Notes: generated from the sequence alone by a model not told the origin. DNA of 64,000 nucleotides from a virus (IMGVR_UViG_3300035659_000001); one strand, 5' to 3'. Numbered from the stretch's first letter, positions 1-64,000 are shown. Made by a program: numbers and translations.

Positions 1-607
1 ATCATTAAAAGGTAAGGCAGCTGAGTTTACAGTAACAGTACGAAAAATTGACTCTAAAACTGTTAGATCAATTGAAGAAATGGCTGCTGCTGAGAATAAG
101 TCTATTGAAGAATATAGAAAGTTTGTTGAAGATTATAAGAAAATTGATGATGAACGATATGAGGCAGATGTTTTATCTCAGTGTGTTCTTATTGCTGAGA
201 TTCAACCAATACCAGATTCAATGGTAGAATATGAATTAGCAAATGAATGGAATCAATTGTTATATAGAATGAGTATGTCTGAAGAAGAATTTTTGAAAAA
301 GAATAAGAGTGGTAAAGATGTATTTTATGCGCAAAAAAGATTGAGAGTCGAAAAAGCTCTTGAAATTAAGATGTTTTTAGATCATATTTGTGAAAAGTAT
401 AATATTACTGCGTCAGAAGAAGAAGTGCAGAAATTATTTGACGACAGATTTACAAAGCTTAATAAAACTGAAGAAGAGAAAACTGAAATTAAAAATAATC
501 TTAAGAAAAAACAAAATTATTCTGCAGGTGAAATGGCAGTTAAGCACGAAAAAGCAACGAAATTGTTAGTTAAATCAGTAAAAAATATTGACGATTATGC
601 AAGCTGA
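1..607 (+). CDS. Trigger factor-like protein, C-terminal part (5' partial, reading frame open from window start)
   Basis: Frame is open from nt 2. The sequence 'GKAAEFTVTVRKIDSKTVRSIEE...' followed by a helical, acidic and lysine-rich domain matches the end of the PPIase domain and the C-terminal arm of bacterial trigger factor. Confidence 0.5.
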   Translation, partial: SLKGKAAEFTVTVRKIDSKTVRSIEEMAAAENKSIEEYRKFVEDYKKIDDERYEADVLSQCVLIAEIQPIPDSMVEYELANEWNQLLYRMSMSEEEFLKKNKSGKDVFYAQKRLRVEKALEIKMFLDHICEKYNITASEEEVQKLFDDRFTKLNKTEEEKTEIKNNLKKKQNYSAGEMAVKHEKATKLLVKSVKNIDDYAS

Positions 608-638
608 GTTGTGACGCTTGTTATGAAAAAATAAAATA

Positions 639-974
639 ATGCGTATATTGGTGCTTGATGATGATCAAATAAGATTGAGTAAATTTAAACACAAATATTT
701 AAATGATGATGTAGATTGTGTTGAAACTTCAAAAGACGCCATTAATAAACTTGACACTGAAAATTATGATTGCCTTTTTTTAGATCATGATCTCGGTGGT
801 GAAGTTTATGTTGATTCAGGCGAAAACACTGGTTATGAAGTAGCTAAATGGCTTGCTGATAATCCTCAAAAACAACCAAAAATTATTTTCATACATAGTT
901 TAAATCCTATTGGATCTGAAAACATGAAACAGTTGTTACCCAGAGCTGTAAAAAAGACATTTGCATGGATATAA
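639..974 (+). CDS. Stand-alone CheY-like receiver (REC) domain protein
   Basis: 'MRILVLDDD' acidic pocket and 'DCLFLDHDLGG'. The ~110-aa length is typical of a response-regulator receiver fold with no output domain. Confidence 0.5.
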   Translation: MRILVLDDDQIRLSKFKHKYLNDDVDCVETSKDAINKLDTENYDCLFLDHDLGGEVYVDSGENTGYEVAKWLADNPQKQPKIIFIHSLNPIGSENMKQLLPRAVKKTFAWI

Positions 975-1761
975 AATGAAAAAACTTGATTTTAATCTAT
1001 CTGCTTCTACAATAAATTATTTTTTTACATGTCCATGGGCATTTAAACAAGATAAAATTCTAAAAAGAGAAAAAATAAAACTATCAAATACAATTTTAGT
1101 TGTTGCACAAGCTTTTCATAAAATGCTTGCAGAGTTCTATGATCAAAAGAAATTTAGAACTTATGATTTATTCAAAAATTGGGATAAGTGTTTTGATGTA
1201 GAAACTAAAGTGCAAAAAGCTCAAAATTTGCAAGGGTTATCTTATGCAAAAATGTCAGGTTATACTCTTATAAAAAATTGGGTTGCAATGGCCAAAGAAA
1301 ATGATTGGCTACATGAAGCAATTGGTGCTGAATTAGAATTCATGCAACCATATAAGAATGATAGATTTGAAATTAATTTTCACGGTTTTATGGATTTAGT
1401 TATTGAAGTCAATAATAAGATATATGTGCTAGATTGGAAAACAGGAAAACATAATAAAGAAAAATATAGATTGCAAGCTTTGACTTATAGTTGGGCTCTT
1501 TGTAAACAATTCAATATGGTAGATGAATGCATAAGATTCATTCATCCTTCTAAGAAAATGAATACGATTATTGATGTATATGTTAAGGATGAAGATTATT
1601 TAATAGTCAAAGATAAAGTTGAAACAATTTTCAACGCTATTGAAAAAGATGATTTTAAGAAAAACGCAGATAAAAGTCATTGTAAGTATTGTAATTGGAC
1701 TGAATGTGAACATAATGTCAATGATAACTTAAAAGAGTATATAAAAAATAATGAAGATTAG
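961..1761 (+). CDS. PD-(D/E)XK nuclease of the RecB/Cas4 family with a 4-Cys cluster (Cas4-like exonuclease)
   Basis: Motif 'MDLVIEVNNKIYVLDWKTGK' (D..E..DxKTG), a 'QALTYSWAL' QhxxY motif, one N-terminal Cys ('FFTCPW') and a C-terminal 'HCKYCNWTEC' as in Cas4/AddB FeS nucleases. Start is probably M976 (MKKLDF). Confidence 0.6.
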   Translation: MHGYKMKKLDFNLSASTINYFFTCPWAFKQDKILKREKIKLSNTILVVAQAFHKMLAEFYDQKKFRTYDLFKNWDKCFDVETKVQKAQNLQGLSYAKMSGYTLIKNWVAMAKENDWLHEAIGAELEFMQPYKNDRFEINFHGFMDLVIEVNNKIYVLDWKTGKHNKEKYRLQALTYSWALCKQFNMVDECIRFIHPSKKMNTIIDVYVKDEDYLIVKDKVETIFNAIEKDDFKKNADKSHCKYCNWTECEHNVNDNLKEYIKNNED

Positions 1762-1813
1762 TATTCTATGTTGTTTGAATTGATTATTATTAAAATAAAA
1801 TCAATAAAATAGG

Positions 1814-3787
1814 ATGAAAATTATGAAAGTTACTGAAAAGTCAAAGAATCAAGAGATTGGTCGATTAGAAGGCGATATACGGTTGCATAGGTATTTGTAT
1901 TATAATAAAGAACCTCGAATATCTGATCAAGCTTATGATGCTTTAGTTGAACGTCTAAGGCAATTAGCACCAAATAGCGAAGTACTCAAAGAAGTTGGTG
2001 CACCGGCAGATGAACATTCTGGATGGCAAAAAGCTACGCATTCTATGATAATGGCATCGTTAGCAAATGCTATGACAATTGATGATTATAATAAATGGGT
2101 TCATACTACAAATGTCATTGGGAAAGTTTTAGTTTTAGAAGATAAACTTGATGGTTCATCAATTGAGTTGAATTATGAAAACGGTGAATTAACACAAGCA
2201 ATTACTCGTGGTGATAGCAGAATCGGTGAAGATATTACTCTCAACGTTAAAAAAATGAAATTTGTTCAATCCACTTTAAAGGAAAAAATTACCGTCAGCT
2301 TACGCGGTGAAATAATGTTGTTTAACGAAGAGTTTGAAGAAATCAATACATTAGTGGAAAAACCTTTTGCAAATCCAAGAAATGCAGCAAATGGCATAGC
2401 AAAACGATTTGATGGGAAATTTTGTGATAAGTTATGCATTGTACTGTATGATATGATTTCGCCTAATGTTACATTTTCGTATGAAACTGAAAAATTAGAT
2501 TACATGGCTAAAGCTCTTGATTTAGTAACTATTAATTATAAATTAGTTACTCCTCAAGAAGTCGTTAAAGTTCGAGAGCAATATACAAAAACTGATAGAG
2601 CAAATTTACCATATAATATTGATGGCCTTGTTATTAAAATAAACAGTATTCAACGACAAAAAGACCTTGGCCGTCATCCCAATGGTGATCCTAAAGGTCA
2701 TGTTGCTTTCAAATTTGATGCAAGAGGCGTTGCTACTACTATTTTAGATTGCATTGCTGAAGTTGGTAGGACAGGAGTAATTACACCAAATGCTGTTTTA
2801 GATCCTATTAATATTGATGGATCGATTGTAAAAGCTGCAACATTACACAATTATGATGAAATTGCTCGATTAGGTGTCGGTATTGGTGATACAGTTGTCG
2901 TAGTAAAATCGGGGGAGATAATTCCCAAAGTGATCGAAGTTATTAAACATGTAGGTAATAAGATTTTACCACCTACGCAATGTCCTGCTTGTGGAGGACC
3001 AGTTGTTAAAGATGGTGACGGTGCTCATCTTTATTGTGACAATGATAATTGTGTTGGTAAGGAATTCAGAAAATTACGTCATTTTACAGATGTTTTAAAG
3101 AAACGAATGAGTTTGACTGATATTGGTCATAGTACCGTTGAGCAATTATTTGAAAAAGGTTTTATAAAGGATCCTGCTGATTTTTATACATTAACAATGA
3201 CAAAAATTGCAAGTTTAGATAGATCGGGCGAAAAGTCTGCTAAGAAAATAGTTGATGGTTTTGAACGTTGTAAAGAAATGGACGTTGTTACTTTTTTAAT
3301 GGGACTTGCAATACCTACATTAGGTGAAACTATGGCTGAAACTATTACTGATGAATATGATTTATTTGCATTAATGGAAGAAGTTACAGAAACAGATTTG
3401 TCAAAAATATCTGGTATTGGTCTTTCTCGTGCTCATGACATTCTTGAAGGATTATCTCAACGTAAAGAGTTGATTGAAAAATTGATGCAAGTTGGTGTTA
3501 AAATTAAGAAATCTGGTGATGTGAAACTTGAGTCAACTAAATTACAAGATAAGTCATTTCAAGTAACAGGACCAATTACGAAAATAAATCCAAAAACAAA
3601 TAAATCATATAAACGCGAAGAATGGTATGATTTTGTAAAAGCTAATGGCGGAGAGATTAAACGAGTGAACAAGGAATTAATGTACCTTATAGCTAATAGG
3701 TCAAGTGGAAATAAGCTATCCAAGGCCTCTAGTATGGGGATTAAAGTAATATCTGAGGATGACTTTTGGAAAATGATTGACGATTAA
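1814..3787 (+). CDS. ligA: NAD+-dependent DNA ligase
   Basis: 'KLDGSSIELNY' KxDG adenylation motif, OB and HhH regions, a Cys4 zinc finger 'CPACGGPVV...HLYCDNDNC' and a C-terminal BRCT-like region. Length 657 aa. Confidence 0.9.
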   Translation: MKIMKVTEKSKNQEIGRLEGDIRLHRYLYYNKEPRISDQAYDALVERLRQLAPNSEVLKEVGAPADEHSGWQKATHSMIMASLANAMTIDDYNKWVHTTNVIGKVLVLEDKLDGSSIELNYENGELTQAITRGDSRIGEDITLNVKKMKFVQSTLKEKITVSLRGEIMLFNEEFEEINTLVEKPFANPRNAANGIAKRFDGKFCDKLCIVLYDMISPNVTFSYETEKLDYMAKALDLVTINYKLVTPQEVVKVREQYTKTDRANLPYNIDGLVIKINSIQRQKDLGRHPNGDPKGHVAFKFDARGVATTILDCIAEVGRTGVITPNAVLDPINIDGSIVKAATLHNYDEIARLGVGIGDTVVVVKSGEIIPKVIEVIKHVGNKILPPTQCPACGGPVVKDGDGAHLYCDNDNCVGKEFRKLRHFTDVLKKRMSLTDIGHSTVEQLFEKGFIKDPADFYTLTMTKIASLDRSGEKSAKKIVDGFERCKEMDVVTFLMGLAIPTLGETMAETITDEYDLFALMEEVTETDLSKISGIGLSRAHDILEGLSQRKELIEKLMQVGVKIKKSGDVKLESTKLQDKSFQVTGPITKINPKTNKSYKREEWYDFVKANGGEIKRVNKELMYLIANRSSGNKLSKASSMGIKVISEDDFWKMIDD

Positions 3788-3801
3788 AATGAGGAGTTTT
3801 T

Positions 3802-4113
3802 ATGATTAAAGAAACTATTACTATTCAAGACGTGTGCGATCTTTTAAATGAGCTATTGAAAAAAGATCCTTTTTGTATTAATAGTCTTATATTTCAAAGA
3901 GTTTTTTGTAATAAAGCTATTGCAAATCATCCTACAGTACAAGTTGATCAATGCGGAAATCAACCTCGTGTGGGTTTAATAGGAATAATCAATGGTTTGT
4001 TTGGCATTAGAGAAGATGGTATGGGTGCTTTATGTGCGGAAGTTAATAATGATGGCGAACTAATAGTTTTTAAGCCAACGCCTCCTCCTATTTCAAATGG
4101 ACAAATAAGTTGA
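3802..4113 (+). CDS. hypothetical protein
   Basis: ORF with an upstream GGAG-type ribosome-binding site ('aatgaggagttttt ATG'). No recognisable motif. Confidence 0.35.
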   Translation: MIKETITIQDVCDLLNELLKKDPFCINSLIFQRVFCNKAIANHPTVQVDQCGNQPRVGLIGIINGLFGIREDGMGALCAEVNNDGELIVFKPTPPPISNGQIS

Positions 4114-4125
4114 AAGGAACGCAGC

Positions 4126-4338
4126 ATGAACAAGTATAAACAAGCGTTAGTTAAAATATCACATTTTGATGTTCCGCCAGCTGATAATTCATGTTGTTAT
4201 GAAATGCAAAGAGCTGTATACGACATCAAGGACATAGCAGAAGCTGCGATCGGTAAACAGCGTAAATCACAACAAACTCAAAAGTTTTGTAGTTGGCAGT
4301 GGAAATGTATTGTAGACAAAATATTCGGGCGTTGTTGA
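4126..4338 (+). CDS. hypothetical small protein
   Basis: ORF with RBS 'aaggaacgcagc ATG'. Confidence 0.3.
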   Translation: MNKYKQALVKISHFDVPPADNSCCYEMQRAVYDIKDIAEAAIGKQRKSQQTQKFCSWQWKCIVDKIFGRC

Positions 4339-4389
4339 ACTGTTGGTTACAATTTCATTCTTAATTGATACTGAGGAGTTTGCGTTTAA

Positions 4390-4638
4390 ATGAAACATTA
4401 TACAATTGGTGCTAAGATGGCTTATGGAGATATTAGTCCTGTTTACGCTGATAATCAGCATGGTGAATGGGTTAAAGCAAAGGATATGGATAAAGCTATA
4501 AATAAACTTAAGCTTAAGTTAATAACAGTCAAGAAGGCAGTATTTACACAATCAAAATTATTAGATAATTGTGCATCTAACTTTAAATCAAAAACAATTT
4601 CTGATATAGCGTCTTCTTTAAGAAGCATTAAGTTCTAA
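4390..4638 (+). CDS. hypothetical protein
   Basis: ORF with RBS 'gaggagtttgcgtttaa ATG'. Confidence 0.35.
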   Translation: MKHYTIGAKMAYGDISPVYADNQHGEWVKAKDMDKAINKLKLKLITVKKAVFTQSKLLDNCASNFKSKTISDIASSLRSIKF

Positions 4639-4673
4639 TAGTCAAGCAGTTTCATTGTGATCAAAAACTGTAA

Positions 4674-4958
4674 ATGATAATGAAATTTAAAAAAATAGAA
4701 TTAGCTTCAACAAAAGAAACTGACAAGTACGATGAGTTTGCTGCTGAATTTTTGAAAAAAATCTTTGGAATAAAAAATTTTTTAATTACTGATGAATCAA
4801 GTATCTATGATTTTGATTTTGAACTTGTAGGAAAAGTTCATCATAATACTGAGAAAGTTTTAAAAAAAATTAAAAAAAATTATGGTGTAGATGTTTCAAA
4901 AATAAAAGGTTTAAAGCTTCATAAAATTTTTCAAATGATTTTTAAACAAAGGCATTAA
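4674..4958 (+). CDS. hypothetical protein
   Basis: ORF packed tightly against its neighbours. Confidence 0.3.
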   Translation: MIMKFKKIELASTKETDKYDEFAAEFLKKIFGIKNFLITDESSIYDFDFELVGKVHHNTEKVLKKIKKNYGVDVSKIKGLKLHKIFQMIFKQRH

Positions 4959-4959
4959 A

Positions 4960-5217
4960 ATGAGTATAATCTATGATTATCCATTATACAATAATGGGTT
5001 TTTACCGATTAAGTTACAATACATAGCTGCTGCTATTACTCAAATAGTATGTGATGCAGATGAGTTTGTTTTTAATATAGTTTTAACAGAAGGTCATACT
5101 ATACGAATATCACGATCAATGGAAACTCCTATTCCAAACAATAAAGCTGAATTTGCAGAACAAAGAACAAGATTAATTACAGCATGGAAAGAGCATGAGA
5201 ATCTTGCAAATAAATGA
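4960..5217 (+). CDS. hypothetical protein
   Basis: ORF that starts 2 nt after the previous stop. Confidence 0.3.
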   Translation: MSIIYDYPLYNNGFLPIKLQYIAAAITQIVCDADEFVFNIVLTEGHTIRISRSMETPIPNNKAEFAEQRTRLITAWKEHENLANK

Positions 5218-5578
5218 TGACACTTTAGTTGATGTCAAAAAAGTAAAAAAGTATGCTGAGCAGAATATTGTTTCAATTGATACAATAAAAGCTGCAGTTG
5301 AATGTCCCATGGAAAGTATCCCTATAGGTGATAATCCTGAACATGTTGTGTATATTCATGATGGATTTCGTGTAGTTTATTCGATTGAAGAACAGCCTAT
5401 AGGATTAATAGCTCATTTGTCTATTTCAGTAGAAGCTGTAGGTAAATATTCAAATGAGCAGGCTGTTAATGTAATTCTTAAAGAATTCGGAATGAATGAT
5501 GTATCTGAAAGTATAAACGTGTGGTTGGATGAAAGTAATCAATCAGTGAACATTTTACAAGAATTTATAAAGGATTAG
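5195..5578 (+). CDS. hypothetical protein
   Basis: ORF overlapping the previous gene's end. Typical phage gene packing. Confidence 0.3.
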   Translation: MRILQINDDTLVDVKKVKKYAEQNIVSIDTIKAAVECPMESIPIGDNPEHVVYIHDGFRVVYSIEEQPIGLIAHLSISVEAVGKYSNEQAVNVILKEFGMNDVSESINVWLDESNQSVNILQEFIKD

Positions 5579-5697
5579 TATGTTTAGTTTTTTTGAAGAT
5601 ATGATGGACGGTATTTATTTTGCTATTGATGTGTTTATAGAAACTGTCAATGACATTGTAGACAGCCTTTTCCAGTGGTGATTAATAGGAGAAAATT

Positions 5698-6267
5698 ATG
5701 AATTATCAAGAAAGACCTTGCGAGTCTCAACCAGGCGACATAATAAATAGCATAAAGAGATATGAGTGTGCCGCTATGATATGTAAAGGCAAACGAGTGT
5801 TAGACTTTTCATGCGGTTATGGCTATGGTACAAATGTTTTTCATAAAGCCGGTATTGATGTAGTAGGAGTAGAAAGAGATGCTCCAGTTATAGAAGAGGC
5901 AAGAAAGAAATTTCCAAGATGTAAATTTATGGTTGCTGAAGCGTTTGCTATTGATTTAACGCAGTTTGACATAATTGTTTCTATGGAAGTTATTGAACAT
6001 TTAGAATTTGAAGACAGAGATGCAACGTTGAAATTATTTAGTAGTAAAGTAAAAGAAATTATTATGTCAACACCAAATGGTGACATGTTTCCTTATAGAC
6101 CAAAAGAGAAAAAAGATCGAATTGGTTTTCATGTTTGTCATTATGCATATCTTGAACTGGACGATATTTTCAGAAAATTCTACAGCAATGTTGCAATTCT
6201 TGGACAAGCCTTTGACCCAAGAATTGGAAAATATACAGGTCATTTAGTATATGCTGCAAATACATAG
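5698..6267 (+). CDS. Class I SAM-dependent methyltransferase
   Basis: Motif I 'VLDFSCGYGYGT', motif II/post-I 'VVGVERD', 'IVSMEVIEHL'. RBS 'taggagaaaatt ATG'. Confidence 0.6.
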   Translation: MNYQERPCESQPGDIINSIKRYECAAMICKGKRVLDFSCGYGYGTNVFHKAGIDVVGVERDAPVIEEARKKFPRCKFMVAEAFAIDLTQFDIIVSMEVIEHLEFEDRDATLKLFSSKVKEIIMSTPNGDMFPYRPKEKKDRIGFHVCHYAYLELDDIFRKFYSNVAILGQAFDPRIGKYTGHLVYAANT

Positions 6268-6277
6268 GAGATTGCCT

Positions 6278-6421
6278 ATGAATGAACGTTCAATTAAAGT
6301 TTTGAAAAGTCAAGGATTCTTTTTAATTAAAGAATTGGAGAATGGAATGTATAGAGCTCAGTATGATAAAACTGTTTATTACAATTTGTATGTTGTTGGT
6401 AATTTAGTGAGACAAGCCTAA
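6278..6421 (+). CDS. hypothetical small protein (47 aa)
   Basis: ATG preceded by 'taggagattgcct'. Fills the gap between neighbours exactly and ends 2 nt before the next ATG. Confidence 0.3.
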   Translation: MNERSIKVLKSQGFFLIKELENGMYRAQYDKTVYYNLYVVGNLVRQA

Positions 6422-6423
6422 TT

Positions 6424-7590
6424 ATGAAAGCAATTTATGCATTTTCGGGTGATCCAATAACATTTGGTCACATTGATATTATAGAAAGAGCTGCTAAGGT
6501 TTTTACAAAAGTGTTAGTTTGTATTGGCAGTAATCCAGATAAAAAGTATATGTTTACACTTGAACAAAGATTGCAAATGGCCCAAGATGCATTGTCGTCA
6601 ATTAAAAATGTTGACGTCAAATCTTTTTCAGGATTGCTTGTTGACTTTGCTTTTGAGCAAAACATTTCAGTTATAATAAAAGGTGTTAGAAATACTACAG
6701 ATTTTGAATATGAAAATACTCTTCATGCTGTAGGCGAAAGTCAAAAATTAGGTATTGAAACATTTATATTGTTTGCAAAACCACAATTGGCTCATGTTAG
6801 CTCTAGTACAGTTAAGTCAATTCAAAAAGAACATGGCTTTATTCATGAATATGTTACATTGAATGTTAAAGAAGCTTTAGAGAAGCAGATGTCAAAACAG
6901 CTTATTATTGGTGTGACTGGTGAAATTGCTGCTGGAAAATCGTATGTAACTGATGCATTAGTTAGTTTGCTGGATAAGTCAAAAATTGAAGCTCATAATA
7001 TTGATTTAGATATTATTGCACATGAAATATTAGGTAGTTTAAAATTGCCTCAATATGTTGAAGTTAGACACAAAATATCTGCTAGATTTGGTGAAACCAT
7101 TAAGGATCTTTATGATTCTATTAATAGAAAAAAATTAGGAGCAATAGTGTTTAAGGATTCAAATGCTCTTAAAGATTTAAATGACATAATGAGAGATTCA
7201 ATACTTGTAAGAATTAAAAGAGAATTAAATAACAAAGAAGGCATTATCTTTTTGAATGCTGCTTTACTTGTAGAAGCAGGTATGACAGATTTATGTAATA
7301 ATAATGTGATTTTAGTTAAGTGTGACAAAGTTGTTCAGAGATCACGTCTTTACAAACGAGGCCTTTCAACTGTTCAATTAAATAAACGATTAAAATCTCA
7401 ATATTCTTATGATGAAAAGAAAGCAGTTCTTGCTGAGAGAATAAGAGAACATAACAAATATACAGGTAATATATTTATTGTAGATACTTCAAAAAATGAC
7501 TCTGACATTATAAATACTGCTAAATTATTATCAAATTTGCAAAGCGGTGATTCTAAAGGATTGTGGAAAAACAAATTTTTGACTTTATAA
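6424..7590 (+). CDS. Bifunctional phosphopantetheine adenylyltransferase / dephospho-CoA kinase (CoaD-CoaE fusion)
   Basis: N-terminus 'MKAIYAFSGDPITFGHIDIIERA' is the CoaD (H/T)xGH nucleotidyltransferase signature. The C-terminal half has the DPCK P-loop 'IGVTGEIAAGKSY'. Confidence 0.8.
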   Translation: MKAIYAFSGDPITFGHIDIIERAAKVFTKVLVCIGSNPDKKYMFTLEQRLQMAQDALSSIKNVDVKSFSGLLVDFAFEQNISVIIKGVRNTTDFEYENTLHAVGESQKLGIETFILFAKPQLAHVSSSTVKSIQKEHGFIHEYVTLNVKEALEKQMSKQLIIGVTGEIAAGKSYVTDALVSLLDKSKIEAHNIDLDIIAHEILGSLKLPQYVEVRHKISARFGETIKDLYDSINRKKLGAIVFKDSNALKDLNDIMRDSILVRIKRELNNKEGIIFLNAALLVEAGMTDLCNNNVILVKCDKVVQRSRLYKRGLSTVQLNKRLKSQYSYDEKKAVLAERIREHNKYTGNIFIVDTSKNDSDIINTAKLLSNLQSGDSKGLWKNKFLTL

Positions 7591-7661
7591 CCCTCTATAA
7601 CTCAGTGGTAGAGTGGCGTTCTCTAAAAATGCTGTCATCAGTTCAAATCTGATTAGAGGGA
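7591..7661 (+). tRNA. tRNA with anticodon CUA (amber-suppressor type; amino-acid identity undetermined)
   Basis: Manual cloverleaf: acceptor CCCTCTA/TAGAGGG, D arm ACTC-AGTGGTA-GAGT, anticodon stem GCGTT/AATGC with loop CTCTAAA (U33, anticodon CTA, A37), T arm ATCAG-TTCAAAT-CTGAT, discriminator A. No encoded CCA. Confidence 0.7.
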
Positions 7662-7674
7662 TTGATAAATTATA

Positions 7675-7700
7675 AGAGGGATTAAAATCCCTCTTTTTAT
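7675..7700. terminator. Rho-independent terminator (bidirectional hairpin)
   Basis: AGAGGGAT-taaa-ATCCCTCT followed by TTTTTAT. Lies between the + strand tRNA and the converging - strand gene. Confidence 0.7.
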
Positions 7701-8080
7701 GCAAAATTTAAGTGCTTAAAAATCTCGCCAGTATCAATACATGCAATAGCTGTAACTTGATTATTCAAATCAGGTTCTTTAAATGACACATATATTTTTT
7801 TACGAGCAGCAAGTTTTGCTGCCCATAAATTTAAAACTGATTCATTTCTTATACCAAGAAATATAAGATATGAATTATTCCATTTTTTATATGCTTCTAA
7901 ATCACCTTTTAATGAATACTCGACAATAGCATGAGCACCTTGCACGCACCGATACGTTTGATCTAGATCTTTACGCACCAATACATACATTCTCGGTTCT
8001 CGAATATTCATTAATCCAACTCCTAATAAGTTCTTGATCAGGTTCGTTACCTTCTGCACATTTTGACTCAATTTGCTCAT
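7697..8080 (-). CDS. Peptidyl-tRNA hydrolase, PTH2-like (tentative)
   Basis: 'MYVLVRKDL...QGAHAI' and a C-terminal 'IYVSFKEPDLNNQVTAIA' resemble the archaeal/eukaryotic Pth2 fold. The true start is probably an internal Met (MNIREPRM or MYVLV), because the upstream gene overlaps. Confidence 0.4.
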   Translation of the reverse strand: MSKLSQNVQKVTNLIKNLLGVGLMNIREPRMYVLVRKDLDQTYRCVQGAHAIVEYSLKGDLEAYKKWNNSYLIFLGIRNESVLNLWAAKLAARKKIYVSFKEPDLNNQVTAIACIDTGEIFKHLNFA

Positions 8081-8273
8081 ATTTAGTTCCTCGCATTAAA
8101 CAATATGCAATATGTTTATGTCTGTATTGCCATCGTTCAAGTTTTAATTTGAATTGTAATTCACCAGCATAAAGACAACTTCTTTGAGTTTCTTTGAGAT
8201 TCTTTTTATTAATTTTAATTTGAGAGGCTAATTGCTTAAGTTCGTTTTTGAAAGAAAGAATATTTGAATTCAT
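7971..8273 (-). CDS. hypothetical protein
   Basis: ORF with upstream 'taggagtgtagtt ATG'. Confidence 0.35.
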   Translation of the reverse strand: MNSNILSFKNELKQLASQIKINKKNLKETQRSCLYAGELQFKLKLERWQYRHKHIAYCLMRGTKYEQIESKCAEGNEPDQELIRSWINEYSRTENVCIGA

Positions 8274-8425
8274 AACTACACTCCTATTTATTTGTTTGTT
8301 GATTAATTAAACGTAATTTGACATGATCAACGAGCGTAGTTAAAATTAGGGAGGTTTGAATATCTACAGCATTTTTTAATATCTCCTATTATAATAGCTA
8401 ATATATAACATTTTAATCAACGATG

Positions 8426-8647
8426 TTACATGTTTTCAATAAAATAATTGCATTGACAATATTTACAGCCCACGACAGCCATCTTTTCATAAGTGTCAAA
8501 GTGACGATAATATGGATGACCACATTTACATAGTCGATCATCACCATAATTTGGATTGTAATGTAATTCTTTAACTATTGAAGTAATTTCAATGTATGGC
8601 TTATTATCATCTTTTAATGGTTTAATATCTGTTATTCTCATTGTCAT
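8426..8647 (-). CDS. small Cys/His-rich (zinc-binding) protein
   Basis: 'CKCGHPYYRH...GCKYCQC'. ATGA start/stop overlap with the upstream gene. Confidence 0.35.
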   Translation of the reverse strand: MTMRITDIKPLKDDNKPYIEITSIVKELHYNPNYGDDRLCKCGHPYYRHFDTYEKMAVVGCKYCQCNYFIENM

Positions 8648-9909
8648 TGTTTAAATACCTCGTCAAATGTTTTTTCTTCAATAGTAGAATTAAAATGAGT
8701 CTTAAACATATTTTTACTGCGCATGTAATCGTGTATTGTTATTTTTTGATGTTCAGTAATTTTATCATAATCCCAGAAAAATCTATTCATTGACACTTTG
8801 ACAAAACCTTTTTTATCAAGAAGAATTTGAGCATCTTTTCCTTCATGTTTGAAATTAAATTTTTCACAAAGTTCTTCAGAAAAATTAATATGATTCAAGT
8901 CAGAACAACCATAAAAATTTCCATCGCGATCAATATAACCGGATCTCCATTCTGTTTTTCTAATATCTTCTGGCTCAATATTTTTGCGATCACTTTCTTT
9001 AAGTAATGCATTAACATATTGTTCTACATTTATAGCAGGCCCAATATTAGCCATAGCTCTGGCAATAATAGCATCAGATTGATTAGTTCTTGCATTGACA
9101 AAACTATCATTTTCATTTCCTAAAAGAGTAGTGAATTCCGGTTGTTTTGACTCATAACTTTCATGAACTATTTCATTGTCGCTAAAAACAAACAAATGCT
9201 CATATTTTTTATTAAAATAGTCTCTTATTGGATTTAAATATGAAAATACTTCAGTGTAAACTCCGTAATTATGAAATTGACTCTTATAATTTTTTTTGTT
9301 TTTAAAAGTAGGGCCTTCAGATAATTCTAAAAAATCAGTAGGCAAATATTCTAAAGTTGGATCTAAAAAGAATTGTCTTGAAATATTTCTAATATCTGCC
9401 CAATATTCATTTATTTTTACTCTAATACTATTTTCAATTTTATTTTCTTCAACTGCTGAAAGCCAATTTAAAGTGTAAAATTTATTCTCTTTAAAAGTAG
9501 AAGGATATTTTCGAATTAATCTAAAAGAACGAAGATGAAACTCTGAGATATATAATCGAACTTTCTTAAGTAACATTACATCATGCCAACTATCAAGTAA
9601 CGGAAAATGCTTATTGTCTTTGCCTGATTTATTAGGATCCCAACATTTTCTGTTATCATCCACAATATCAAACTCATTAGTACCAACAAATTTTTTCTTG
9701 CCAGATACAATATCAATGAAATGTGTGTTTATGTCATCAATAGAACTGCATTGCGGAAACGTGTCTGTCCACATTTTGACGGCTTTTAATTCGCTACCTT
9801 CAGCCCAAAGATGTCGAAGTAACCATGTCATCGCTTTTCCTTCAATAGTAAAATAACATATTTTCATTGTCATAGTTTGTTTTTCTTTCAATCGTAAAAA
9901 TTGCGCCAC
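8644..9909 (-). CDS. hypothetical protein (421 aa)
   Basis: Long ORF with normal composition and no motif recognised by eye. Confidence 0.45.
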   Translation of the reverse strand: MAQFLRLKEKQTMTMKICYFTIEGKAMTWLLRHLWAEGSELKAVKMWTDTFPQCSSIDDINTHFIDIVSGKKKFVGTNEFDIVDDNRKCWDPNKSGKDNKHFPLLDSWHDVMLLKKVRLYISEFHLRSFRLIRKYPSTFKENKFYTLNWLSAVEENKIENSIRVKINEYWADIRNISRQFFLDPTLEYLPTDFLELSEGPTFKNKKNYKSQFHNYGVYTEVFSYLNPIRDYFNKKYEHLFVFSDNEIVHESYESKQPEFTTLLGNENDSFVNARTNQSDAIIARAMANIGPAINVEQYVNALLKESDRKNIEPEDIRKTEWRSGYIDRDGNFYGCSDLNHINFSEELCEKFNFKHEGKDAQILLDKKGFVKVSMNRFFWDYDKITEHQKITIHDYMRSKNMFKTHFNSTIEEKTFDEVFKQ

Positions 9910-10238
9910 AAATAGTGAACACGAGATGAGTTTCGTAATAATCCAAGTTGGGTAATTTTATTGATATTATCCACATTCAACTTTTCATTGATATTGTTCA
10001 CATCCAGCTGATTAGGCAGACAAGAAAATGAGTCTACATTAGTTGATCGCATATCTTTTATTAAAAAATCTTGTTGATGATCAACTGTAATATACTTTAC
10101 ATTTTCACATGATTTTTTAATTTCACTTGAAAGTGCAGACGAATCTGACATTGATCGCATATCTGGAGACACTTTTACTGTATGATTTGGCCATTGTAGT
10201 TCATCTGCTTTGTTGTCTATATGTAATATCATAAGCAC
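9888..10238 (-). CDS. hypothetical protein
   Basis: ORF overlapping the downstream gene by 22 nt. Confidence 0.3.
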   Translation of the reverse strand: MLMILHIDNKADELQWPNHTVKVSPDMRSMSDSSALSSEIKKSCENVKYITVDHQQDFLIKDMRSTNVDSFSCLPNQLDVNNINEKLNVDNINKITQLGLLRNSSRVHYLWRNFYD

Positions 10239-10456
10239 TCCTTTGTATAGTTTTTTTTACTTAATTTTTCACATTCTTTACAATATGTTTCAGACAAATG
10301 CCCTTTTTTACCCCAGACAGAGAGAGGAATTTCAGTTCGCATTACTTTTTTATTACCACATAAAGCAGGCTGACCGTTTAAACCAGTCTTTGATAAATGG
10401 AAATGCCACATGCCTTCTATACCTTCAACTATTTTTAAATTCTTTTGCATTTTCAT
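10229..10456 (-). CDS. hypothetical small protein
   Basis: ORF with a possible CxxC...CxxC zinc-binding arrangement ('CGNKK...CKEC'). Confidence 0.3.
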   Translation of the reverse strand: MKMQKNLKIVEGIEGMWHFHLSKTGLNGQPALCGNKKVMRTEIPLSVWGKKGHLSETYCKECEKLSKKNYTKECL

Positions 10457-10649
10457 ACTCTTCTGTATATTGTATTATTTTTTCACAATCAGTTTTATCA
10501 AGTTCACCAATATGAATTTTTTTCTTTCCCATTTTATTTGATATCCAAGAATAAGCTTCATTTTTAGTCATTTTGCCGTTTTTCCATAATTTATCAAATG
10601 CATTGTGCGCTTTAATTCGCCAATCTTTAACTTCTTTGGTTGCGGGCAC
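10425..10649 (-). CDS. hypothetical small protein
   Basis: ORF. Confidence 0.3.
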   Translation of the reverse strand: MPATKEVKDWRIKAHNAFDKLWKNGKMTKNEAYSWISNKMGKKKIHIGELDKTDCEKIIQYTEEYENAKEFKNS

Positions 10650-10651
10650 TC

Positions 10652-10819
10652 CTAATGGCTCACTTTCAGATTTGCACCATGAGAGCCATTACAATTAGGA
10701 TAATTGATACAACTATAAAATTTTTTACTTTGACCATTGTATTTGAATTTTGAAGTCTCTTTGAGGATCATGTCTGATTTGCAATATGGACAAGCATTTT
10801 TTAATGTTGTCGTTGTCAT
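10652..10819 (-). CDS. Topoisomerase-type C4 zinc-ribbon small protein (55 aa)
   Basis: Reverse-strand translation 'MTTTLKNACPYCKSDMILKETSKFKYNGQSKKFYSCINYPNCNGSHGANLKVSH*'. The pattern CPxC...FYxCxNYPxC is the zf-C4 ribbon found at the C-termini of topoisomerase I and primases. Confidence 0.4.
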   Translation of the reverse strand: MTTTTLKNACPYCKSDMILKETSKFKYNGQSKKFYSCINYPNCNGSHGANLKVSH

Positions 10820-10832
10820 TGACTCTTATTTC

Positions 10833-12497
10833 TCACTTCTTGAAAATGTTATCTACAGTTAACCACGCTCTTTTTGACATCCACAAACCAAATGTTTTCA
10901 CATATATAATTTGATTTTTTTCATGAGCATCAGAACCCAATGAAATTTTTACGCCCAAACTCTTGCATCTTTTAAGAATCATTTCATTTGCATCTAATCT
11001 ATTTGGCTGACAATTCAATTCAATTGCAACATTATTCTGTTTACAGGCTTGCAAAACAGTTTCTACGTCAACTAAATGACCCTCACGTTCATTTATTATT
11101 CGACCAATTATATGACCTATTGTATGAACTTTGCCTGTCTGTATTGCTTTCACGTACGTTTCTGTAACATCTTTCTGTGTATTGGTATGAATTGAAGCGA
11201 TTACAAAATCAAGCTGATCTAAAATTTCATCAGGATAATCTAATGAACCATCACTTTTAATATCAACTTCAGACCCTTTCAATATCTTAATCATTGGATA
11301 TTTTACTCTCAAAATATCGATTTCTTTATTCCTTTTCAATAAATCATTGATAGATAAACCTTTTGCAATTTTCAATGACTGAGAATGATCTGTTATTGCT
11401 ATTTCTTCAAGATCTTGACTAATGGCAAAATTAACAATTTCTTCAATTGATGATTTGCCGTCTGACCACGTTGAGTGTATATGATAATCACCTACAATAT
11501 TTGACTTATCTAATAAAGTGATAATATTTTGGTCTAATTTGTATTTTTGTATTTCATCTTGACCGCTTCTATGTTCTGGCGGTACCCAATGTAAACCGAG
11601 CAATTTGTAAATGTCTTTTTCAGTTCCATTGTCAAGTCTATCGCCAGTTCTTTCATTTCCATTTCTTTTGTATAAACCGTATTGTGAAAGAATGAGACCT
11701 TTTGATATTGCAATTTCACGCAATCTTTTATTATGATCTGCAGAACCTGTTAAATGCATCAAACCAGATTCAAAATCTTTTTCACTAAATGCATAACAAT
11801 CAACTCGAACGCCTTTTATCCATATTGATGATTTTTTTTCACCAGAATCAATTACACTATCGACAATTGGCATTTGTTCAAACACTCTTAATGAATCTTC
11901 TTCATTTTTTGGAATGATTGCGATGTCAATGTCACCGACAGTTTCCGTCGACCTTCTGAATGATCCACCGACATCGATTCTTAAAACGTAAGGAGATACA
12001 TAAGAAAAAATATCTCTGACTAAAATAATTGCTTCGTCTAATCTTATCCTGCCCTTTGTTTTATCTAAATATTCAAGACCTTTTTTTACTTTCAAGATCA
12101 TTTTATCACCAAGGACAGAACTAATTGAATTGTCAGCTATAGAAGCTTTTAATTGTTCAATCGTAAATATGCTTAATTCACGTTGAATCTTTATAGCAGT
12201 TTTTTCTCCAATACCTTCAACTTTTAATAATTCATCAATTTTAAAACTAGATGTAAGATGTTGTTTATTGTCTTCGATATATTGGATTTTACCCGTAGAT
12301 AAATATTCTTTGATATGACCTGCTATTTTAGGCCCTATGCCTTTTGTATTTTCTAAATCTATAGTATTTATAGGTACTGATAATAAACGGACAAATTGCG
12401 AAGCTTTTACATAAGCTCCAACAGAGAATGCATTAGAACCAGTAGCTTTTTTAATCTTCGATATCTCTAATAAAATATCACTTACATTATCATTCAT
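10833..12497 (-). CDS. polX: Family X DNA polymerase (Pol beta-like) with a C-terminal PHP phosphoesterase domain
   Basis: HhH motifs 'IGPKIAGHI' and 'IGEKTAIKI', nucleotidyltransferase 'GGSFRRSTETVGDIDI', and PHP 'DYHIHSTWSDG...ITDHSQS'. Confidence 0.85.
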   Translation of the reverse strand: MNDNVSDILLEISKIKKATGSNAFSVGAYVKASQFVRLLSVPINTIDLENTKGIGPKIAGHIKEYLSTGKIQYIEDNKQHLTSSFKIDELLKVEGIGEKTAIKIQRELSIFTIEQLKASIADNSISSVLGDKMILKVKKGLEYLDKTKGRIRLDEAIILVRDIFSYVSPYVLRIDVGGSFRRSTETVGDIDIAIIPKNEEDSLRVFEQMPIVDSVIDSGEKKSSIWIKGVRVDCYAFSEKDFESGLMHLTGSADHNKRLREIAISKGLILSQYGLYKRNGNERTGDRLDNGTEKDIYKLLGLHWVPPEHRSGQDEIQKYKLDQNIITLLDKSNIVGDYHIHSTWSDGKSSIEEIVNFAISQDLEEIAITDHSQSLKIAKGLSINDLLKRNKEIDILRVKYPMIKILKGSEVDIKSDGSLDYPDEILDQLDFVIASIHTNTQKDVTETYVKAIQTGKVHTIGHIIGRIINEREGHLVDVETVLQACKQNNVAIELNCQPNRLDANEMILKRCKSLGVKISLGSDAHEKNQIIYVKTFGLWMSKRAWLTVDNIFKK

Positions 12498-12567
12498 ATA
12501 TATATAGTCATATAGATAAGCGTAGAAAACAATAATCTATGACTTACTCTATCAATTATCGTAGCAT

Positions 12568-12927
12568 TTACTTTATTTCAATTAGCGTAGAATCAGCTGT
12601 AAGTGCAGTCTGCTTAGGTAAAATAACTGATAGCCCACAATCATGACCTTGAAAGAAAGAATGAGTGACGCAAGCTGCGCCTTGAGGTATATTAACAACT
12701 TCATTTTCTGGTCTTTTCCAAGGAGCAAAATCAGGAGGTGTTAATATCTTTTTATTATCTAATCGAACAAATTTATAATAAGTTCGAGAACCGCCAGACC
12801 AATTTGCGTTGTATCCAGTGTCTATAGAGTCTTCATAAGATAAATAAAATTTTCGACCGGTATAATCTGGATATACTTGTTTTGCTAATCTATAAATTTT
12901 AGGATGCGACTTCTTTGTTATTTTCAT
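12568..12927 (-). CDS. hypothetical protein
   Basis: ORF. Confidence 0.35.
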   Translation of the reverse strand: MKITKKSHPKIYRLAKQVYPDYTGRKFYLSYEDSIDTGYNANWSGGSRTYYKFVRLDNKKILTPPDFAPWKRPENEVVNIPQGAACVTHSFFQGHDCGLSVILPKQTALTADSTLIEIK

Positions 12928-13013
12928 AAATAAATAATCAATTAAATAATCATAGACATGTAAAGCTATTGAGGCATCTTACATATAAATCACTATGAAA
13001 GGAATCTTCTTTT

Positions 13014-13886
13014 ATGAAAATTGAATTTTATGGTGTTCGTGGAAGCTATCCAGTACCAGGTAATGATACTATCAAATATGGTGGCAACACAACGTGTGTT
13101 TCAATTTCAAAAGAAGTTAATGGTAAAATAATTAGACTTATTTTTGATAGTGGTACTGGCATCATTCGTCTTGGAAAAGACATTATTAAAAATTATTTTG
13201 AAGGCAAAGAAACTTTATGTGTTAATTTGTTTTTCACGCATTTACATCCTGATCATTGTCAAGGATTTCCATTTTTTGCTGTCAATTTTTTTAAAAATAG
13301 TTGTTTAAAGCTTTATGGAATGCAAACTTTGCATAAACATATTGGCGATATTTTATCCGAACAAATGTATCCGCCAAATTTTCCTATAGAATATCGAGAT
13401 TTAAAAAGTGATAGAGAAAGCATTGTTTTAGTTGATGGTCAAACAATAACAATAAGTGATTTTACTGTTACTTGTATGCAAGCGTTTGCACCGTCACATC
13501 CTCAGCAAGGTGCAATGTATTATAAAGTACGTGATAATTATGCTAATACAGAAGTTGTTTGTGTTTGGGACAATGAGTCAAAAATTGGTGGTGATCAAGC
13601 AGTTATTAGGTTTGCAAAAGATTGCAATGTTATGATTCATGACACACATTATACTTCTGAAGAATATGTAAGTAATAAAATAATTGTTCAAGGTTTTGGT
13701 CATTCAACATACGACATGGCTATGAATAATGCTATTCAAGCGCATATAAAGCAAAAGTTGATTTGTTTACATTTTAATCCGTTACATGATGATTATAAAT
13801 TAGATTTAATTCAGAAACAAATAAATGATAATTGTAGACCTTTTGAGACAGTTTTGGCCAAAGAAGGATTGATTTTAATAATATAA
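13014..13886 (+). CDS. Metallo-beta-lactamase-fold hydrolase
   Basis: 'HTHLHPDHCQG' HxHxDH motif and further H/D ligands ('GHSTYD'). RBS 'aaaggaatcttctttt ATG'. Confidence 0.6.
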   Translation: MKIEFYGVRGSYPVPGNDTIKYGGNTTCVSISKEVNGKIIRLIFDSGTGIIRLGKDIIKNYFEGKETLCVNLFFTHLHPDHCQGFPFFAVNFFKNSCLKLYGMQTLHKHIGDILSEQMYPPNFPIEYRDLKSDRESIVLVDGQTITISDFTVTCMQAFAPSHPQQGAMYYKVRDNYANTEVVCVWDNESKIGGDQAVIRFAKDCNVMIHDTHYTSEEYVSNKIIVQGFGHSTYDMAMNNAIQAHIKQKLICLHFNPLHDDYKLDLIQKQINDNCRPFETVLAKEGLILII

Positions 13887-13895
13887 GAGGAATGT

Positions 13896-14102
13896 ATGTT
13901 TTTAATATTATTGGAAATTACTGTAGCGTGTATAGTGTTAATATTTTTTGTTACGCAATTAATTATACCTCTTTTTAGAGGAACTGTTTTCTTTCCTATG
14001 TTTAGAGAAGAGAGTGATTTAGAAACTAAATTACGAAAAACAAAGCAAAAGAAATTAGAGAAAAACTTGCAAGATGAAATTAAAAAAAATGAAAGCATAT
14101 AA
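13896..14102 (+). CDS. small membrane protein
   Basis: Hydrophobic N-terminal helix and a Lys-rich tail. RBS 'agaggaatgt ATG'. Confidence 0.3.
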   Translation: MFLILLEITVACIVLIFFVTQLIIPLFRGTVFFPMFREESDLETKLRKTKQKKLEKNLQDEIKKNESI

Positions 14103-15067
14103 TGTCAAAAAAACTATTAACAAATTTAAAGGAGAAGAGTATGTCACCGAAAACGATGGGTTTAACTGCTTTAGTTTCTATTGCATGTTTATTTTTTCTA
14201 ATTTCATGTTTTAAATTGTTTGAAAATAATAATGCAAATCAAATTATGTGTGTTCAAAGTCCTATACTTGGTAAATTAACATGGTACATTACTGCCGGCA
14301 CTAAATGGCAAGGATTTGGAAAAATTACAAAATATGATAAACGTTCTATTTATAATTTTTCATTACCAGTTAGATTTAATGATGCAGGACACGCCACTAT
14401 GACTGGATCAGTTCAATTTGATATGTCATTATCTAAAGAACATCTTGATAAAGTACAATCTAAGTTTGGTACTGAAGAAGCTATAAAAACTCAATTGTTA
14501 CAAACTGTAGTTAATAAGTGTTTGTATATGACTGGCCCAATGATGAGTAGTAAAGAATCGTATGCTGAAAAGAGAAGCTATCTAATTAATTATGTAGAAG
14601 ATCAAATATCGAATGGCATTTTTAGGACTGCTATAAAAGATACTACAATTAAAGACCCTATTACAGGAGTAGATAAGATGGCTTCTTTAGTTGAAATTGT
14701 CACTGTAAACAAAATTCCTCAGCGTCAGGAAGAAGCTGTATTAAAAGAATTTGGAATTAGAGCATTTAACTTTTCTATTGAGAAATTAGATTATGACGAA
14801 ACTGTTGAGAAACAAATACAGCAACAACAACAAATGACAATGGCAGTACAGACGTCAATAGCTGATGCAAAGAGAGCAGAGCAAGCAGCTATTACTGCAG
14901 AAGCTAATGGAAAAGCAAATGCTGCTACTGCAAAATGGGAACAAGAAACTAATAAAGCTCGTGCTGTTACTATAGCTGAAAAAGATAGAGATAGTTGTAA
15001 ATTAGTTATGGAAGCTGCAGCATTTAGGAAGCAAGCAAGTATATATAACTTTTGGATGATTTTATAG
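14102..15067 (+). CDS. SPFH/band-7 (prohibitin/stomatin/HflC-like) membrane protein
   Basis: N-terminal transmembrane segment, a central SPFH-like region and a C-terminal Ala/Glu-rich coiled coil 'ADAKRAEQAAITAEANGKANAATAKWEQE'. Confidence 0.55.
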   Translation: MSKKLLTNLKEKSMSPKTMGLTALVSIACLFFLISCFKLFENNNANQIMCVQSPILGKLTWYITAGTKWQGFGKITKYDKRSIYNFSLPVRFNDAGHATMTGSVQFDMSLSKEHLDKVQSKFGTEEAIKTQLLQTVVNKCLYMTGPMMSSKESYAEKRSYLINYVEDQISNGIFRTAIKDTTIKDPITGVDKMASLVEIVTVNKIPQRQEEAVLKEFGIRAFNFSIEKLDYDETVEKQIQQQQQMTMAVQTSIADAKRAEQAAITAEANGKANAATAKWEQETNKARAVTIAEKDRDSCKLVMEAAAFRKQASIYNFWMIL

Positions 15068-15439
15068 TAACCAATAGAAATTGCGTCGTAATCAAAACGT
15101 AATAATAGGAGTAAGATTTGTAAAATAAAGACTTTATTGCACAGATTAACTAAAAAGAAGTTAAAAAATGCAAAAAAAAACATCACAAAAACTTAACGTA
15201 CAAAAACTTAAAGTAAAACTAATTAGTAACGAACTTGGGTGGTTTGTGTCGATTGAACAATCTAAGTCTTTTTCATATTATTGGTACTCTTTTTTAATAT
15301 GGTTAATGAGAACATTTATGAGATATGAAATTAAAATTGCCAAAATATGTAGAAACATTCATAACTTTCTTTACTGTGATCATAATGATATACGATAAAT
15401 TAGTACTACAATTGTAGGTCGTTTTGAATAAGGAAAAAT

Positions 15440-15709
15440 ATGATATGTTTACGTTGTGGTTATTGCTGCAAAAAATATTTTGTAGCAATAGTTAATGATC
15501 CAAGCAAAGGTATAACAGATAAAAATATAATTATACAAACTGGCGATAATCGATGTAAACATTTAGTAGGTACTGAAGTAGGTAAATATAGTTGCGCCAT
15601 ACATGACTATACTTGGTATAAAGAAACACCGTGTTATCAATTTGATCAAGTAGGTAAAATAGATGCTCCATGTAGAATAGGTGTTTATCAATTAAGTAAG
15701 GTTAACTAA
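15440..15709 (+). CDS. YkgJ/UPF0153-family CxxCxxCC Fe/Zn-chelating domain protein
   Basis: 'CLRCGYCCKKY' plus downstream Cys residues ('NRCKHL','CAIHD','PCYQF'). Confidence 0.5.
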   Translation: MICLRCGYCCKKYFVAIVNDPSKGITDKNIIIQTGDNRCKHLVGTEVGKYSCAIHDYTWYKETPCYQFDQVGKIDAPCRIGVYQLSKVN

Positions 15710-15754
15710 AAATTTTGTGATTATCTTGCAAAAGGATAGTAATAGTTAGTCTAT

Positions 15755-15899
15755 GGTTACTCGATTAATGCATTATTACAGATGGTCTGATCGTGCCGGT
15801 AATGGCAATTAATTGCTACTCGTAACTCGGCGATTAAACACCATACTATTACAAATTCGATAAGTGCGGGTGCACACGTGCGTGTATTAATTGGTAACC
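15755..15899. ncRNA. Candidate structured RNA (GC-rich island closed by a long-range stem)
   Basis: A 310-nt ORF-free gap. GGTTACTCGATTAATGC ... GTATTAATTGGTAACC closes about 140 nt. Internal palindromes GCAATTAATTGC and GTGCACACGTGCG. GC content well above the flanks. Confidence 0.3.
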
Positions 15900-16022
15900 T
15901 GGACTTTTTAAAAACTTTTGGGGTATAGATCAACAGTTATGACTATGAAATATATAGTTAATAATAATATAAATTATAGCAGTCGCATTTTATTTATACC
16001 ATAGCTTTAAAAAGGAAAGAGT

Positions 16023-17000
16023 ATGAAAGCAAATTTAGCAAAACAAGATAAAAAGCGCTTTGTAATTATGTTAATTTGTCTCATTTTATTTTCATTGTGC
16101 TTTGCGCAAAAAGATTCAACAAGTGATAGTTCACACGTGCTATTACCAAAGTCAATCGGTCCAACAACTCTATTTCAAAAATCATCAAGATTTAGAATGC
16201 AAGAATATAATTATTTCCTTTTTGGTTTAAGTAAAAAAAGTCCTATAATGGAATACAAAAATCAAGTTAAAATTTTATTTAGCATGAAATTTAATTTTTT
16301 TACTTTTACTTATGATTCATTATTAGTACTTGTTAAATTCAAAAAGATAACTAAAAATTTTAATTTATATAGAAGTTTAAACGTTGATATCGGCTATAGA
16401 CAAAAAAGCTTCTGGAATATTTATGATGATTCTACTTCTCGTCCAATGTATGACAATAATTACTCACCCTCTTTCTATCTTTCATGGATAACTTACATCA
16501 AAAAAATATCATTACCAATTTCAATATTAGCAGGCTATGTTCACGAATCAAACGGTGGAGCTACTTTTTTAAACCCATATTGTCCGGCAATATCAAGAAG
16601 TTGGGATAGAATTTATTTAGGCGCAAGCGCAGGAAATTTACAAACAAATCTTGTAACATTTCAATTAGATATGTGGGTACCTTTTGGTCTTGAAGAAAAT
16701 ACTGATATATATAAACATTATGGAATTGGTGAAATAACTTTGTACTATCAGCCATTTTTCAAATATCAACATTCATTATCAAATTTTGGTCTATCATTTA
16801 CGTGGAAAATAGCTAGTGAAAATTTCAACAATGCTGAACTTAGCTTATTTTTCAGTCCCTTTCAATTTGCTAAAAACAAAATTCTACGATTATTCACGCC
16901 CACATTTTATTCTCAACTATATTTAGGAAGCGGTGAGAATTTAATTGATTATCAAACTAGACATATTTCTTTTAGAATCGGTTTAGCTACGTTATTTTAA
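16023..17000 (+). CDS. pldA: Outer-membrane phospholipase A (OMPLA/PldA family) with signal peptide
   Basis: Signal peptide 'FVIMLICLILFSLCFA', a catalytic 'HESNGG...SRSWDRIYLG' block matching PldA 'HDSNG...SRSWNRLY', and a beta-barrel C-terminus ending in F. Confidence 0.75.
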   Translation: MKANLAKQDKKRFVIMLICLILFSLCFAQKDSTSDSSHVLLPKSIGPTTLFQKSSRFRMQEYNYFLFGLSKKSPIMEYKNQVKILFSMKFNFFTFTYDSLLVLVKFKKITKNFNLYRSLNVDIGYRQKSFWNIYDDSTSRPMYDNNYSPSFYLSWITYIKKISLPISILAGYVHESNGGATFLNPYCPAISRSWDRIYLGASAGNLQTNLVTFQLDMWVPFGLEENTDIYKHYGIGEITLYYQPFFKYQHSLSNFGLSFTWKIASENFNNAELSLFFSPFQFAKNKILRLFTPTFYSQLYLGSGENLIDYQTRHISFRIGLATLF

Positions 17001-17163
17001 GGTCATAGAATGAATGTAAAATGCATTTCAACGATAGTAAAAATACTCTATAATGGCAAATTGTTTGACCATAATCAAGTACTTAATTACAAAAACAGAT
17101 TTTGACTTGTCTATGTGAATTTAGTTGACTATAATAATAGTTCGATAGGTAGTTGTAAGAAAT

Positions 17164-17305
17164 AAAGGGTTACTTTTATGATTAGTATGCAGCGTTCATT
17201 AGGTGTGCGACAGTTTTCCTTCGAGGGAAACCCATGGTACGCGAACTCGAAGATACCGCGTATGGTGTCTTATTCGTTGCTGAAAATTATGAAGTAACCC
17301 TTTTT
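17164..17305 (+). ncRNA. Candidate cis-regulatory structured RNA upstream of the nucleotidyltransferase gene
   Basis: A 9-bp closing stem GGGTTACTT/AAGTAACCC encloses about 125 nt with at least two internal hairpins (TTCC-TTCGAG-GGAA; GTACGCG...CGCGTAT). GC-rich and ORF-free. Confidence 0.35.
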
Positions 17306-17348
17306 ACAATAACGTCAAAATTATTTTAAGATCATAGAACTAGATTAA

Positions 17349-18281
17349 ATGAAAATTTCAAATATTCATTCATTAATGACAAGAATACAAACTGTATTTA
17401 TTGATAATTTTGGTTTTACACCATTACGTCAAAGAAATCAAGACATACTCACAGAAGCTATTGAGATATCAAGGTTTTCATCGACTGCTAATCTCAAAGA
17501 AGAACATGGTGATTTATTGTGCAGCCTTTTAATGAGTTTCAAAGAAAACGGTTGGGACCCTGTTGAATGTGTTGAAGCAACATTAAATAAAATTGAAAGA
17601 AGAAAAAGTCAATATCAAGCATACGGTCGAAAATTGTCAATAGCTATTTTAGGTGGTGCGTTTGACCCAATTACTGTGGGCCATATTGCAGTCGCTGAAT
17701 TTCTATTAAATGCTAGCTCACAATTCGACGAAGTCTGGATAACACCCTGTCGTAAGCATTTATTTAATAAAAAATTAGCAGATGCTGAGTATAGATTAGA
17801 ATTATGCAGATTAGCAACAAAGCATGATAGACGTATAAAAGTTTGGGATTATGAAATTAAACATAAACTTGGCGGTGAAACTTACAATCTTGTTAAACGA
17901 TTATTAGCAGATAAAGAATATTATGATAAATATAGTTTTTCAATTGTAATAGGCATGGATAATGCAAACACTTTCAATCAATGGATGAATTTTGAACATC
18001 TTGAACGATTAATACCATTTGTTGTTGTTACTAGAAGTGGTATAGAGATAAAGCATGAAAGTAATTGGTATTTAAAGTCACCGCATAAGTTTCTTGTGCC
18101 AGAGAAACCATTGCCTGAAGTTTCATCAACAATTATTAAAGCTGATTTATGCATATATTATAATATTTTTAAATCAGCGGGTGCTAGTTTAGGTAAAGAA
18201 AATCCATTAATAAATCGATTGAAAAATAATTTGAATCCTGAAGTTTTTGCGTCAATTATAAAAAATGAGGCATATAAGTGA
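17349..18281 (+). CDS. Nicotinamide/nicotinate mononucleotide adenylyltransferase-like enzyme (NadD/NMNAT family)
   Basis: 'ILGGAFDPITVGHIAVAE' (cytidylyltransferase GxFxPxHxGH), 'GGETYNLVKRL', 'IVIGMDNANTF'. A ~100-aa N-terminal extension of unknown function. Confidence 0.65.
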   Translation: MKISNIHSLMTRIQTVFIDNFGFTPLRQRNQDILTEAIEISRFSSTANLKEEHGDLLCSLLMSFKENGWDPVECVEATLNKIERRKSQYQAYGRKLSIAILGGAFDPITVGHIAVAEFLLNASSQFDEVWITPCRKHLFNKKLADAEYRLELCRLATKHDRRIKVWDYEIKHKLGGETYNLVKRLLADKEYYDKYSFSIVIGMDNANTFNQWMNFEHLERLIPFVVVTRSGIEIKHESNWYLKSPHKFLVPEKPLPEVSSTIIKADLCIYYNIFKSAGASLGKENPLINRLKNNLNPEVFASIIKNEAYK

Positions 18282-18639
18282 AAAATAATGAATTATTTGC
18301 AACTATTTTATCATTAGAAAACGAAGTTGAAGATTTGACCAGTGAAAAAATCAGTACAAGTAAACAAAAAAAATTATTGAAAAGGTTGAAAATTCAAGCA
18401 AAAAATCAATTTAGACTAAAAGACAATGCAACATATAATTTGTAAACCTCGTGTACAAAAGAATTGTTTTGCAGAGCATTTAACTGACGGTATTTTTTTA
18501 AATTCACATGGCGAATTACAATATATGTCAGGTGACGCAAAACAAGTTATATATACAAGAACTGTTTTTTTCGAATCAAACACTACTACTGCAAGTTTTA
18601 TTGAAGCTTTTAATTTAACAAGAACACTTTTTAAAAAAT

Positions 18640-18676
18640 TTTTACAAAATTTTACAAAATATTCTATTATAATATT
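18640..18676 (+). promoter_or_regulatory. Candidate sigma70-like promoter upstream of the tRNA cluster
   Basis: TTTACA-N18-TATTAT(AAT) inside a long AT-rich, non-coding-looking stretch. The ORFs called here on both strands overlap each other and are low-complexity. Confidence 0.2.
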
Positions 18677-18999
18677 CACTGTTTATTGGTTTTTCATTCA
18701 AGAAGAAAACAAGATTATAGTTAATATTTTTGTTAAATCAGAAGATGAAGATGTTAATGATTTTTTTAGATATTTAAAAATATTGTAGTTCATGATTCAG
18801 AAAGATATGATCTTGCTTCTGTTACTAATCAAGATAACGTTGAAATACGAAAAATGCCGTATGCAAGTCATAGTGTTCAAGTTTTAGTAAGCAAATAAAT
18901 TACTACACTATATTTTTGAGAATATTGTAATACATTGAGAAAATTGATATATATTATACTTATAAGAAATATTGCTCTTTGGAATATAAAAAGAAGTGG

Positions 19000-19110
19000 T
19001 GCTTTAGTGAAGTTTCAGAAAATGTTCTAGGTGAACACCAAAACTGCTAATTTTGTATGACGGTTCAAATCCGTGTCTAACACTTTACTAGAATTTCATC
19101 CTTCTTTTAA
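19000..19110 (+). pseudogene. Degenerate tRNA-like element (anticodon-arm GCU), paralogous to the downstream tRNA unit
   Basis: Perfect anticodon arm CAAAA-CTGCTAA-TTTTG and T arm ACGG-TTCAAAT-CCGT, but a short D arm and no acceptor stem that pairs. About 18 nt are inserted between the T stem and the conserved 3' 'AATTTCATCC'. Same flanks as the 19149 tRNA. Confidence 0.3.
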
Positions 19111-19148
19111 ATTTGAAAAAATGAAGTGGCGCTCAAGAATAGGACTTC

Positions 19149-19224
19149 AGAAAATTTGCTCAATTGGTAGAGCGAAAGATTTAGGATCTTTACGTTGTTG
19201 GTTCAAATCCGACATTTTCATCCA
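19149..19224 (+). tRNA. tRNA with anticodon UAG (Leu by the standard code), class-I (short variable loop) structure, encoded CCA
   Basis: Acceptor AGAAAAT/ATTTTCA (A1·A72 mismatch), D arm GCTC-AATTGGTA-GAGC, anticodon arm AAAGA-TTTAGGA-TCTTT, variable loop ACGTT, T arm GTTGG-TTCAAAT-CCGAC, discriminator T, then CCA. Confidence 0.55.
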
Positions 19225-19458
19225 AACGTTTTATTCAATTTCGCCCTTCTTTTAATAAAAATTCTGTTGATACATGAGGTTAAACTCATGGTTTTAAAGG
19301 GTGCTGGTGAAAAGTCATGATTCCTCCTCGCCCTTTATTTTAAAGGTATAAAAATTATGAAAATGACAACGAACTTCACTTTTAATTGTAGCAGTTGCTT
19401 TAATAGTAGCAACTCAGTGAGGTTCATTTTCTAATTATTCCATTATAGAACAACTAGA

Positions 19459-19496
19459 AAAAAGGGCCTCACCTAAAAAATGAGGCCCTTTTTTTA
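19459..19496. terminator. Strong bidirectional rho-independent terminator
   Basis: AAAAAGGGCCTCA-cctaaaaaa-TGAGGCCCTTTTTTT. Confidence 0.75.
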
Positions 19497-20021
19497 TTGA
19501 GAAAAACTATGAAAATGTATATTTTAAGGTATTTGTTTGATATGAATATTAAACAATCTAAAAACTTTATTTTAAAGAAATCCCATACCTCAATTTGGAA
19601 TTTTTTACTTGTAATTTCTAATTTAATGTTTTTATTAAAAACAACATTATCACTAAATTCTTCCAATGACTTAGGGATAACAACAATAAATTCATTTAAA
19701 TTTAAATTACAAGAAAACTATGTACTAAACGCATTTTTAATTTTACATATTTAAGATTCATAAAGTGAAGATTGTAATTTTTTAAAACTTTGAAATTGTA
19801 TAAATGAATATGAGTTATGAATTAAAATTAAGTTTTGGTATGATGTGCAGGAAACAAAACTATTTGAGTTCTTTACAAGGATATGAGATTTTGTCGTGTT
19901 CAGAAATATTAAAACGTTATACTATTGTAAAACACGAAAATGATTATGATTTGGTAGACAATTTGGATTTGTTAGTTGAGTTTTTATATAAGAATATATT
20001 TTGAAAATTAGTGTAGTCGCC

Positions 20022-20094
20022 GCCGCCTTAGCTGAGATGGATTAGCGCAAGCCTGAAGAGCTTGAGAGCACAGTTCGATACTGTGAGACGGCAT
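20022..20094 (+). tRNA. tRNA-Phe (GAA)
   Basis: Acceptor GCCGCCT/AGACGGC (one C·A mismatch), D arm GCTG-AGATGGAT-TAGC, anticodon arm CAAGC-CTGAAGA-GCTTG, T arm CACAG-TTCGATA-CTGTG, discriminator A. Confidence 0.7.
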
Positions 20095-20104
20095 TTGAAA
20101 TCAT

Positions 20105-20179
20105 AGATAGGTACGCAAATTGGCACGCGGCAGGATTGTTACTCCTGTGATTTTGGGGGTTCGACTCCCTCCCTATCTG
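20105..20179 (+). tRNA. tRNA-Asn (GUU)
   Basis: Acceptor AGATAGG/CCTATCT, anticodon arm CAGGA-TTGTTAC-TCCTG, T arm GGGGG-TTCGACT-CCCTC, discriminator G. Only 11 nt after tRNA-Phe. Confidence 0.7.
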
Positions 20180-20340
20180 TTATTTTAATTATGGAGAAGT
20201 ATAGGCAATGGATAATAATGCTTTTATAAATTTTCTAATGGAAAGTAGTCGGATATTGGTTTGCCGAAGCTATCTGCTAAATAGTTGTTCAATAAAATGA
20301 ACTGAAAGTTCAATTCTTTCACTTTCCGTTAGGAGATTTT

Positions 20341-21483
20341 ATGTATAAATGCAATGATTGTAAATTAGATTTTAAAAATCGATCACAATTAGCAAATCAT
20401 TTTAGATGGAAACATAAACAATGTTTAATTTTCAAATGTAATAAATGCAACAAAGAAATAACAGATAAAAGCGGTTTGACGATTCATGAAAAATTTTGTA
20501 CAGGTGTTAAAGAAAAGAAAAACAATATTTGTCCAAAATGTAACTTTACAATTAAAACAAACTATAAGAAACATGTTGTTTCATGTAATGGGTTAGGTCC
20601 TCGTCGATTAAGAACAAAACATCGCGAGAGAGTTGTTTTAACAAAAGAAAATATTGAAATAATTAGAAAACAATATGATGATAATGTGCCATTAAAAATT
20701 ATTAGACAGCAAAATAAGTTTTCAAAATTACAAGTTAGACATGCATTAAAAGGATATAAGAAGCGATCAAAGTCAGACGTTATTAAAAGAAGTCACAAAG
20801 AAGGTAGAATGTGCAGACTGCAATTTCACGAATCTTTTGCTGAAAAGTTTTTTAATGACTTTTTACAAAAATCAGGATATAAATTAGGATTGGATTATAT
20901 TCGTGAATATAGAGTTTCTTATTATCGAATTGATTTCTTTTTTCAAAATTTGAATATAGCAATAGAAGTAGATGGATCACAACATTATACATATAATCAT
21001 CAAATAGAAATTGATAAAAGAAAAGATCAATTATTGAATAATCTTGGTATTAAAGTAATAAGGTTACCTTGGAAAGTGGTTTGTAATGAGTCAAAAAATA
21101 CATTAAATGAGGTACTAGATATTATTAAAAACAAAAATGTTGATGAATTTAATAATAAACAGAAAATTAAATTAGCAGATTTATTAAAAAAACGAAAAGA
21201 AACAAAGAAAAAGCAAAAACAAAGAAAGAAAAATTTGCCAAAAAAATACATTGAAAAATTAATAATTGCATTAAATAAATGCATTGTATATAAAACATAT
21301 ATGAAGCGCATGAATGATTTAAACAATGTTGATTTAAAAAAATGGGGAACTATTTCTGAGCTTTCAAATTTATGGAATGTTTCTCATACTCAGGTTAGAC
21401 GATATATTGAAAAACATTGTTTGTTAGAAAAATCAAAGACGGTGTGGCAGAGTTGGTACATGCTACGGTCTGCAAAACCGTAA
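20341..21483 (+). CDS. C2H2-type zinc-finger protein with a C-terminal DUF559/Vsr-like PD-(D/E)XK endonuclease domain (possible homing or free-standing endonuclease)
   Basis: N-terminal 'YKCNDCKLDFKNRSQLANHFRWKH' and further CxxC pairs. 'NIAIEVDGSQH...DKRKDQLLNNLGIKVIRLPW' matches the DUF559 endonuclease core. A Lys-rich linker. The last ~15 codons overlap tRNA-Cys. Confidence 0.5.
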   Translation: MYKCNDCKLDFKNRSQLANHFRWKHKQCLIFKCNKCNKEITDKSGLTIHEKFCTGVKEKKNNICPKCNFTIKTNYKKHVVSCNGLGPRRLRTKHRERVVLTKENIEIIRKQYDDNVPLKIIRQQNKFSKLQVRHALKGYKKRSKSDVIKRSHKEGRMCRLQFHESFAEKFFNDFLQKSGYKLGLDYIREYRVSYYRIDFFFQNLNIAIEVDGSQHYTYNHQIEIDKRKDQLLNNLGIKVIRLPWKVVCNESKNTLNEVLDIIKNKNVDEFNNKQKIKLADLLKKRKETKKKQKQRKKNLPKKYIEKLIIALNKCIVYKTYMKRMNDLNNVDLKKWGTISELSNLWNVSHTQVRRYIEKHCLLEKSKTVWQSWYMLRSAKP

Positions 21484-21510
21484 ACGTCGGTTCAAATCCG
21501 ATCACCGTCT
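21438..21510 (+). tRNA. tRNA-Cys (GCA)
   Basis: Acceptor GACGGTG/CACCGTC, D arm GCA(G)-AGTTGGTAC-TGC, anticodon arm ACGGT-CTGCAAA-ACCGT, T arm GTCGG-TTCAAAT-CCGAT, discriminator T. Confidence 0.7.
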
Positions 21511-21694
21511 CTTTTTAAATCAATTCTACGATAAATCACATGATTATAATAATAAAGGAGGATATTTGACATTATTATAAACTTTTCAAGGAGGTTTTTA
21601 TAAGATCTATGTGATTAGTTTATTGTTATCTTGTCAGTTTACTGGCTAGATATCGTTCTAAAACGAAAATTAACAATTAACGAAGGGATTAAAA

Positions 21695-22279
21695 ATGCTT
21701 GAATTACATGAACTTTTAAATTTACAGAGTGATTTTAATCAATATCAATATGGTATTGGCAATAATTTAATTCACTATTTCGCTCATCCACGAATTCCTC
21801 AACCAACTTTTATCTTTGCAAACGCTATAAATTCATTTGTCAAACGTCAACATGCTGAATCGTTAGATCAAATGAGAATGGCACCTCAAGACGTTTCAAT
21901 TTTCAAAAAACGAGCAGGACTTCTTGCAACGAATAACGCAGCTTATTATATTGCAAGTAAAGAATATCCGGCAGTGCAAGAATTATATGATTTTTCATTA
22001 ATTCAACCATGTTGGTCAATACTTTTTCCGCTTAAACATTATTTACTTCATCATCCAGAGACTGCAAGAAATTATAGAGGATTATTACCGTTTGGATCTG
22101 AAGTAGTAAAGTATATTAATAAGATGATCAAAAATAAACCTAAACCTGTATTAGCGTCACCAGATGTCGCAGATCATGTTTTCTTACAGCAAATAACTAA
22201 CAGTATGTCTGATTTTACTGGAATGACTACTGTGACAATTAACAATGTAATGTATTTAGAAGGTCGAAAAATAGATTAA
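21695..22279 (+). CDS. hypothetical protein (194 aa)
   Basis: ORF with RBS 'aagggattaaaa ATG'. Confidence 0.4.
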   Translation: MLELHELLNLQSDFNQYQYGIGNNLIHYFAHPRIPQPTFIFANAINSFVKRQHAESLDQMRMAPQDVSIFKKRAGLLATNNAAYYIASKEYPAVQELYDFSLIQPCWSILFPLKHYLLHHPETARNYRGLLPFGSEVVKYINKMIKNKPKPVLASPDVADHVFLQQITNSMSDFTGMTTVTINNVMYLEGRKID

Positions 22280-22467
22280 TTTTTTCAAGAGAGGCGAGAA
22301 ATCTCTACTCTCTTACAAATCTTCGTCAAACTATATGATTATAATTACGTAATACTACTTTCTTTGACAAATATACAGTTGACAATAGTGTTCCATTAAA
22401 ATGTTCATTGATTAGTCTCAGAGTCATCTTTCGACCTATAAAGGGCAACTAGAATGAAAGGAATATA

Positions 22468-22695
22468 ATGAAGATTAATAAACGATATTATTTGTATGCT
22501 TTTCCTATTTTTCTTATTGTAGCTTTAATTCTTACTTGTACAGATAGCGAAGTTATTTCGATATATATGACATATATGAAAAGTCTTCAACTTGTAATGT
22601 TTAATTGTTCTCCAATATCAATTGTTAGAATTGCATGTTTTGTGTTGGCATTTGCTTCGTATATTATGTATTTCATTTCAAATGATAAACGATGA
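22468..22695 (+). CDS. small membrane protein
   Basis: Two hydrophobic helices. RBS 'aaaggaatata ATG'. Confidence 0.3.
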   Translation: MKINKRYYLYAFPIFLIVALILTCTDSEVISIYMTYMKSLQLVMFNCSPISIVRIACFVLAFASYIMYFISNDKR

Positions 22696-23111
22696 ATAAA
22701 ATACTTTGCATAGACGATAGTTGCTGGGTTCAAGGATTTCATGGTTATGTTAGAAAATTAGATATAACTATTGGAAAAACTTATTCTATCATTGAACAAG
22801 AAGATAGTCGTTATTACTATATTTATGATGATAAAAATAGTAGAGGATATTATCCAAAACATTGTTTTAAAATAAGCGACGAGATTGACGATCCAAAAAA
22901 TTTAGAAATTTTCAGACAAAAAGAGCTTGATGATATTAAAGCACAAACACGACTCAATGAAGAACAGCAAAAGTTAGATAATCAAAAAGCAATAAGTGAT
23001 GAAATGGATAGATTTTATAATTCACAAAAATTTTATGATCGAATAAAATGTTATGATGCATTTGTAAATAAAATTTCACAAGTGTTTGTACAGGGCATAT
23101 CGTATGATTAA
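22692..23111 (+). CDS. hypothetical protein
   Basis: ORF with a 4-nt overlap with the upstream gene. Confidence 0.35.
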   Translation: MNKILCIDDSCWVQGFHGYVRKLDITIGKTYSIIEQEDSRYYYIYDDKNSRGYYPKHCFKISDEIDDPKNLEIFRQKELDDIKAQTRLNEEQQKLDNQKAISDEMDRFYNSQKFYDRIKCYDAFVNKISQVFVQGISYD

Positions 23112-23429
23112 ACTAGAATTAGTTGGGGATAGCGGTCTACGTAAGTTTATCGCACTTTGTCTAACTAGATTAGATGAATCTCGGATAATCCCCTTCTAGT
23201 TCTAATTAACAAGAAATAGATATGAAAATAAGTAAAAATTTTGCTTTTGAATTAAGCTTCTTAAACTTCATTCGAGAATTCTCTGATAGTATAACTTTCT
23301 TTACTGTAAACATTGAAAGTGACTGGTATAAAGGTGATCATAATCCTCAATTTGGCATTAGTTTAATTTTTTTAAATATTATGATTTTAGAATTTCGAAT
23401 ATACAATATTCATCATGAGGTGATAGACG

Positions 23430-24032
23430 ATGAAAAGTAAGTTTGCTAGAAGGATGTCGTTTGTTCAAAAAGATCAAATGCGTAAAATGTTTGTTGAGCA
23501 ATATGCAATTAGTTGTATAGCACGAAAGTTTAAATGTCGTCAGAATACAGTATGGAATAATGTATTTGATCTTGACAAAAATTACACACTTTCTAAAGAA
23601 AGAAAAATTAGAGCAATTACACATAGTAAGTTGAAAGTTGAACAAGTGAAGTTAATTAGAAGTTTGTCATATAAAGATAGAAAAAAATATAATGCAATTG
23701 CATTAGCAAAGCTGTATAAAGTTAGTCAATCAACTATTCTTGGTGTAGTACGAGGTAAAACTTTTAGATGGGTTGATGGATGGATATGTTCTAAAAAAGT
23801 TTGGAATTATTTGAAACCATCTAAACAAATTAGACCAAAAGGAAAAACTGATGTTAAATTTGGTCCAAGAATAGGATCACATTTTCATTATCGTAATGGT
23901 GAATTAACAGTTATTGCGAAAAAAGCCGGTGTTTCTCTTTCTACTATGTGTAGAAAAATGAAGAGAATGAGAATGAAAGAATTGACAAAGAAAAAGAAAT
24001 TGCATTTAACACATAATGATGAAGAACGATAA
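23430..24032 (+). CDS. Helix-turn-helix DNA-binding protein (several HTH-like repeats)
   Basis: Repeated 'sQ..Ia..f.vs.sTv' HTH-like segments ('LAKLYKVSQSTILGVVRGK', 'IARKFKCRQNTVWN', 'IAKKAGVSLSTMCRK') and a basic tail. Confidence 0.4.
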   Translation: MKSKFARRMSFVQKDQMRKMFVEQYAISCIARKFKCRQNTVWNNVFDLDKNYTLSKERKIRAITHSKLKVEQVKLIRSLSYKDRKKYNAIALAKLYKVSQSTILGVVRGKTFRWVDGWICSKKVWNYLKPSKQIRPKGKTDVKFGPRIGSHFHYRNGELTVIAKKAGVSLSTMCRKMKRMRMKELTKKKKLHLTHNDEER

Positions 24033-24056
24033 TCTGTTGCCGGTTTTGAAAAGAAG

Positions 24057-24347
24057 ATGCAACTGGATGTTACTATGATAGATTTTATACTAATTATAAT
24101 AGGTTTAATACTCATATATAAATGTAATATAGTTCTTATCAACGAGGATAAGTATTTATTATGGGTTTTCCTCGCTCCTTATGGATTAATATTTAAAGTT
24201 TTATTAATAAAAGCTACTTTTAATACTTATATGGGTAACTCATGGGATTTTAGTTTTTATACTATAGTAACTATATATTGTTGTTTAGCGGGTTTGCTTG
24301 ATGTACGGTGGTATTATAAATTTAAAAATAAAATAAATAAAATATGA
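24057..24347 (+). CDS. small membrane protein
   Basis: Three hydrophobic helices. Confidence 0.3.
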   Translation: MQLDVTMIDFILIIIGLILIYKCNIVLINEDKYLLWVFLAPYGLIFKVLLIKATFNTYMGNSWDFSFYTIVTIYCCLAGLLDVRWYYKFKNKINKI

Positions 24348-24380
24348 GAGTTTGTAAAAAATAAATTCGCAGAAGATAAA

Positions 24381-24539
24381 ATGACTGACAATATGAATGA
24401 CGATGATTACATTGTTTGTGGTCAATGTGGCTGCGATGAATTTATTATTGACGAGAAAGATGTAGTTAACGTTGAAAATAAAACTGCTACATGTGCTAAT
24501 TGTAAAAAAGCATATAAAGTTAAATTTTTAAAAAATTGA
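24381..24539 (+). CDS. small zinc-ribbon protein (52 aa)
   Basis: 'MTDNMNDDDYIVCGQCGCDEF...TATCANCKKAYKVKFLKN*', two CxxC pairs. Below the ORF-track cutoff. Confidence 0.3.
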   Translation: MTDNMNDDDYIVCGQCGCDEFIIDEKDVVNVENKTATCANCKKAYKVKFLKN

Positions 24540-24710
24540 GGTTGGAAATGCAAAAATTTAATAAAGGTGAGAAAAAAGTAGATAATACAGTTGGAATTTC
24601 TACAAAATCTAAAAAACTAATGTTCTTTATTGATCCACAAATTAATTTTATAAAAAATAAAGACGACAACTTGTCTAATTTCATTAAAGCGAGACATGTC
24701 AATCAACTTA

Positions 24711-25358
24711 TTAGAACGTGGCGCTGCACCGGCGTCTAATTTCATCAATTAACCATTTTCTAGCATTAGTCTGCTGCACAAGTTTATGATTCATGTTGAT
24801 TTTTTCAATAAATTCTTTGTATGATATTTTTTCAAATGTATAAATAGCTGATTCAAGTGAAACATTGTATATCTTACTCAAACTATTTTTGTAGACTTCA
24901 TAATAAGCATTGCCTCTTAAATATGCTTTCTCATTTTGTTTTCCTCTATGCTCTACATCATGAAAGTGACTTTTATTATTAATAAATCTACCATCATATC
25001 CCAATAAATATATTTCTTTAAATTGTAATGCAATACCCACTGATAAGGCAAACAAACCCACTAAATAAGGACTATACATGCCATCTTTAAATCCATTAGT
25101 ATTATATTGTTTTGACGTTTTTAATGTAATGAAATCATCAGGAACTGACAAAACTTTTTTTGTTATTTTCAATGCTTTATTATTTAGTATTTGTTGTTTA
25201 TTGTTTTGAGAAAAATCTTTATCGACCCAAACAATAGCTGTCGGCTCATAAAAATGACATACAAAATTTAATCCAAACGTTATGTGATTATTTAATGTAT
25301 GCAAATCAAAACTATCTATGCTAGAACCACCACCAATTATTATTAGCTTTTCATTCAT
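24711..25358 (-). CDS. GT42-like (CstII/Cst-I sialyltransferase-like) glycosyltransferase
   Basis: The motif order matches Campylobacter CstII. 'KLIIIGGGSSI' corresponds to IIAGNGPSL, 'TFGLNFVCHFYE' to VFRCNQFYFE, 'YLVGLFALSVGIALQFKEIYLLGYDGRF' to GVYMCAVAIALGYKEIYLSGIDFY, and 'HFHDVEH' to the catalytic-His region. Confidence 0.55.
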   Translation of the reverse strand: MNEKLIIIGGGSSIDSFDLHTLNNHITFGLNFVCHFYEPTAIVWVDKDFSQNNKQQILNNKALKITKKVLSVPDDFITLKTSKQYNTNGFKDGMYSPYLVGLFALSVGIALQFKEIYLLGYDGRFINNKSHFHDVEHRGKQNEKAYLRGNAYYEVYKNSLSKIYNVSLESAIYTFEKISYKEFIEKINMNHKLVQQTNARKWLIDEIRRRCSATF

Positions 25359-28300
25359 TTTTTAATCTTCTTGATGCTTGAAAGTGTTCAATTACAGGCT
25401 TATCTGCATCTTTCATTGTGTCAAAGATTTGACAATATGCAGGAGATAAAATGTAAGTTTTCAAATTTTGCAATGAATTAACTGCTTCATGAAGATAGGA
25501 TTGATCTAATTTATATTTTTTATTATTGCTATTAACTAACTGTTTCCATTTTTCTAACAATTCAAAAGCTTTTTGAGTATAATTGAAATACATAGTACCG
25601 CCAAGCAGCTCGCTAGTGTTATTTCTTTTCATTCTTAAGTGATATGCAAAATCATATTTATCTAACTTAAATAATAACTCAGGCTGTTGTTGAATTATTG
25701 CATCACAATCAACCCATACTACAGGACATCTATGCTTATTTAGCATGTCTTTAACAAATTCAGTTCTATAAAAACAATTTGCAAACCAACTACCCTGTGA
25801 GTTAATACCAATTATTTCATAATTCAATTTAAATTTTTTCAATGATAATTCTAAAGTTTTGTATTCTTTTTCATAGCCTGTATTTTTAGTATAATAAGAC
25901 ACAAACACTAAGTTAGAAGTCGGTTGTTCTAGTTGACGTGTAACTTGTTTTGATTCAACAATTGGTTGAATTTGTTCAATCTCTTTAAATGTGGTTTGTT
26001 CAAATTGAATATCTAAATTTTTAAAATCTATATTCTTACGATTAGGTAACAAATTAATAAAATCATTACTCATATTTTCAATCTCTTTAAATTTATTTTG
26101 CATTACTAATTGAAAAGTGTTATCCCATAATTTCTGAGTGACTGACCAACTAAAAAACTTTTCAATGTGTTGTCTATTTCTTTCGCCAGTTTGTCGTCTT
26201 AATTGAAGATTGTTTTTCAATAACAATAACTTTTCATTCATTTCTTTTATTACTTGATCATCAGGTGTCACTGACACTATCCATTGCTCGTCTAATAGCA
26301 TACAGATACTGCCAACTTTAGTTGAAACAACTGGCAATCCGCAAGCCATTGCTTCTAATACTACTCTTGGCATACATTCACTTATGCTTGTTAAAATTAA
26401 TACATCAATTGAATTGTAAAAGTCTTTCATTTTGTCTAATGTTTGACCATCAACAAAGTATTGCTTTCCCCAGTCACTCTTTTTTTCAACTTTAAAATCT
26501 AATTGATCTAATAAATAAGGTCTTTTTACATCTCTGATGCAGCCTGCCCAACCAACAATAAAACTATTTGATTTTTTATTAGAAGGAATAAAGTAATTAG
26601 TATCAATAGCTTCAGGTAAGAAAATTACTGACTTGTTAGGATACATTTGTCTCAAAAAATCCAGATGTTGAATCGAAATTGAGACTATTATGTCAGGCTC
26701 AGGTTCGTATTTCATTTTACATTCGCCGCCATAGCCGCCAATTATTTTCACATTCTTTTGTTTTAATTGTGTTATCAATTGCTGACATCTAGTATAATCT
26801 ATATTCGGTGAATGTATGTACACTACATCAGCGCTTAAAGTTGTTACATCTAGTAATCTTTTATATTCAATGTTATGAGTTGAATATTTTTGTTGATCTT
26901 TTGCAATAAAATAATATGCCCAACCGAACTGGTCAATTATTTTACAAATAGTAAGTTTTTTGTTTTGTAAGGTTGGTTTCTGTTGAATATTTTGAACATT
27001 TTTTTTAGTAGGTACATATTCATTCCAATTTCTAAAACATAACTTGCATGTGTCATTCATTTTATTTGGCTCACAGAGACTGTCTCTTAAATTGCTGGCA
27101 TAGTCATTTTGCCAGACAATATTATCTTTTATGGTTCCGTGTTCTTTTGCAGGCGCAAAGACGGAACCACAAAATGAAACGCTTCCGTTACCATTTATGC
27201 CAATTGTTGTCCACGGTATTTGACAATTACATCTTATTTCATTTCGTTGTATTAATGTAGGATAAAGCTTGATAATGTCAGCTTCTGGTAGATTTTGCAA
27301 TTCGTCAATTTCTTTTTTATCATTATACGTTAATACTTCATTCCAAAAATTTTCATCATCATAATTGACAGCTAAGTGAGGTAATAAATTTAATAAATGA
27401 ACTGTTTTAACACCATGATCTTTTACTAATTTTAAAAATTCAGGAACATATTTCAAATTACTTTTCGTGCAAACATAAGAACAAAATGTATTAAGATCAT
27501 TACTTATACAAAAATCAATGCCTTGTAAGACTTTTTGAAATGTATTTGAATTATTTATTTTATTATGTAGTTTTGCATTTGGTGCATTTAAGCTAATCGA
27601 TATATAATCAGGTTTTGCATTAAGTAATTCATTAGCTCTATCAATTATTAATGACCCATTGGTTATTAGACCCACAATTTTATTTTTATTTTTCAAATGG
27701 TTAATAATTTGAAATAAATTTTGATTTAGAAATGGTTCACCATACCCTGCACAACAAAAACTTTTTAAACTATCAAATTTAGATAATAAATTATTGACAG
27801 TTTCAATAGTTAAGTCAGGCGCTTGTTCAATTAGATTTGTATTTCTGTAGCAAAAATTACAATTAAAGTTGCATTTTGAAGTTAAGTATAAATTTGCATT
27901 TATAGGCATTTGTAAGAAGCTACGTGCACGTTCAAAGCTTCGATGATGACATCTAAAATCTTTTTCACCAATTTGTATGTTATCATTAATCAAACTAGTG
28001 TATATTCCAAGAAATGCATATAAGTTATTTTCGGAAGGATTAGATTTTAATATATTCCATAATTTTAGCGGTAAATCAGCAATCCATATATATTTGAATT
28101 GCTTAAATTTGTCCATTAAATTATAATAACGTTCAAATATACCTTCATTTGACCATTGTGGAGCATGTTTGCCAACTATATTTTTAAATAATTTAATTAA
28201 ATATCCATCTTGTTTAAGTCTGTCAATTTGTTCAACTTCACAAGACATTGATTCTAAATTATATGGATATTTTTTGAGAATATCATGCTTGTAAATTTTT

Positions 28301-28623
28301 ACGCCCGAGATTTCAAAGTCAAGATGAACATCAATTAAATTACAAATTATAATGGCAGTTTTATTATTAGATTGCTTAGCGAAATTATAGAGTGTTTCAA
28401 TGCCATTTTCATTCATAACCATATCTTCATCTATTTCAATATAATATGACGTTTTACAAGAGTCAATCATTAATTGAAAAGCTGCAGACATTGGATGAAC
28501 ATTTTTAATAATTTCAATATTGAACGTGAGCGTTTGCTGTTGCAATGCTTTTATACATTCATTATAGCACGGATTTTCCCCACAGCTAATTACAAAAACA
28601 GTTAAGTCTTTAGCAAAGTTCAC
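25351..28623 (-). CDS. 1090-aa four-domain enzyme: GT-A/GT2-like, radical SAM with SPASM/twitch Cys cluster, GT-B/GT4, and a C-terminal DXD nucleotide-sugar transferase-like domain
   Basis: N-terminus 'TVFVISCGENP' and 'YYIEIDEDMV' (DXD). rSAM 'YLTSKCNFNCNFCY' (CX3CX2C), 'GYGEPFL', 'ISISLN'. SPASM 'CNCQIPWTTIGINGNGSVSFCG...CEPNKMNDTCKLC'. GT4 'VGWAGCIRDVKRPY...ECMPRVVLEAMACGLPVVSTKVG'. C-terminus 'PVVWVDCDAI'. Overlaps the GT42 gene by 8 nt. Confidence 0.75.
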   Translation of the reverse strand: MNFAKDLTVFVISCGENPCYNECIKALQQQTLTFNIEIIKNVHPMSAAFQLMIDSCKTSYYIEIDEDMVMNENGIETLYNFAKQSNNKTAIIICNLIDVHLDFEISGVKIYKHDILKKYPYNLESMSCEVEQIDRLKQDGYLIKLFKNIVGKHAPQWSNEGIFERYYNLMDKFKQFKYIWIADLPLKLWNILKSNPSENNLYAFLGIYTSLINDNIQIGEKDFRCHHRSFERARSFLQMPINANLYLTSKCNFNCNFCYRNTNLIEQAPDLTIETVNNLLSKFDSLKSFCCAGYGEPFLNQNLFQIINHLKNKNKIVGLITNGSLIIDRANELLNAKPDYISISLNAPNAKLHNKINNSNTFQKVLQGIDFCISNDLNTFCSYVCTKSNLKYVPEFLKLVKDHGVKTVHLLNLLPHLAVNYDDENFWNEVLTYNDKKEIDELQNLPEADIIKLYPTLIQRNEIRCNCQIPWTTIGINGNGSVSFCGSVFAPAKEHGTIKDNIVWQNDYASNLRDSLCEPNKMNDTCKLCFRNWNEYVPTKKNVQNIQQKPTLQNKKLTICKIIDQFGWAYYFIAKDQQKYSTHNIEYKRLLDVTTLSADVVYIHSPNIDYTRCQQLITQLKQKNVKIIGGYGGECKMKYEPEPDIIVSISIQHLDFLRQMYPNKSVIFLPEAIDTNYFIPSNKKSNSFIVGWAGCIRDVKRPYLLDQLDFKVEKKSDWGKQYFVDGQTLDKMKDFYNSIDVLILTSISECMPRVVLEAMACGLPVVSTKVGSICMLLDEQWIVSVTPDDQVIKEMNEKLLLLKNNLQLRRQTGERNRQHIEKFFSWSVTQKLWDNTFQLVMQNKFKEIENMSNDFINLLPNRKNIDFKNLDIQFEQTTFKEIEQIQPIVESKQVTRQLEQPTSNLVFVSYYTKNTGYEKEYKTLELSLKKFKLNYEIIGINSQGSWFANCFYRTEFVKDMLNKHRCPVVWVDCDAIIQQQPELLFKLDKYDFAYHLRMKRNNTSELLGGTMYFNYTQKAFELLEKWKQLVNSNNKKYKLDQSYLHEAVNSLQNLKTYILSPAYCQIFDTMKDADKPVIEHFQASRRLKNE

Positions 28624-28691
28624 TTTTTTGTCACTTTCAAAAATTTTTAATCTATTAATATAAGATTTAGATTAGGCACCAGTTTACATAA

Positions 28692-29357
28692 TTAGAATGT
28701 TCTTCTAAAAGGAGATGCAGTCGGAATATTTATATTGTATGACTGCGGCTTTGATCCTTTAGGCGCTGCTACTACATTTACTATATAATTGTAATTGTCA
28801 CTCCAAATAACACCGTCACTGACTTGTAAAGCTATTTGACGAGACATATCTGATACGTCGCCCAACACTTTAATTTTAGCTGTTGTGTCAGTTACTGAAG
28901 AAATTTCGTATTTAGTTCCAGGTGATACTAGTAATTTAAAACTACCAGGATAAGGTTTACTTGTTTGAACGTTTAGATTGTTCAAAGTAATTGTAAAATA
29001 TGAGCCAATGTACATTTTTGGAAAGCTTGTTTGATTGACAATTATTGGAATTTCAACAACTGTTACATTCAATATGTACCAGTTACTATAATCAATTCCA
29101 TTATTTACTCTTACTTGAACTGACAGGTTACCTTTATAACTAGCTGTGGGAATCACATATAAGTACGTGACTTCACCTGAGTCAGTGTCAATAGTATAAT
29201 GAGCGCCTGAATGAGCTTCTATTGACCAGTCTTTGCCACTACCGTCTGGATAGTCTGGATCATCAACAATCAAATCTGTTAATCTGACTGTTAAAACTTT
29301 GTTTTCTCCTAAAATAATAGGATTTACAATTTGACCTGTAATAATTGGAGCTGACAT
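28692..29357 (-). CDS. hypothetical protein, beta-rich (possible Ig-like/structural or carbohydrate-binding)
   Basis: Ser/Thr/Val/Asn-rich with alternating patterns. No catalytic motif. Confidence 0.35.
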   Translation of the reverse strand: MSAPIITGQIVNPIILGENKVLTVRLTDLIVDDPDYPDGSGKDWSIEAHSGAHYTIDTDSGEVTYLYVIPTASYKGNLSVQVRVNNGIDYSNWYILNVTVVEIPIIVNQTSFPKMYIGSYFTITLNNLNVQTSKPYPGSFKLLVSPGTKYEISSVTDTTAKIKVLGDVSDMSRQIALQVSDGVIWSDNYNYIVNVVAAPKGSKPQSYNINIPTASPFRRTF

Positions 29358-29432
29358 AAATTTTTCCTTTCGTTATGAAACGACAATTCTGTTCATTTAG
29401 ATTTAGATGAAAGATAAACTCTTAAGAAAATT

Positions 29433-29890
29433 ATGATTTTTGACACAATCATTAAAACATTTGAAGAAAAGAACAAAAGAAACTGGACAACACTTTATTT
29501 TGCAATTGATCTACACGGCACGATAATCAATAAATATAAAGGTGATGAAATCGAGCCAATTGAATTTGCGACTGAAGTACTTACAGAATTGAGTAGTACA
29601 CCTGACATTGTTCTGATTCTATTTACTTCAACTTATCTCGAACAACTTACTCATTTTTATAAATGGTGTTCAGAAAACAACATTAACTTCAAATATCTAA
29701 ATGAAAATCCAGAATGTCCTAGTACTATTACTGGAGATTTTTCAAAAAATTCTACTATAATGTATTGATTGATGATCGTGCAGGGTTTGATCATTCAGAA
29801 TGGCTCGAAGTTCTCAGAGCAGTCAAAATTGGTTCTAAGTTGTACTATAATAAAAAACGACTGCGTGCTATTACGCCAAAGAAGAATTAG
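29433..29890 (+). CDS. HAD-superfamily-like hydrolase interrupted by a -1 frame change at an A-run (pseudogene or programmed -1 frameshift)
   Basis: Frame 0 'AIDLHGTI' (motif I-like) ends at 29768. The -1 frame continues 'KKFYYNVLIDDRAGF...' (HAD motif IV-like hhhDD) to 29890. The junction 'A AAA AAT' (29744-29750) is an X XXY YYZ slippery heptamer in the correct phase. Confidence 0.4.
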
Positions 29891-30075
29891 TCCTTACCAG
29901 TTATGGGGGTGACCTTTTACTATCCCCATTTTTCCTCTGCACGTCATCCATGTAATACCATGAATATAGTTTATTCCTTTAGGCATTTAATGCTATACAC
30001 GTTAGATACTTATTGGACATATCGCGCTGAGAGGTGGTTCGCTTCACTCATTAAAGATGGCTGCCTCTAAGCCCA
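29885..30075. ncRNA. Candidate structured RNA (GC-rich ORF-free island)
   Basis: No ORF of 60 aa or more, GC clearly above the flanks. Hairpin TGGGGG-N15-CCCCA and GCTGAGAGG...CCTCTAAGC pairing. Strand unknown. Confidence 0.25.
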
Positions 30076-30085
30076 CTGCAATCGT

Positions 30086-30412
30086 TTATAATTCTATTGA
30101 CCATTTAGATCTTAATATTATTCGTTTACCGTCTTGAGAAACAACTCTATTAACGCCGTCTCGCAAATGCACTTCTATTTCGTCACTGCCAACAAATTTC
30201 TTAATTTCATCATTTTCTAATTGCTTTAACTTTCTTAATAAAAAGAATGTAGTAAATAAAAATCGTTTTGCATAACTTTTATTAGATGCAAATACTATAC
30301 AATCTAAGTCATGATTTTTCCATTCTTTACTAATCCAAGTTTCCTGTCTTTGACTCCAATCTCTATCATGCCAATTTGATTGCGTAAAATTTAATCGTTT
30401 TATCGTAAACAT
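30086..30412 (-). CDS. hypothetical protein
   Basis: ORF. Confidence 0.35.
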   Translation of the reverse strand: MFTIKRLNFTQSNWHDRDWSQRQETWISKEWKNHDLDCIVFASNKSYAKRFLFTTFFLLRKLKQLENDEIKKFVGSDEIEVHLRDGVNRVVSQDGKRIILRSKWSIEL

Positions 30413-30575
30413 ATAATCCTTTACGGTTCTTGCAATTTTGCACGTTCTTCATCTGTTAAGTCTAACCAAATTGCATCCATTTTATCAAGTAAATTATCTT
30501 CCTCATTACTTTCCAAACCATTATGTAATTCTCGTATTTTCACAAGGTCATTTAGTAAAGATATATATTCAGACA

Positions 30576-32264
30576 TTATAGTCCCTTTGGCATTAATCCT
30601 TCAGATTTATCATCAGCAACTTTTGATAAAACTTCTTTAAATAATTCATCGATTTCATCAGTTTCATTATTAGCGAATCTTGCTCTTATACCTTCATTTC
30701 TTTCTTTATCATAACCAACCCATTTTACAAGATACTCTAATTGTTTTTCCATCGTTTTGACAATTGGCACTTTCATTCTTAACGAGTTTTTTAACATTGC
30801 TTGCGTTAAATCAGATTTCTTATCATTTTTATAAAGTGAAAAAGCTTCATATAAACTTTCATGAGTCGCTTGCATGATTTCTCGACCAGCTAAATTTGGG
30901 CAGCAACCAGCTAATTCATCAAGATTGAATTTTTTTGGATCTCTATTATTTTGTTTTAAATGAATATCAATAATTTCTTTTCTTTCATTTAAGTCAGGCG
31001 GCCCAACAAAGAAAATACCATCAAATCTTGATACTAATTCCGGTGGTAAAATATGAATCTGATTGCAAGTTGCAGCGACGAAAGTAAATGACTTATTATC
31101 ATTCATCCATATCAAAAATATACCAATAGTTCTAAGAGTAGTCCCTGCATCAGAAAATGAAGAACTCTGTGACCCTGCAAAACCTTTTTCAATCTCATCA
31201 ATAAACATAATTGACGGCGCTAAACTTTCAGCCCTTGCAAGAACTAAATGCATATTTCCTTCACTCTCTCCAACCCTCGATGAAAATACTTTTGAAGGAT
31301 CAAACTGAATAAAATTTAAACCCCACTCACTTGCGAGAGCCTCACAGATAAGACTTTTTCCGCATCCTGGAAGTCCGACTAGAATCACGCCTTTTAATGG
31401 AGGTAATCCGAATTCTTTACCTTCATTAGTCCATCCACCATACATTTTTCTGAACCATTTTTTAAGTCTGCCTAAGCCGCCCACAGTCTTGAATGTAACT
31501 TCTGGCTCTTTAAACTTTAAAAGAGAAGTTTTACTAATAGCAGTTCTTTTTAGTGTATTAATTATAGTTGGATCGAGACATCCTTTACCATGTTTATTTT
31601 GTTTTCTAGTGATATCAATGCAAGAAGTTATAACTTGATGTATTTGAGGTATGATTAGACCTTTTAATGAATTAATAACTTCAAAATCTGTTCTAACTTC
31701 AATGCTTTTTGATTTATCTTTTAAAGCATTATTAAATTTTGCAACCAAACTAACTAATTCAAACCGTATTTCTTCATCATCAGGATATGGATATGTAAAT
31801 ACATCAATATATTTTTCTAATTTATCAGGCAAAAATAACTTTGAAGACATCAAAATAACAACTTTTAAATTACTATCACTACTATCAGCTTGTATAGCAA
31901 AATCTTTAACTCTACGTAATACTTGAGCATCTTCTAAATGTTGATCTGCTTCAGTGATAATAAATATTTGTCGTCTATCTTTTTTGTTTTGTTGATGAAT
32001 ATGAATAAGTGCATTATGAATGTCTACTGTAGCAGCATCAGCTAAACACTTTTTTTCATCAATTTCCTTCTTGTAACTTTGAATGTTCACTATGCCAGTT
32101 GTAGATTTGTAAATGAATATTTCAGTAGTATACTTATTACTTGCAGAAATTTTTTCAATATTCAAAATTACTCTATGTTCGTCTTCAGTTAATACATAAA
32201 CAAGAGATGTAATTTGATCTAATTTTGATTTGAAATAATCAATTGAATTTGTTTTAATCATCAT
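30576..32264 (-). CDS. Classic-clade AAA+ ATPase with a ~270-aa N-terminal domain of unknown function
   Basis: Walker A 'GLPGCGKSL', Walker B 'IMFIDEIEK', second region of homology 'ATCNQIHILPPELVSRFD'. Followed by a helical C-terminal subdomain. Confidence 0.7.
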   Translation of the reverse strand: MMIKTNSIDYFKSKLDQITSLVYVLTEDEHRVILNIEKISASNKYTTEIFIYKSTTGIVNIQSYKKEIDEKKCLADAATVDIHNALIHIHQQNKKDRRQIFIITEADQHLEDAQVLRRVKDFAIQADSSDSNLKVVILMSSKLFLPDKLEKYIDVFTYPYPDDEEIRFELVSLVAKFNNALKDKSKSIEVRTDFEVINSLKGLIIPQIHQVITSCIDITRKQNKHGKGCLDPTIINTLKRTAISKTSLLKFKEPEVTFKTVGGLGRLKKWFRKMYGGWTNEGKEFGLPPLKGVILVGLPGCGKSLICEALASEWGLNFIQFDPSKVFSSRVGESEGNMHLVLARAESLAPSIMFIDEIEKGFAGSQSSSFSDAGTTLRTIGIFLIWMNDNKSFTFVAATCNQIHILPPELVSRFDGIFFVGPPDLNERKEIIDIHLKQNNRDPKKFNLDELAGCCPNLAGREIMQATHESLYEAFSLYKNDKKSDLTQAMLKNSLRMKVPIVKTMEKQLEYLVKWVGYDKERNEGIRARFANNETDEIDELFKEVLSKVADDKSEGLMPKGL

Positions 32265-32276
32265 TAATCTTCTCCG

Positions 32277-32627
32277 TTAATAATTTGAACTTACCCATTG
32301 CCGTAAACTCTCAACTATTTCAGAAGCTACCATGTCATCTAAAGACATACAACTATGAAGACTAAATTCAGTCTTTGCAGTTGATTGTCTATCAAGAGTT
32401 TTCATGTTGAAATATCTTTTTATTTCTTGTGGCAGAAATTGTTTCTCTGTAACAGAAATAGAAAGAAACTCATTATTTTTGTTATCACAAAATCTAAAAC
32501 ATCTACCCATTGCGTCGTCAACAACTTTTAATGGTCCTTCAGGATAAATTTCTAAAAAACCTCTAGGCTCTGGATAAGATAAAAACATATTTTTTATTTT
32601 TTGCTTTAATTCAGCTTTAGAAGACAT
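32277..32627 (-). CDS. hypothetical protein
   Basis: ORF directly downstream of the AAA ATPase gene. Confidence 0.35.
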   Translation of the reverse strand: MSSKAELKQKIKNMFLSYPEPRGFLEIYPEGPLKVVDDAMGRCFRFCDNKNNEFLSISVTEKQFLPQEIKRYFNMKTLDRQSTAKTEFSLHSCMSLDDMVASEIVESLRQWVSSNY

Positions 32628-32638
32628 CTACTTCTCCA

Positions 32639-32968
32639 TTAGATAGGTTTGTTGACTTTTACTTCTTCAATCCAATAATCATACTCTGAACTGTGGTCAT
32701 GACTAGTTTGTCGTTTAAACTTATTGTCACCAATAGAATATACAGAACATCCTGAATCTTTTGCTACTTTTTTAATGAGATTTTCAGCAGCAATAATATC
32801 AGTACCAACACCAATAACAACACTAACGTCAAAATCACCGTTAGTATATACTAAAAAAACAGTATTCATAATTTTACAGGTTTTTCCATAGTGAAAACAG
32901 GTCTTAATGTTCGTTTTTTGTATATAAAAAAATGTGCCCATTTCCAAGGTATGAAGATAAAATACCAT
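32639..32968 (-). CDS. hypothetical protein
   Basis: ORF. Confidence 0.3.
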   Translation of the reverse strand: MVFYLHTLEMGTFFYIQKTNIKTCFHYGKTCKIMNTVFLVYTNGDFDVSVVIGVGTDIIAAENLIKKVAKDSGCSVYSIGDNKFKRQTSHDHSSEYDYWIEEVKVNKPI

Positions 32969-33216
32969 TTAGGCGGCACAATTTTTCTTACATCAAAATT
33001 AGCATAGCGAAACGTAACTTGTAATTTAATGTCAGCCACAATAAATCTTTGGATGGTCACCATTTAAATCAATAAGTTGTTGACGTTCTTCTTTTGAATA
33101 AACAGTATCAAGTATCAAATCAGAAAATTCTGGGTTTATCCATTGAACAAAAATTGAACCATCTTCATTAATTATAAATGTTTGAATTGATTCAACTTCT
33201 TTAAATTCATTCATAC

Positions 33217-33528
33217 TTAATACGATGCATTGATTTCAATTTTGCCGTCTACATTCTTCACTGACTTCACTCTGTGACCTTTTTTAGCAATTTCAGCAAG
33301 AATAAAATTTTTGCTATATGTTTGTTTAAGTCTATCAAACTCGTAACTGCGCATTTCGTCGTACTTAATTTCACCTGTAATACAATTAATTGTCATTTTG
33401 TCGTAGCCTTGACCCCATTGAAAATTGCCTTCTTTGAGTTCATTATAAGAAATGTTCATTTCTTTCAATGATTGTTCAAGAATTGCCCTGTTACGAATGT
33501 CAGTTGTTCCTATTATTTGTCTTGACAT
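33217..33528 (-). CDS. hypothetical protein
   Basis: ORF with ATGA coupling to the upstream ORF 33528..33752. Confidence 0.3.
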   Translation of the reverse strand: MSRQIIGTTDIRNRAILEQSLKEMNISYNELKEGNFQWGQGYDKMTINCITGEIKYDEMRSYEFDRLKQTYSKNFILAEIAKKGHRVKSVKNVDGKIEINASY

Positions 33529-33752
33529 TAGTTGCCTCCTTGTACGAATAGGTCATTTTTTACTGGTACGTGATCATCTTTTTTGTTTTTGACAGAATCA
33601 ACATTTCCCATTGAATTCATGACAGTCACAAATTCTTCACATTTGTGAGTGCCGGCATTTACAACAGATCCATTCCATGAACCGTCTCTTTCAACTGTAA
33701 TTTTATATTCCATGAACTTCCTCCTCATTGTATTTTTTATTTTTTTTAACAA
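33528..33752 (-). CDS. hypothetical small protein
   Basis: ORF. Confidence 0.3.
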   Translation of the reverse strand: MLKKIKNTMRRKFMEYKITVERDGSWNGSVVNAGTHKCEEFVTVMNSMGNVDSVKNKKDDHVPVKNDLFVQGGN

Positions 33753-33817
33753 TAAAAATTATCGCAAGTATAATTAAGGTGGTAATCATTCCTGAGGTCA
33801 AAGCAATCTTAATTTTT

Positions 33818-34561
33818 TTATTCATTTTTTTCTCCATTCATAAGCCATTTGAATTTGTTTAAGTTATTTTTATAATATACTTCTTTATCAATAAATTTTA
33901 CGACACGTTGCGGTTCCCTTACTAACAAACCGAATTTACTGCGTGTGGTTATATTAACTGCTAAAGTATTTGCATCTAAATCTTGATTACAATTAATATC
34001 ATTAATTAAAAACCCATCAAGTTTATCTATTGCCAAGATTATGCCTGGTTCAATAGTATCACATCTGATAATATTATTATTAACATCATGAATGGTTTTC
34101 ATACTCAGTCTAGTTTTGTAGTTACATACATAATATTTAAAATCACAGTATGTGCTGAAATCAAGTTCATTGAAATCTTGAAAATCATTTATAATTACGA
34201 TATTTTTAGTCATATCAAAAATATAATTAATGATTTTTAACAAACATTGCATTTCTAGTTCAGACAATTGATCTGCGATTTTAATTGCCAAATCAGTCTT
34301 ATCTAAAAGAAGCTCTATATCTAAACGACATTGCAAATCATATTTTAAAACATGAAATGCTGCACTATTACACTTAAATAATGTAAACGCTTCTCTACGA
34401 ACTGAATTAGCTATAGAATTTGATGGATTAATAATAGTAATGTTTTGATTATTATCTAATGTAATGTACGTGTCATTTAGACGCAAAACAGACATTTGTG
34501 ATTGAATAAAATTTTTACGAATGAAGTGGCATTGTAATCGTTGATTAATGACATTTATCAT
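33818..34561 (-). CDS. hypothetical protein (247 aa)
   Basis: ORF. Confidence 0.4.
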   Translation of the reverse strand: MINVINQRLQCHFIRKNFIQSQMSVLRLNDTYITLDNNQNITIINPSNSIANSVRREAFTLFKCNSAAFHVLKYDLQCRLDIELLLDKTDLAIKIADQLSELEMQCLLKIINYIFDMTKNIVIINDFQDFNELDFSTYCDFKYYVCNYKTRLSMKTIHDVNNNIIRCDTIEPGIILAIDKLDGFLINDINCNQDLDANTLAVNITTRSKFGLLVREPQRVVKFIDKEVYYKNNLNKFKWLMNGEKNE

Positions 34562-34587
34562 AAAGAAAAGGCTTAAATTAATGAGAC

Positions 34588-35919
34588 TTAAATTTTTAAA
34601 CTAAGTTTTTTCCTCTTTTTTCGTTCTACTTCAGATTCTTCATCTTGTAGTTCAGTTTTTTCAACTACTGATTCAATCTGTGGTTCAGGAGTTTCATCGT
34701 CACTATTTGAAACATTCTTTTCAGAATATGCTGAATCTGGTATTTCTTCCTTGACTTGATCTTTATTGACAAATATTTTTCTGTCTTTAATAAGATCATT
34801 GATCTTTTGTTTTATTTCTGGTTTTGTTTCCAAGATTTCATCAAATTTTCTTTTAGAGAAGTCGTCCAAGTCATTGTATAATTTTTGACCAGATACAGGA
34901 TTGACAAAATTATATCTTAAAGTTATTTTTCCATCTTTTTTGGTTGTTTGATATTCCTTTATAACACCATTTATGAAAGCAACATCAAATAATTCTTTTT
35001 CATTATTTACACCAGAACCATCGTGCATAAGCGTAAATACAATTGCATCTTCTGGTAAAGGTCCTGCTTTATTTTTCTCAAAAGTAACTTTTACATCATG
35101 AGAGAGTATTTCACCTGCCTCATCTCTTTCAACTGAGTCCCAAACTTTTGCCACTTTAAGAGCAACTGTGTCATAAAATGGCAGAGCATTACCACCCGTT
35201 CGATAATCGCTAACTCGTCCTAAAGAATTGGGATTTTTACGTAATTGATTGATAAAGAATAATATTGATCTTGATTCAACGTCTGTTCTAGCCATTGCTG
35301 AAGTAACTTTTTTCAAGCCTAAGCCAATAGCTGAAGCCTGTGATCCTCTTTGTCTTGAGTCACCTAATTGTTTAACTGAATCAATAGTCGAAACAAGTTG
35401 AGTAACACTGTCAATACCGATTATTGCATATTTGCCAGGATTAATAACTTTTAATACTTCACCTGTTTTCTTATCTACTTCATGTTCACCTAAAACTAAA
35501 GCATGAATCATATCAAAACATTCTTCAGCAGTTGAACATTTCAATACAATAAGCTTTGATATATCAACACCAACTTTTTCAGCCCATTCAGCCTGAAATT
35601 CAAATTGTCTTTCAGCATCTATTAATACGCATGGTTCATCAGGATATTTCTTTTGTGCTTCAGCTATTGCTAAATAAAGAAGCAATGTCTTACCTGCGCC
35701 TTCCCAGCCAAAAACTTCAATTGTTGAACCTCTAGGATATCCTTTACATTTACCAATAGAATTATCCAGCAAGATTGATCCTGATGAAATAGCTTCAATA
35801 GGCTTTTTATATTTATCTCCTGATACTTCAATGGAACGACCAAATCTTTCTCTTATGATATTTGCAGCGCTAATAACGACTGATTTTTTTTCTTTTTCTT
35901 TCTTTTCTTCGTGCGACAT
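34588..35919 (-). CDS. uvsX: RecA-family recombinase (T4 UvsX-like)
   Basis: Walker A 'GWEGAGKT', Walker B 'IIGIDSVTQL', RecA core layout and an acidic C-terminal tail. Confidence 0.85.
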   Translation of the reverse strand: MSHEEKKEKEKKSVVISAANIIRERFGRSIEVSGDKYKKPIEAISSGSILLDNSIGKCKGYPRGSTIEVFGWEGAGKTLLLYLAIAEAQKKYPDEPCVLIDAERQFEFQAEWAEKVGVDISKLIVLKCSTAEECFDMIHALVLGEHEVDKKTGEVLKVINPGKYAIIGIDSVTQLVSTIDSVKQLGDSRQRGSQASAIGLGLKKVTSAMARTDVESRSILFFINQLRKNPNSLGRVSDYRTGGNALPFYDTVALKVAKVWDSVERDEAGEILSHDVKVTFEKNKAGPLPEDAIVFTLMHDGSGVNNEKELFDVAFINGVIKEYQTTKKDGKITLRYNFVNPVSGQKLYNDLDDFSKRKFDEILETKPEIKQKINDLIKDRKIFVNKDQVKEEIPDSAYSEKNVSNSDDETPEPQIESVVEKTELQDEESEVERKKRKKLSLKI

Positions 35920-35999
35920 AGTTATCCTTTCATAAATAAACTAATTTTTTATGTGCGTGAAAAAATTAGTGCCGTTAAAGCAATGGCACTAATCATCAA

Positions 36000-37280
36000 T
36001 TAAAATGGTAATTTACGTTTTACAGCAGCAGCAACTGGTGTAGAAGTTGATGCAACAGGTTTTTCAGGAATCGGTGTACTTGACCCTTGTTTACCGACTT
36101 TTCCTTGTTTGCCGACTAAACTTTTAGTAGCTTCTGCAGTTTTTTCTTTTATGAGCTTTTCAATTTCAGCACCTGACATATTAGCAATGCTAATGTTTAA
36201 TTCTTTAGCTTTTGCTTTAAATGTTGATTTTAGTTCTTGACATTGTTTAACAAATGGACATTCCTGACAACCAACATCTTCTCCATCATGAGTACCACGA
36301 CAATCAAGTGCTTCAAATGTTACAGTTTCTTCATTTGATTCATTTGCATTTTCAGGTGAAGTAAAAGCACTGCTGTCATTATTGTCATCACTTGATGAGT
36401 CAGTTTCAGTATCAGTATCATCATCAGCAGATGGAGTAGCTACATCATGATCGTCTTCATCATTTGTCGAAGTAGCAGTTGTGTTTTCACTAGCTACGGG
36501 TGCAGAAGATTTTTCGTCATCATCACTATCAACTTCTTTTAATTGTTTTTTTAGTTTTTTGAGGTTAATAGTATCAAGAGGAGGTTTTGCATTTTCAATG
36601 ATGTCAATCATTTCTTCAGCAGATGAAAAAGTTCTGAGTTTTATAAGATCATAAGCAGTGGCTTTTATTGCTTGTATTTCTTCTTCAGTTAAACTTTTAC
36701 GTTCAGAATCAGGCAATATTGTATATTCTCTTTTAATCTTTTCTCCAGTTACTGTTACAGTCAAATCATAACCTCTATCTCCTGATGATGAAGGATTGCC
36801 CCATTTTGAGCTACTTCCGAGTTCAATAACAGGTTTCCAAATAGTAGGCCCAGCCACTAATCTTTTAATCTTTATTTGTCCTTTTTCATTGCGATAATCT
36901 TCTCTATGAATGACATTCATATCGTAAGTTTTTTTACCACGAAATACATTAATTTGTTTGATCAGTTTTTTAATTTCTGGTGATTCGTCAGTCATATTTT
37001 CTTCTTCTTTTAATCTGTAAACTTCACTCCATAATAAACTAACGTAATCACAAACGGGACATTTGTATTTTACATCATGTATAATTGGTCTGTTTTTAAT
37101 ACTAGTTTTTATTGGAATCCAGTGAACAATGTACTTTACAAACGGTAAACCATTTGGCTTTACACTAGGACAAATTCTAAGTGTATGATCACCTTGTTTC
37201 CATGTCATGCCTACAATGTCACTTCTTTTAGTTTTACTACTTTCTTCATTTTCATGTGCCCAGGGATTTTCGTCATGCAT
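36000..37280 (-). CDS. gp32-like single-stranded DNA-binding protein with an acidic C-terminal region
   Basis: 'HTLRICPSVKPNGLPFVKYIVHWIP' parallels T4 gp32 '[24 protein letters not shown]'. Candidate zinc site 'H...CPVCD'. A long Asp/Ser/Thr-rich acidic segment. Immediately upstream of uvsX. Confidence 0.55.
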   Translation of the reverse strand: MHDENPWAHENEESSKTKRSDIVGMTWKQGDHTLRICPSVKPNGLPFVKYIVHWIPIKTSIKNRPIIHDVKYKCPVCDYVSLLWSEVYRLKEEENMTDESPEIKKLIKQINVFRGKKTYDMNVIHREDYRNEKGQIKIKRLVAGPTIWKPVIELGSSSKWGNPSSSGDRGYDLTVTVTGEKIKREYTILPDSERKSLTEEEIQAIKATAYDLIKLRTFSSAEEMIDIIENAKPPLDTINLKKLKKQLKEVDSDDDEKSSAPVASENTTATSTNDEDDHDVATPSADDDTDTETDSSSDDNNDSSAFTSPENANESNEETVTFEALDCRGTHDGEDVGCQECPFVKQCQELKSTFKAKAKELNISIANMSGAEIEKLIKEKTAEATKSLVGKQGKVGKQGSSTPIPEKPVASTSTPVAAAVKRKLPF

Positions 37281-37315
37281 TTGCTGACTCCTTTGTTAAA
37301 TGTTTATTGTTTGTT

Positions 37316-37882
37316 CTATTTTGTATCATCTTCATCTTCTTTTTCATCTTCATCGCTACTAAAAGCACGTACATCATCATTTTTATCTTTTCTAACAAAT
37401 GTTGTCGGCTTTTCTGACTTCATCATTGAAATGATATTAACTAATCGTTCTCCTCTTTCTCCAAAGCCATAGGCAATTGACTTAATATTTGCAGCATCTT
37501 TCTTTCTCATTAAAACCTGATTATATTGTCTCATATATTCAGGATCAGTCATTACAGCTTCTTTTACCATTTTGTCAGTTATTCTTTTACCAGACACTGT
37601 CTCAGTCAATTCTTCCCTATAATGCTTTGATTGCTCTTCAACCCATATATCAAATTGTATCTGAGCTCTATCAAAATCAACTGCAGCTTCATTTGAAAGA
37701 ACATTCCACCTTGCATGAAGTGCCGGATTTTCAGCCATCATATTGCATACTTTAGCTGGCGTCAAAAGATCTATATAAGGAATATGTAACTTTTCATTAA
37801 CATCTATCTCTAATGTCTCTTGACGAACAAATATAGATACTTTAAATTCTGACTGAGCAACTTTTCCTTTTTTTCCTATCAT
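37316..37882 (-). CDS. hypothetical protein; position and size suggest a recombination mediator (UvsY-like?) but the motif match is weak
   Basis: Lies between gp32-like and DnaE. Helical with an acidic tail 'DEDEKEDEDDTK'. Confidence 0.3.
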   Translation of the reverse strand: MIGKKGKVAQSEFKVSIFVRQETLEIDVNEKLHIPYIDLLTPAKVCNMMAENPALHARWNVLSNEAAVDFDRAQIQFDIWVEEQSKHYREELTETVSGKRITDKMVKEAVMTDPEYMRQYNQVLMRKKDAANIKSIAYGFGERGERLVNIISMMKSEKPTTFVRKDKNDDVRAFSSDEDEKEDEDDTK

Positions 37883-37925
37883 ATTATTTATTATATGTTA
37901 AATGGGTATAAAATTTTACAGAGAT

Positions 37926-40900
37926 TTATTCGTTTGCCATTTCATCATATTTGGCTAATTTCTCCTTTTGCTCGGGAGTTCTTTCATATAAATTGCCAAC
38001 ACAACAAATATCTAACAAATCTATAAATATTCTGCCCATATATTCGCTAGCAACAGCTTCACCAACTAAAATATTATCAACTTTGATAACTTCTTGAACT
38101 TTGACTTTTGCATATTTTCCAGTTTCTTGTTTTAAAAGAAAAGCGCTTGAGCATCTTCTATTATAACAGGGTATTCTAACTTTGACCATGTTAAATTTTG
38201 AATCAGTTAATGTCACATAATAATAACTATTATTAGCTTTACTTGTTTTTTCAACAATCTCAGAAGCTACTCCCCAAACAGTAGCTTTCATATTTACTTT
38301 TGGTTGTGTAAAATTTGTTAACATGACAGCTTTTAATTTTGCAACTTCTCTTTTTTGACTATCAGATAATTTTGTTCGCCAATCTAAAGCATAAGCATCA
38401 ATAAACTGTTCATGTTCATATTTTGTATCATTATAATCAACATCTCGTTCCCACTTTTTCTCTTTTCTTATTTCTTTGTAATATTTTTCTAATATCTCAT
38501 TTTGAGTGCCAAATGCATCAAATGCATGACCGCTAATTAAAGCTATCATAGCTGTTTTTGTTATTTTCTTTATTTGTGATGTTTTCTCGCAAAAATCTTC
38601 AAATGAATCAAATGGCTGTGACTGTAAAATATTATTTATAACTGCAGGTCCTACATGATTTATATGGCCTAAGCCAAACATAATACTTTTTTCTTCACCA
38701 TATATTGAAAAACCTTCTTTAGCTCTGCTAATATTTGCAGGAACAATACTTATGCCATGACTTATGATCTCTGCAAAATAACTTGTAAACTTTTCCTTCA
38801 ATGAATTTGACAACAATACTACATAAAACTCCAAAGCATAATATTCTTTAAACCACATCATCTGGTAACTTAGAACAGTGTATGCTACTGCATGCGAGCG
38901 GTTGAATCCGTAGCGTGCAAATGCGACGCAACTTTGCCACAAAATTTCAGCAGAAGTTTCAATTAAGTCACCGACGCTTATACAGCCCTTAATAAATTTA
39001 TCATGAATTTCTTTTCGTTGTTTAGCTTCTTTATCTTTTGCATCAGTGTCTCGTATTGATTTCATTAAATTTTTTCTAACTGTATCAGTCAAATCTAATG
39101 GAAATCCTGCAACCATGTGACACAATCTCATTACATCTTCTTGATAAACTAAAATACCATAACTTGATTTCAAACATTTTTCAACTAATTTTGATTCGTA
39201 ATTGAATTCTTTACCATTTTTTCTTTGTGCATATTCATGATGCATTCCCATATCTAACGGTCCGGGGCGACCTAGCGCTGTTGCTGTCGTTATGTCAGAA
39301 AACGTTGTAGGTTTTATTTCTTTCAATAAAGCTTTCATTAAGTTGCTATTATGAACTACAAATCCATTAGCTATATAATTATGATTTATAGCTTCAGGAT
39401 CAAAACCAATATCATAAACTTCTTTTGTACCAACAAATTGAATGGCTTTAATTGGCACATATATATACCTGAACATGTGTCTTGCAAATCGTTTATATAT
39501 TTTAACTTTAACTTTACCCTTTTTCCATACACGTCTAAGAATATAATCTTTCTTATAAGTTTTTATTGGTCTAAATTTTGACAACAATTGAGGTCTACAT
39601 GTTCTTTGACCACTTCTAATGCAACTTGCGCAATTTTCAGCTATACCTTGCACATCTACTGATCTATTGTAAAATGCACAATAATGTTGACATCTGAACC
39701 GCTCTTGATCAATTAATATTTTGTCATCAACTTTTAATTCTTCTAATCTTTTCCAACCGCGAGGTGTATAAAATTCATGTAGTAATGCAGTTTCAATACA
39801 TCTATCGTTATCATATTGAACTGTAACTCTGTAAACATCTCGTACTTGTTTTTTCATAGCAAATATTTTTTGTCTAATTTTCATTTTTCTAGTTGACGGA
39901 TTTAAATTAACACAGCTAACTTTGTGTATTGACTTTTTATTTTTTTCAAACATATCATATAAGTTTTTGATTCTATATGAGCCAACCCATGAATTGCCGT
40001 CAATACATTCAAATTGAAAAATACCATTTGTATCAGTTTGTCTAAATTTTGAATAAATTGTGTTATTGCCATCTAACGGCAATTTTGATGAAAATTCTTC
40101 ATAAAATAATGATGTTATTTGCTTATGTTCAATAGATCGTAAATCAAAATCTGCTTTATCATTATACGATTTTGTTGATCTAATAATGTCAAGTATTTCT
40201 TTTATAATAGATAATGTTTTTAGACCAAGAATATCAAATTTAATGAATCCTGAAGATTGTAAATCTTTTCGAATGATGCCATCAACCCAGCTTGTTATAA
40301 GCTCATTTTTATGTCTCATTAAAGGTATTGTTTCATCAATTTTTGTCGGCGTTGCAACTACACCTGCGGGATGTTTTGTAAGATGTCTTAATTGGCCTTT
40401 TAGTTTGAATAAGATCTCTCTTATTTGAGGATGTCGTCCAAGATATTGTTTTATATCATATAGATCCTGTCTAAAGCCATCTTGACCAGATTCAATCATT
40501 AAAGTTGCGTCAAACACTTCTTCAGACATTTCATCAACATCATCAGCAAGATTTTTAACAACATCATTAGTGTCTTGAATATCAATATCAAATATTCTAG
40601 CAATATCTCTTAAAACCATTTTCATTTTCATTTGACCGTAAGAGCCAATAGGAGCTACATGGTCATTGCCATATTTGTCAATAAAATATTTAATGACAAG
40701 TTCTCTTTCATTCATACTAAAATCACTATCAATGTCAGGAAATGAAGATTGCTTTTTGATTTTTAGAACGATGTTGTTTTTGATTGGATCTGTAGACGAT
40801 ATGTTTAAAAGATAATACATTAAAGAACCGTGCGTTTTAACTTTTACTTTATTTTTAATGAGGCTAATTATGTAGTCTTGTAAATTTTGAACATTGACAT

Positions 40901-41012
40901 TTGTTAATTCTCTTTCAAGTGCTTGAATATATTTATCATTTTCATGTAATGATAGTTCTTTTAATTTTTTCTCACACAAATATTGAATAAAATCAATTTT
41001 TTTTATATCCAT
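37926..41012 (-). CDS. dnaE: DNA polymerase III alpha (DnaE, family C) C-terminal segment containing an intein
   Basis: 'FPDIDSDFSMNERELVIKYFIDKYG' corresponds to DnaE 'MPDFDVDFCMEKRD..', 'FIKFDILGLKTLSII' to 'FDFLGLRTLT', 'ALGRPGPLDMGM' to 'ALFRPGPLQSGM', 'YGILVYQEDVMRL' to 'YGIILYQEQVMQI', and 'RSHAVAYTVLSYQMMWFKEYY' to '[21 protein letters not shown]'. Confidence 0.8.
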   Translation of the reverse strand: MDIKKIDFIQYLCEKKLKELSLHENDKYIQALERELTNVNVQNLQDYIISLIKNKVKVKTHGSLMYYLLNISSTDPIKNNIVLKIKKQSSFPDIDSDFSMNERELVIKYFIDKYGNDHVAPIGSYGQMKMKMVLRDIARIFDIDIQDTNDVVKNLADDVDEMSEEVFDATLMIESGQDGFRQDLYDIKQYLGRHPQIREILFKLKGQLRHLTKHPAGVVATPTKIDETIPLMRHKNELITSWVDGIIRKDLQSSGFIKFDILGLKTLSIIKEILDIIRSTKSYNDKADFDLRSIEHKQITSLFYEEFSSKLPLDGNNTIYSKFRQTDTNGIFQFECIDGNSWVGSYRIKNLYDMFEKNKKSIHKVSCVNLNPSTRKMKIRQKIFAMKKQVRDVYRVTVQYDNDRCIETALLHEFYTPRGWKRLEELKVDDKILIDQERFRCQHYCAFYNRSVDVQGIAENCASCIRSGQRTCRPQLLSKFRPIKTYKKDYILRRVWKKGKVKVKIYKRFARHMFRYIYVPIKAIQFVGTKEVYDIGFDPEAINHNYIANGFVVHNSNLMKALLKEIKPTTFSDITTATALGRPGPLDMGMHHEYAQRKNGKEFNYESKLVEKCLKSSYGILVYQEDVMRLCHMVAGFPLDLTDTVRKNLMKSIRDTDAKDKEAKQRKEIHDKFIKGCISVGDLIETSAEILWQSCVAFARYGFNRSHAVAYTVLSYQMMWFKEYYALEFYVVLLSNSLKEKFTSYFAEIISHGISIVPANISRAKEGFSIYGEEKSIMFGLGHINHVGPAVINNILQSQPFDSFEDFCEKTSQIKKITKTAMIALISGHAFDAFGTQNEILEKYYKEIRKEKKWERDVDYNDTKYEHEQFIDAYALDWRTKLSDSQKREVAKLKAVMLTNFTQPKVNMKATVWGVASEIVEKTSKANNSYYYVTLTDSKFNMVKVRIPCYNRRCSSAFLLKQETGKYAKVKVQEVIKVDNILVGEAVASEYMGRIFIDLLDICCVGNLYERTPEQKEKLAKYDEMANE
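39348..40007 (-). other. Intein (about 220 aa) inserted in the DnaE 'GxFQxES' motif
   Basis: The extein reads 'NGIFQFE|S NLMKALLKEIKP', matching DnaE 'GVFQLESRGMKDLIKRLQP'. The insert begins with 'CIDGNSWVG' (block A Cys) and ends 'NGFVVHN' followed by Ser (block G). The interior is basic and Cys-rich. Confidence 0.6.
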
Positions 41013-41029
41013 TATTATCCTTATGCTTT

Positions 41030-41362
41030 TTAATTGTCGAGAGTTACAATTTTTACTTTTCTCGACGTTAATAGCGTTTGAAGATCAATATTAAAGGTGT
41101 TGTAATCTAGAATCCAACATTTTTTATCTATGAAAGTGTCGCCGTCAATATCAAATTGCTTGAAATAAATAGCTTGCCATGAAATTGATTTATTCAAAGT
41201 TGTATTACAATACATTAATAATGATGAAAAACTTTCAAGCATTATCATGGAGCTAAATTTTTGTATAAAATAGTCAAACCACATATTTCGTTGTTTGATG
41301 CCTGTAAGTTGTACAAAATCAAATAACGTTAAATTTTTATCAACAATAAACATTATTTTCAT
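41030..41362 (-). CDS. hypothetical protein
   Basis: ORF between the two dnaE segments. Confidence 0.35.
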   Translation of the reverse strand: MKIMFIVDKNLTLFDFVQLTGIKQRNMWFDYFIQKFSSMIMLESFSSLLMYCNTTLNKSISWQAIYFKQFDIDGDTFIDKKCWILDYNTFNIDLQTLLTSRKVKIVTLDN

Positions 41363-41384
41363 AATTTAGATCTCATCATTAACA

Positions 41385-42014
41385 TTACCTCGTAGCTAAA
41401 GAGCAAATGTTCTCTTTAGAAATATCAACGTCTATTTGCTTACTTTGAATAGTAAGTTTTGCAATTGCTTTATCTTTTATAGATACAAACAATTCATTTC
41501 CCTTTAATTCAACTGATAATTGTTCATGTAATTTATCGACATCAATATTTTGTCGTAACATCCATGAAGGTGAAAACGGATCACTATGACGAAATCTTGG
41601 TACTTGAAAAGACGGTCTTCCAAATGTACCTGTTACACCTGATAAACCTGTAACACCTGATAAACCTGTAACACCCTGTATACCCATATATCCTACAAGT
41701 TCAGCAGGCGCACCTACAAATTCAGTGCCAGTTGCACCACCAATAAGCCCGTTAGTTACCATGTGTCCGTTAGATGAAAGTGCAACACTTTGAACTCGTC
41801 TTTCAAAAAGAGTATCACGGGAAAGACATTCTTGACTTATTTGTTCATTTTCTATTTCATCGTTACAAAGTAAATTAAATTTTTCAAAAGATTTTTTACT
41901 AACAATATCTACTTTGTCAACAACTATATCGTCTACTCTATTATAGCTTCTAAAAAATAATTTTTTCTTAACTAAATCTAACCCATTAATTGCTAAAAAT
42001 TTTTCATTTGACAT
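41385..42014 (-). CDS. hypothetical protein with an in-frame 18-nt tandem repeat (GVTGLSGVTGLSGVTG)
   Basis: DNA repeat 'CCTGATAAACCTGTAACA' about 2.5 times at ~41640-41690, giving Gly-Val-Thr-Gly-Leu-Ser repeats. Confidence 0.4.
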   Translation of the reverse strand: MSNEKFLAINGLDLVKKKLFFRSYNRVDDIVVDKVDIVSKKSFEKFNLLCNDEIENEQISQECLSRDTLFERRVQSVALSSNGHMVTNGLIGGATGTEFVGAPAELVGYMGIQGVTGLSGVTGLSGVTGTFGRPSFQVPRFRHSDPFSPSWMLRQNIDVDKLHEQLSVELKGNELFVSIKDKAIAKLTIQSKQIDVDISKENICSLATR

Positions 42015-42775
42015 TTTAGCTTCTTTATAGTTCTTTCATAGTCCTCAAATCTAATTTTTGCTATTTTTGATCGATCACTTGTCCTGACTACAATACCTTC
42101 TGGTTTTCCACCCTCTCCGTCAATAGGTGCATTTGTCTTACCGGGAAGCATAGTTTTTAACCAAGCAAATGTCTCTATTAAATCTTTAGGCGGACAATAT
42201 GACTCTAATCTTGGAACTATTGGTATATCGACTTTTCTTGCTATATCTTGAAATTGCTGTTCATTAAGAAATTTTTGATGACCATGATCACGAAGAAAAG
42301 AAATTGACTGAATTGAATTATTCACTAAAAAACTATCAAAATCATATTCAGAATCATAATAAGCGACATCGAATAATCTAAAACCAGGTGCACGACAACT
42401 TGTATAATTTTTAGCGTTATTAATATTCAATCCATATACTTCACCAAAAAATATCCATACATAACTTGTTAAATTTATATCATTGAACTTTGACATTAAT
42501 GGTCTTAAAGTATCTACTATGCCCATTGATGGATTGTAAATTAAATCACCACTAGCAGTAAGTAGTTCTTCCCTTGAGCCTATAAAATAAGACTTATCAT
42601 AAAATAGAATGATCCTTGCATTAGTGCCATCAATCTTCTCTGTAAGAATTACTGGATCATTAAATTCAACTTGAACATTATTTACTAAACTACCTTTATC
42701 ACCAAGTTCATGATAAGTAAGAATTGAAGGATATTTTGCTGCTGAATTTAATTTGTCTAAATTTGTCTTAATCAT
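41993..42775 (-). CDS. RNA ligase, Rnl2-like (nucleotidyltransferase superfamily)
   Basis: Motif I 'KIDGTNARI', motif IV 'EGIVVR', motif V 'KIRFEDY'. Size 260 aa. Confidence 0.7.
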   Translation of the reverse strand: MIKTNLDKLNSAAKYPSILTYHELGDKGSLVNNVQVEFNDPVILTEKIDGTNARIILFYDKSYFIGSREELLTASGDLIYNPSMGIVDTLRPLMSKFNDINLTSYVWIFFGEVYGLNINNAKNYTSCRAPGFRLFDVAYYDSEYDFDSFLVNNSIQSISFLRDHGHQKFLNEQQFQDIARKVDIPIVPRLESYCPPKDLIETFAWLKTMLPGKTNAPIDGEGGKPEGIVVRTSDRSKIAKIRFEDYERTIKKLKCQMKNF

Positions 42776-42852
42776 TTCATTTCCTTTAAAAATCTGTCTT
42801 TATCTTTAAAAAAATATGTATGTTGCACATATCTTCTAAAACTGCAGAAAAT

Positions 42853-44697
42853 TTATTCATTATCCAACCTAATGAGTCTATTATTATACCATTCTTCAAA
42901 TTCATTTTCTATATATAATTCGTTCTTATCTTCTATTTCTTTAATCTCACCAACAGATAAGTCATATACAGCCATACTTCTTGACATACTCAAAAATCTC
43001 TCAAATAACAAATCATGCTTTAATGGATCTATATTTGTAATATCCATTAAGTAACATGCAAGAGAACCTGCGCTCGACCCACGTGCTGGGCCTACAAGCA
43101 CACCATGTTCTTTGGCCCATTTAATATAATCAGCTACAATTAAAAAATAATCAGACATTTCTGTGCGCCTGATAACACTTAATTCATATTTTATTCTTTT
43201 TGTATATTGACTATTTTCTTCATACCAATGATCTTCAGCTTTTCTATCCCATCCATCTCTAGTCAACTGAACTAAATAATCGTAACTGCTCAAATCACCA
43301 GTATCAATTTTTGGTAATTTTTCTTTAGTATCCCAGTCCCAAGAATCAATTTTTTTAGCTACTTTTATTGTATTATCAAGAGCCACTTGAAAGTCTTCAA
43401 GGCTTAAGTATTTATAATGACCTTGATCTATATATGCATCAATCATTTGATGTCTGTCTTTAAACCAGAAGTCTTTAGTTGAAAACTCCCAAACTCTTTT
43501 AAATTTTTTCTTTCCAGTAACAATGTCTAAAATTTCATTAAAAGTAATTCCGTCATCTTTATCTCTTAATGGTTTAAACTTTTTAAATCTATCTAACTCA
43601 ATAAAACTATTGTAAGTTTTACGTATATGATTTGGATCAACATCATTTCCAATTGCATCTAAAATTTCACCCATTGCATGCAATCTTTCTTTATCTTTCA
43701 TTGTAACTTGTTCACCATCATCTTTAGAACCCAACATTAGTGATATTTCTTGAGCTTTAGAATCAAGTTTATCTAAATAATGAACGTCGTTTGTTACAAT
43801 GAAATTAATGTTTAATTCTTTAGCAATCTCAACTAATATCTTATTTACATATCTTTGTTTATCAATATCAATAACCATTATCTCAATATAAAAATCATCA
43901 CCAAACGTATCTTTATATAATTTTGCTGCTTTTAATCCTGCTTCTTTTGCTTGGTCTTTATCTTCATACTGTAAAATCATATTACTAATGATACCTTGTA
44001 GACAAGCTGACGTGACAATTATACCTTCTTTATTTTCAGCTATGAATTCAAAAGATGTCCTGGGTTTGTAATAAAAACCATTTCTTGCAGCGTCACTAAT
44101 AATTTTAATGATGTTTTTACTGCCAATGTTGTTTTTTGCTAATAAGACGACGTGTTGATTTTTTTTTAATGTATCTCTTTTAATTGATAACTGCTTGTCT
44201 TCATTTTTGAAATATTTTAAAGCTATATCAAATTTTTCAACTAATTCTTCATATTCATATTTACTAGCTTTTTCATAATCAAGTTGAGGTTGTTTAAGCA
44301 CTTCTCTAATAAAATTAATGTGAACATTAAATAATTGTTTATTTAATTTTTCATGCTTCATAGCTTGCTTTAGTATTTTAACTTTTTTGTCAATTTCATC
44401 TAAAACATCATTGTGTTTTTTAACTTCAAATCTATCATTTTGTACATACATTTCTACGCCAATAATAGGCTTTAAATTATTTGATCTACAATACATAAAA
44501 AAAGACGGATGAGAGCCTGCACTGCCATGATCAGTTATAGCTAATGCTGACATACCGATTTCAATTGCTTTTTTTGCATATTGAGTGGGTTTGCAAATGC
44601 CGTCTTTTAATGAGAAATCACTATGTAGATGTAGATGAATAAAATCTTTTTTGTCACCTGTAGAATATAGTTGTTGTCGTATTTGTTCTTTATTCAT
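42853..44697 (-). CDS. dnaE: DNA polymerase III alpha (DnaE) N-terminal segment (PHP domain through the GPxRGS region)
   Basis: 'FIHLHLHSDFSLKDG...ALAITDHG' (PHP), 'HVVLLAKNNIGSKNI', 'VGPARGSSAGSLACYLMDITNIDPLKHDLLFERFLS'. Ends about 40 aa after the point where the C-terminal segment resumes. Confidence 0.8.
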   Translation of the reverse strand: MNKEQIRQQLYSTGDKKDFIHLHLHSDFSLKDGICKPTQYAKKAIEIGMSALAITDHGSAGSHPSFFMYCRSNNLKPIIGVEMYVQNDRFEVKKHNDVLDEIDKKVKILKQAMKHEKLNKQLFNVHINFIREVLKQPQLDYEKASKYEYEELVEKFDIALKYFKNEDKQLSIKRDTLKKNQHVVLLAKNNIGSKNIIKIISDAARNGFYYKPRTSFEFIAENKEGIIVTSACLQGIISNMILQYEDKDQAKEAGLKAAKLYKDTFGDDFYIEIMVIDIDKQRYVNKILVEIAKELNINFIVTNDVHYLDKLDSKAQEISLMLGSKDDGEQVTMKDKERLHAMGEILDAIGNDVDPNHIRKTYNSFIELDRFKKFKPLRDKDDGITFNEILDIVTGKKKFKRVWEFSTKDFWFKDRHQMIDAYIDQGHYKYLSLEDFQVALDNTIKVAKKIDSWDWDTKEKLPKIDTGDLSSYDYLVQLTRDGWDRKAEDHWYEENSQYTKRIKYELSVIRRTEMSDYFLIVADYIKWAKEHGVLVGPARGSSAGSLACYLMDITNIDPLKHDLLFERFLSMSRSMAVYDLSVGEIKEIEDKNELYIENEFEEWYNNRLIRLDNE

Positions 44698-44950
44698 GAT
44701 GCATTCGTCGAAAGAAATTTAAAAATTTTCTAATGTTTCTTTTTATAAAATTATTTTGTATTTTTATATCTTCATAGATTATCTTTAATAAATCTAGTGA
44801 ATAAAATTCATTTTCAAATTTGTAACCTCGTTTACCATTTTGCTCTACAAGTTGACAACCATGATGTATGAATTGTAAACAAAAATTTACAAAAGAAAAG
44901 TTTGACAATTCTTTTTTATCATTTAATAGTATTAATTCAAGCTTTGTCAT
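44690..44950 (-). CDS. hypothetical protein
   Basis: ORF overlapping the dnaE-N start by 8 nt. Confidence 0.3.
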   Translation of the reverse strand: MTKLELILLNDKKELSNFSFVNFCLQFIHHGCQLVEQNGKRGYKFENEFYSLDLLKIIYEDIKIQNNFIKRNIRKFLNFFRRMHHE

Positions 44951-45053
44951 ATTGTTGATTAGTTTTAGAAAATTTAATCGTATTCAATGCTTCAATTTTA
45001 TTTTTTTTTAGAACTTCACTATCCAAAATAGTTTCTAAATTTTATTTGTAACT

Positions 45054-45779
45054 TTATAGATAATCATATTGATCTACTATGCTTGTCAATAAATCAAAGT
45101 GTTTTTCGTATACATGTAAACTATTTGAATGCCAATTTATATATCCAATTTCTAAATTTGGATAAATTTTTTTTAAATCATTATACAATAAATCATAGAC
45201 ATAACATTTAAAATAAAAATCATTTAAAAAACCATAAATTAGATCTGAACTTCTGAAATGTACACTACTTATTAGTTTATTATTTCGAATAAAAAATGTA
45301 TTACTTAAACAACAAATAAAGTCAGACATTCCATTTTTATTAAAATCCATCCACATACTTGGTCTATTATAAATCATGATTGCTCTTCTACTATCTTTGT
45401 TCATTCTTAATTCATTTAAGCAATTATTATATTGATTATAATTTTCAGACGAAAAAATGCACCAGCCATAATTTGAATTAACTAATTTTTCATCATCTTT
45501 AGAACATATCATATTCCAAATTTGAATATTATCTACATAATTTTTTATAGATAAAGATTGACTTAAATACCATTCAAGCTCTTTCCTACAATAATTTTCA
45601 TTTGTTTTCCTTATTTTAAAATCTAAAACAGGTTGACTTGGGTTTAAGTTTAAAATTTGAGCATCTATAAGTTCGACAGTTTTTACACAACTTTTATCTA
45701 TAACAAACTCTGAATTTTTTATTTTTCTATACAATTCAAAAAAGTATTGCTTAAGTATTGCTTCATTTTTCATTCTCAT
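45054..45779 (-). CDS. Deoxycytidylate (dCMP) hydroxymethylase, T4 gp42-like (thymidylate synthase superfamily)
   Basis: Collinear with T4 gp42. 'FVIDKSCVKTVELI' corresponds to 'FVVDKTGVKTIEII', 'RKELEWY' to 'QRELEWY', and 'NSNYGWCIF...RRAIMIYNRPSMWMDFNKNGMSDFICC' to 'NSNYGWAIW...RRGIMIYTRPSMQFDYNKDGMSDFMC'. Size 241 aa. Confidence 0.85.
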   Translation of the reverse strand: MRMKNEAILKQYFFELYRKIKNSEFVIDKSCVKTVELIDAQILNLNPSQPVLDFKIRKTNENYCRKELEWYLSQSLSIKNYVDNIQIWNMICSKDDEKLVNSNYGWCIFSSENYNQYNNCLNELRMNKDSRRAIMIYNRPSMWMDFNKNGMSDFICCLSNTFFIRNNKLISSVHFRSSDLIYGFLNDFYFKCYVYDLLYNDLKKIYPNLEIGYINWHSNSLHVYEKHFDLLTSIVDQYDYL

Positions 45780-46075
45780 TCTTCTCCTAAAATGAATTTA
45801 AATTTTGATATGCCTGTTACTGCCAACTCTTCAAGCTTACATTGTTGTAGATCTCTTATTATTAATTTACCGAGATTTGATTTTGGTATAAAAATTATAT
45901 TGATTTTTGATCGATCAGTATCATCAGTTTCACAAGTAAATTCAACATTATCTGACACATCACATTTATACACTTTATCTAAATTAGCTAATATGGTTTG
46001 TAAATTGTTAGCTATTTGTGCTTCAGCCTGTTTTGATGACTTTTGACCAATATGTTGGCACATTGATTCACGCAT
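45776..46075 (-). CDS. hypothetical protein
   Basis: ORF with ATGA coupling to gp42-like. Confidence 0.35.
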   Translation of the reverse strand: MRESMCQHIGQKSSKQAEAQIANNLQTILANLDKVYKCDVSDNVEFTCETDDTDRSKINIIFIPKSNLGKLIIRDLQQCKLEELAVTGISKFKFILGEE

Positions 46076-46197
46076 TGCATTTCCTATATTGTACTATTAA
46101 TTTATGTTCATCAGTACAAATTTCATTTCGAGCGTCTAAATATCGATTAAGGTTCATAATTGAATTAATTTACAAAATTTGTCGTCAACTTTACATA

Positions 46198-46236
46198 AAA
46201 AAAGCTGCTATATTTCTATAACAGCTTTTTCATTTT
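46198..46236. terminator. Rho-independent terminator downstream of the HU gene
   Basis: AAAGCTGcTATA-tttc-TATAaCAGCTTTTT. A-run on the other side, so bidirectional. Confidence 0.65.
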
Positions 46237-46252
46237 TAAAGAGGAGTTGTTC

Positions 46253-46651
46253 TTATTTCTTCTCTTCAGTTGACTCCGGTGCATCTTCAACATATTGTTC
46301 AAGTTCAATTTTGCCATTGACAAGTTGTTTGAAACCCTTGAGCGGTCTAAACTTTACAACATCTTTTTCGGGAACATTAGTCATTTTGCCGAAAGATTTG
46401 CGAATTGCAGCTTTTTTATGAATCTTGACAAATTTTCCGAATCCAGAAATCTTAACAAATCCCTTATCAAGCATGCCTTTTTTGATAGCATAGATGACAG
46501 CTTGAATTGCAACTTTTGATTCACGACGTGAAAGACTTGTAACTTCCTGAACAACTGCAATAAGATCAGTCATTCTGAACTGTTCTGTCTTAGATTTGCG
46601 AACCTTTTTAGTTTTTGTTGCGGCAACATCTACTTTTGCCTCTTTAGCCAT
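46253..46651 (-). CDS. HU/IHF-family DNA-binding protein with an N-terminal Lys-rich extension
   Basis: 'ISGFGKFVKIHKKAAIRKSFGKMT' and 'FRPLKGFK' match the HU beta-arm signature. Confidence 0.75.
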   Translation of the reverse strand: MAKEAKVDVAATKTKKVRKSKTEQFRMTDLIAVVQEVTSLSRRESKVAIQAVIYAIKKGMLDKGFVKISGFGKFVKIHKKAAIRKSFGKMTNVPEKDVVKFRPLKGFKQLVNGKIELEQYVEDAPESTEEKK

Positions 46652-46845
46652 AAAAAGCCTCCTATTTTGAATTATGAATTAATTATGAATTATGCATTAA
46701 TTAACTTTAAATGACAATATTATTGTTTGTTTTTTTTATTTATTAATTTACATTTTTTCATATATTATCATAACGAACGTTGCATGTCGCTTATAAACGT
46801 TGTCTGCGCATGTACGACGAATTATTAAATTAAAGAATTAATGAG

Positions 46846-47763
46846 CTATGCAAAGATAGCAACAAACTCGTCGAATTTTTGAAGTTGCGAAGTAAATGAA
46901 TATGTTTTAAATAACTCCTTCAAATACAAAAAATTAGGCTTTGCTTGTTCAATTTCAAGATTAACGTCCATATCTAACTTGATAGTTACTAGTTGCTTTG
47001 CAAGTTTCAATATATCTTTTGACGAATTAATCTTTTGTTGTAAGTTGTCACTAACAGGTGCTTTCTTATCTTTCTTAAACTTATAATGTATATCATTATT
47101 TATAATATTATCTATATTACCGTTACATTGAATCAATTCTGCTGCAGTTTTTTTGCCTACACCATCAATACCTTCAATGTTATCAGACGAATCACCCGTT
47201 AATGACAACCAACTTACAAATAAATTTGGTGCTATTCCATATCTCTCTTTAACTTCATCAGGTGTAATCAATTTATCATCTTCTTGACCAGCACCAGGAT
47301 GTAGCACATGAACATTATTACTTACTAATTGATTAAAATCTTTATCACCAGAAATAATTAGTACTCTATAACCTTTTAATCGTGCTTGTTTCGTTAATAT
47401 ACCAATAAGATCATCTGCTTCAACATTTGCAGTTTGACATTGTAATACGCCCAGTGCTTTTAAAAATTCTTGAGTTATTCCAATTTGAAATAAATAATCA
47501 GGCGTTCTTGATATCCTATTAGCTTTATATGTTGAGCATAATGTGTTTCTAAAGCCTTTGCCTGGACCGTCCCAAACAACAATTAATTTATCGTTTTCTT
47601 GCTTAAGATCTTTATATATTTTTTTGATTGATTGAATGAAACCAAAAGCAGCACCAGTTAGAACTTCTTGACCATCAATAACAGCTCTCAAATGCTGAAA
47701 TGACGGCACATGAAAAGTTCTACTTAACAAATGACTAGCATCAACTAAAATAACTTTACTCAT
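46846..47763 (-). CDS. 5'-3' flap exonuclease / RNase H (FEN family; T4 rnh-like)
   Basis: 'ILVDASHLLSRTF', 'VVWDGPGKGFRNTLCSTYKANR', 'EADDLIG', 'ISGDKDFNQL', and a H3TH 'LTGDSSDNIEGIDGVGKKTA'. Confidence 0.8.
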   Translation of the reverse strand: MSKVILVDASHLLSRTFHVPSFQHLRAVIDGQEVLTGAAFGFIQSIKKIYKDLKQENDKLIVVWDGPGKGFRNTLCSTYKANRISRTPDYLFQIGITQEFLKALGVLQCQTANVEADDLIGILTKQARLKGYRVLIISGDKDFNQLVSNNVHVLHPGAGQEDDKLITPDEVKERYGIAPNLFVSWLSLTGDSSDNIEGIDGVGKKTAAELIQCNGNIDNIINNDIHYKFKKDKKAPVSDNLQQKINSSKDILKLAKQLVTIKLDMDVNLEIEQAKPNFLYLKELFKTYSFTSQLQKFDEFVAIFA

Positions 47764-48268
47764 TTTCTTTATCTTTTGCTTCTTTTGCTTTTAAAATTTT
47801 ATCAGCATCTTCTCCGTGTATACCATAACGTTGTAAAAGATATGAAAAATCTTGAACATCATGCTTTAGACATTTTCTGTAATCTTTTGAACCTTCATCA
47901 AAACCTTGTTCAGGTATATGCATCAGTTCATGTAAAATTAATAAATATTTTGCAGATTTTTCAATCATAACCCAATTTTCAAAATGAACTGTTAATATGT
48001 AATCAACATTAGAGAAAAATGCAAACATGGGTTTTAGACCATAAATTTTCGCTTGTATAGTTGATTTTTTCTTCGAAAATGAGATGTAGCCAATTTTATT
48101 TGGTCGTATTTGAGATAGAATTTCTGGATATAACTTAATAAGATCCATAACAATTGGAAAAATGTCTTCTTGCTTTTGCCACTTTGGTGTAGCAGGTTTT
48201 TGAGGCTTGTCTTCAATGTCATCTTTAACTTCTACAACATTGTCTTCAACATTTTGTGGTACTGGCAT
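47756..48268 (-). CDS. HExxH zinc-metallopeptidase-like protein
   Basis: 'LLILHELMHIPE' HEXXH motif. Small (170 aa), basic N-terminus. Confidence 0.4.
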   Translation of the reverse strand: MPVPQNVEDNVVEVKDDIEDKPQKPATPKWQKQEDIFPIVMDLIKLYPEILSQIRPNKIGYISFSKKKSTIQAKIYGLKPMFAFFSNVDYILTVHFENWVMIEKSAKYLLILHELMHIPEQGFDEGSKDYRKCLKHDVQDFSYLLQRYGIHGEDADKILKAKEAKDKENE

Positions 48269-48427
48269 AGAATTCTCCTCTTTTTAAAATGGCCCACTTG
48301 GATAGTTTTGAACTATCTAAATTGTAATACTATCGCGAATCGACATACAATCTAAACCCTCTGTAGAGTACAAGTGGTTATGATAATAGTATTATATACC
48401 GGAAATTATGATAAATTTATGAACGAT

Positions 48428-50044
48428 TTAAAATTTGCAGGCTTCGATAAACCAATCAGGTAGAATGTCTTTATTTTTCTTGATAAACCATTTTGCGCTA
48501 CTATCAAAAATATAAGCAGTTCCCCAATCTTCTTCTGATCTAAAAATTCTACCATAACTCTGTACTAATGTCAAACATGTCTGCCAAGTATACCAGTCTG
48601 GATCTATTTGCATTCTTCTAGCAATTTGTTTATCACCGATATAAAGATGAGGTATTTTAACAATCACTTCCCAACGAGCTAAATCATCTTTTAAATCGAG
48701 ACCTTCAGTCATTGATGGTGAAACTAATACACTTGCAGTTTTAGATGATAAAAATTTACTTAACATCTTCTCTCGCGACTCAGAATCATGAAATATTAAT
48801 CTATCATTGTTGCAATTATCTCTAATATAGTTGGCAATTTTATACGAGTGACAGTGAACAAGCCCGCGTTCTTCTCTATGATAATCTAAAGCTTTATTTA
48901 AATCAGTGACAATATTTGGTAGTGTTTCTTGAATCTTGTTTAGATTCATATATCCACTATTTGCAAAAAATATTTTTCTATTCTCTGCTGGAAACGTAGA
49001 CGGTGTTCGTACAAATTGAGCTTCGTCAGCGTTAATACCAAGACTTCTACAAAAGCTATTTTTATCTAAAATTGTCGCTGACAGATATATTCTATGTTCA
49101 CCGAGATTAAGTAATGAATCACCTGCAAATAGATTGATTGTTAATGGTCTAAATACTATTCTTTTCATTTTTAATTTTTCAGTTTTTTCAATAGTAAAAA
49201 TCCATTCAACATCATTTAGAGTATTTAGAAACTTGTTCATTCTTCTATACAGTCTATCAACTTCATCAATTTGTGACACTAACTCTGATGCTTCACCTGA
49301 TAATTTTTTAAATTGATGAGAATCTCTATTTAAATTAACTCTATAATTATTTAAATTATTTAATTCTTTAGTCTTGCTAACTAAAATATTACTAACAATA
49401 CTAACATTTTCTTTTATCCACTTATGATATTCATCTAATGTGTCGTATGAAGGAATGTTGACAGGATAGCCTACTCGCTTAAACATATATTCTGACAATA
49501 AAAACTCGATGAAATTTAAAACTTCTGATTCAATGCAGTGAGCTTCATCTAATATCAGTAATTTTCTTTTAGTAAACGTTTTTTTTGGATCACACTCAAC
49601 AACACTTAAAAGATATGCATAATTCATCATTGCAACTTGAGCACCAGCTGTTCTCATTTTAGCAATTTGATATAAGCAAGTGCCGTTTTTATAACAATCT
49701 TTTCTTGCTGATTCATAGCATTCATTACACATAGTGGGCGCTCCCAAAAATGTGCATTCATAATTTCCGCGACCTTTTAAAACTGATATTCTTGAATCTT
49801 CAGTGAAATCACGAACATATTGATCTTGAAGTATTTTTTGTGAAGTTAAGCAATATGCATTTGTTGACCATAAACCGCAAGCAATTGCAACAGGTGACTT
49901 ACCAGAACCTGTTGGCATTTCAATGATAATGTCTTTTATACCTTTATCAAAAAACTCTTGAATTTTTTCTATAGTTTCTTTTTGATGAAGTCTGTATGAT
50001 GAAAATGGAAAAAAATCAGTTATATTGTTATTAGGTTTTAACAT
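48428..50044 (-). CDS. SF2 DEAH helicase of the Rad3/XPD/DinG type with an FeS Cys cluster
   Basis: Walker A 'EMPTGSGKS', DEAH 'LILDEAHCIES', and four Cys in 'CTFLGAPTMCNECYESARKDCYKNGTC' between Walker A and B as in XPD/DinG. Motif VI 'QSYGRIFR'. Confidence 0.65.
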   Translation of the reverse strand: MLKPNNNITDFFPFSSYRLHQKETIEKIQEFFDKGIKDIIIEMPTGSGKSPVAIACGLWSTNAYCLTSQKILQDQYVRDFTEDSRISVLKGRGNYECTFLGAPTMCNECYESARKDCYKNGTCLYQIAKMRTAGAQVAMMNYAYLLSVVECDPKKTFTKRKLLILDEAHCIESEVLNFIEFLLSEYMFKRVGYPVNIPSYDTLDEYHKWIKENVSIVSNILVSKTKELNNLNNYRVNLNRDSHQFKKLSGEASELVSQIDEVDRLYRRMNKFLNTLNDVEWIFTIEKTEKLKMKRIVFRPLTINLFAGDSLLNLGEHRIYLSATILDKNSFCRSLGINADEAQFVRTPSTFPAENRKIFFANSGYMNLNKIQETLPNIVTDLNKALDYHREERGLVHCHSYKIANYIRDNCNNDRLIFHDSESREKMLSKFLSSKTASVLVSPSMTEGLDLKDDLARWEVIVKIPHLYIGDKQIARRMQIDPDWYTWQTCLTLVQSYGRIFRSEEDWGTAYIFDSSAKWFIKKNKDILPDWFIEACKF

Positions 50045-50099
50045 AAATTATGCACTATAATTATACCTTTTAAAAGTCTCATATCACAAAAACCTGTAT

Positions 50100-50270
50100 T
50101 CATGACATTACATGACGACGATCTTTCATTTCATATATCTCATTGTCTTTTTCCTGTATTTCTTTCTTTGCATTGTCTAGTGCAATTTCTTTTTCACATA
50201 AAGGACAATCAAAGACATGGTCGGGGTATGTCACTGCTGTCCCATTTTCATGTCGATCACAACTTCTCAT
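50100..50270 (-). CDS. small zinc-ribbon protein (56 aa)
   Basis: 'MRSCDRHENGTAVTYPDHVFDCPLCEKEIALDN...'. Start overlaps the upstream stop in ATGA. Below the ORF-track cutoff. Confidence 0.3.
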   Translation of the reverse strand: MRSCDRHENGTAVTYPDHVFDCPLCEKEIALDNAKKEIQEKDNEIYEMKDRRHVMS

Positions 50271-51388
50271 AAAAAAATCCTTTTGTTAATTTGTACTATA
50301 CTATTAAATTTTTTCATAACATTTTTAATATCAAATGGTTCTAACTTTTCAATATGCTCATCTAATATTTGCTGTTTTTTAGTATTTGACAAGCTCAATA
50401 ACATTTCAATTGCTTGAACTAAATCATAAGCGTCAGAAGCTATTAGTGATTTATTGATAAACTTATCAATTCCTTTTTGTTCAGCTAAACCAATTGCAAG
50501 CACGCCGTTTGCGGTCGTCTCATGTATTCTTTGAGTTATGTGACCGTGTTCAGCATAATTCTTTTTACATAACAAAACTGACGACAAACAGTGTCTATAA
50601 ACTTTATGCATGTCCTTAGGTAATATTCTATCTCTAAATAATACACGTGGGAAGTTTATGCTATTTCTATTTGCTACGTCAGGATATTTTAACCAATTGC
50701 CTACAAATATTGTTTGAAATGGATATTTAACTGAAAAAGGATTAATGAATCTATAAAGTTGATCGTCTCTTTCATATTGCGAACCAACATATCCAATCAA
50801 ATAATCAAAATCTTTATTAACTTTAGTTCCTCTAATTTGTTCTAAATTACAAGGAAATAGTAAAGTCTCTCTGGGATATAATTGATCTATAAGAGGATAT
50901 AATGCAGGAGAAATGATTATAGGTTTATTGACAAAACATTTAAAAATTTTATAATCTTCTTCTATTATTTTTTCATCTTTGTCCCAAATTAATATCTGTG
51001 TATTTGTTAAACCATAATGTGACAATAAATCCATTTGTCTATCATAATCAGGTGTATAAGCAGCGCTTGACTTATCAACATCAAAATTTCTTTTGAGTAT
51101 TTTCCATCGCCATTCTAAAAATAAGATATTTATTTGCGGATATCCAGTATCATACTGTATTTTGCATAATGTTTGTTTTTGATTATCTAAATAATGTCTA
51201 TTTGTGTCAAACAATGGTTGATTAAACTTATTTACATCTCTATTTTGTTGAAGCCAAATTATAGTATAGTTATCATCAATTAAATTTTCTATGAATAATG
51301 ATCTAGTAAGTCGACCACCATCAGGTGAATCATTTTGACCATCGCCAACAAATCCCCAAGCTGAATAACCGATCTTAATATTTTTCAT
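50267..51388 (-). CDS. GT-B glycosyltransferase resembling T4 DNA beta-glucosyltransferase (GT63-like)
   Basis: 'IGYVGSQYERDDQLYRFINP...IFVGNW' parallels BGT 'VIYGGSFRSGQRESKMVEF...EFFGN'. 'HGHITQRIHETTANGVLAIGLAEQ' parallels 'DNFITLRVWETMASDAVMLIDEEF'. Genomic context with gp42-like. Confidence 0.5.
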   Translation of the reverse strand: MKNIKIGYSAWGFVGDGQNDSPDGGRLTRSLFIENLIDDNYTIIWLQQNRDVNKFNQPLFDTNRHYLDNQKQTLCKIQYDTGYPQINILFLEWRWKILKRNFDVDKSSAAYTPDYDRQMDLLSHYGLTNTQILIWDKDEKIIEEDYKIFKCFVNKPIIISPALYPLIDQLYPRETLLFPCNLEQIRGTKVNKDFDYLIGYVGSQYERDDQLYRFINPFSVKYPFQTIFVGNWLKYPDVANRNSINFPRVLFRDRILPKDMHKVYRHCLSSVLLCKKNYAEHGHITQRIHETTANGVLAIGLAEQKGIDKFINKSLIASDAYDLVQAIEMLLSLSNTKKQQILDEHIEKLEPFDIKNVMKKFNSIVQINKRIFL

Positions 51389-51442
51389 AGTTAGTAAAAG
51401 TCTTTTTCATATTAGTATAATCAGTCATTGTTTCAATGATTC

Positions 51443-51967
51443 TTAATAACTTTCACTTTCAATTCTTCTTGCGTTCTTTGCATTTTTTTCAATGAAAGCT
51501 GTAGTAAGCTCTTGTGGTGTAACGTTCCAAACAATACATAGATTTATGAAGAAATGAAGTATGTCAGCCAATTCATCTTTAATATTGTCTACGTTAATAG
51601 TCTTTTTAACTTTTTTGTGTGATTTGAAATTTGTTTCACGTAATAATTCATGAGTTTCTTCTAGAAGATATAAAACCATGTCTTTTGTATATTCTTCTCT
51701 TTTATCTATCGTCATATTCGAAAAAATATAACCTAAAGACTGTTGTATTTTATTTTGCAATTCAAAAAATAACGTTAAGCTATCAACATTAATGTTTATT
51801 ATCGGTTCTTCAAAATCTTTAGATTCAACAGACTTTAATGAATATGCTTTATTTAAATAATAAATTAAAACAAAAATCACTATTAATAAGAGTATAATAA
51901 ATAAAGATTGTGCTTGTATCAATTGTATTATAGAATTCATAATTACATCTTTTTCATAAAAAGTCAA
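51443..51967 (-). CDS. MazG-like all-alpha NTP pyrophosphohydrolase (candidate dCTPase/dUTPase, T4 gp56 analog) with an N-terminal TM helix
   Basis: 'LLEETHELLRE' and 'DELADILHFFINL' divalent-cation-binding motifs of the MazG/HisE family. Confidence 0.5.
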   Translation of the reverse strand: MTFYEKDVIMNSIIQLIQAQSLFIILLLIVIFVLIYYLNKAYSLKSVESKDFEEPIININVDSLTLFFELQNKIQQSLGYIFSNMTIDKREEYTKDMVLYLLEETHELLRETNFKSHKKVKKTINVDNIKDELADILHFFINLCIVWNVTPQELTTAFIEKNAKNARRIESESY

Positions 51968-52008
51968 TCATTTCACTCGGAATTGTTTTCAATTGCAAAA
52001 ACCATACC

Positions 52009-52545
52009 CTAAGCAACTTTGATGTCTTCAACTTTTATGTTAGTATAAATTGCTCTATTGAAAATTTGAATTTCTAATCGTAAACTATTAACATCAACTA
52101 TTTCAATTATTCTTCCTGATAAGCCCTTACAATGACCACCCAATATTTCAACTACATCATTAACTTTGTATTTAAAAGCACTGTGAATCTTGTTATCAGC
52201 TGCAATAGCTTTCACAATATCCATGTCTTCTTGACTAATTGGCAGCGGTTTTTTGTAGCCTAAAAATTTTATGACAAAGTTGATTTCATTTAAGATGTGA
52301 GATTGAAGTTCTTCTAATAAATTAGCTCTAATAAATAGATATGATGAATAGACTGGAACATTTCGAACAATTTTTTTTCGTCTTATTTCAGATATTTCTT
52401 TAACAGTCGGTAACAATACTTCATAAATCATACCACTATTTACAAATAGTTCAAGATTATTTTTAATCACAAATTCTTTGTCTTGTACAACAAATAGAAC
52501 ATACCAATTAACATTTTTAAGGCATTTATTTTCATTTAAATTCAT
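52009..52545 (-). CDS. NusG/Spt5-like transcription factor (NGN + KOW)
   Basis: N-terminus 'WYVLFVVQDKEFVIKNNLE' (NGN). C-terminus 'VNDVVEILGGHCKGLSGRIIEIVDVNSLRLEIQIFNRAIYTNIKVEDI' (KOW-like). Confidence 0.5.
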   Translation of the reverse strand: MNLNENKCLKNVNWYVLFVVQDKEFVIKNNLELFVNSGMIYEVLLPTVKEISEIRRKKIVRNVPVYSSYLFIRANLLEELQSHILNEINFVIKFLGYKKPLPISQEDMDIVKAIAADNKIHSAFKYKVNDVVEILGGHCKGLSGRIIEIVDVNSLRLEIQIFNRAIYTNIKVEDIKVA

Positions 52546-52686
52546 TTATCAATGATCTCCTATGAAATAAACTAAAAACTTTGAATTTTTTCAAAGAAAC
52601 CCTTACCTCAATTAAGATTTTTTACTTGTTTATGCAACTCTTTCTAATTTTTAATATCTACTAAATTAATAGCATAATTTACAAGA

Positions 52687-53430
52687 TTATACATTTGGTA
52701 AGTTAAACTCTTTAATAGTTTCATTTTTTATTCTTTTTAAAACGCGTGCAATTTTTCGTCTTTTACTAGCTGATATTGTAGGCTCTGATTTATTATATTT
52801 TATAGCTAACTCTTTTCCTGACACTAAACCTTGAATATCATCTCTGATAAACACATCCCATTGCATGGGTGTTAAATATAATTTGCATTTGTCAAGTATA
52901 TATTCTGCTAATATTTCTTCATTTTCAGATATGTCGTCATGAGGTTCAGTTATTACTTCCATTAGTGTTAATGATTTGTCATCATTACCAATAGATTTTG
53001 AAAGACTGTCAGTAAATAGATGAGGACTTAATCTTTTTATAATAGTTTTATTGTCTTTTGTTTCAATAACTTCAATTGTTCTTTTCTTTTTCCGTAATTC
53101 GACAATTACTCTATTAACAGTTTTTTCAAGAGCTGTATACATGTACGTTGAAAATTTTACTTGATAGCTAAAATCAAATTTTTCTGATACAGCTTTATAT
53201 AAACAACATAAGCATCTTTGACATAAGTCATCTTCATCGTAAATATCAAAACCATTTTTAAACTTTGATATTCTCCATTTAACATATTTTTTAATTGTAA
53301 CTTGCCAAGAATTTTTACCTTCATCTCTTGGTAGTGCAAGAACTTGATTAAAAATCTTGCTCTTTTGTGCATCAGATGTACCTGGCTCTCGATACTTTAT
53401 AATCAACTGCTCATCAAAAGATGAATTCAT
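52687..53430 (-). CDS. RNA polymerase sigma factor (sigma-70 family, regions 2 and 4)
   Basis: Region 2-like 'FSTYMYTALEKTVNRVI'. Region 4 HTH 'LTPMQWDVFIRDDIQGLVSGKELAIKYNKSEPTISASKRR'. Confidence 0.55.
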   Translation of the reverse strand: MNSSFDEQLIIKYREPGTSDAQKSKIFNQVLALPRDEGKNSWQVTIKKYVKWRISKFKNGFDIYDEDDLCQRCLCCLYKAVSEKFDFSYQVKFSTYMYTALEKTVNRVIVELRKKKRTIEVIETKDNKTIIKRLSPHLFTDSLSKSIGNDDKSLTLMEVITEPHDDISENEEILAEYILDKCKLYLTPMQWDVFIRDDIQGLVSGKELAIKYNKSEPTISASKRRKIARVLKRIKNETIKEFNLPNV

Positions 53431-53509
53431 AATATTTACTCCATTAAAACTAATAAGATAGCATAAATATAAATAAGATTCGAGTAATGTTCAAATTAAA
53501 AAATAAATA

Positions 53510-54658
53510 TTATCTTAATAAATCGATGTTATTTATTGCGTTATCAAAATATTGTTTAAATTCTTCGTGTGAGCATTCATCTGGATCTTTATTTGGTGGT
53601 AAAACAATGTTGCAAACATCAACATTTCTACTTAAATTGCTTATTATCATTCTAGCTGCTTCTTGACCGGCATTTTTATCATTTTTATCGTCATTATCTA
53701 ATGCTAAATAAACTTGGTCAAATGTTGCTAATATTAAGGCTTTATTTTGTTCACTTAATTTTGTTCCACACAAAGCAACACTATTAAATTTCCACACAAA
53801 TAGTCTCATACAATCAAATACACCTTCAACAAGTATAACATAATCACTATTTTTTTTAGCATTGTCAAAGTTAAATAGCAATGTTTTAATAGATGAACCA
53901 TAAATTATATTCTTAATTTCTTCGTTTTCATCTAATACTGGAGGATATAATATTTTTTTACATTCGTATTTAATTTTAAGATCTGCTAGTTCTGTAACAG
54001 TAAGTTTATCTTTTTTTGCTTGCTTTAAAAGCTTAAGCCACTTATTTGCTTTGCCTGACATGTCACGAGCAGCAAATGATAATACTTCATTATTCATTGT
54101 GATTGGTACTATTAATCTATCTTTATAGTAACCAGAAGCAGCATATTTGAGGTTCCATAAATGTATCATAGATCTACTAATACGTTTTCTTATTTTTATG
54201 AAATGTTTTTCTGCATCTTCAAATTCTAGATATTTCGAAAAATCAATAATTGTTTTTTTACATTGCTTATCAGTTTCAACGTCGTCATTTTGCAATTCAC
54301 TTATTTCATTTAACAATGCATCAATATGACTTTCACTTCCTTCATAGCCAACCATACTTTTTACAAATTCAACTGCATCATCAAATGTAGATAAATTTTC
54401 TAATTCTTTTACTAATGAAAAAAAATTTCGTCCACCACATACAAAACAATTATAAACGCCATTCTTAATATTAAAACCAGCAGACGGAGAAGAATCTCTA
54501 TGCCCAGGCAAAATACATTGCATTTTAAACCAATTACCAAATTTACTATCGATTTTTACATTATAGTGCTTAAAAAAATTTTGTACGTCAACTTTTTGAT
54601 ATATATTTTGTAATTCGACTTTACTGTACATAATTCTTATTATATACTTATTTAACAC
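53510..54658 (-). CDS. DNA primase (DnaG/T4 gp61 type: zinc-binding domain + TOPRIM)
   Basis: 'CILPGHRDSSPSAGFNIKNGVYNCFVCGGRNFFSL' matches the primase CHC2 zinc finger. TOPRIM 'VILVEGVFDCMRL' and 'DNDDKNDKNAGQ'. Confidence 0.8.
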   Translation of the reverse strand: MLNKYIIRIMYSKVELQNIYQKVDVQNFFKHYNVKIDSKFGNWFKMQCILPGHRDSSPSAGFNIKNGVYNCFVCGGRNFFSLVKELENLSTFDDAVEFVKSMVGYEGSESHIDALLNEISELQNDDVETDKQCKKTIIDFSKYLEFEDAEKHFIKIRKRISRSMIHLWNLKYAASGYYKDRLIVPITMNNEVLSFAARDMSGKANKWLKLLKQAKKDKLTVTELADLKIKYECKKILYPPVLDENEEIKNIIYGSSIKTLLFNFDNAKKNSDYVILVEGVFDCMRLFVWKFNSVALCGTKLSEQNKALILATFDQVYLALDNDDKNDKNAGQEAARMIISNLSRNVDVCNIVLPPNKDPDECSHEEFKQYFDNAINNIDLLR

Positions 54659-54670
54659 AATGATTTATGC

Positions 54671-54702
54671 AAAAAAAAGGTAGTTAACTACCTACCTTTT
54701 TG
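54671..54702. terminator. Bidirectional rho-independent terminator
   Basis: AAAAAAAA-GGTAG-ttaactac-CTACC-TTTTT, with an A8 run on one side and a T5 run on the other. Confidence 0.6.
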
Positions 54703-54737
54703 AATATATTAAAATTGATTAAAGACAAATAAATTTT

Positions 54738-55061
54738 TTATACATCAGCAATGCTTGTCATATAATCTATGTCTCTTATACGTTTAAGCTTAATGTAAGC
54801 GTACACTTGTTTAATTGGATTCGTATTTGCATTATCAAGTGTCATTGTTGATAAAAATTTATCAAAATCATCGCCTTTAATATCACATTGAAACGACATT
54901 ACAGACTTTTTATTTTCTTTTCTTGCATCAGCATCTTTATAGATTGATAATTCAAAAACTGCTCTTTTTTCACGTAACCAAAAAATTAGCATTGTCACTT
55001 TATGATACGCATTACTTAATTCAATACCATTTGGTAAAGAAATCGCTTTCTGAATAGCCAT
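54738..55061 (-). CDS. hypothetical protein
   Basis: ORF with RBS 'ttaggaggaaac' upstream of the ATG. Confidence 0.4.
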   Translation of the reverse strand: MAIQKAISLPNGIELSNAYHKVTMLIFWLREKRAVFELSIYKDADARKENKKSVMSFQCDIKGDDFDKFLSTMTLDNANTNPIKQVYAYIKLKRIRDIDYMTSIADV

Positions 55062-55070
55062 TGTTTCCTC

Positions 55071-55262
55071 CTAATTGTTAACATTGCTATTATAATCTTC
55101 ACTACTGACTTCATCAATATCAACATTATCTTCTACACTACATTCATCACAAATTCCATCATGTGTCAAATAACAATCATCACACATTATTTCTTCACAT
55201 GAGTCACAAGTTTGCTCATCAACAAAACCAACATTTTCACCACAACAAACACATACTGACAT
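55071..55262 (-). CDS. Cys-rich small acidic protein (zinc-ribbon-like)
   Basis: 'CVCCGEN...CDSCEEIMCDDC...CDEC'. Confidence 0.35.
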   Translation of the reverse strand: MSVCVCCGENVGFVDEQTCDSCEEIMCDDCYLTHDGICDECSVEDNVDIDEVSSEDYNSNVNN

Positions 55263-55320
55263 AATTACTCACTCCGCTGTTTTTTAATTTAACATAATTT
55301 TACGAATAATAAAACAAAAA

Positions 55321-55572
55321 TCAATAAACTATTTTATCATCAAACTCATCATTTTCAATTTCATTAAAATCAATTTCATCTTCATTAATTTCTTCTTCTA
55401 TAACAGCACCAATATCAAAAGCAATTAATACATCCTGATCAGAATGAAAAACTTTAATATCTTCATTATCAATATCATAAAAATTATCTTCAAAACTAAA
55501 AACAACGTCTTTATCAATACCATATATGTCAATAAACTGACAAATCTTATTCTGCAAGTCTCCTAAATTCAT
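55321..55572 (-). CDS. small highly acidic protein
   Basis: Asp/Glu-rich 83-aa ORF. Confidence 0.3.
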   Translation of the reverse strand: MNLGDLQNKICQFIDIYGIDKDVVFSFEDNFYDIDNEDIKVFHSDQDVLIAFDIGAVIEEEINEDEIDFNEIENDEFDDKIVY

Positions 55573-55613
55573 AATAATCCTTTCTTGATTTAATTTTTCA
55601 TCAATTTTACTTT

Positions 55614-56702
55614 TTAAAATATTCTAAAAATCTCTCTATTATTTTCAACACCTATCTTTTCATAATTAATATGTTTTGTTTGCTCACAAATAAATCTAAC
55701 AAAACTTTGTGGATCATAATTAATGTAAGCATCTTTCATTTGACCGTCATCATGGTCATGCGTCTGAACAAACATTTCTTTCATTTTAATACTATTCAAA
55801 AATCGTTTAAACATTATAAAACTAGATTCAAATTTTAAAAAATGATGAAATACGTTTAGAGCTAATATAACATCAAAACTAGTATTTTGCAAATTAAATA
55901 TTGAAATATTCATTGCAGTAAAAGATCGACTTCTGGCTATTCTAATCTTTTCTAAATAATCAAAATATTTTGTTTGAATTTCAACAGCTGTGCACTTAAA
56001 ACCATCATCTTCAAATTTATGACAAAAATATCCAAATAATGATCCAATATCTAGTAATGTACCACTTTTAGTTTGCATTGATTTCTTTATTACATCATAC
56101 CTATAAGCTGTCCATATTGAAGTTAATTCACTAAACTCAATATGCTCAATTGGCTGATATATCTCACCTCTATGATCAATCTGCCATTCTTTTTTAACAA
56201 ATGACAATATATCATTATAAAAATCTACCCACAGCTTGTGTCTCAAACCTACACGAATTGGAATTGACTTCACATTCAAAATTCTAGCAATCGCTAATCT
56301 ATGCCAACCATTAAGTAATATTAACTGACCATGTCTAGTAATCGCAACAACAATTTCATCTCCAAACTTATTGTCAGGATTATAAATGAAAATATTTTTA
56401 GCAAATAACACACGTTGATCTTTAAAACCATTTGCTTTAATATCTTCAAACGTTTGTCTTAAAGTATTCTTTCTAATTTGTCGTTCTTCTACAGGTCGAT
56501 CATTATAAATTTTATCATCTTTATTATTTAACAAAAAATCGCACGTTTGCTGATATACTTCAAATTTTTCAAATTCATTCTGATTAAGATCCCAATCACC
56601 ATCAATTACATTATTCAAATTTTCAAATAAAACTATGTGCGTGACGCCCATTTTAATTTCATTTGGATTTATCCAGAATACTTTGTACCAATCAAATTGC
56701 AT
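55614..56702 (-). CDS. ParB-like nuclease (ParB/Srx) domain fused to a class I SAM-dependent methyltransferase
   Basis: 'AITRHGQLILLNGWHRLAIA' (ParB/sulfiredoxin GxxR/HRxxA box). C-terminal motif I 'LLDIGSLFGYFC', 'CTAVEIQ', 'VILALNVFHH'. Confidence 0.6.
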   Translation of the reverse strand: MQFDWYKVFWINPNEIKMGVTHIVLFENLNNVIDGDWDLNQNEFEKFEVYQQTCDFLLNNKDDKIYNDRPVEERQIRKNTLRQTFEDIKANGFKDQRVLFAKNIFIYNPDNKFGDEIVVAITRHGQLILLNGWHRLAIARILNVKSIPIRVGLRHKLWVDFYNDILSFVKKEWQIDHRGEIYQPIEHIEFSELTSIWTAYRYDVIKKSMQTKSGTLLDIGSLFGYFCHKFEDDGFKCTAVEIQTKYFDYLEKIRIARSRSFTAMNISIFNLQNTSFDVILALNVFHHFLKFESSFIMFKRFLNSIKMKEMFVQTHDHDDGQMKDAYINYDPQSFVRFICEQTKHINYEKIGVENNREIFRIF

Positions 56703-56764
56703 AATTATTCCTCGTAAATACTTTTAAGTAAAATAATTAAATCATTATACAATATAATTAATTT

Positions 56765-57118
56765 ATGAATACTCTAAAATTAAAATATCTAACCAGTAAA
56801 GAAAATAGAAACATTATTTTGAACTACATGAAAAATCAAAATAATGTCATTAGATTTCTATACAATAGATTACAAGAGAACAAGCTACTCTCACAAGTAC
56901 AACTTATAGCTCTATCTAATTCAATGAATAACATATTCATAGACTCTTGGTTCAAACAATGCGCGATGTATAAAGCTAAAGAACTTAATGAGAAAGAAAA
57001 AGTTATTTTTGGTGGTAAGAAGTTGTTTTTTGAGCGATTTAAGAATAGAATAACAAAAGAAGAATTTCAAATAAAGAAATTGTTACCATTACATGTTATA
57101 GGCGAGTGTAATTATTAA
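56765..57118 (+). pseudogene. N-terminal fragment of an IS200/IS605-type TnpB-like (OMEGA/Cas12-ancestor) gene
   Basis: 'KLKYLTSKENRNIILNYMKNQNNVIRFLYNRL' parallels TnpB 'AYKYRLYPTKEQEELL...CRFVYNWAL'. Ends in TAA. The RuvC part follows in another frame about 70 nt downstream. Confidence 0.45.
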
Positions 57119-57188
57119 TGACAAATTACTGCCTGTAACAATTTCTTTAGACTTAGATTTTGTTTACATTACTTATGATGAGAATTAT

Positions 57189-57962
57189 TTGAAAGAAGAG
57201 ATTGTTAGTAAAGTCAAAAATAGAATTATGACTTTAGACTTAAATCCTAATTATATAGGATATTCTATAATTGACTGGCAAAATGAAGATGATAAGTGTA
57301 TAGTAAAAGCAGGTTGTATAAGTATAAAGCAATTGAATGATAAGCAATTTGAATTGAAAAAGTTAAAAGCAAGTTGTGAAGATGAAAGAATGAAATATTT
57401 AGTAAACAAGAGAGTGTTTGAAATTTTTGAGATAAGCAAGTATTTAGTAAATGTTGCAAAACAATATCATGTAGAGTGTTTTGGTATAGAAGAATTGTCA
57501 ATTAAGTCGAGTGACAAGGGTAAAGGAAGCAAGTATAATAGGTTAGTTAATAATTTGTGGAATAGAGGGAAATTAGTAAGTAATATAGAAAAGCGACTAA
57601 ATATTTGTGGTATTAAACTGTACAAGATATTACCACAATATTCAAGCTTTGTTGGAAATATAATGAATAGGGAGTATTTTGATCCAATAGCTAGTAGCAT
57701 AGAAATAAGTAGAAGAACTTATAAATTTTCAAACAAATTAAAGCCTGTACTTTTTCCGGACTTTAATAAGTCTATTAGTGTTATCATTACGTCATTGGAA
57801 GAATTTAGTGATAACGTGATTAAATTAGTAGACATTAAAGATTGGCTAGAGTTATATAGACGAGTAAAACACTTGAAATTGAGGTATCGAGTGTCTTTAA
57901 GTGTTGAGCTTAGAGTTTTTAGATTGTTTAATAGAAAGTCATTATTATATGAATTTTATTAA
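57189..57962 (+). pseudogene. RuvC-like nuclease fragment of a TnpB-like gene, lacking the zinc-finger insert
   Basis: RuvC-I 'MTLDLNPNYIGYSIID', RuvC-II 'FGIEELSIKS', 'KLYKILPQYSSF' (TnpB Y-T-S-Q box), RuvC-III 'FDPIASSIEISRR' (cf. DADVNAAINIARR). No CxxC pairs between them. The table start is a TTG; the first ATG is MTLDL. Confidence 0.5.
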
Positions 57963-57990
57963 ATCAATTACCTTATAATCAAATCTTGTC

Positions 57991-59289
57991 ATGATTGATG
58001 CAATTAAAATAATCAAAAAACTAGATGATAACGGCTTTCAAGCAGTATTAGCTGGCGGTTGTGTCAGAGACTTAATTCTTGGTTTACCATCAAATGACTA
58101 TGATATTGCTACAAATGCTACGCCTGAAGTCATAGAGTCATTATTTGAGAAAACAATACCAGTTGGCAAATCATTTGGCGTTATAATTGTCATAGAAAAT
58201 GACAAACAATATGAAATTGCTACGTTTCGTGAGGACGGAAAATATTCTGATAATAGGAGACCAGATTCAGTTACCTTTGGCTCAATAGAAGAAGACGCTA
58301 AAAGACGAGACTTAACGATAAATGGCATTTTTTACGATCCAATAATAAATAAATACTATGATTTTGTCAATGGCGTAGACGACATTCAACGCAAAATTGT
58401 TCGTTTTATTGGCGATCCCAATAAGAGAATTGAAGAAGATAAACTAAGAATATTACGCGCTTGTAGATTTTCAATTAAATTTGATTTTGAGATTGAAAAA
58501 GAATCTTTCGAAGCTATTAAAAATCATGCTCATGAAATTCAAACAGTTTCAATTGAACGTATAAGTGATGAATTTATTAAAATATTACGTTTAAGAAAAC
58601 CCAAAAAAGCATTTGATTTACTATTTGAAACTAAACTCATTGACTACGTCTTACCTGAAATAAGAACTTTGCAAGGTGTAGAACAACCAATTGACTATCA
58701 TCCCGAGGGCTGCGTTCTTACACATACAATAAAAACACTTGAAAATTTGCCTGAAAATGCATCAGATGAATTATTGATGGGCATGTTATTACATGATATT
58801 GGAAAACCTGCAACTTTTGAAATGCTTGATAGAATTAGATTTAATGGTCATGATAAAAAAGGAGCTGAGATAGCAGAAGTTATTCTCAAAAGAATGAAAT
58901 TTTCAAATGATTTCATTGACAGAGTAGTTTCTCTAGTTTCAGATCACATGAAATTTATGGCTGCACCTATCATGAAAATGTCTACTCTCAAACGGTTTGT
59001 ACGACAACCTCATTTTAATGAACATCTAGTTTTGCACAGAGCAGATTGTTTATCATCTCATGGCAATTTAGACAATTATAATTTTGTTGTACAAAAGATG
59101 AATGAAATACCGCCAGAGAAAATAAAACCACCTAAATTAATCACAGGTAAAGATTTATTAGATTTAGGCTTTATAGAAGGGCCTATTTTCAGAACAATTT
59201 TAGATGATATTGACGATAAACAATTAGAAGAAATAATTAAAGATAGGGAGTCAGCACTGTTATATGTCAAACAACAATATACAAAATAA
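57991..59289 (+). CDS. cca: tRNA nucleotidyltransferase (CCA-adding enzyme), class II with HD domain
   Basis: 'LAGGCVRDLILG...DYDIAT', 'RRDLTINGIFYD', 'ERISDEFIKIL'. HD domain 'LLHDIGKP...GHDKKGAEIA'. Confidence 0.8.
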   Translation: MIDAIKIIKKLDDNGFQAVLAGGCVRDLILGLPSNDYDIATNATPEVIESLFEKTIPVGKSFGVIIVIENDKQYEIATFREDGKYSDNRRPDSVTFGSIEEDAKRRDLTINGIFYDPIINKYYDFVNGVDDIQRKIVRFIGDPNKRIEEDKLRILRACRFSIKFDFEIEKESFEAIKNHAHEIQTVSIERISDEFIKILRLRKPKKAFDLLFETKLIDYVLPEIRTLQGVEQPIDYHPEGCVLTHTIKTLENLPENASDELLMGMLLHDIGKPATFEMLDRIRFNGHDKKGAEIAEVILKRMKFSNDFIDRVVSLVSDHMKFMAAPIMKMSTLKRFVRQPHFNEHLVLHRADCLSSHGNLDNYNFVVQKMNEIPPEKIKPPKLITGKDLLDLGFIEGPIFRTILDDIDDKQLEEIIKDRESALLYVKQQYTK

Positions 59290-59524
59290 TCCGTGTCTTA
59301 CGTGTCATGGTAGTAATTGCTGTGTTGATCCTATTGAAGTATTTCCGCTTGATTATATGCCATATAAATTAGCTAGAGATGGCAAAATGATTGTTAATGA
59401 TAAAAAGCAATGTATTGCACTTGTAAATGGTAAATGCTCAATTTATGAAGACAGACCAATTGTGTGTAGAAAATATAAATGTGAAAAATTCTTCAAAGGA
59501 ACAAATAATGGATGTATCACTTGA
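59264..59524 (+). CDS. YkgJ/UPF0153-family CxxCxxCC protein (second paralog)
   Basis: '[10 protein letters not shown]', '[21 protein letters not shown]'. The 3' end overlaps the ACP start region. Confidence 0.45.
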
Positions 59525-59744
59525 AAAAAGAATAAAAGAAATTATTTCAGATAAATTATCTGTCAATGTAGATAAAATTGTTCCTCAAGCAAACATTGTA
59601 GATGATTTGGGTGCTGATTCATTAGATGAAGTTGAATTATTGATGGCTTTTGAAGATGAATTTGATATTGAAATACCTGACGAAGATGCTATGAAATTTA
59701 AAACAGTCAAAGATGTTTTATCTTATATAGATTTAAAAGTATGA
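59508..59744 (+). CDS. Acyl carrier protein
   Basis: '[44 protein letters not shown]' is the canonical ACP helix II with the DSL phosphopantetheine-attachment Ser. The in-frame start is taken at MDVSLEK, giving 78 aa; the ORF track extends further upstream. Confidence 0.75.
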
Positions 59745-60091
59745 TTATTTACAGCAACGAGCCTGAAAAATTAAAAACAATTATTGGTGAATTGTTTCTT
59801 CATAAAGATCAGATTTTATTATCTGAAGAAACTAAAAATTGGCTCAATAAAGTTCAAGTTGAACCTATTGATAGAAAAACTAAAGTCATTAAAACAATTG
59901 TTGGTTATTTAGAAAATAGTAAACTAAAAAGAATCATACAAGGCTTTAAAGACGGCTATTTTTTAAATACAAGATCACCTGACCAAGCTGCCCTTGATAT
60001 AGTTATTTGGAAATCAAAAGATAATGTATACGTTGATGACGAAAGCTATACTAAAGTAGCTTTAACAATTGAAAGTGATCATGAGCTCTGA
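59741..60091 (+). CDS. hypothetical protein
   Basis: ORF with ATGA coupling to ACP. Confidence 0.35.
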
Positions 60092-60428
60092 TTACGAATT
60101 TAGAATCAATAATGTAAAACATCCTGATCATTGGCTTCATGAGGGAATAGCTGCGCCTACAGAAGATTGTAAAAAATTAACACTTGAGGTTTGCAATCAC
60201 ATATCCAAAAACTACAATTTGTTGCCCACTATAATTGCTAGCACAGTTGAAGAGGGCATTTATTTGCGATTTGATAGAGACACTAAAAACACTAAAAAAT
60301 CATTAACAGTTGAAGTGTACAATAATTTGGAAATAGCTGCATTAGTGAATGACAATTCTACAAAAAAGATATTAGGTTTTGAAGACATTAAAAATCTTGA
60401 CTTTTCTAGAATGATAAATATCTTATAG
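60069..60428 (+). CDS. hypothetical protein
   Basis: ORF. Confidence 0.35.
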   Translation: MKVIMSSDYEFRINNVKHPDHWLHEGIAAPTEDCKKLTLEVCNHISKNYNLLPTIIASTVEEGIYLRFDRDTKNTKKSLTVEVYNNLEIAALVNDNSTKKILGFEDIKNLDFSRMINIL

Positions 60429-60578
60429 AGTCTTGACTTACTAGCACTTGATTCATTAAAATTGTTTGTCGATATTGAATTATTATTTTATAACTTCTAA
60501 AATAATAAACAGTGGAGTTGTCCAGTTGTAAATAGAAACGTTGAAGAGAGAAGTTACTTTTGTAACGATCAATATACT

Positions 60579-61193
60579 ATGAAACATCTTGCTAAAATTC
60601 AAGTTGAATTTCTAAAACATGCTCGTGCTTGGGATATGTTTTCTTTAGAAGAACAAAAAGATTATTTAAAGCGGCATCCTAAGACAAAAAGAAGAATTAC
60701 AGCAAGACCAGAAACTCAATTACAACAACAATTAGAAGAGAAAAGACAAGATTTAACGGAGCATTCTAATTCAGATGAAATAAGAGCTAATACACAGAAA
60801 ATTGAAAATGATATTAATAGTTGGCAAAATAATGAAAGTAAAACAATTGCATCGTCAGCACTTTCAGGTGTGATTGATAAATTAGAAAATACTGAAGGTA
60901 TTTTATTATCTAAAGATGGAAAGTCGGCGGGTATAGCATTAATAGAAAATAGGCCTGATAAAGATTATATTAAAATAAAAGATATTGCTTCAAATGAAAA
61001 GGGTTATGGAACTAAATTGATGAATGCTATAATGGATAAAGCAATTGAAGCAAATAAGAGTCTTGCATTAGTTTCTATGACAACAAATGCTAATAAGTTT
61101 TATGAAAAGATGGGTATGAAAGCTGATAAGAATAATTCAAGTATCTATAGAATGTCATTAGATGAAATAAAAAATAAACACTCATCTACCTAA
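60579..61193 (+). CDS. GNAT-family N-acetyltransferase with an N-terminal helical/coiled-coil region
   Basis: 'GYGTKLMNAIMDKAIE' (Q/R-x-x-G-x-G/A acetyl-CoA loop) and 'FYEKMGM'. Confidence 0.5.
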   Translation: MKHLAKIQVEFLKHARAWDMFSLEEQKDYLKRHPKTKRRITARPETQLQQQLEEKRQDLTEHSNSDEIRANTQKIENDINSWQNNESKTIASSALSGVIDKLENTEGILLSKDGKSAGIALIENRPDKDYIKIKDIASNEKGYGTKLMNAIMDKAIEANKSLALVSMTTNANKFYEKMGMKADKNNSSIYRMSLDEIKNKHSST

Positions 61194-61226
61194 GGTAGAA
61201 GGAGATCTTCATTAGTAACTGCACAA

Positions 61227-61258
61227 AGTCTGGAGTTTTTACTTCAGACTTTTTTTTG
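61227..61258 (+). terminator. Rho-independent terminator
   Basis: AGTCTG-gagtttttact-tCAGACT followed by TTTTTTTT. Confidence 0.65.
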
Positions 61259-61306
61259 TATAAATTAAAGTATATTTGCATATAATACTCTTTAAAAGGA
61301 GAATTT

Positions 61307-63580
61307 ATGATAATAGAAAAAATTAAACTGCAAGGTTTCATGAGCTATATTGATGAAGAAGTTGATTTTCGCAAATATCACACATTATTAATCTCAGGCG
61401 CAAACGGTGAAGGCAAAAGTGCTCTACTTGAAGGAGTACCGTTTTGCTATTGGGGAATCGGGCGAGGCAAGTCGCTATCTGACTATGTAAATGATAATTG
61501 TAGTACGTTGCGACTTGAAGTTACTTTTTTAATGGAAAATTTGCGATATAAAAAGATCAGACAATATGGAAAAGCTGGTAAAATAAATGAATTATATATA
61601 GACAAAACGATGAAGCAATTAGAAGATGCAGAATGGAATTTAATATCTGATGACTCAAAAAGAAAAACTGATGAATTGTTGTCTGAAATTTTAGGTCTAG
61701 ACTATAATATTTTTTATAATAGTATCTTCTTTGGTCAAAAAGAAGAATCATCCTTCATAGACGGTGAGGCTTCAGAAAGAAAAGAATTGTTATGCAACCT
61801 TTTAGGAATTCAAGTATATGAAGATGCCGAAGAAGTCACAAAAGACTTCATAAAAGAACTTGATAACAAAATTCAAACTAAATCTTTTGTACTAAATGAA
61901 AAATCAAAACTAGCAGAACAAAAAATAACAATTCAAACTCAATTCAGTTCAACTACACAAAAACTTAATGACCAAACTAAACAAATCAAAGAATTAACTG
62001 ATCATTTAACTACAAATAGAAAAAAACAAGAAACAATAAAAATCAATATTGCAGGTCAAGATAAAAACAAACAACAATTATCAGACATCATTCAACAACA
62101 AAGTAAAATAAAAAGCAAAAAAGAACAATTACAAGAAGATATAAAGGCCAAAGATGTTGAGCTTGAAGAAACGATTGAAGAAGGAATTGATGCAGTTGAG
62201 TCATTACAGACAATTATTGACTTAAATAATGAATCAAAATTGTTAGAGCAAAAATCAGAATATGAAAAAACTTTAAGTGAAATATCATCACACAAACTCA
62301 AAATGCCTGATATTAAAGACAAACTCACTAATCAACGAAATGCAAAAGAAAAGCTAATACAACAACAGACTGAAGTTAATACTAAAATTTTATCATTAAA
62401 AGACAAAAAGAAGAAAATAGAAAAATCAGGTGCTATTTGTCCTGTGATAGATGAGCCATGTAATAAATTATCTGAAGATAATAAAAAGCAAACTGTTGAA
62501 GCAATTGAAAAAGACATTGCTGTATATAATAAAGATTTATTGGCAATTGAAAAAGATTTGACTTCTACAAAAGCTAAAATTTTAGAATTAGATGGCAATT
62601 TAGAATCATTAAATAAAAAAATTCAGAGAGAGACATCTATAACGACAATGCTTGCGACTACAAATGACAATTTGAAACAGCGTAAAGAGGCAATTGACAA
62701 TTTGCCAAAAGTAAAGGTCAAGTATAGAGAGAAAGTTGATAAGTTTGAAGCAGCTAAAGCAAAGTTAGCTGAGCAAATGATTGAGATTGTTAATTCAACA
62801 AATGAATTGCAAGTTAAGAAAGAAGAAATTGAGAAGTCATTGTCTACAAGTTTTAATGATGATTTGATTAAAGTGCAAAAACAAATTAAAGCTTATGAAA
62901 ATGACTTAGAAAGTTTGAATGAAGAAAAGCAATCATTATCAGTGCAGTTGGGTGAGATTAAATCTAAAATGGACGGAATTGAATTAGCTGAAAAAGATGT
63001 AAAACAAATGCAAGAAGAGATAGATATTTTGAGTAAAGATTTGAGAGTGTATACTGAGTTAAGTATTTTGTTTGGTAAGAATGGTATACAAAAAGATATA
63101 ATTAATGATAATGTGCCAGTGTTAGAGCAAAAGACAAATGAGATATTATCTAAATTTTGTAAGAATAGTCAATTACAAGTTAGGTTTGATTTAGATCCTG
63201 TTAAGAAGTCGGGTGAGTTGAAAAAGAAGGGTGGATTAGATATTGTAATATTTGAAAAAGGAAAACAGCCTAGAACATTGAATATGTATAGTGGAGGTGA
63301 AACTATACGAATTGTTTTTGCTATTTTGTTATCATTATCGTATTTGTTGACAAAGCGTGCAGGAAAGAAAAGTCATACACTCATTATAGATGAACGTATC
63401 GCAGCTTTGGACCAAGAAGGAATAAATGAATTCATTGAAATTATTAAGTATTTGCAAGATCAATATAAAAAAATAATAATTGTGTCTCATATAACTGAAC
63501 TAAAAGATGCTTTTTCTGAAATAATGTTAGTTAAAAAAACTCAAGATGGTAGTAAAATTTCATTGTTAAATAACAAATGA
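61307..63580 (+). CDS. Rad50/SbcC-like recombination ATPase (T4 gp46-like)
   Basis: Walker A 'ISGANGEGKSALLEGV', a long coiled coil, zinc-hook 'CPVIDEPC', ABC signature 'YSGGETIRIVFAILLSLS', Walker B/D-loop 'LIIDERIAALD', H-loop 'IIVSHIT'. Confidence 0.85.
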   Translation: MIIEKIKLQGFMSYIDEEVDFRKYHTLLISGANGEGKSALLEGVPFCYWGIGRGKSLSDYVNDNCSTLRLEVTFLMENLRYKKIRQYGKAGKINELYIDKTMKQLEDAEWNLISDDSKRKTDELLSEILGLDYNIFYNSIFFGQKEESSFIDGEASERKELLCNLLGIQVYEDAEEVTKDFIKELDNKIQTKSFVLNEKSKLAEQKITIQTQFSSTTQKLNDQTKQIKELTDHLTTNRKKQETIKINIAGQDKNKQQLSDIIQQQSKIKSKKEQLQEDIKAKDVELEETIEEGIDAVESLQTIIDLNNESKLLEQKSEYEKTLSEISSHKLKMPDIKDKLTNQRNAKEKLIQQQTEVNTKILSLKDKKKKIEKSGAICPVIDEPCNKLSEDNKKQTVEAIEKDIAVYNKDLLAIEKDLTSTKAKILELDGNLESLNKKIQRETSITTMLATTNDNLKQRKEAIDNLPKVKVKYREKVDKFEAAKAKLAEQMIEIVNSTNELQVKKEEIEKSLSTSFNDDLIKVQKQIKAYENDLESLNEEKQSLSVQLGEIKSKMDGIELAEKDVKQMQEEIDILSKDLRVYTELSILFGKNGIQKDIINDNVPVLEQKTNEILSKFCKNSQLQVRFDLDPVKKSGELKKKGGLDIVIFEKGKQPRTLNMYSGGETIRIVFAILLSLSYLLTKRAGKKSHTLIIDERIAALDQEGINEFIEIIKYLQDQYKKIIIVSHITELKDAFSEIMLVKKTQDGSKISLLNNK

Positions 63581-63675
63581 TTACATTTATGGATGATATA
63601 AAGAAAGATACAATAAAAAATGTAAGTTGTATTCGATGAAGCAGAAAACTATTTATTTAGTAATTCACGATTTCA

Positions 63676-64000
63676 ATGAATTCTAATTTTATGATTGATT
63701 TTATTGACTTAATGGATCCATCCATTTTACACATTGAAAAATCTGATGAACAATTTGAAGATGACAATTGGATTGTAGAACCAAAGATTAATGGTCGTAG
63801 AATTCAATGTCTTATAAATGATGACGTTTCTTTTGCTGGTCGATATGGTCGAAATGCTCATGAAAATATTAGCAATTTCAAATACAAATTTTCAAGAATA
63901 TATGATAACATTCGCAGTATGGGTTTACCAAAAAACACATTATTAGATGGTGAAGTTTATTTACCGGGAAGGTCCGTGTCCCAGACATATCAAATAATAA
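63676..64000 (+). CDS. Nucleotidyltransferase-superfamily (ATP-dependent ligase-like) protein, 3' partial
   Basis: 'EPKINGRRIQ' (KxNG variant of ligase motif I) and 'LLDGEVYLPG' (motif III-like). Runs off the window end. Confidence 0.3.
   Translation, partial: MNSNFMIDFIDLMDPSILHIEKSDEQFEDDNWIVEPKINGRRIQCLINDDVSFAGRYGRNAHENISNFKYKFSRIYDNIRSMGLPKNTLLDGEVYLPGRSVSQTYQII

Follow-up and report, generated by a model that had tools for sequence, protein, structure and literature searches.

A phage operon encoding a fused glycosyltransferase/radical-SAM polypeptide that probably builds an unusual glycan on phage protein or phage DNA

Among the closest described systems are A111/114R and A064R of chlorovirus PBCV-1, soluble virus-encoded polypeptides that each combine several glycosyltransferases, with A064R additionally carrying a methyltransferase domain (PMC7826918, PMC9614988). 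They produce an atypical methylated, fucose- or rhamnose-containing capsid N-glycan for which host machinery is not needed. Moreover, mycobacteriophage glycosyltransferases decorate capsid and tail-tube proteins with glycans at their C-termini, according to the account in PMC12619734 that cites Freeman et al. 2023. Several successive soluble glycosyltransferases also modify phage DNA carrying 5hmC or 5hoC, including the T4 alpha- and beta-glucosyltransferases, GT-A/GT-B sets from metaviromes and the RB69/DLP3 arabinosylation enzymes, and these pathways include a genome-encoded hydroxymethylase of the thymidylate synthase family and, sometimes, sugar epimerases.

Two further protein families are relevant here. 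Maf is a protein Ser/Thr O-glycosyltransferase which uses CMP-nonulosonic acids, and also CMP-Kdo, as donors and for which flagellin is the natural acceptor (bioRxiv 10.1101/2020.06.03.131540). Radical-SAM enzymes may carry a C-terminal SPASM domain, defined here by the seven-cysteine arrangement CX9-15GX4C-gap-CX2CX5CX3C-gap-C that binds two auxiliary clusters, or a twitch domain, a truncated SPASM that retains the ligands of one auxiliary cluster, including CX9-15GX4C (PMC9012708).

We have analysed a gene cluster in a 64,000-nucleotide stretch of viral DNA (hereafter the window) from a large, uncultured phage whose polymerase is of the DnaE type. It encodes a megaenzyme for which literature and name look-ups, in agreement with the original prediction, revealed no characterised counterpart with the same domain fusion. 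Its probable role is the assembly of an unusual glycan, with either a phage protein or the phage DNA as acceptor.

Operon structure and domain organisation

The unit is a three-gene operon with the following features:

28692..29357, minus strand: gene for a 221-aa protein (from the ORF list), upstream of the megaenzyme and co-oriented
25351..28623, minus strand: megaenzyme gene, an uninterrupted ORF of 1090 aa with a GTG start
27910..28623, minus strand: domain 1 (aa 1-238), GT2-like GT-A, with D65-E-D67
27244..27909, minus strand: domain 2a (aa 239-460), radical-SAM core (PF04055), with C251X3C255X2C258 and GYGEP
27019..27243, minus strand: domain 2b (aa 461-535), auxiliary Fe-S region, twitch-like, with C467-X12-G480-X4-C485 ... 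C526-X2-C529
26044..26976, minus strand: domain 3 (aa about 550-860), GT-B fold of GT4 type (PF00534), with E749X7E757
25915..26043, minus strand: acidic linker (aa 861-903), poorly conserved and of variable length in the homologue alignment
25354..25914, minus strand: domain 4 (aa 904-1090), GT77-like GT-A nucleotide-diphospho-sugar transferase (PF03407)
24711..25358, minus strand: gene for a Maf_flag10/DUF115-type glycosyltransferase (sialyltransferase-like modified GT-A), an ORF of 215 aa with an ATG start
28663..28672, minus strand: motif ATCTAAATCT, copy 1, 40-49 nt 5' of the megaenzyme start
29399-29408, minus strand: motif ATCTAAATCT, copy 2 (exact), 42-51 nt 5' of the 221-aa gene

The end of the megaenzyme gene and the start of the 215-aa gene share 8 nt, ATGAATGA, within which the megaenzyme TGA lies (junction sequence ...AAAAATGAATGAAAAG). 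A two-gene module had been proposed in which the megaenzyme stop overlaps the start of a CstII-like transferase gene; the overlap stands, with a partner whose fold class is sialyltransferase-like, and the module is extended upstream by the 221-aa gene. The motif ATCTAAATCT, a possible shared promoter or regulatory element, occurs in three exact copies in the window, a statistically weak number. No transmembrane segments were found in any of the operon proteins.

Profiles and motifs agree on the predicted order of GT-A, radical-SAM, GT4 and PF03407-type GT-A domains in a single polypeptide, with the Radical_SAM, GT4 and PF03407 profiles scoring above their cut-offs, and all three transferase regions retain motifs that are conserved among aligned homologues. 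Domain 1 has a GT-A Rossmann-like fold, and its DXD motif is well preserved, D67 being invariant and D65 at least 90% conserved among 35 sequences. PF00535 scores 14.4 bits on the megaenzyme, under the 23.3 cut-off, while matching 9 of 13 relatives (best E 5e-6), and domain 1 is thus best regarded as a divergent sister family rather than a clear PF00535 member. The structure it matches best is that of WrtF, a fucosyltransferase from O-polysaccharide synthesis (PMC12595478); the domain is nearer to polysaccharide GT2s than to TarP, and the same GT2s outscore SunS by far. In large bacterial chromosomes, cellular homologues of domain 1 occur fused to GT4 and GT2 domains. For domain 3, PF00534 (Glycos_transf_1) matches residues 706-818 with E=4.7e-14 (52.7-55.2 bits, above the 26.4 cut-off), PF13692 matches with E=2e-13, and E749X7E757 is kept in all seven full-length or near-full-length homologues. 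Domain 4 matches PF03407 (Nucleotid_trans) with E=2e-6 and 28.4 bits, above the cut-off of 22, when the C-terminal 239 aa are scanned alone; D972-C-D974 is kept in all six homologues possessing the domain, and the homologue alignment contains the conserved blocks DCD, DQSYLHE and EHFQASR.

The predicted radical-SAM core is supported by a near-complete PF04055 match over residues 246-399 (E=3.6e-22, 79.7 bits with the cut-off at 29.5) that spans model positions 2-165 of 166. The cysteines of the motif C251-NFN-C255-NF-C258 are invariant in 35 didomain sequences, as are G293, G295, E296 and P297 of the GGE-type motif G293-Y-G-E-P297. The best NCBIfam models are those for MoaA, the W-cofactor maturase and NirJ-like proteins, all far under cut-offs; sactipeptide and other peptide maturases also match, with alignments that reach into the Cys-rich region. 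MoaA is among the best NCBIfam and PDB matches of this region, at superfamily level only (E about 1e-8), whereas BtrN is absent from the PDB matches at E<0.01, and neither NCBIfam nor PDB yielded a specific match to a characterised sugar-acting radical-SAM enzyme.

The auxiliary region is smaller than had been thought. The proposal of a complete SPASM domain does not hold, since PF13186 scores 15.4 bits (E=0.024) under a cut-off of 21.5 and only four cysteines, not the seven of the motif, are conserved throughout: C467, C485, C526 and C529 are invariant in sets of 11 and of 35 sequences, C465 and C517 vary among homologues, and the CX5CX3C of SPASM is absent from domain 2b. With only these four invariant cysteines, in a twitch-type arrangement, the region is predicted to be of the one-cluster twitch type. 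C-methylation, one of the reactions suggested earlier, is unlikely because neither cobalamin-binding nor RlmN-type features were detected.

The 215-aa protein has the Maf_flag10/DUF115/MptE-like central catalytic fold, a sialyltransferase-type modified GT-A fold. Its nearest structure is Maf (PDB 5mu5, PF01973; 15% identity), and Maf and MptE both outscore CstII. Although PF01973 scores only 13.2 bits on the protein itself, under a 34.6 cut-off, a precomputed PF01973 match exists for four homologues with 47-53% identity. It corresponds to the catalytic core alone, in contrast to the 632 aa of Maf, and lacks the flanking N- and C-terminal domains with which Maf binds flagellin. The protein had been described as CstII-like, and the resemblance is retained at the level of fold class; membership of GT42 as a sequence family is not supported, since PF06002 gave no match at E<=1 and the Cst chains in the PDB, including Campylobacter jejuni Cst-I/Cst-II, were matched neither by phmmer nor by an 87-sequence profile. 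A candidate counterpart of the catalytic His of CstII is H131, which does not vary within the phage family but whose distance from the G-x-D motif appears to differ from the CstII spacing.

The 221-aa protein is soluble, beta-rich and non-enzymatic, with a Pro/Ser-rich C-terminal tail and faint, sub-threshold Ig/cadherin-like signals (Big_9, Cadherin; E=0.01-0.1). Homologues lie in the same cluster at five related loci, one of which carries two copies, and on two of the contigs encoding megaenzyme homologues; wherever the upstream sequence of a genome of this lineage is available, the gene is there. The protein may be an acceptor or a partner of the megaenzyme.

Conservation and genome context

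Five homologues from other contigs and samples (58-81% identity) align with the megaenzyme over its full length, and mis-assembly of separate ORFs, a concern raised with the original prediction, is thereby ruled out. In a further contig (53% identity) domains 1-3 are covered and domain 4 forms the next gene. The fusion is maintained in at least seven contigs with 53-81% identity. In other large phages the parts are fused, split or reordered: at locus L005 the polypeptide stops at the acidic linker and domain 4 is a separate 187-aa gene, at L006 domain 4 is a separate 206-aa gene, at seven loci a stand-alone GT4 gene (about 328 aa) adjoins the GT-A-rSAM gene, and at three a lone radical-SAM protein occurs beside proteins joining the N-terminal domain to GT4. 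This fusion and fission implies that the parts belong to one pathway.

The GT-A-rSAM didomain is a recurrent, widespread and unannotated family and a true evolutionary unit, travelling with GT4 and methyltransferases in many large phages. IMG/VR yielded 45 related loci, about 25 of which carry the didomain as a single ORF, whereas a search of 185,579 species genomes matched four short MAG contigs; in its full form the didomain is thus an essentially viral arrangement. Neighbours over about 50 viral loci include methyltransferases (27, among them the sugar type, TylF), GT10 (7) and NAD epimerase/dehydratases (6). Among the 1041 ORFs of the viral loci, just 8 have at least three hydrophobic segments, and none of these belongs to this lineage. 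This scarcity of polytopic proteins indicates that export machinery is no part of the clusters, from which initiating polyprenyl-phosphate transferases, flippases, polymerases and ABC exporters are all absent.

Within the window, the operon neighbours are replication and recombination genes and no virion gene adjoins it. An hmC-type pathway, as had been predicted for this genome, is present. A dCMP hydroxymethylase of the gp42 type (E=1.4e-52 against T4 1B49), with Asp at the cytosine-specificity position, and a MazG/dUTPase_2 protein are encoded, 20-25 kb from the operon and with their own neighbouring GT-like gene (50267..51388), but the supposed BGT-like transferase shows only a weak Glyco_trans_1_2 match and no sequence match among solved structures. 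The window yielded neither a CMP-sugar synthetase nor a nonulosonic-acid synthase; its two cytidylyltransferase-like genes fall in PF01467 rather than in the CMP-NeuAc synthetase family.

Candidate acceptors of the glycan

The three targets originally listed, DNA, virion protein and host LOS/capsule, remain the right shortlist. We tentatively favour glycosylation of a phage protein by a soluble cytoplasmic assembly line, and infer its chemistry, donors, order of steps and acceptor as follows. The megaenzyme would supply three nucleotide-sugar transferases (GT2-like GT-A, GT4 and PF03407 GT-A), while its radical-SAM domain, with one auxiliary [4Fe-4S] cluster, may edit either the donor of the fused GT-A or the sugar just transferred by it. 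By analogy with carbohydrate twitch enzymes, the reaction could be a BtrN-type two-electron oxidation, an epimerisation or a dehydration. The Maf-like protein would add an ulosonic or nonulosonic acid of the Pse, Leg, Neu5Ac or Kdo type from a CMP-activated donor or, alternatively, start the chain on Ser/Thr. Sister phages would complete the cluster with methyltransferases, a GT10 fucosyltransferase and a sugar epimerase/dehydratase, and given these tailoring genes the product is probably a methylated heteroglycan containing deoxyhexose. The acceptor would most likely be phage encoded, plausibly virion associated and possibly the 221-aa protein, by analogy with the capsid or fibril glycosylation of chloroviruses, mimiviruses and mycobacteriophages. 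Counted in favour are Maf as nearest structure, the conserved 221-aa partner, the solubility of the operon proteins, the fusion and fission of parts, the methyltransferase, GT10 and epimerase neighbours, and the precedent of viral multidomain glycosyltransferases. Counted against are the lack of an adjoining virion gene, the sub-threshold nature of the Ig-like signals, the missing flagellin domains, the missing CMP-sugar synthetase and nonulosonic-acid synthase, and a radical-SAM domain that matches no characterised sugar-acting enzyme specifically.

Since the genome makes hmC-type DNA, DNA is also a credible acceptor, even if we consider it doubtful that 5-hydroxymethylcytosine, or another hydroxylated cytosine related to it, is where the module elongates a glycan, with one transferase priming the base, the others elongating and the radical-SAM domain tailoring the sugar. 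The resulting DNA glycan would be unusually complex and would block both restriction and CRISPR. Phage GT-A and GT-B enzymes do build di- and trisaccharides on hmC or 5hoC (bioRxiv 10.1101/2023.12.21.572611; PMC13326640), and the cytosine-type hydroxymethylase and MazG/dUTPase_2, the surrounding DNA-metabolism genes and the solubility of all operon proteins are consistent with this reading. However, the hydroxymethylase and MazG genes are distant and have a GT-like gene of their own, and a thymidylate synthase homologue lies near the module (within 8-10 kb) at only one of about 50 related loci, L005, where it is of the dUMP type (Asn). None of 80 gp42-like loci was on a module-bearing IMG/VR contig, a weak negative because the search reaches close relatives only. 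Moreover, domain 1 is closer to polysaccharide GT2s than to TarP, O-methyltransferases, GT10 and a Maf-like enzyme typify protein or polysaccharide glycans, and it is not obvious what the conserved non-enzymatic partner would do in modifying DNA.

That the module remodels host surface glycans, acting on lipid-linked intermediates of LPS, capsule or S-layer, or on flagellin or pilin, with export by the host, is in our view unlikely. Multidomain glycosyltransferases together with methyltransferases or ulosonic-acid chain termination do recall ABC-transporter-dependent O-antigen systems, and the polysaccharide-synthase-like fusions of cellular domain 1 homologues, the match to WrtF and the natural acceptor of Maf point the same way. 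Modification of host LPS has also been suggested for GT-rich regions of aquatic myophages (PMC7029224), and an altered surface could, for example, exclude superinfection or prevent trapping of progeny. Yet the clusters lack the genes for chain initiation, polymerisation and export and almost all polytopic proteins, the didomain is essentially viral, and the conserved, co-transcribed soluble protein would be left unexplained. It is that protein, at the head of the operon, which invites a comparison with RiPP maturation as in glycocins and sactipeptides, where the radical-SAM/twitch domain would introduce a thioether, epimerisation or oxidation into a side chain of a peptide or protein such as the 221-aa product and the GT-A domain would then glycosylate it. 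Most SPASM/twitch enzymes of known function are peptide maturases (PMC9012708), and the maturase-family alignments extend into the Cys-rich region. These matches all fall far below cut-offs, though, neither an RRE nor any other peptide-recognition domain turned up, the 221-aa partner is folded and unlike a short leader-bearing precursor, SunS scores far lower than polysaccharide GT2s, and in related loci the gene is surrounded by three further glycosyltransferases and sugar-type methyltransferases; we regard this scheme as very improbable.

Comparison with described systems

Glycosylation of a phage protein, the reading preferred here, can be set against each of the systems introduced above. 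The papers on 5hmC and 5hoC pathways describe no radical-SAM, O-methyltransferase, GT10 or Maf-like component, and the present module does not adjoin the hydroxymethylase gene. The mycobacteriophage operons, from phages of Actinobacteria, are small, comprise single-domain glycosyltransferases and are described in PMC12619734 without a radical-SAM enzyme. Maf differs from the 215-aa protein in its length of about 630 aa and its flagellin-binding domains. BtrN and MoaA resemble domain 2 in combining CX3CX2C with one four-cysteine site (CX12GX4C ... CX2C) (PMC9012708), and differ in lacking any fusion to glycosyltransferases. The PBCV-1 enzymes belong to a eukaryotic giant virus, have neither a radical-SAM domain nor a Maf-like partner and act on the major capsid protein, but they share with the phage module the multi-glycosyltransferase polypeptides and similar sugar-tailoring neighbour genes, a likeness of architecture rather than of compared sequences.

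Operon layout and the four-domain megaenzyme

Three successive minus-strand genes in the ORF list of the window form the unit, which is bounded upstream by a divergent gene and, at its other border, by convergent plus-strand genes finishing near 24347.

Genes of the operon and its divergent border
29433..29768 (+), divergent gene bounding the operon
28692..29357 (-), 221-aa protein
25351..28623 (-), megaenzyme, 1090 aa, GTG start
24711..25358 (-), small Maf-like protein, 215 aa

The gap between the 221-aa gene and the megaenzyme gene is 68 nt, while the megaenzyme stop overlaps the start of the next gene, as originally predicted, in an 8-nt sequence (ATGAATGA) which suggests translational coupling of the two proteins. 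Judged from alignments, the GTG start of the megaenzyme is credible because the closest homologue has the same N-terminus (MNFAKDL...) and others have related ones. None of the three operon proteins carries a TM-like segment or a signal-peptide-like stretch. A promoter and terminator scan yielded nothing informative, the DNA being AT-rich. The window contains three exact copies of the 10-mer ATCTAAATCT, at 28663-28672 (-), 29399-29408 (-) and 33974-33983 (+), and two copies lie at near-equal spacing, ~40-50 nt upstream of the starts of the megaenzyme and the 221-aa gene; it could be a regulatory or promoter element shared by both.

The four-domain architecture assigned to the megaenzyme in the original prediction proved correct. 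Scanning the whole protein against Pfam gave two clear matches, Radical_SAM at residues 246-399 (E=3.6e-22, nearly the full model covered) and Glycos_transf_1 at residues 706-818 (E=4.7e-14), together with weak SPASM and GT2 matches, and the C-terminal 239 residues, scanned alone, matched PF03407 Nucleotid_trans at 28.4 bits (gathering threshold 22). The N-terminal 240 residues constitute a sharply conserved module with 45-52% identity to segments of otherwise unrelated multi-GT proteins; 9 of 13 members of this module family match PF00535, and an AlphaFold model built on the family's alignment reached a pLDDT of 89.4. No informative match came from sequence searches of the PDB, the N-domain returning spurious AP-1/AP-2 matches and the C-domain none. 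Homologue alignments demonstrated conservation of the catalytic signatures D65-E-D67, C251X3C255X2C258, G293YGEP297, E749X7E757 and D972-C-D974. The four transferase domains of the megaenzyme and small protein, and the radical-SAM/twitch enzyme, are soluble and co-transcribed, with apparently intact catalytic motifs under purifying selection.

For the radical-SAM part, the auxiliary Cys cluster had been described as SPASM-type. A complete SPASM domain is unsupported, because alignments of first 11 and then 35 homologues showed just four invariant Cys (C467, C485, C526 and C529) in the Cys-rich region at the C-terminal end, with variation at C465 and C517. The pattern C467-X12-G480-X4-C485 ... 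C526-X2-C529 matches the SPASM signature in its first half, to which a CX2C motif is added, and is as expected for a single auxiliary [4Fe-4S] cluster in a domain of the twitch type, a truncated SPASM domain (PMC9012708). NCBIfam ranked the tungsten-cofactor maturase, MoaA, NirJ and sactipeptide maturases highest, but each match fell far under its cut-off and no equivalog could be assigned; the best PDB matches were MoaA, NifB and viperin (E about 1e-8). The domain therefore appears to fall in no characterised radical-SAM family. C-methylation, one of the reactions suggested earlier for this step, is unlikely because the Pfam scan revealed no cobalamin-binding domain.

Distribution of the GT-A-radical-SAM didomain

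Full-length homologues of the megaenzyme, sharing 58-81% identity, are encoded on independent contigs from other samples (P0002-P0006), and an artefactual fusion arising from mis-assembly was rejected since these contigs preserve it. A further homologue, P0007 (53%), ends after the GT4 domain and is followed by a gene for the fourth domain (187 aa, 61% identical) and then by a Maf-like gene. Searched with HMMER, a set of 1.84 billion cluster representatives yielded 364 matching the query at E<=1e-30, mostly via one domain; several dozen among the best 150 of these aligned over the whole GT-A-radical-SAM region, and only P0006 and P0007 were collinear over three or four domains. In this search several dozen proteins of ~540 aa aligned in one piece to residues 1-534. 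The first two domains, referred to here as the didomain, are the common evolutionary unit.

IMG/VR yielded 45 related loci, about 25 of them with the didomain as a single ORF, and many lie on contigs of 90-390 kb, often exceeding 100 kb, while among 185,579 species genomes the full didomain was present in only four short MAG contigs. The didomain thus occurs mostly on viral contigs. The GT-A module alone is frequent in chromosomes of Planctomycetota, Acidobacteriota and Nitrospirota, in which its fusion partners are GT4 or GT2 domains. In six loci (L091-L094, L100 and L103) the gene immediately upstream of the didomain encodes a GT4, and in three more (L104, L115 and L119) a stand-alone radical-SAM gene adjoins a polyprotein composed of the N-domain and GT4. 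Such fusion and splitting of the same parts across viral loci provides good evidence that the GT-A, radical-SAM and GT4 activities belong to one pathway. In P0008-P0010, and in locus L007 (10001-12649), the GT-A-radical-SAM gene is interrupted within the radical-SAM core, about 40 residues past the CX3CX2C motif, by an intein (Intein_splicing + LAGLIDADG).

Looking up the names of ten didomain representatives produced nothing but "MoaA/NifB/PqqE/SkfB family radical SAM enzyme", and the GT-A-radical-SAM pair is a recurrent family without annotation. Megablast of positions 24000-30000 against 50,697 phage records gave zero matches and tblastn yielded single-domain matches only, all below 40% identity; the phage has no sequenced close relative.

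The small Maf-like protein and the gene neighbourhood

PDB sequence searches with the small protein were uninformative, and fold comparisons were used instead.

Fold matches of the small protein, with scores
Maf glycosyltransferase 5mu5 (185 residues aligned), 15.8
archaeal MptE HPPK, 10.8
C. jejuni alpha-2,3-sialyltransferase Cst-I, 9.5
mammalian GT29 sialyltransferases, about 8

In PHROGs it matched phrog_4603, "alpha-2,3-sialyltransferase" (E=1.8e-12), and in Pfam it showed a sub-threshold match to PF01973 (MptE-like/Maf_flag10) and none to GT42. The proposed collinearity with CstII is real at the level of fold class, because the central domain of Maf is itself described as a modified GT-A related to GT42, with a donor site closest to that of Cst-II (bioRxiv 10.1101/2020.06.03.131540), but membership of GT42 is unsupported, given the Pfam result and the Maf structure as nearest fold. 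The most fitting description of the protein is a minimal transferase of the Maf_flag10/DUF115 type. Uncultured Caudovirales commonly encode similar small proteins, which are present in giant viruses too, none with an assigned function.

Neighbouring genes were analysed by clustering 1041 ORFs from about 50 loci.

Commonest companion families of the module
SAM-methyltransferase, 27 loci
Maf-like protein, 11 loci
GT10 fucosyltransferase, 7 loci
NAD-dependent sugar epimerase/dehydratase, 6 loci
other methyltransferases (Methyltransf_24, TylF-type, Methyltransf_11)

In the nearest sister phages, L001 and L003, the order is 221-aa protein, three unknowns, TylF-MT, MT24, GT10, MT11, megaenzyme and Maf-like protein. 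A related 416-kb contig, L006, carries a split version lacking the radical-SAM domain, in the order 221-aa homologue, I-set Ig protein, PF03407 GT, epimerase, two MTs, GT4-type GT and Maf-like protein. The 221-aa protein lies within the cluster in every genome of the lineage having upstream sequence; an "Ig-like" label for it was unsubstantiated, with sub-threshold matches only, and its PDB sequence search was uninformative. Polytopic membrane proteins are nearly absent around the module, accounting for 8 of the 1041 ORFs and for none in the lineage of the window phage.

The trigger factor, Cas4, NucS and DnaB block of the window is syntenic with L003 and L006. L003 (GCA_030650065.1, JAUSEY010000618.1), a contig of 33 kb assigned to a Nitrosarchaeum MAG, encodes a Ro60/TROVE protein in addition to the module and the syntenic trigger factor, DnaB and Cas4 genes; almost certainly this contig is from a bacteriophage and was placed in the archaeal genome by a binning error. 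Sister phage contigs also carry, near the glycan cluster, a TnpB/Cas12f-like gene (OrfB_IS605 + Cas12f1-like_TNB) and an RtcB RNA ligase.

TnpB/Cas12f-like and RtcB region
L001, 17877-18926 (-)
L006, 11050-12390 (+)

Probable DNA-modification genes, candidate acceptors and comparison with known systems

The window, which derives from a large phage, encodes an intein-bearing DnaE-type polymerase, UvsX, SSB, helicase, primase, NAD-ligase, PolX, FEN and RNA ligase, together with a sigma-like factor, a NusG-like protein and six tRNAs. The polymerase (Pol III alpha) is split over two ORFs about 1.8 kb apart, separated by an RNA-ligase gene and a 209-aa gene, with the intein in the second ORF. One tRNA, detected with ARAGORN and labelled "Pyl", carries a CUA anticodon (amber suppressor); genome-wide TAG recoding was unsupported despite its presence, with 9 of 45 long ORFs ending in TAG. 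Two auxiliary metabolic genes are unusual for a phage: a cytidylyltransferase-like + dephospho-CoA-kinase fusion, arranged as for the two final steps of CoA synthesis, and another PF01467 nucleotidyltransferase gene.

Further genes of the window
42853-44697 (-), DnaE-type polymerase, first ORF
37926-41012 (-), DnaE-type polymerase, second ORF
7591-7661 (+), tRNA with CUA anticodon
6424-7590 (+), cytidylyltransferase-like + dephospho-CoA-kinase fusion
17349-18281 (+), second PF01467 nucleotidyltransferase
80-607 (+), trigger-factor C-terminal homologue
961-1761 (+), Cas4-like PD-(D/E)XK nuclease
16023-17000 (+), outer-membrane phospholipase A1
10833-12497 (-), PolX with PHP
57991-59289 (+), CCA-adding enzyme with HD
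52009-52545 (-), NusG-like protein
45054..45779 (-), thymidylate synthase (TS) homologue
51443-51967 (-), MazG/dUTPase_2 pyrophosphatase
50267-51388 (-), weak GT-B-like gene

The TS homologue matches T4 dCMP hydroxymethylase (1B49) at E=1.4e-52 and thymidylate synthase at 4e-10, with Asp replacing Asn177 of the latter, and the pyrophosphatase and GT-B-like genes lie 5-6 kb past it. Of the hydroxymethylcytosine (hmC) pathway proposed originally, the gp42-like and MazG genes are thus present, whereas the "BGT-like" transferase is only a weak GT-B-like gene. The three genes are likely to form an hmC, or 5-hydroxycytosine (5hoC), DNA-modification set separate from the operon. The phage DNA is probably hmC-based, and could be 5hoC-based instead because some gp42-like homologues make 5-hydroxycytosine (PMC13326640).

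We infer that the transferases and the radical-SAM enzyme would assemble a heteroglycan which, to judge from the sister clusters, would be methylated and contain deoxyhexose. The radical-SAM step would edit a sugar in tight coupling with the fused GT-A domain, and the Maf-like enzyme would add a CMP-activated ulosonic or nonulosonic acid, or prime Ser/Thr. As acceptor we rank a phage protein first, albeit tentatively, because a non-enzymatic partner gene is conserved, the nearest relative of the small enzyme glycosylates protein, export genes are lacking, and there are viral precedents. Mycobacteriophages offer one such precedent for glycosylated phage proteins, and others are known from chloroviruses (PMC7826918) and mimiviruses (PMC9614988).

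DNA ranks next and is an unlikely acceptor: the genome carries the hmC pathway and multi-sugar DNA glycans are known, but the module is unlinked to the hydroxymethylase, and the sole TS homologue near a related module, 8.5 kb from it in locus L005, is of the dUMP type. This gene (1451-2251 (+)) encodes Asn, not Asp, at the base-specificity position, its product is only 25% identical to the gp42-like protein of the window, and dUMP-derived bases may be what the L005 phage modifies or synthesises instead. A pattern-based search of IMG/VR, reaching close relatives only, found no contig shared by the module and gp42-like genes, a weak negative. Remodelling of the host envelope, third in order, is also improbable, the polysaccharide-synthase-like relatives of the GT-A module being offset by the restriction of the didomain to viruses and the lack of membrane components, and RiPP-like protein maturation, ranked last, is very improbable. 

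It is possible, if doubtful, that the GT-A-radical-SAM(twitch) didomain represents a new, largely virus-borne glycan-tailoring class, in which radical chemistry physically coupled to glycosyl transfer makes or edits a sugar beyond ordinary nucleotide-sugar pathways. In the lineage of the window phage the didomain, fused with two more GTs and coupled to a minimal Maf-type transferase, would then place a previously unseen methylated, ulosonic-acid-containing glycan on a phage protein or hmC DNA.

The recurrent family points to unexplored sugar chemistry in environmental large phages, and the fused megaenzyme offers a convenient single-polypeptide entry to its biochemistry. Its product, once identified, would define a new reaction type in radical-SAM carbohydrate chemistry and reveal whether tailed phages place complex methylated or acidic glycans on virions or DNA, with relevance for evasion of host defence, adsorption and phage immunogenicity. 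Literature and annotation look-ups found no paper or source annotation describing a radical-SAM/glycosyltransferase fusion in phages, which bears out the earlier statement that no such phage enzyme has been characterised. Giant viruses of algae and amoebae, and a few phages, are known to encode glycosylation machines, but to our knowledge none in which a radical-SAM enzyme is coupled to glycosyltransferases. Virus-encoded glycan synthesis by multidomain glycosyltransferases is already known; the new features here are the coupling to a radical-SAM enzyme and the partner of minimal Maf type.
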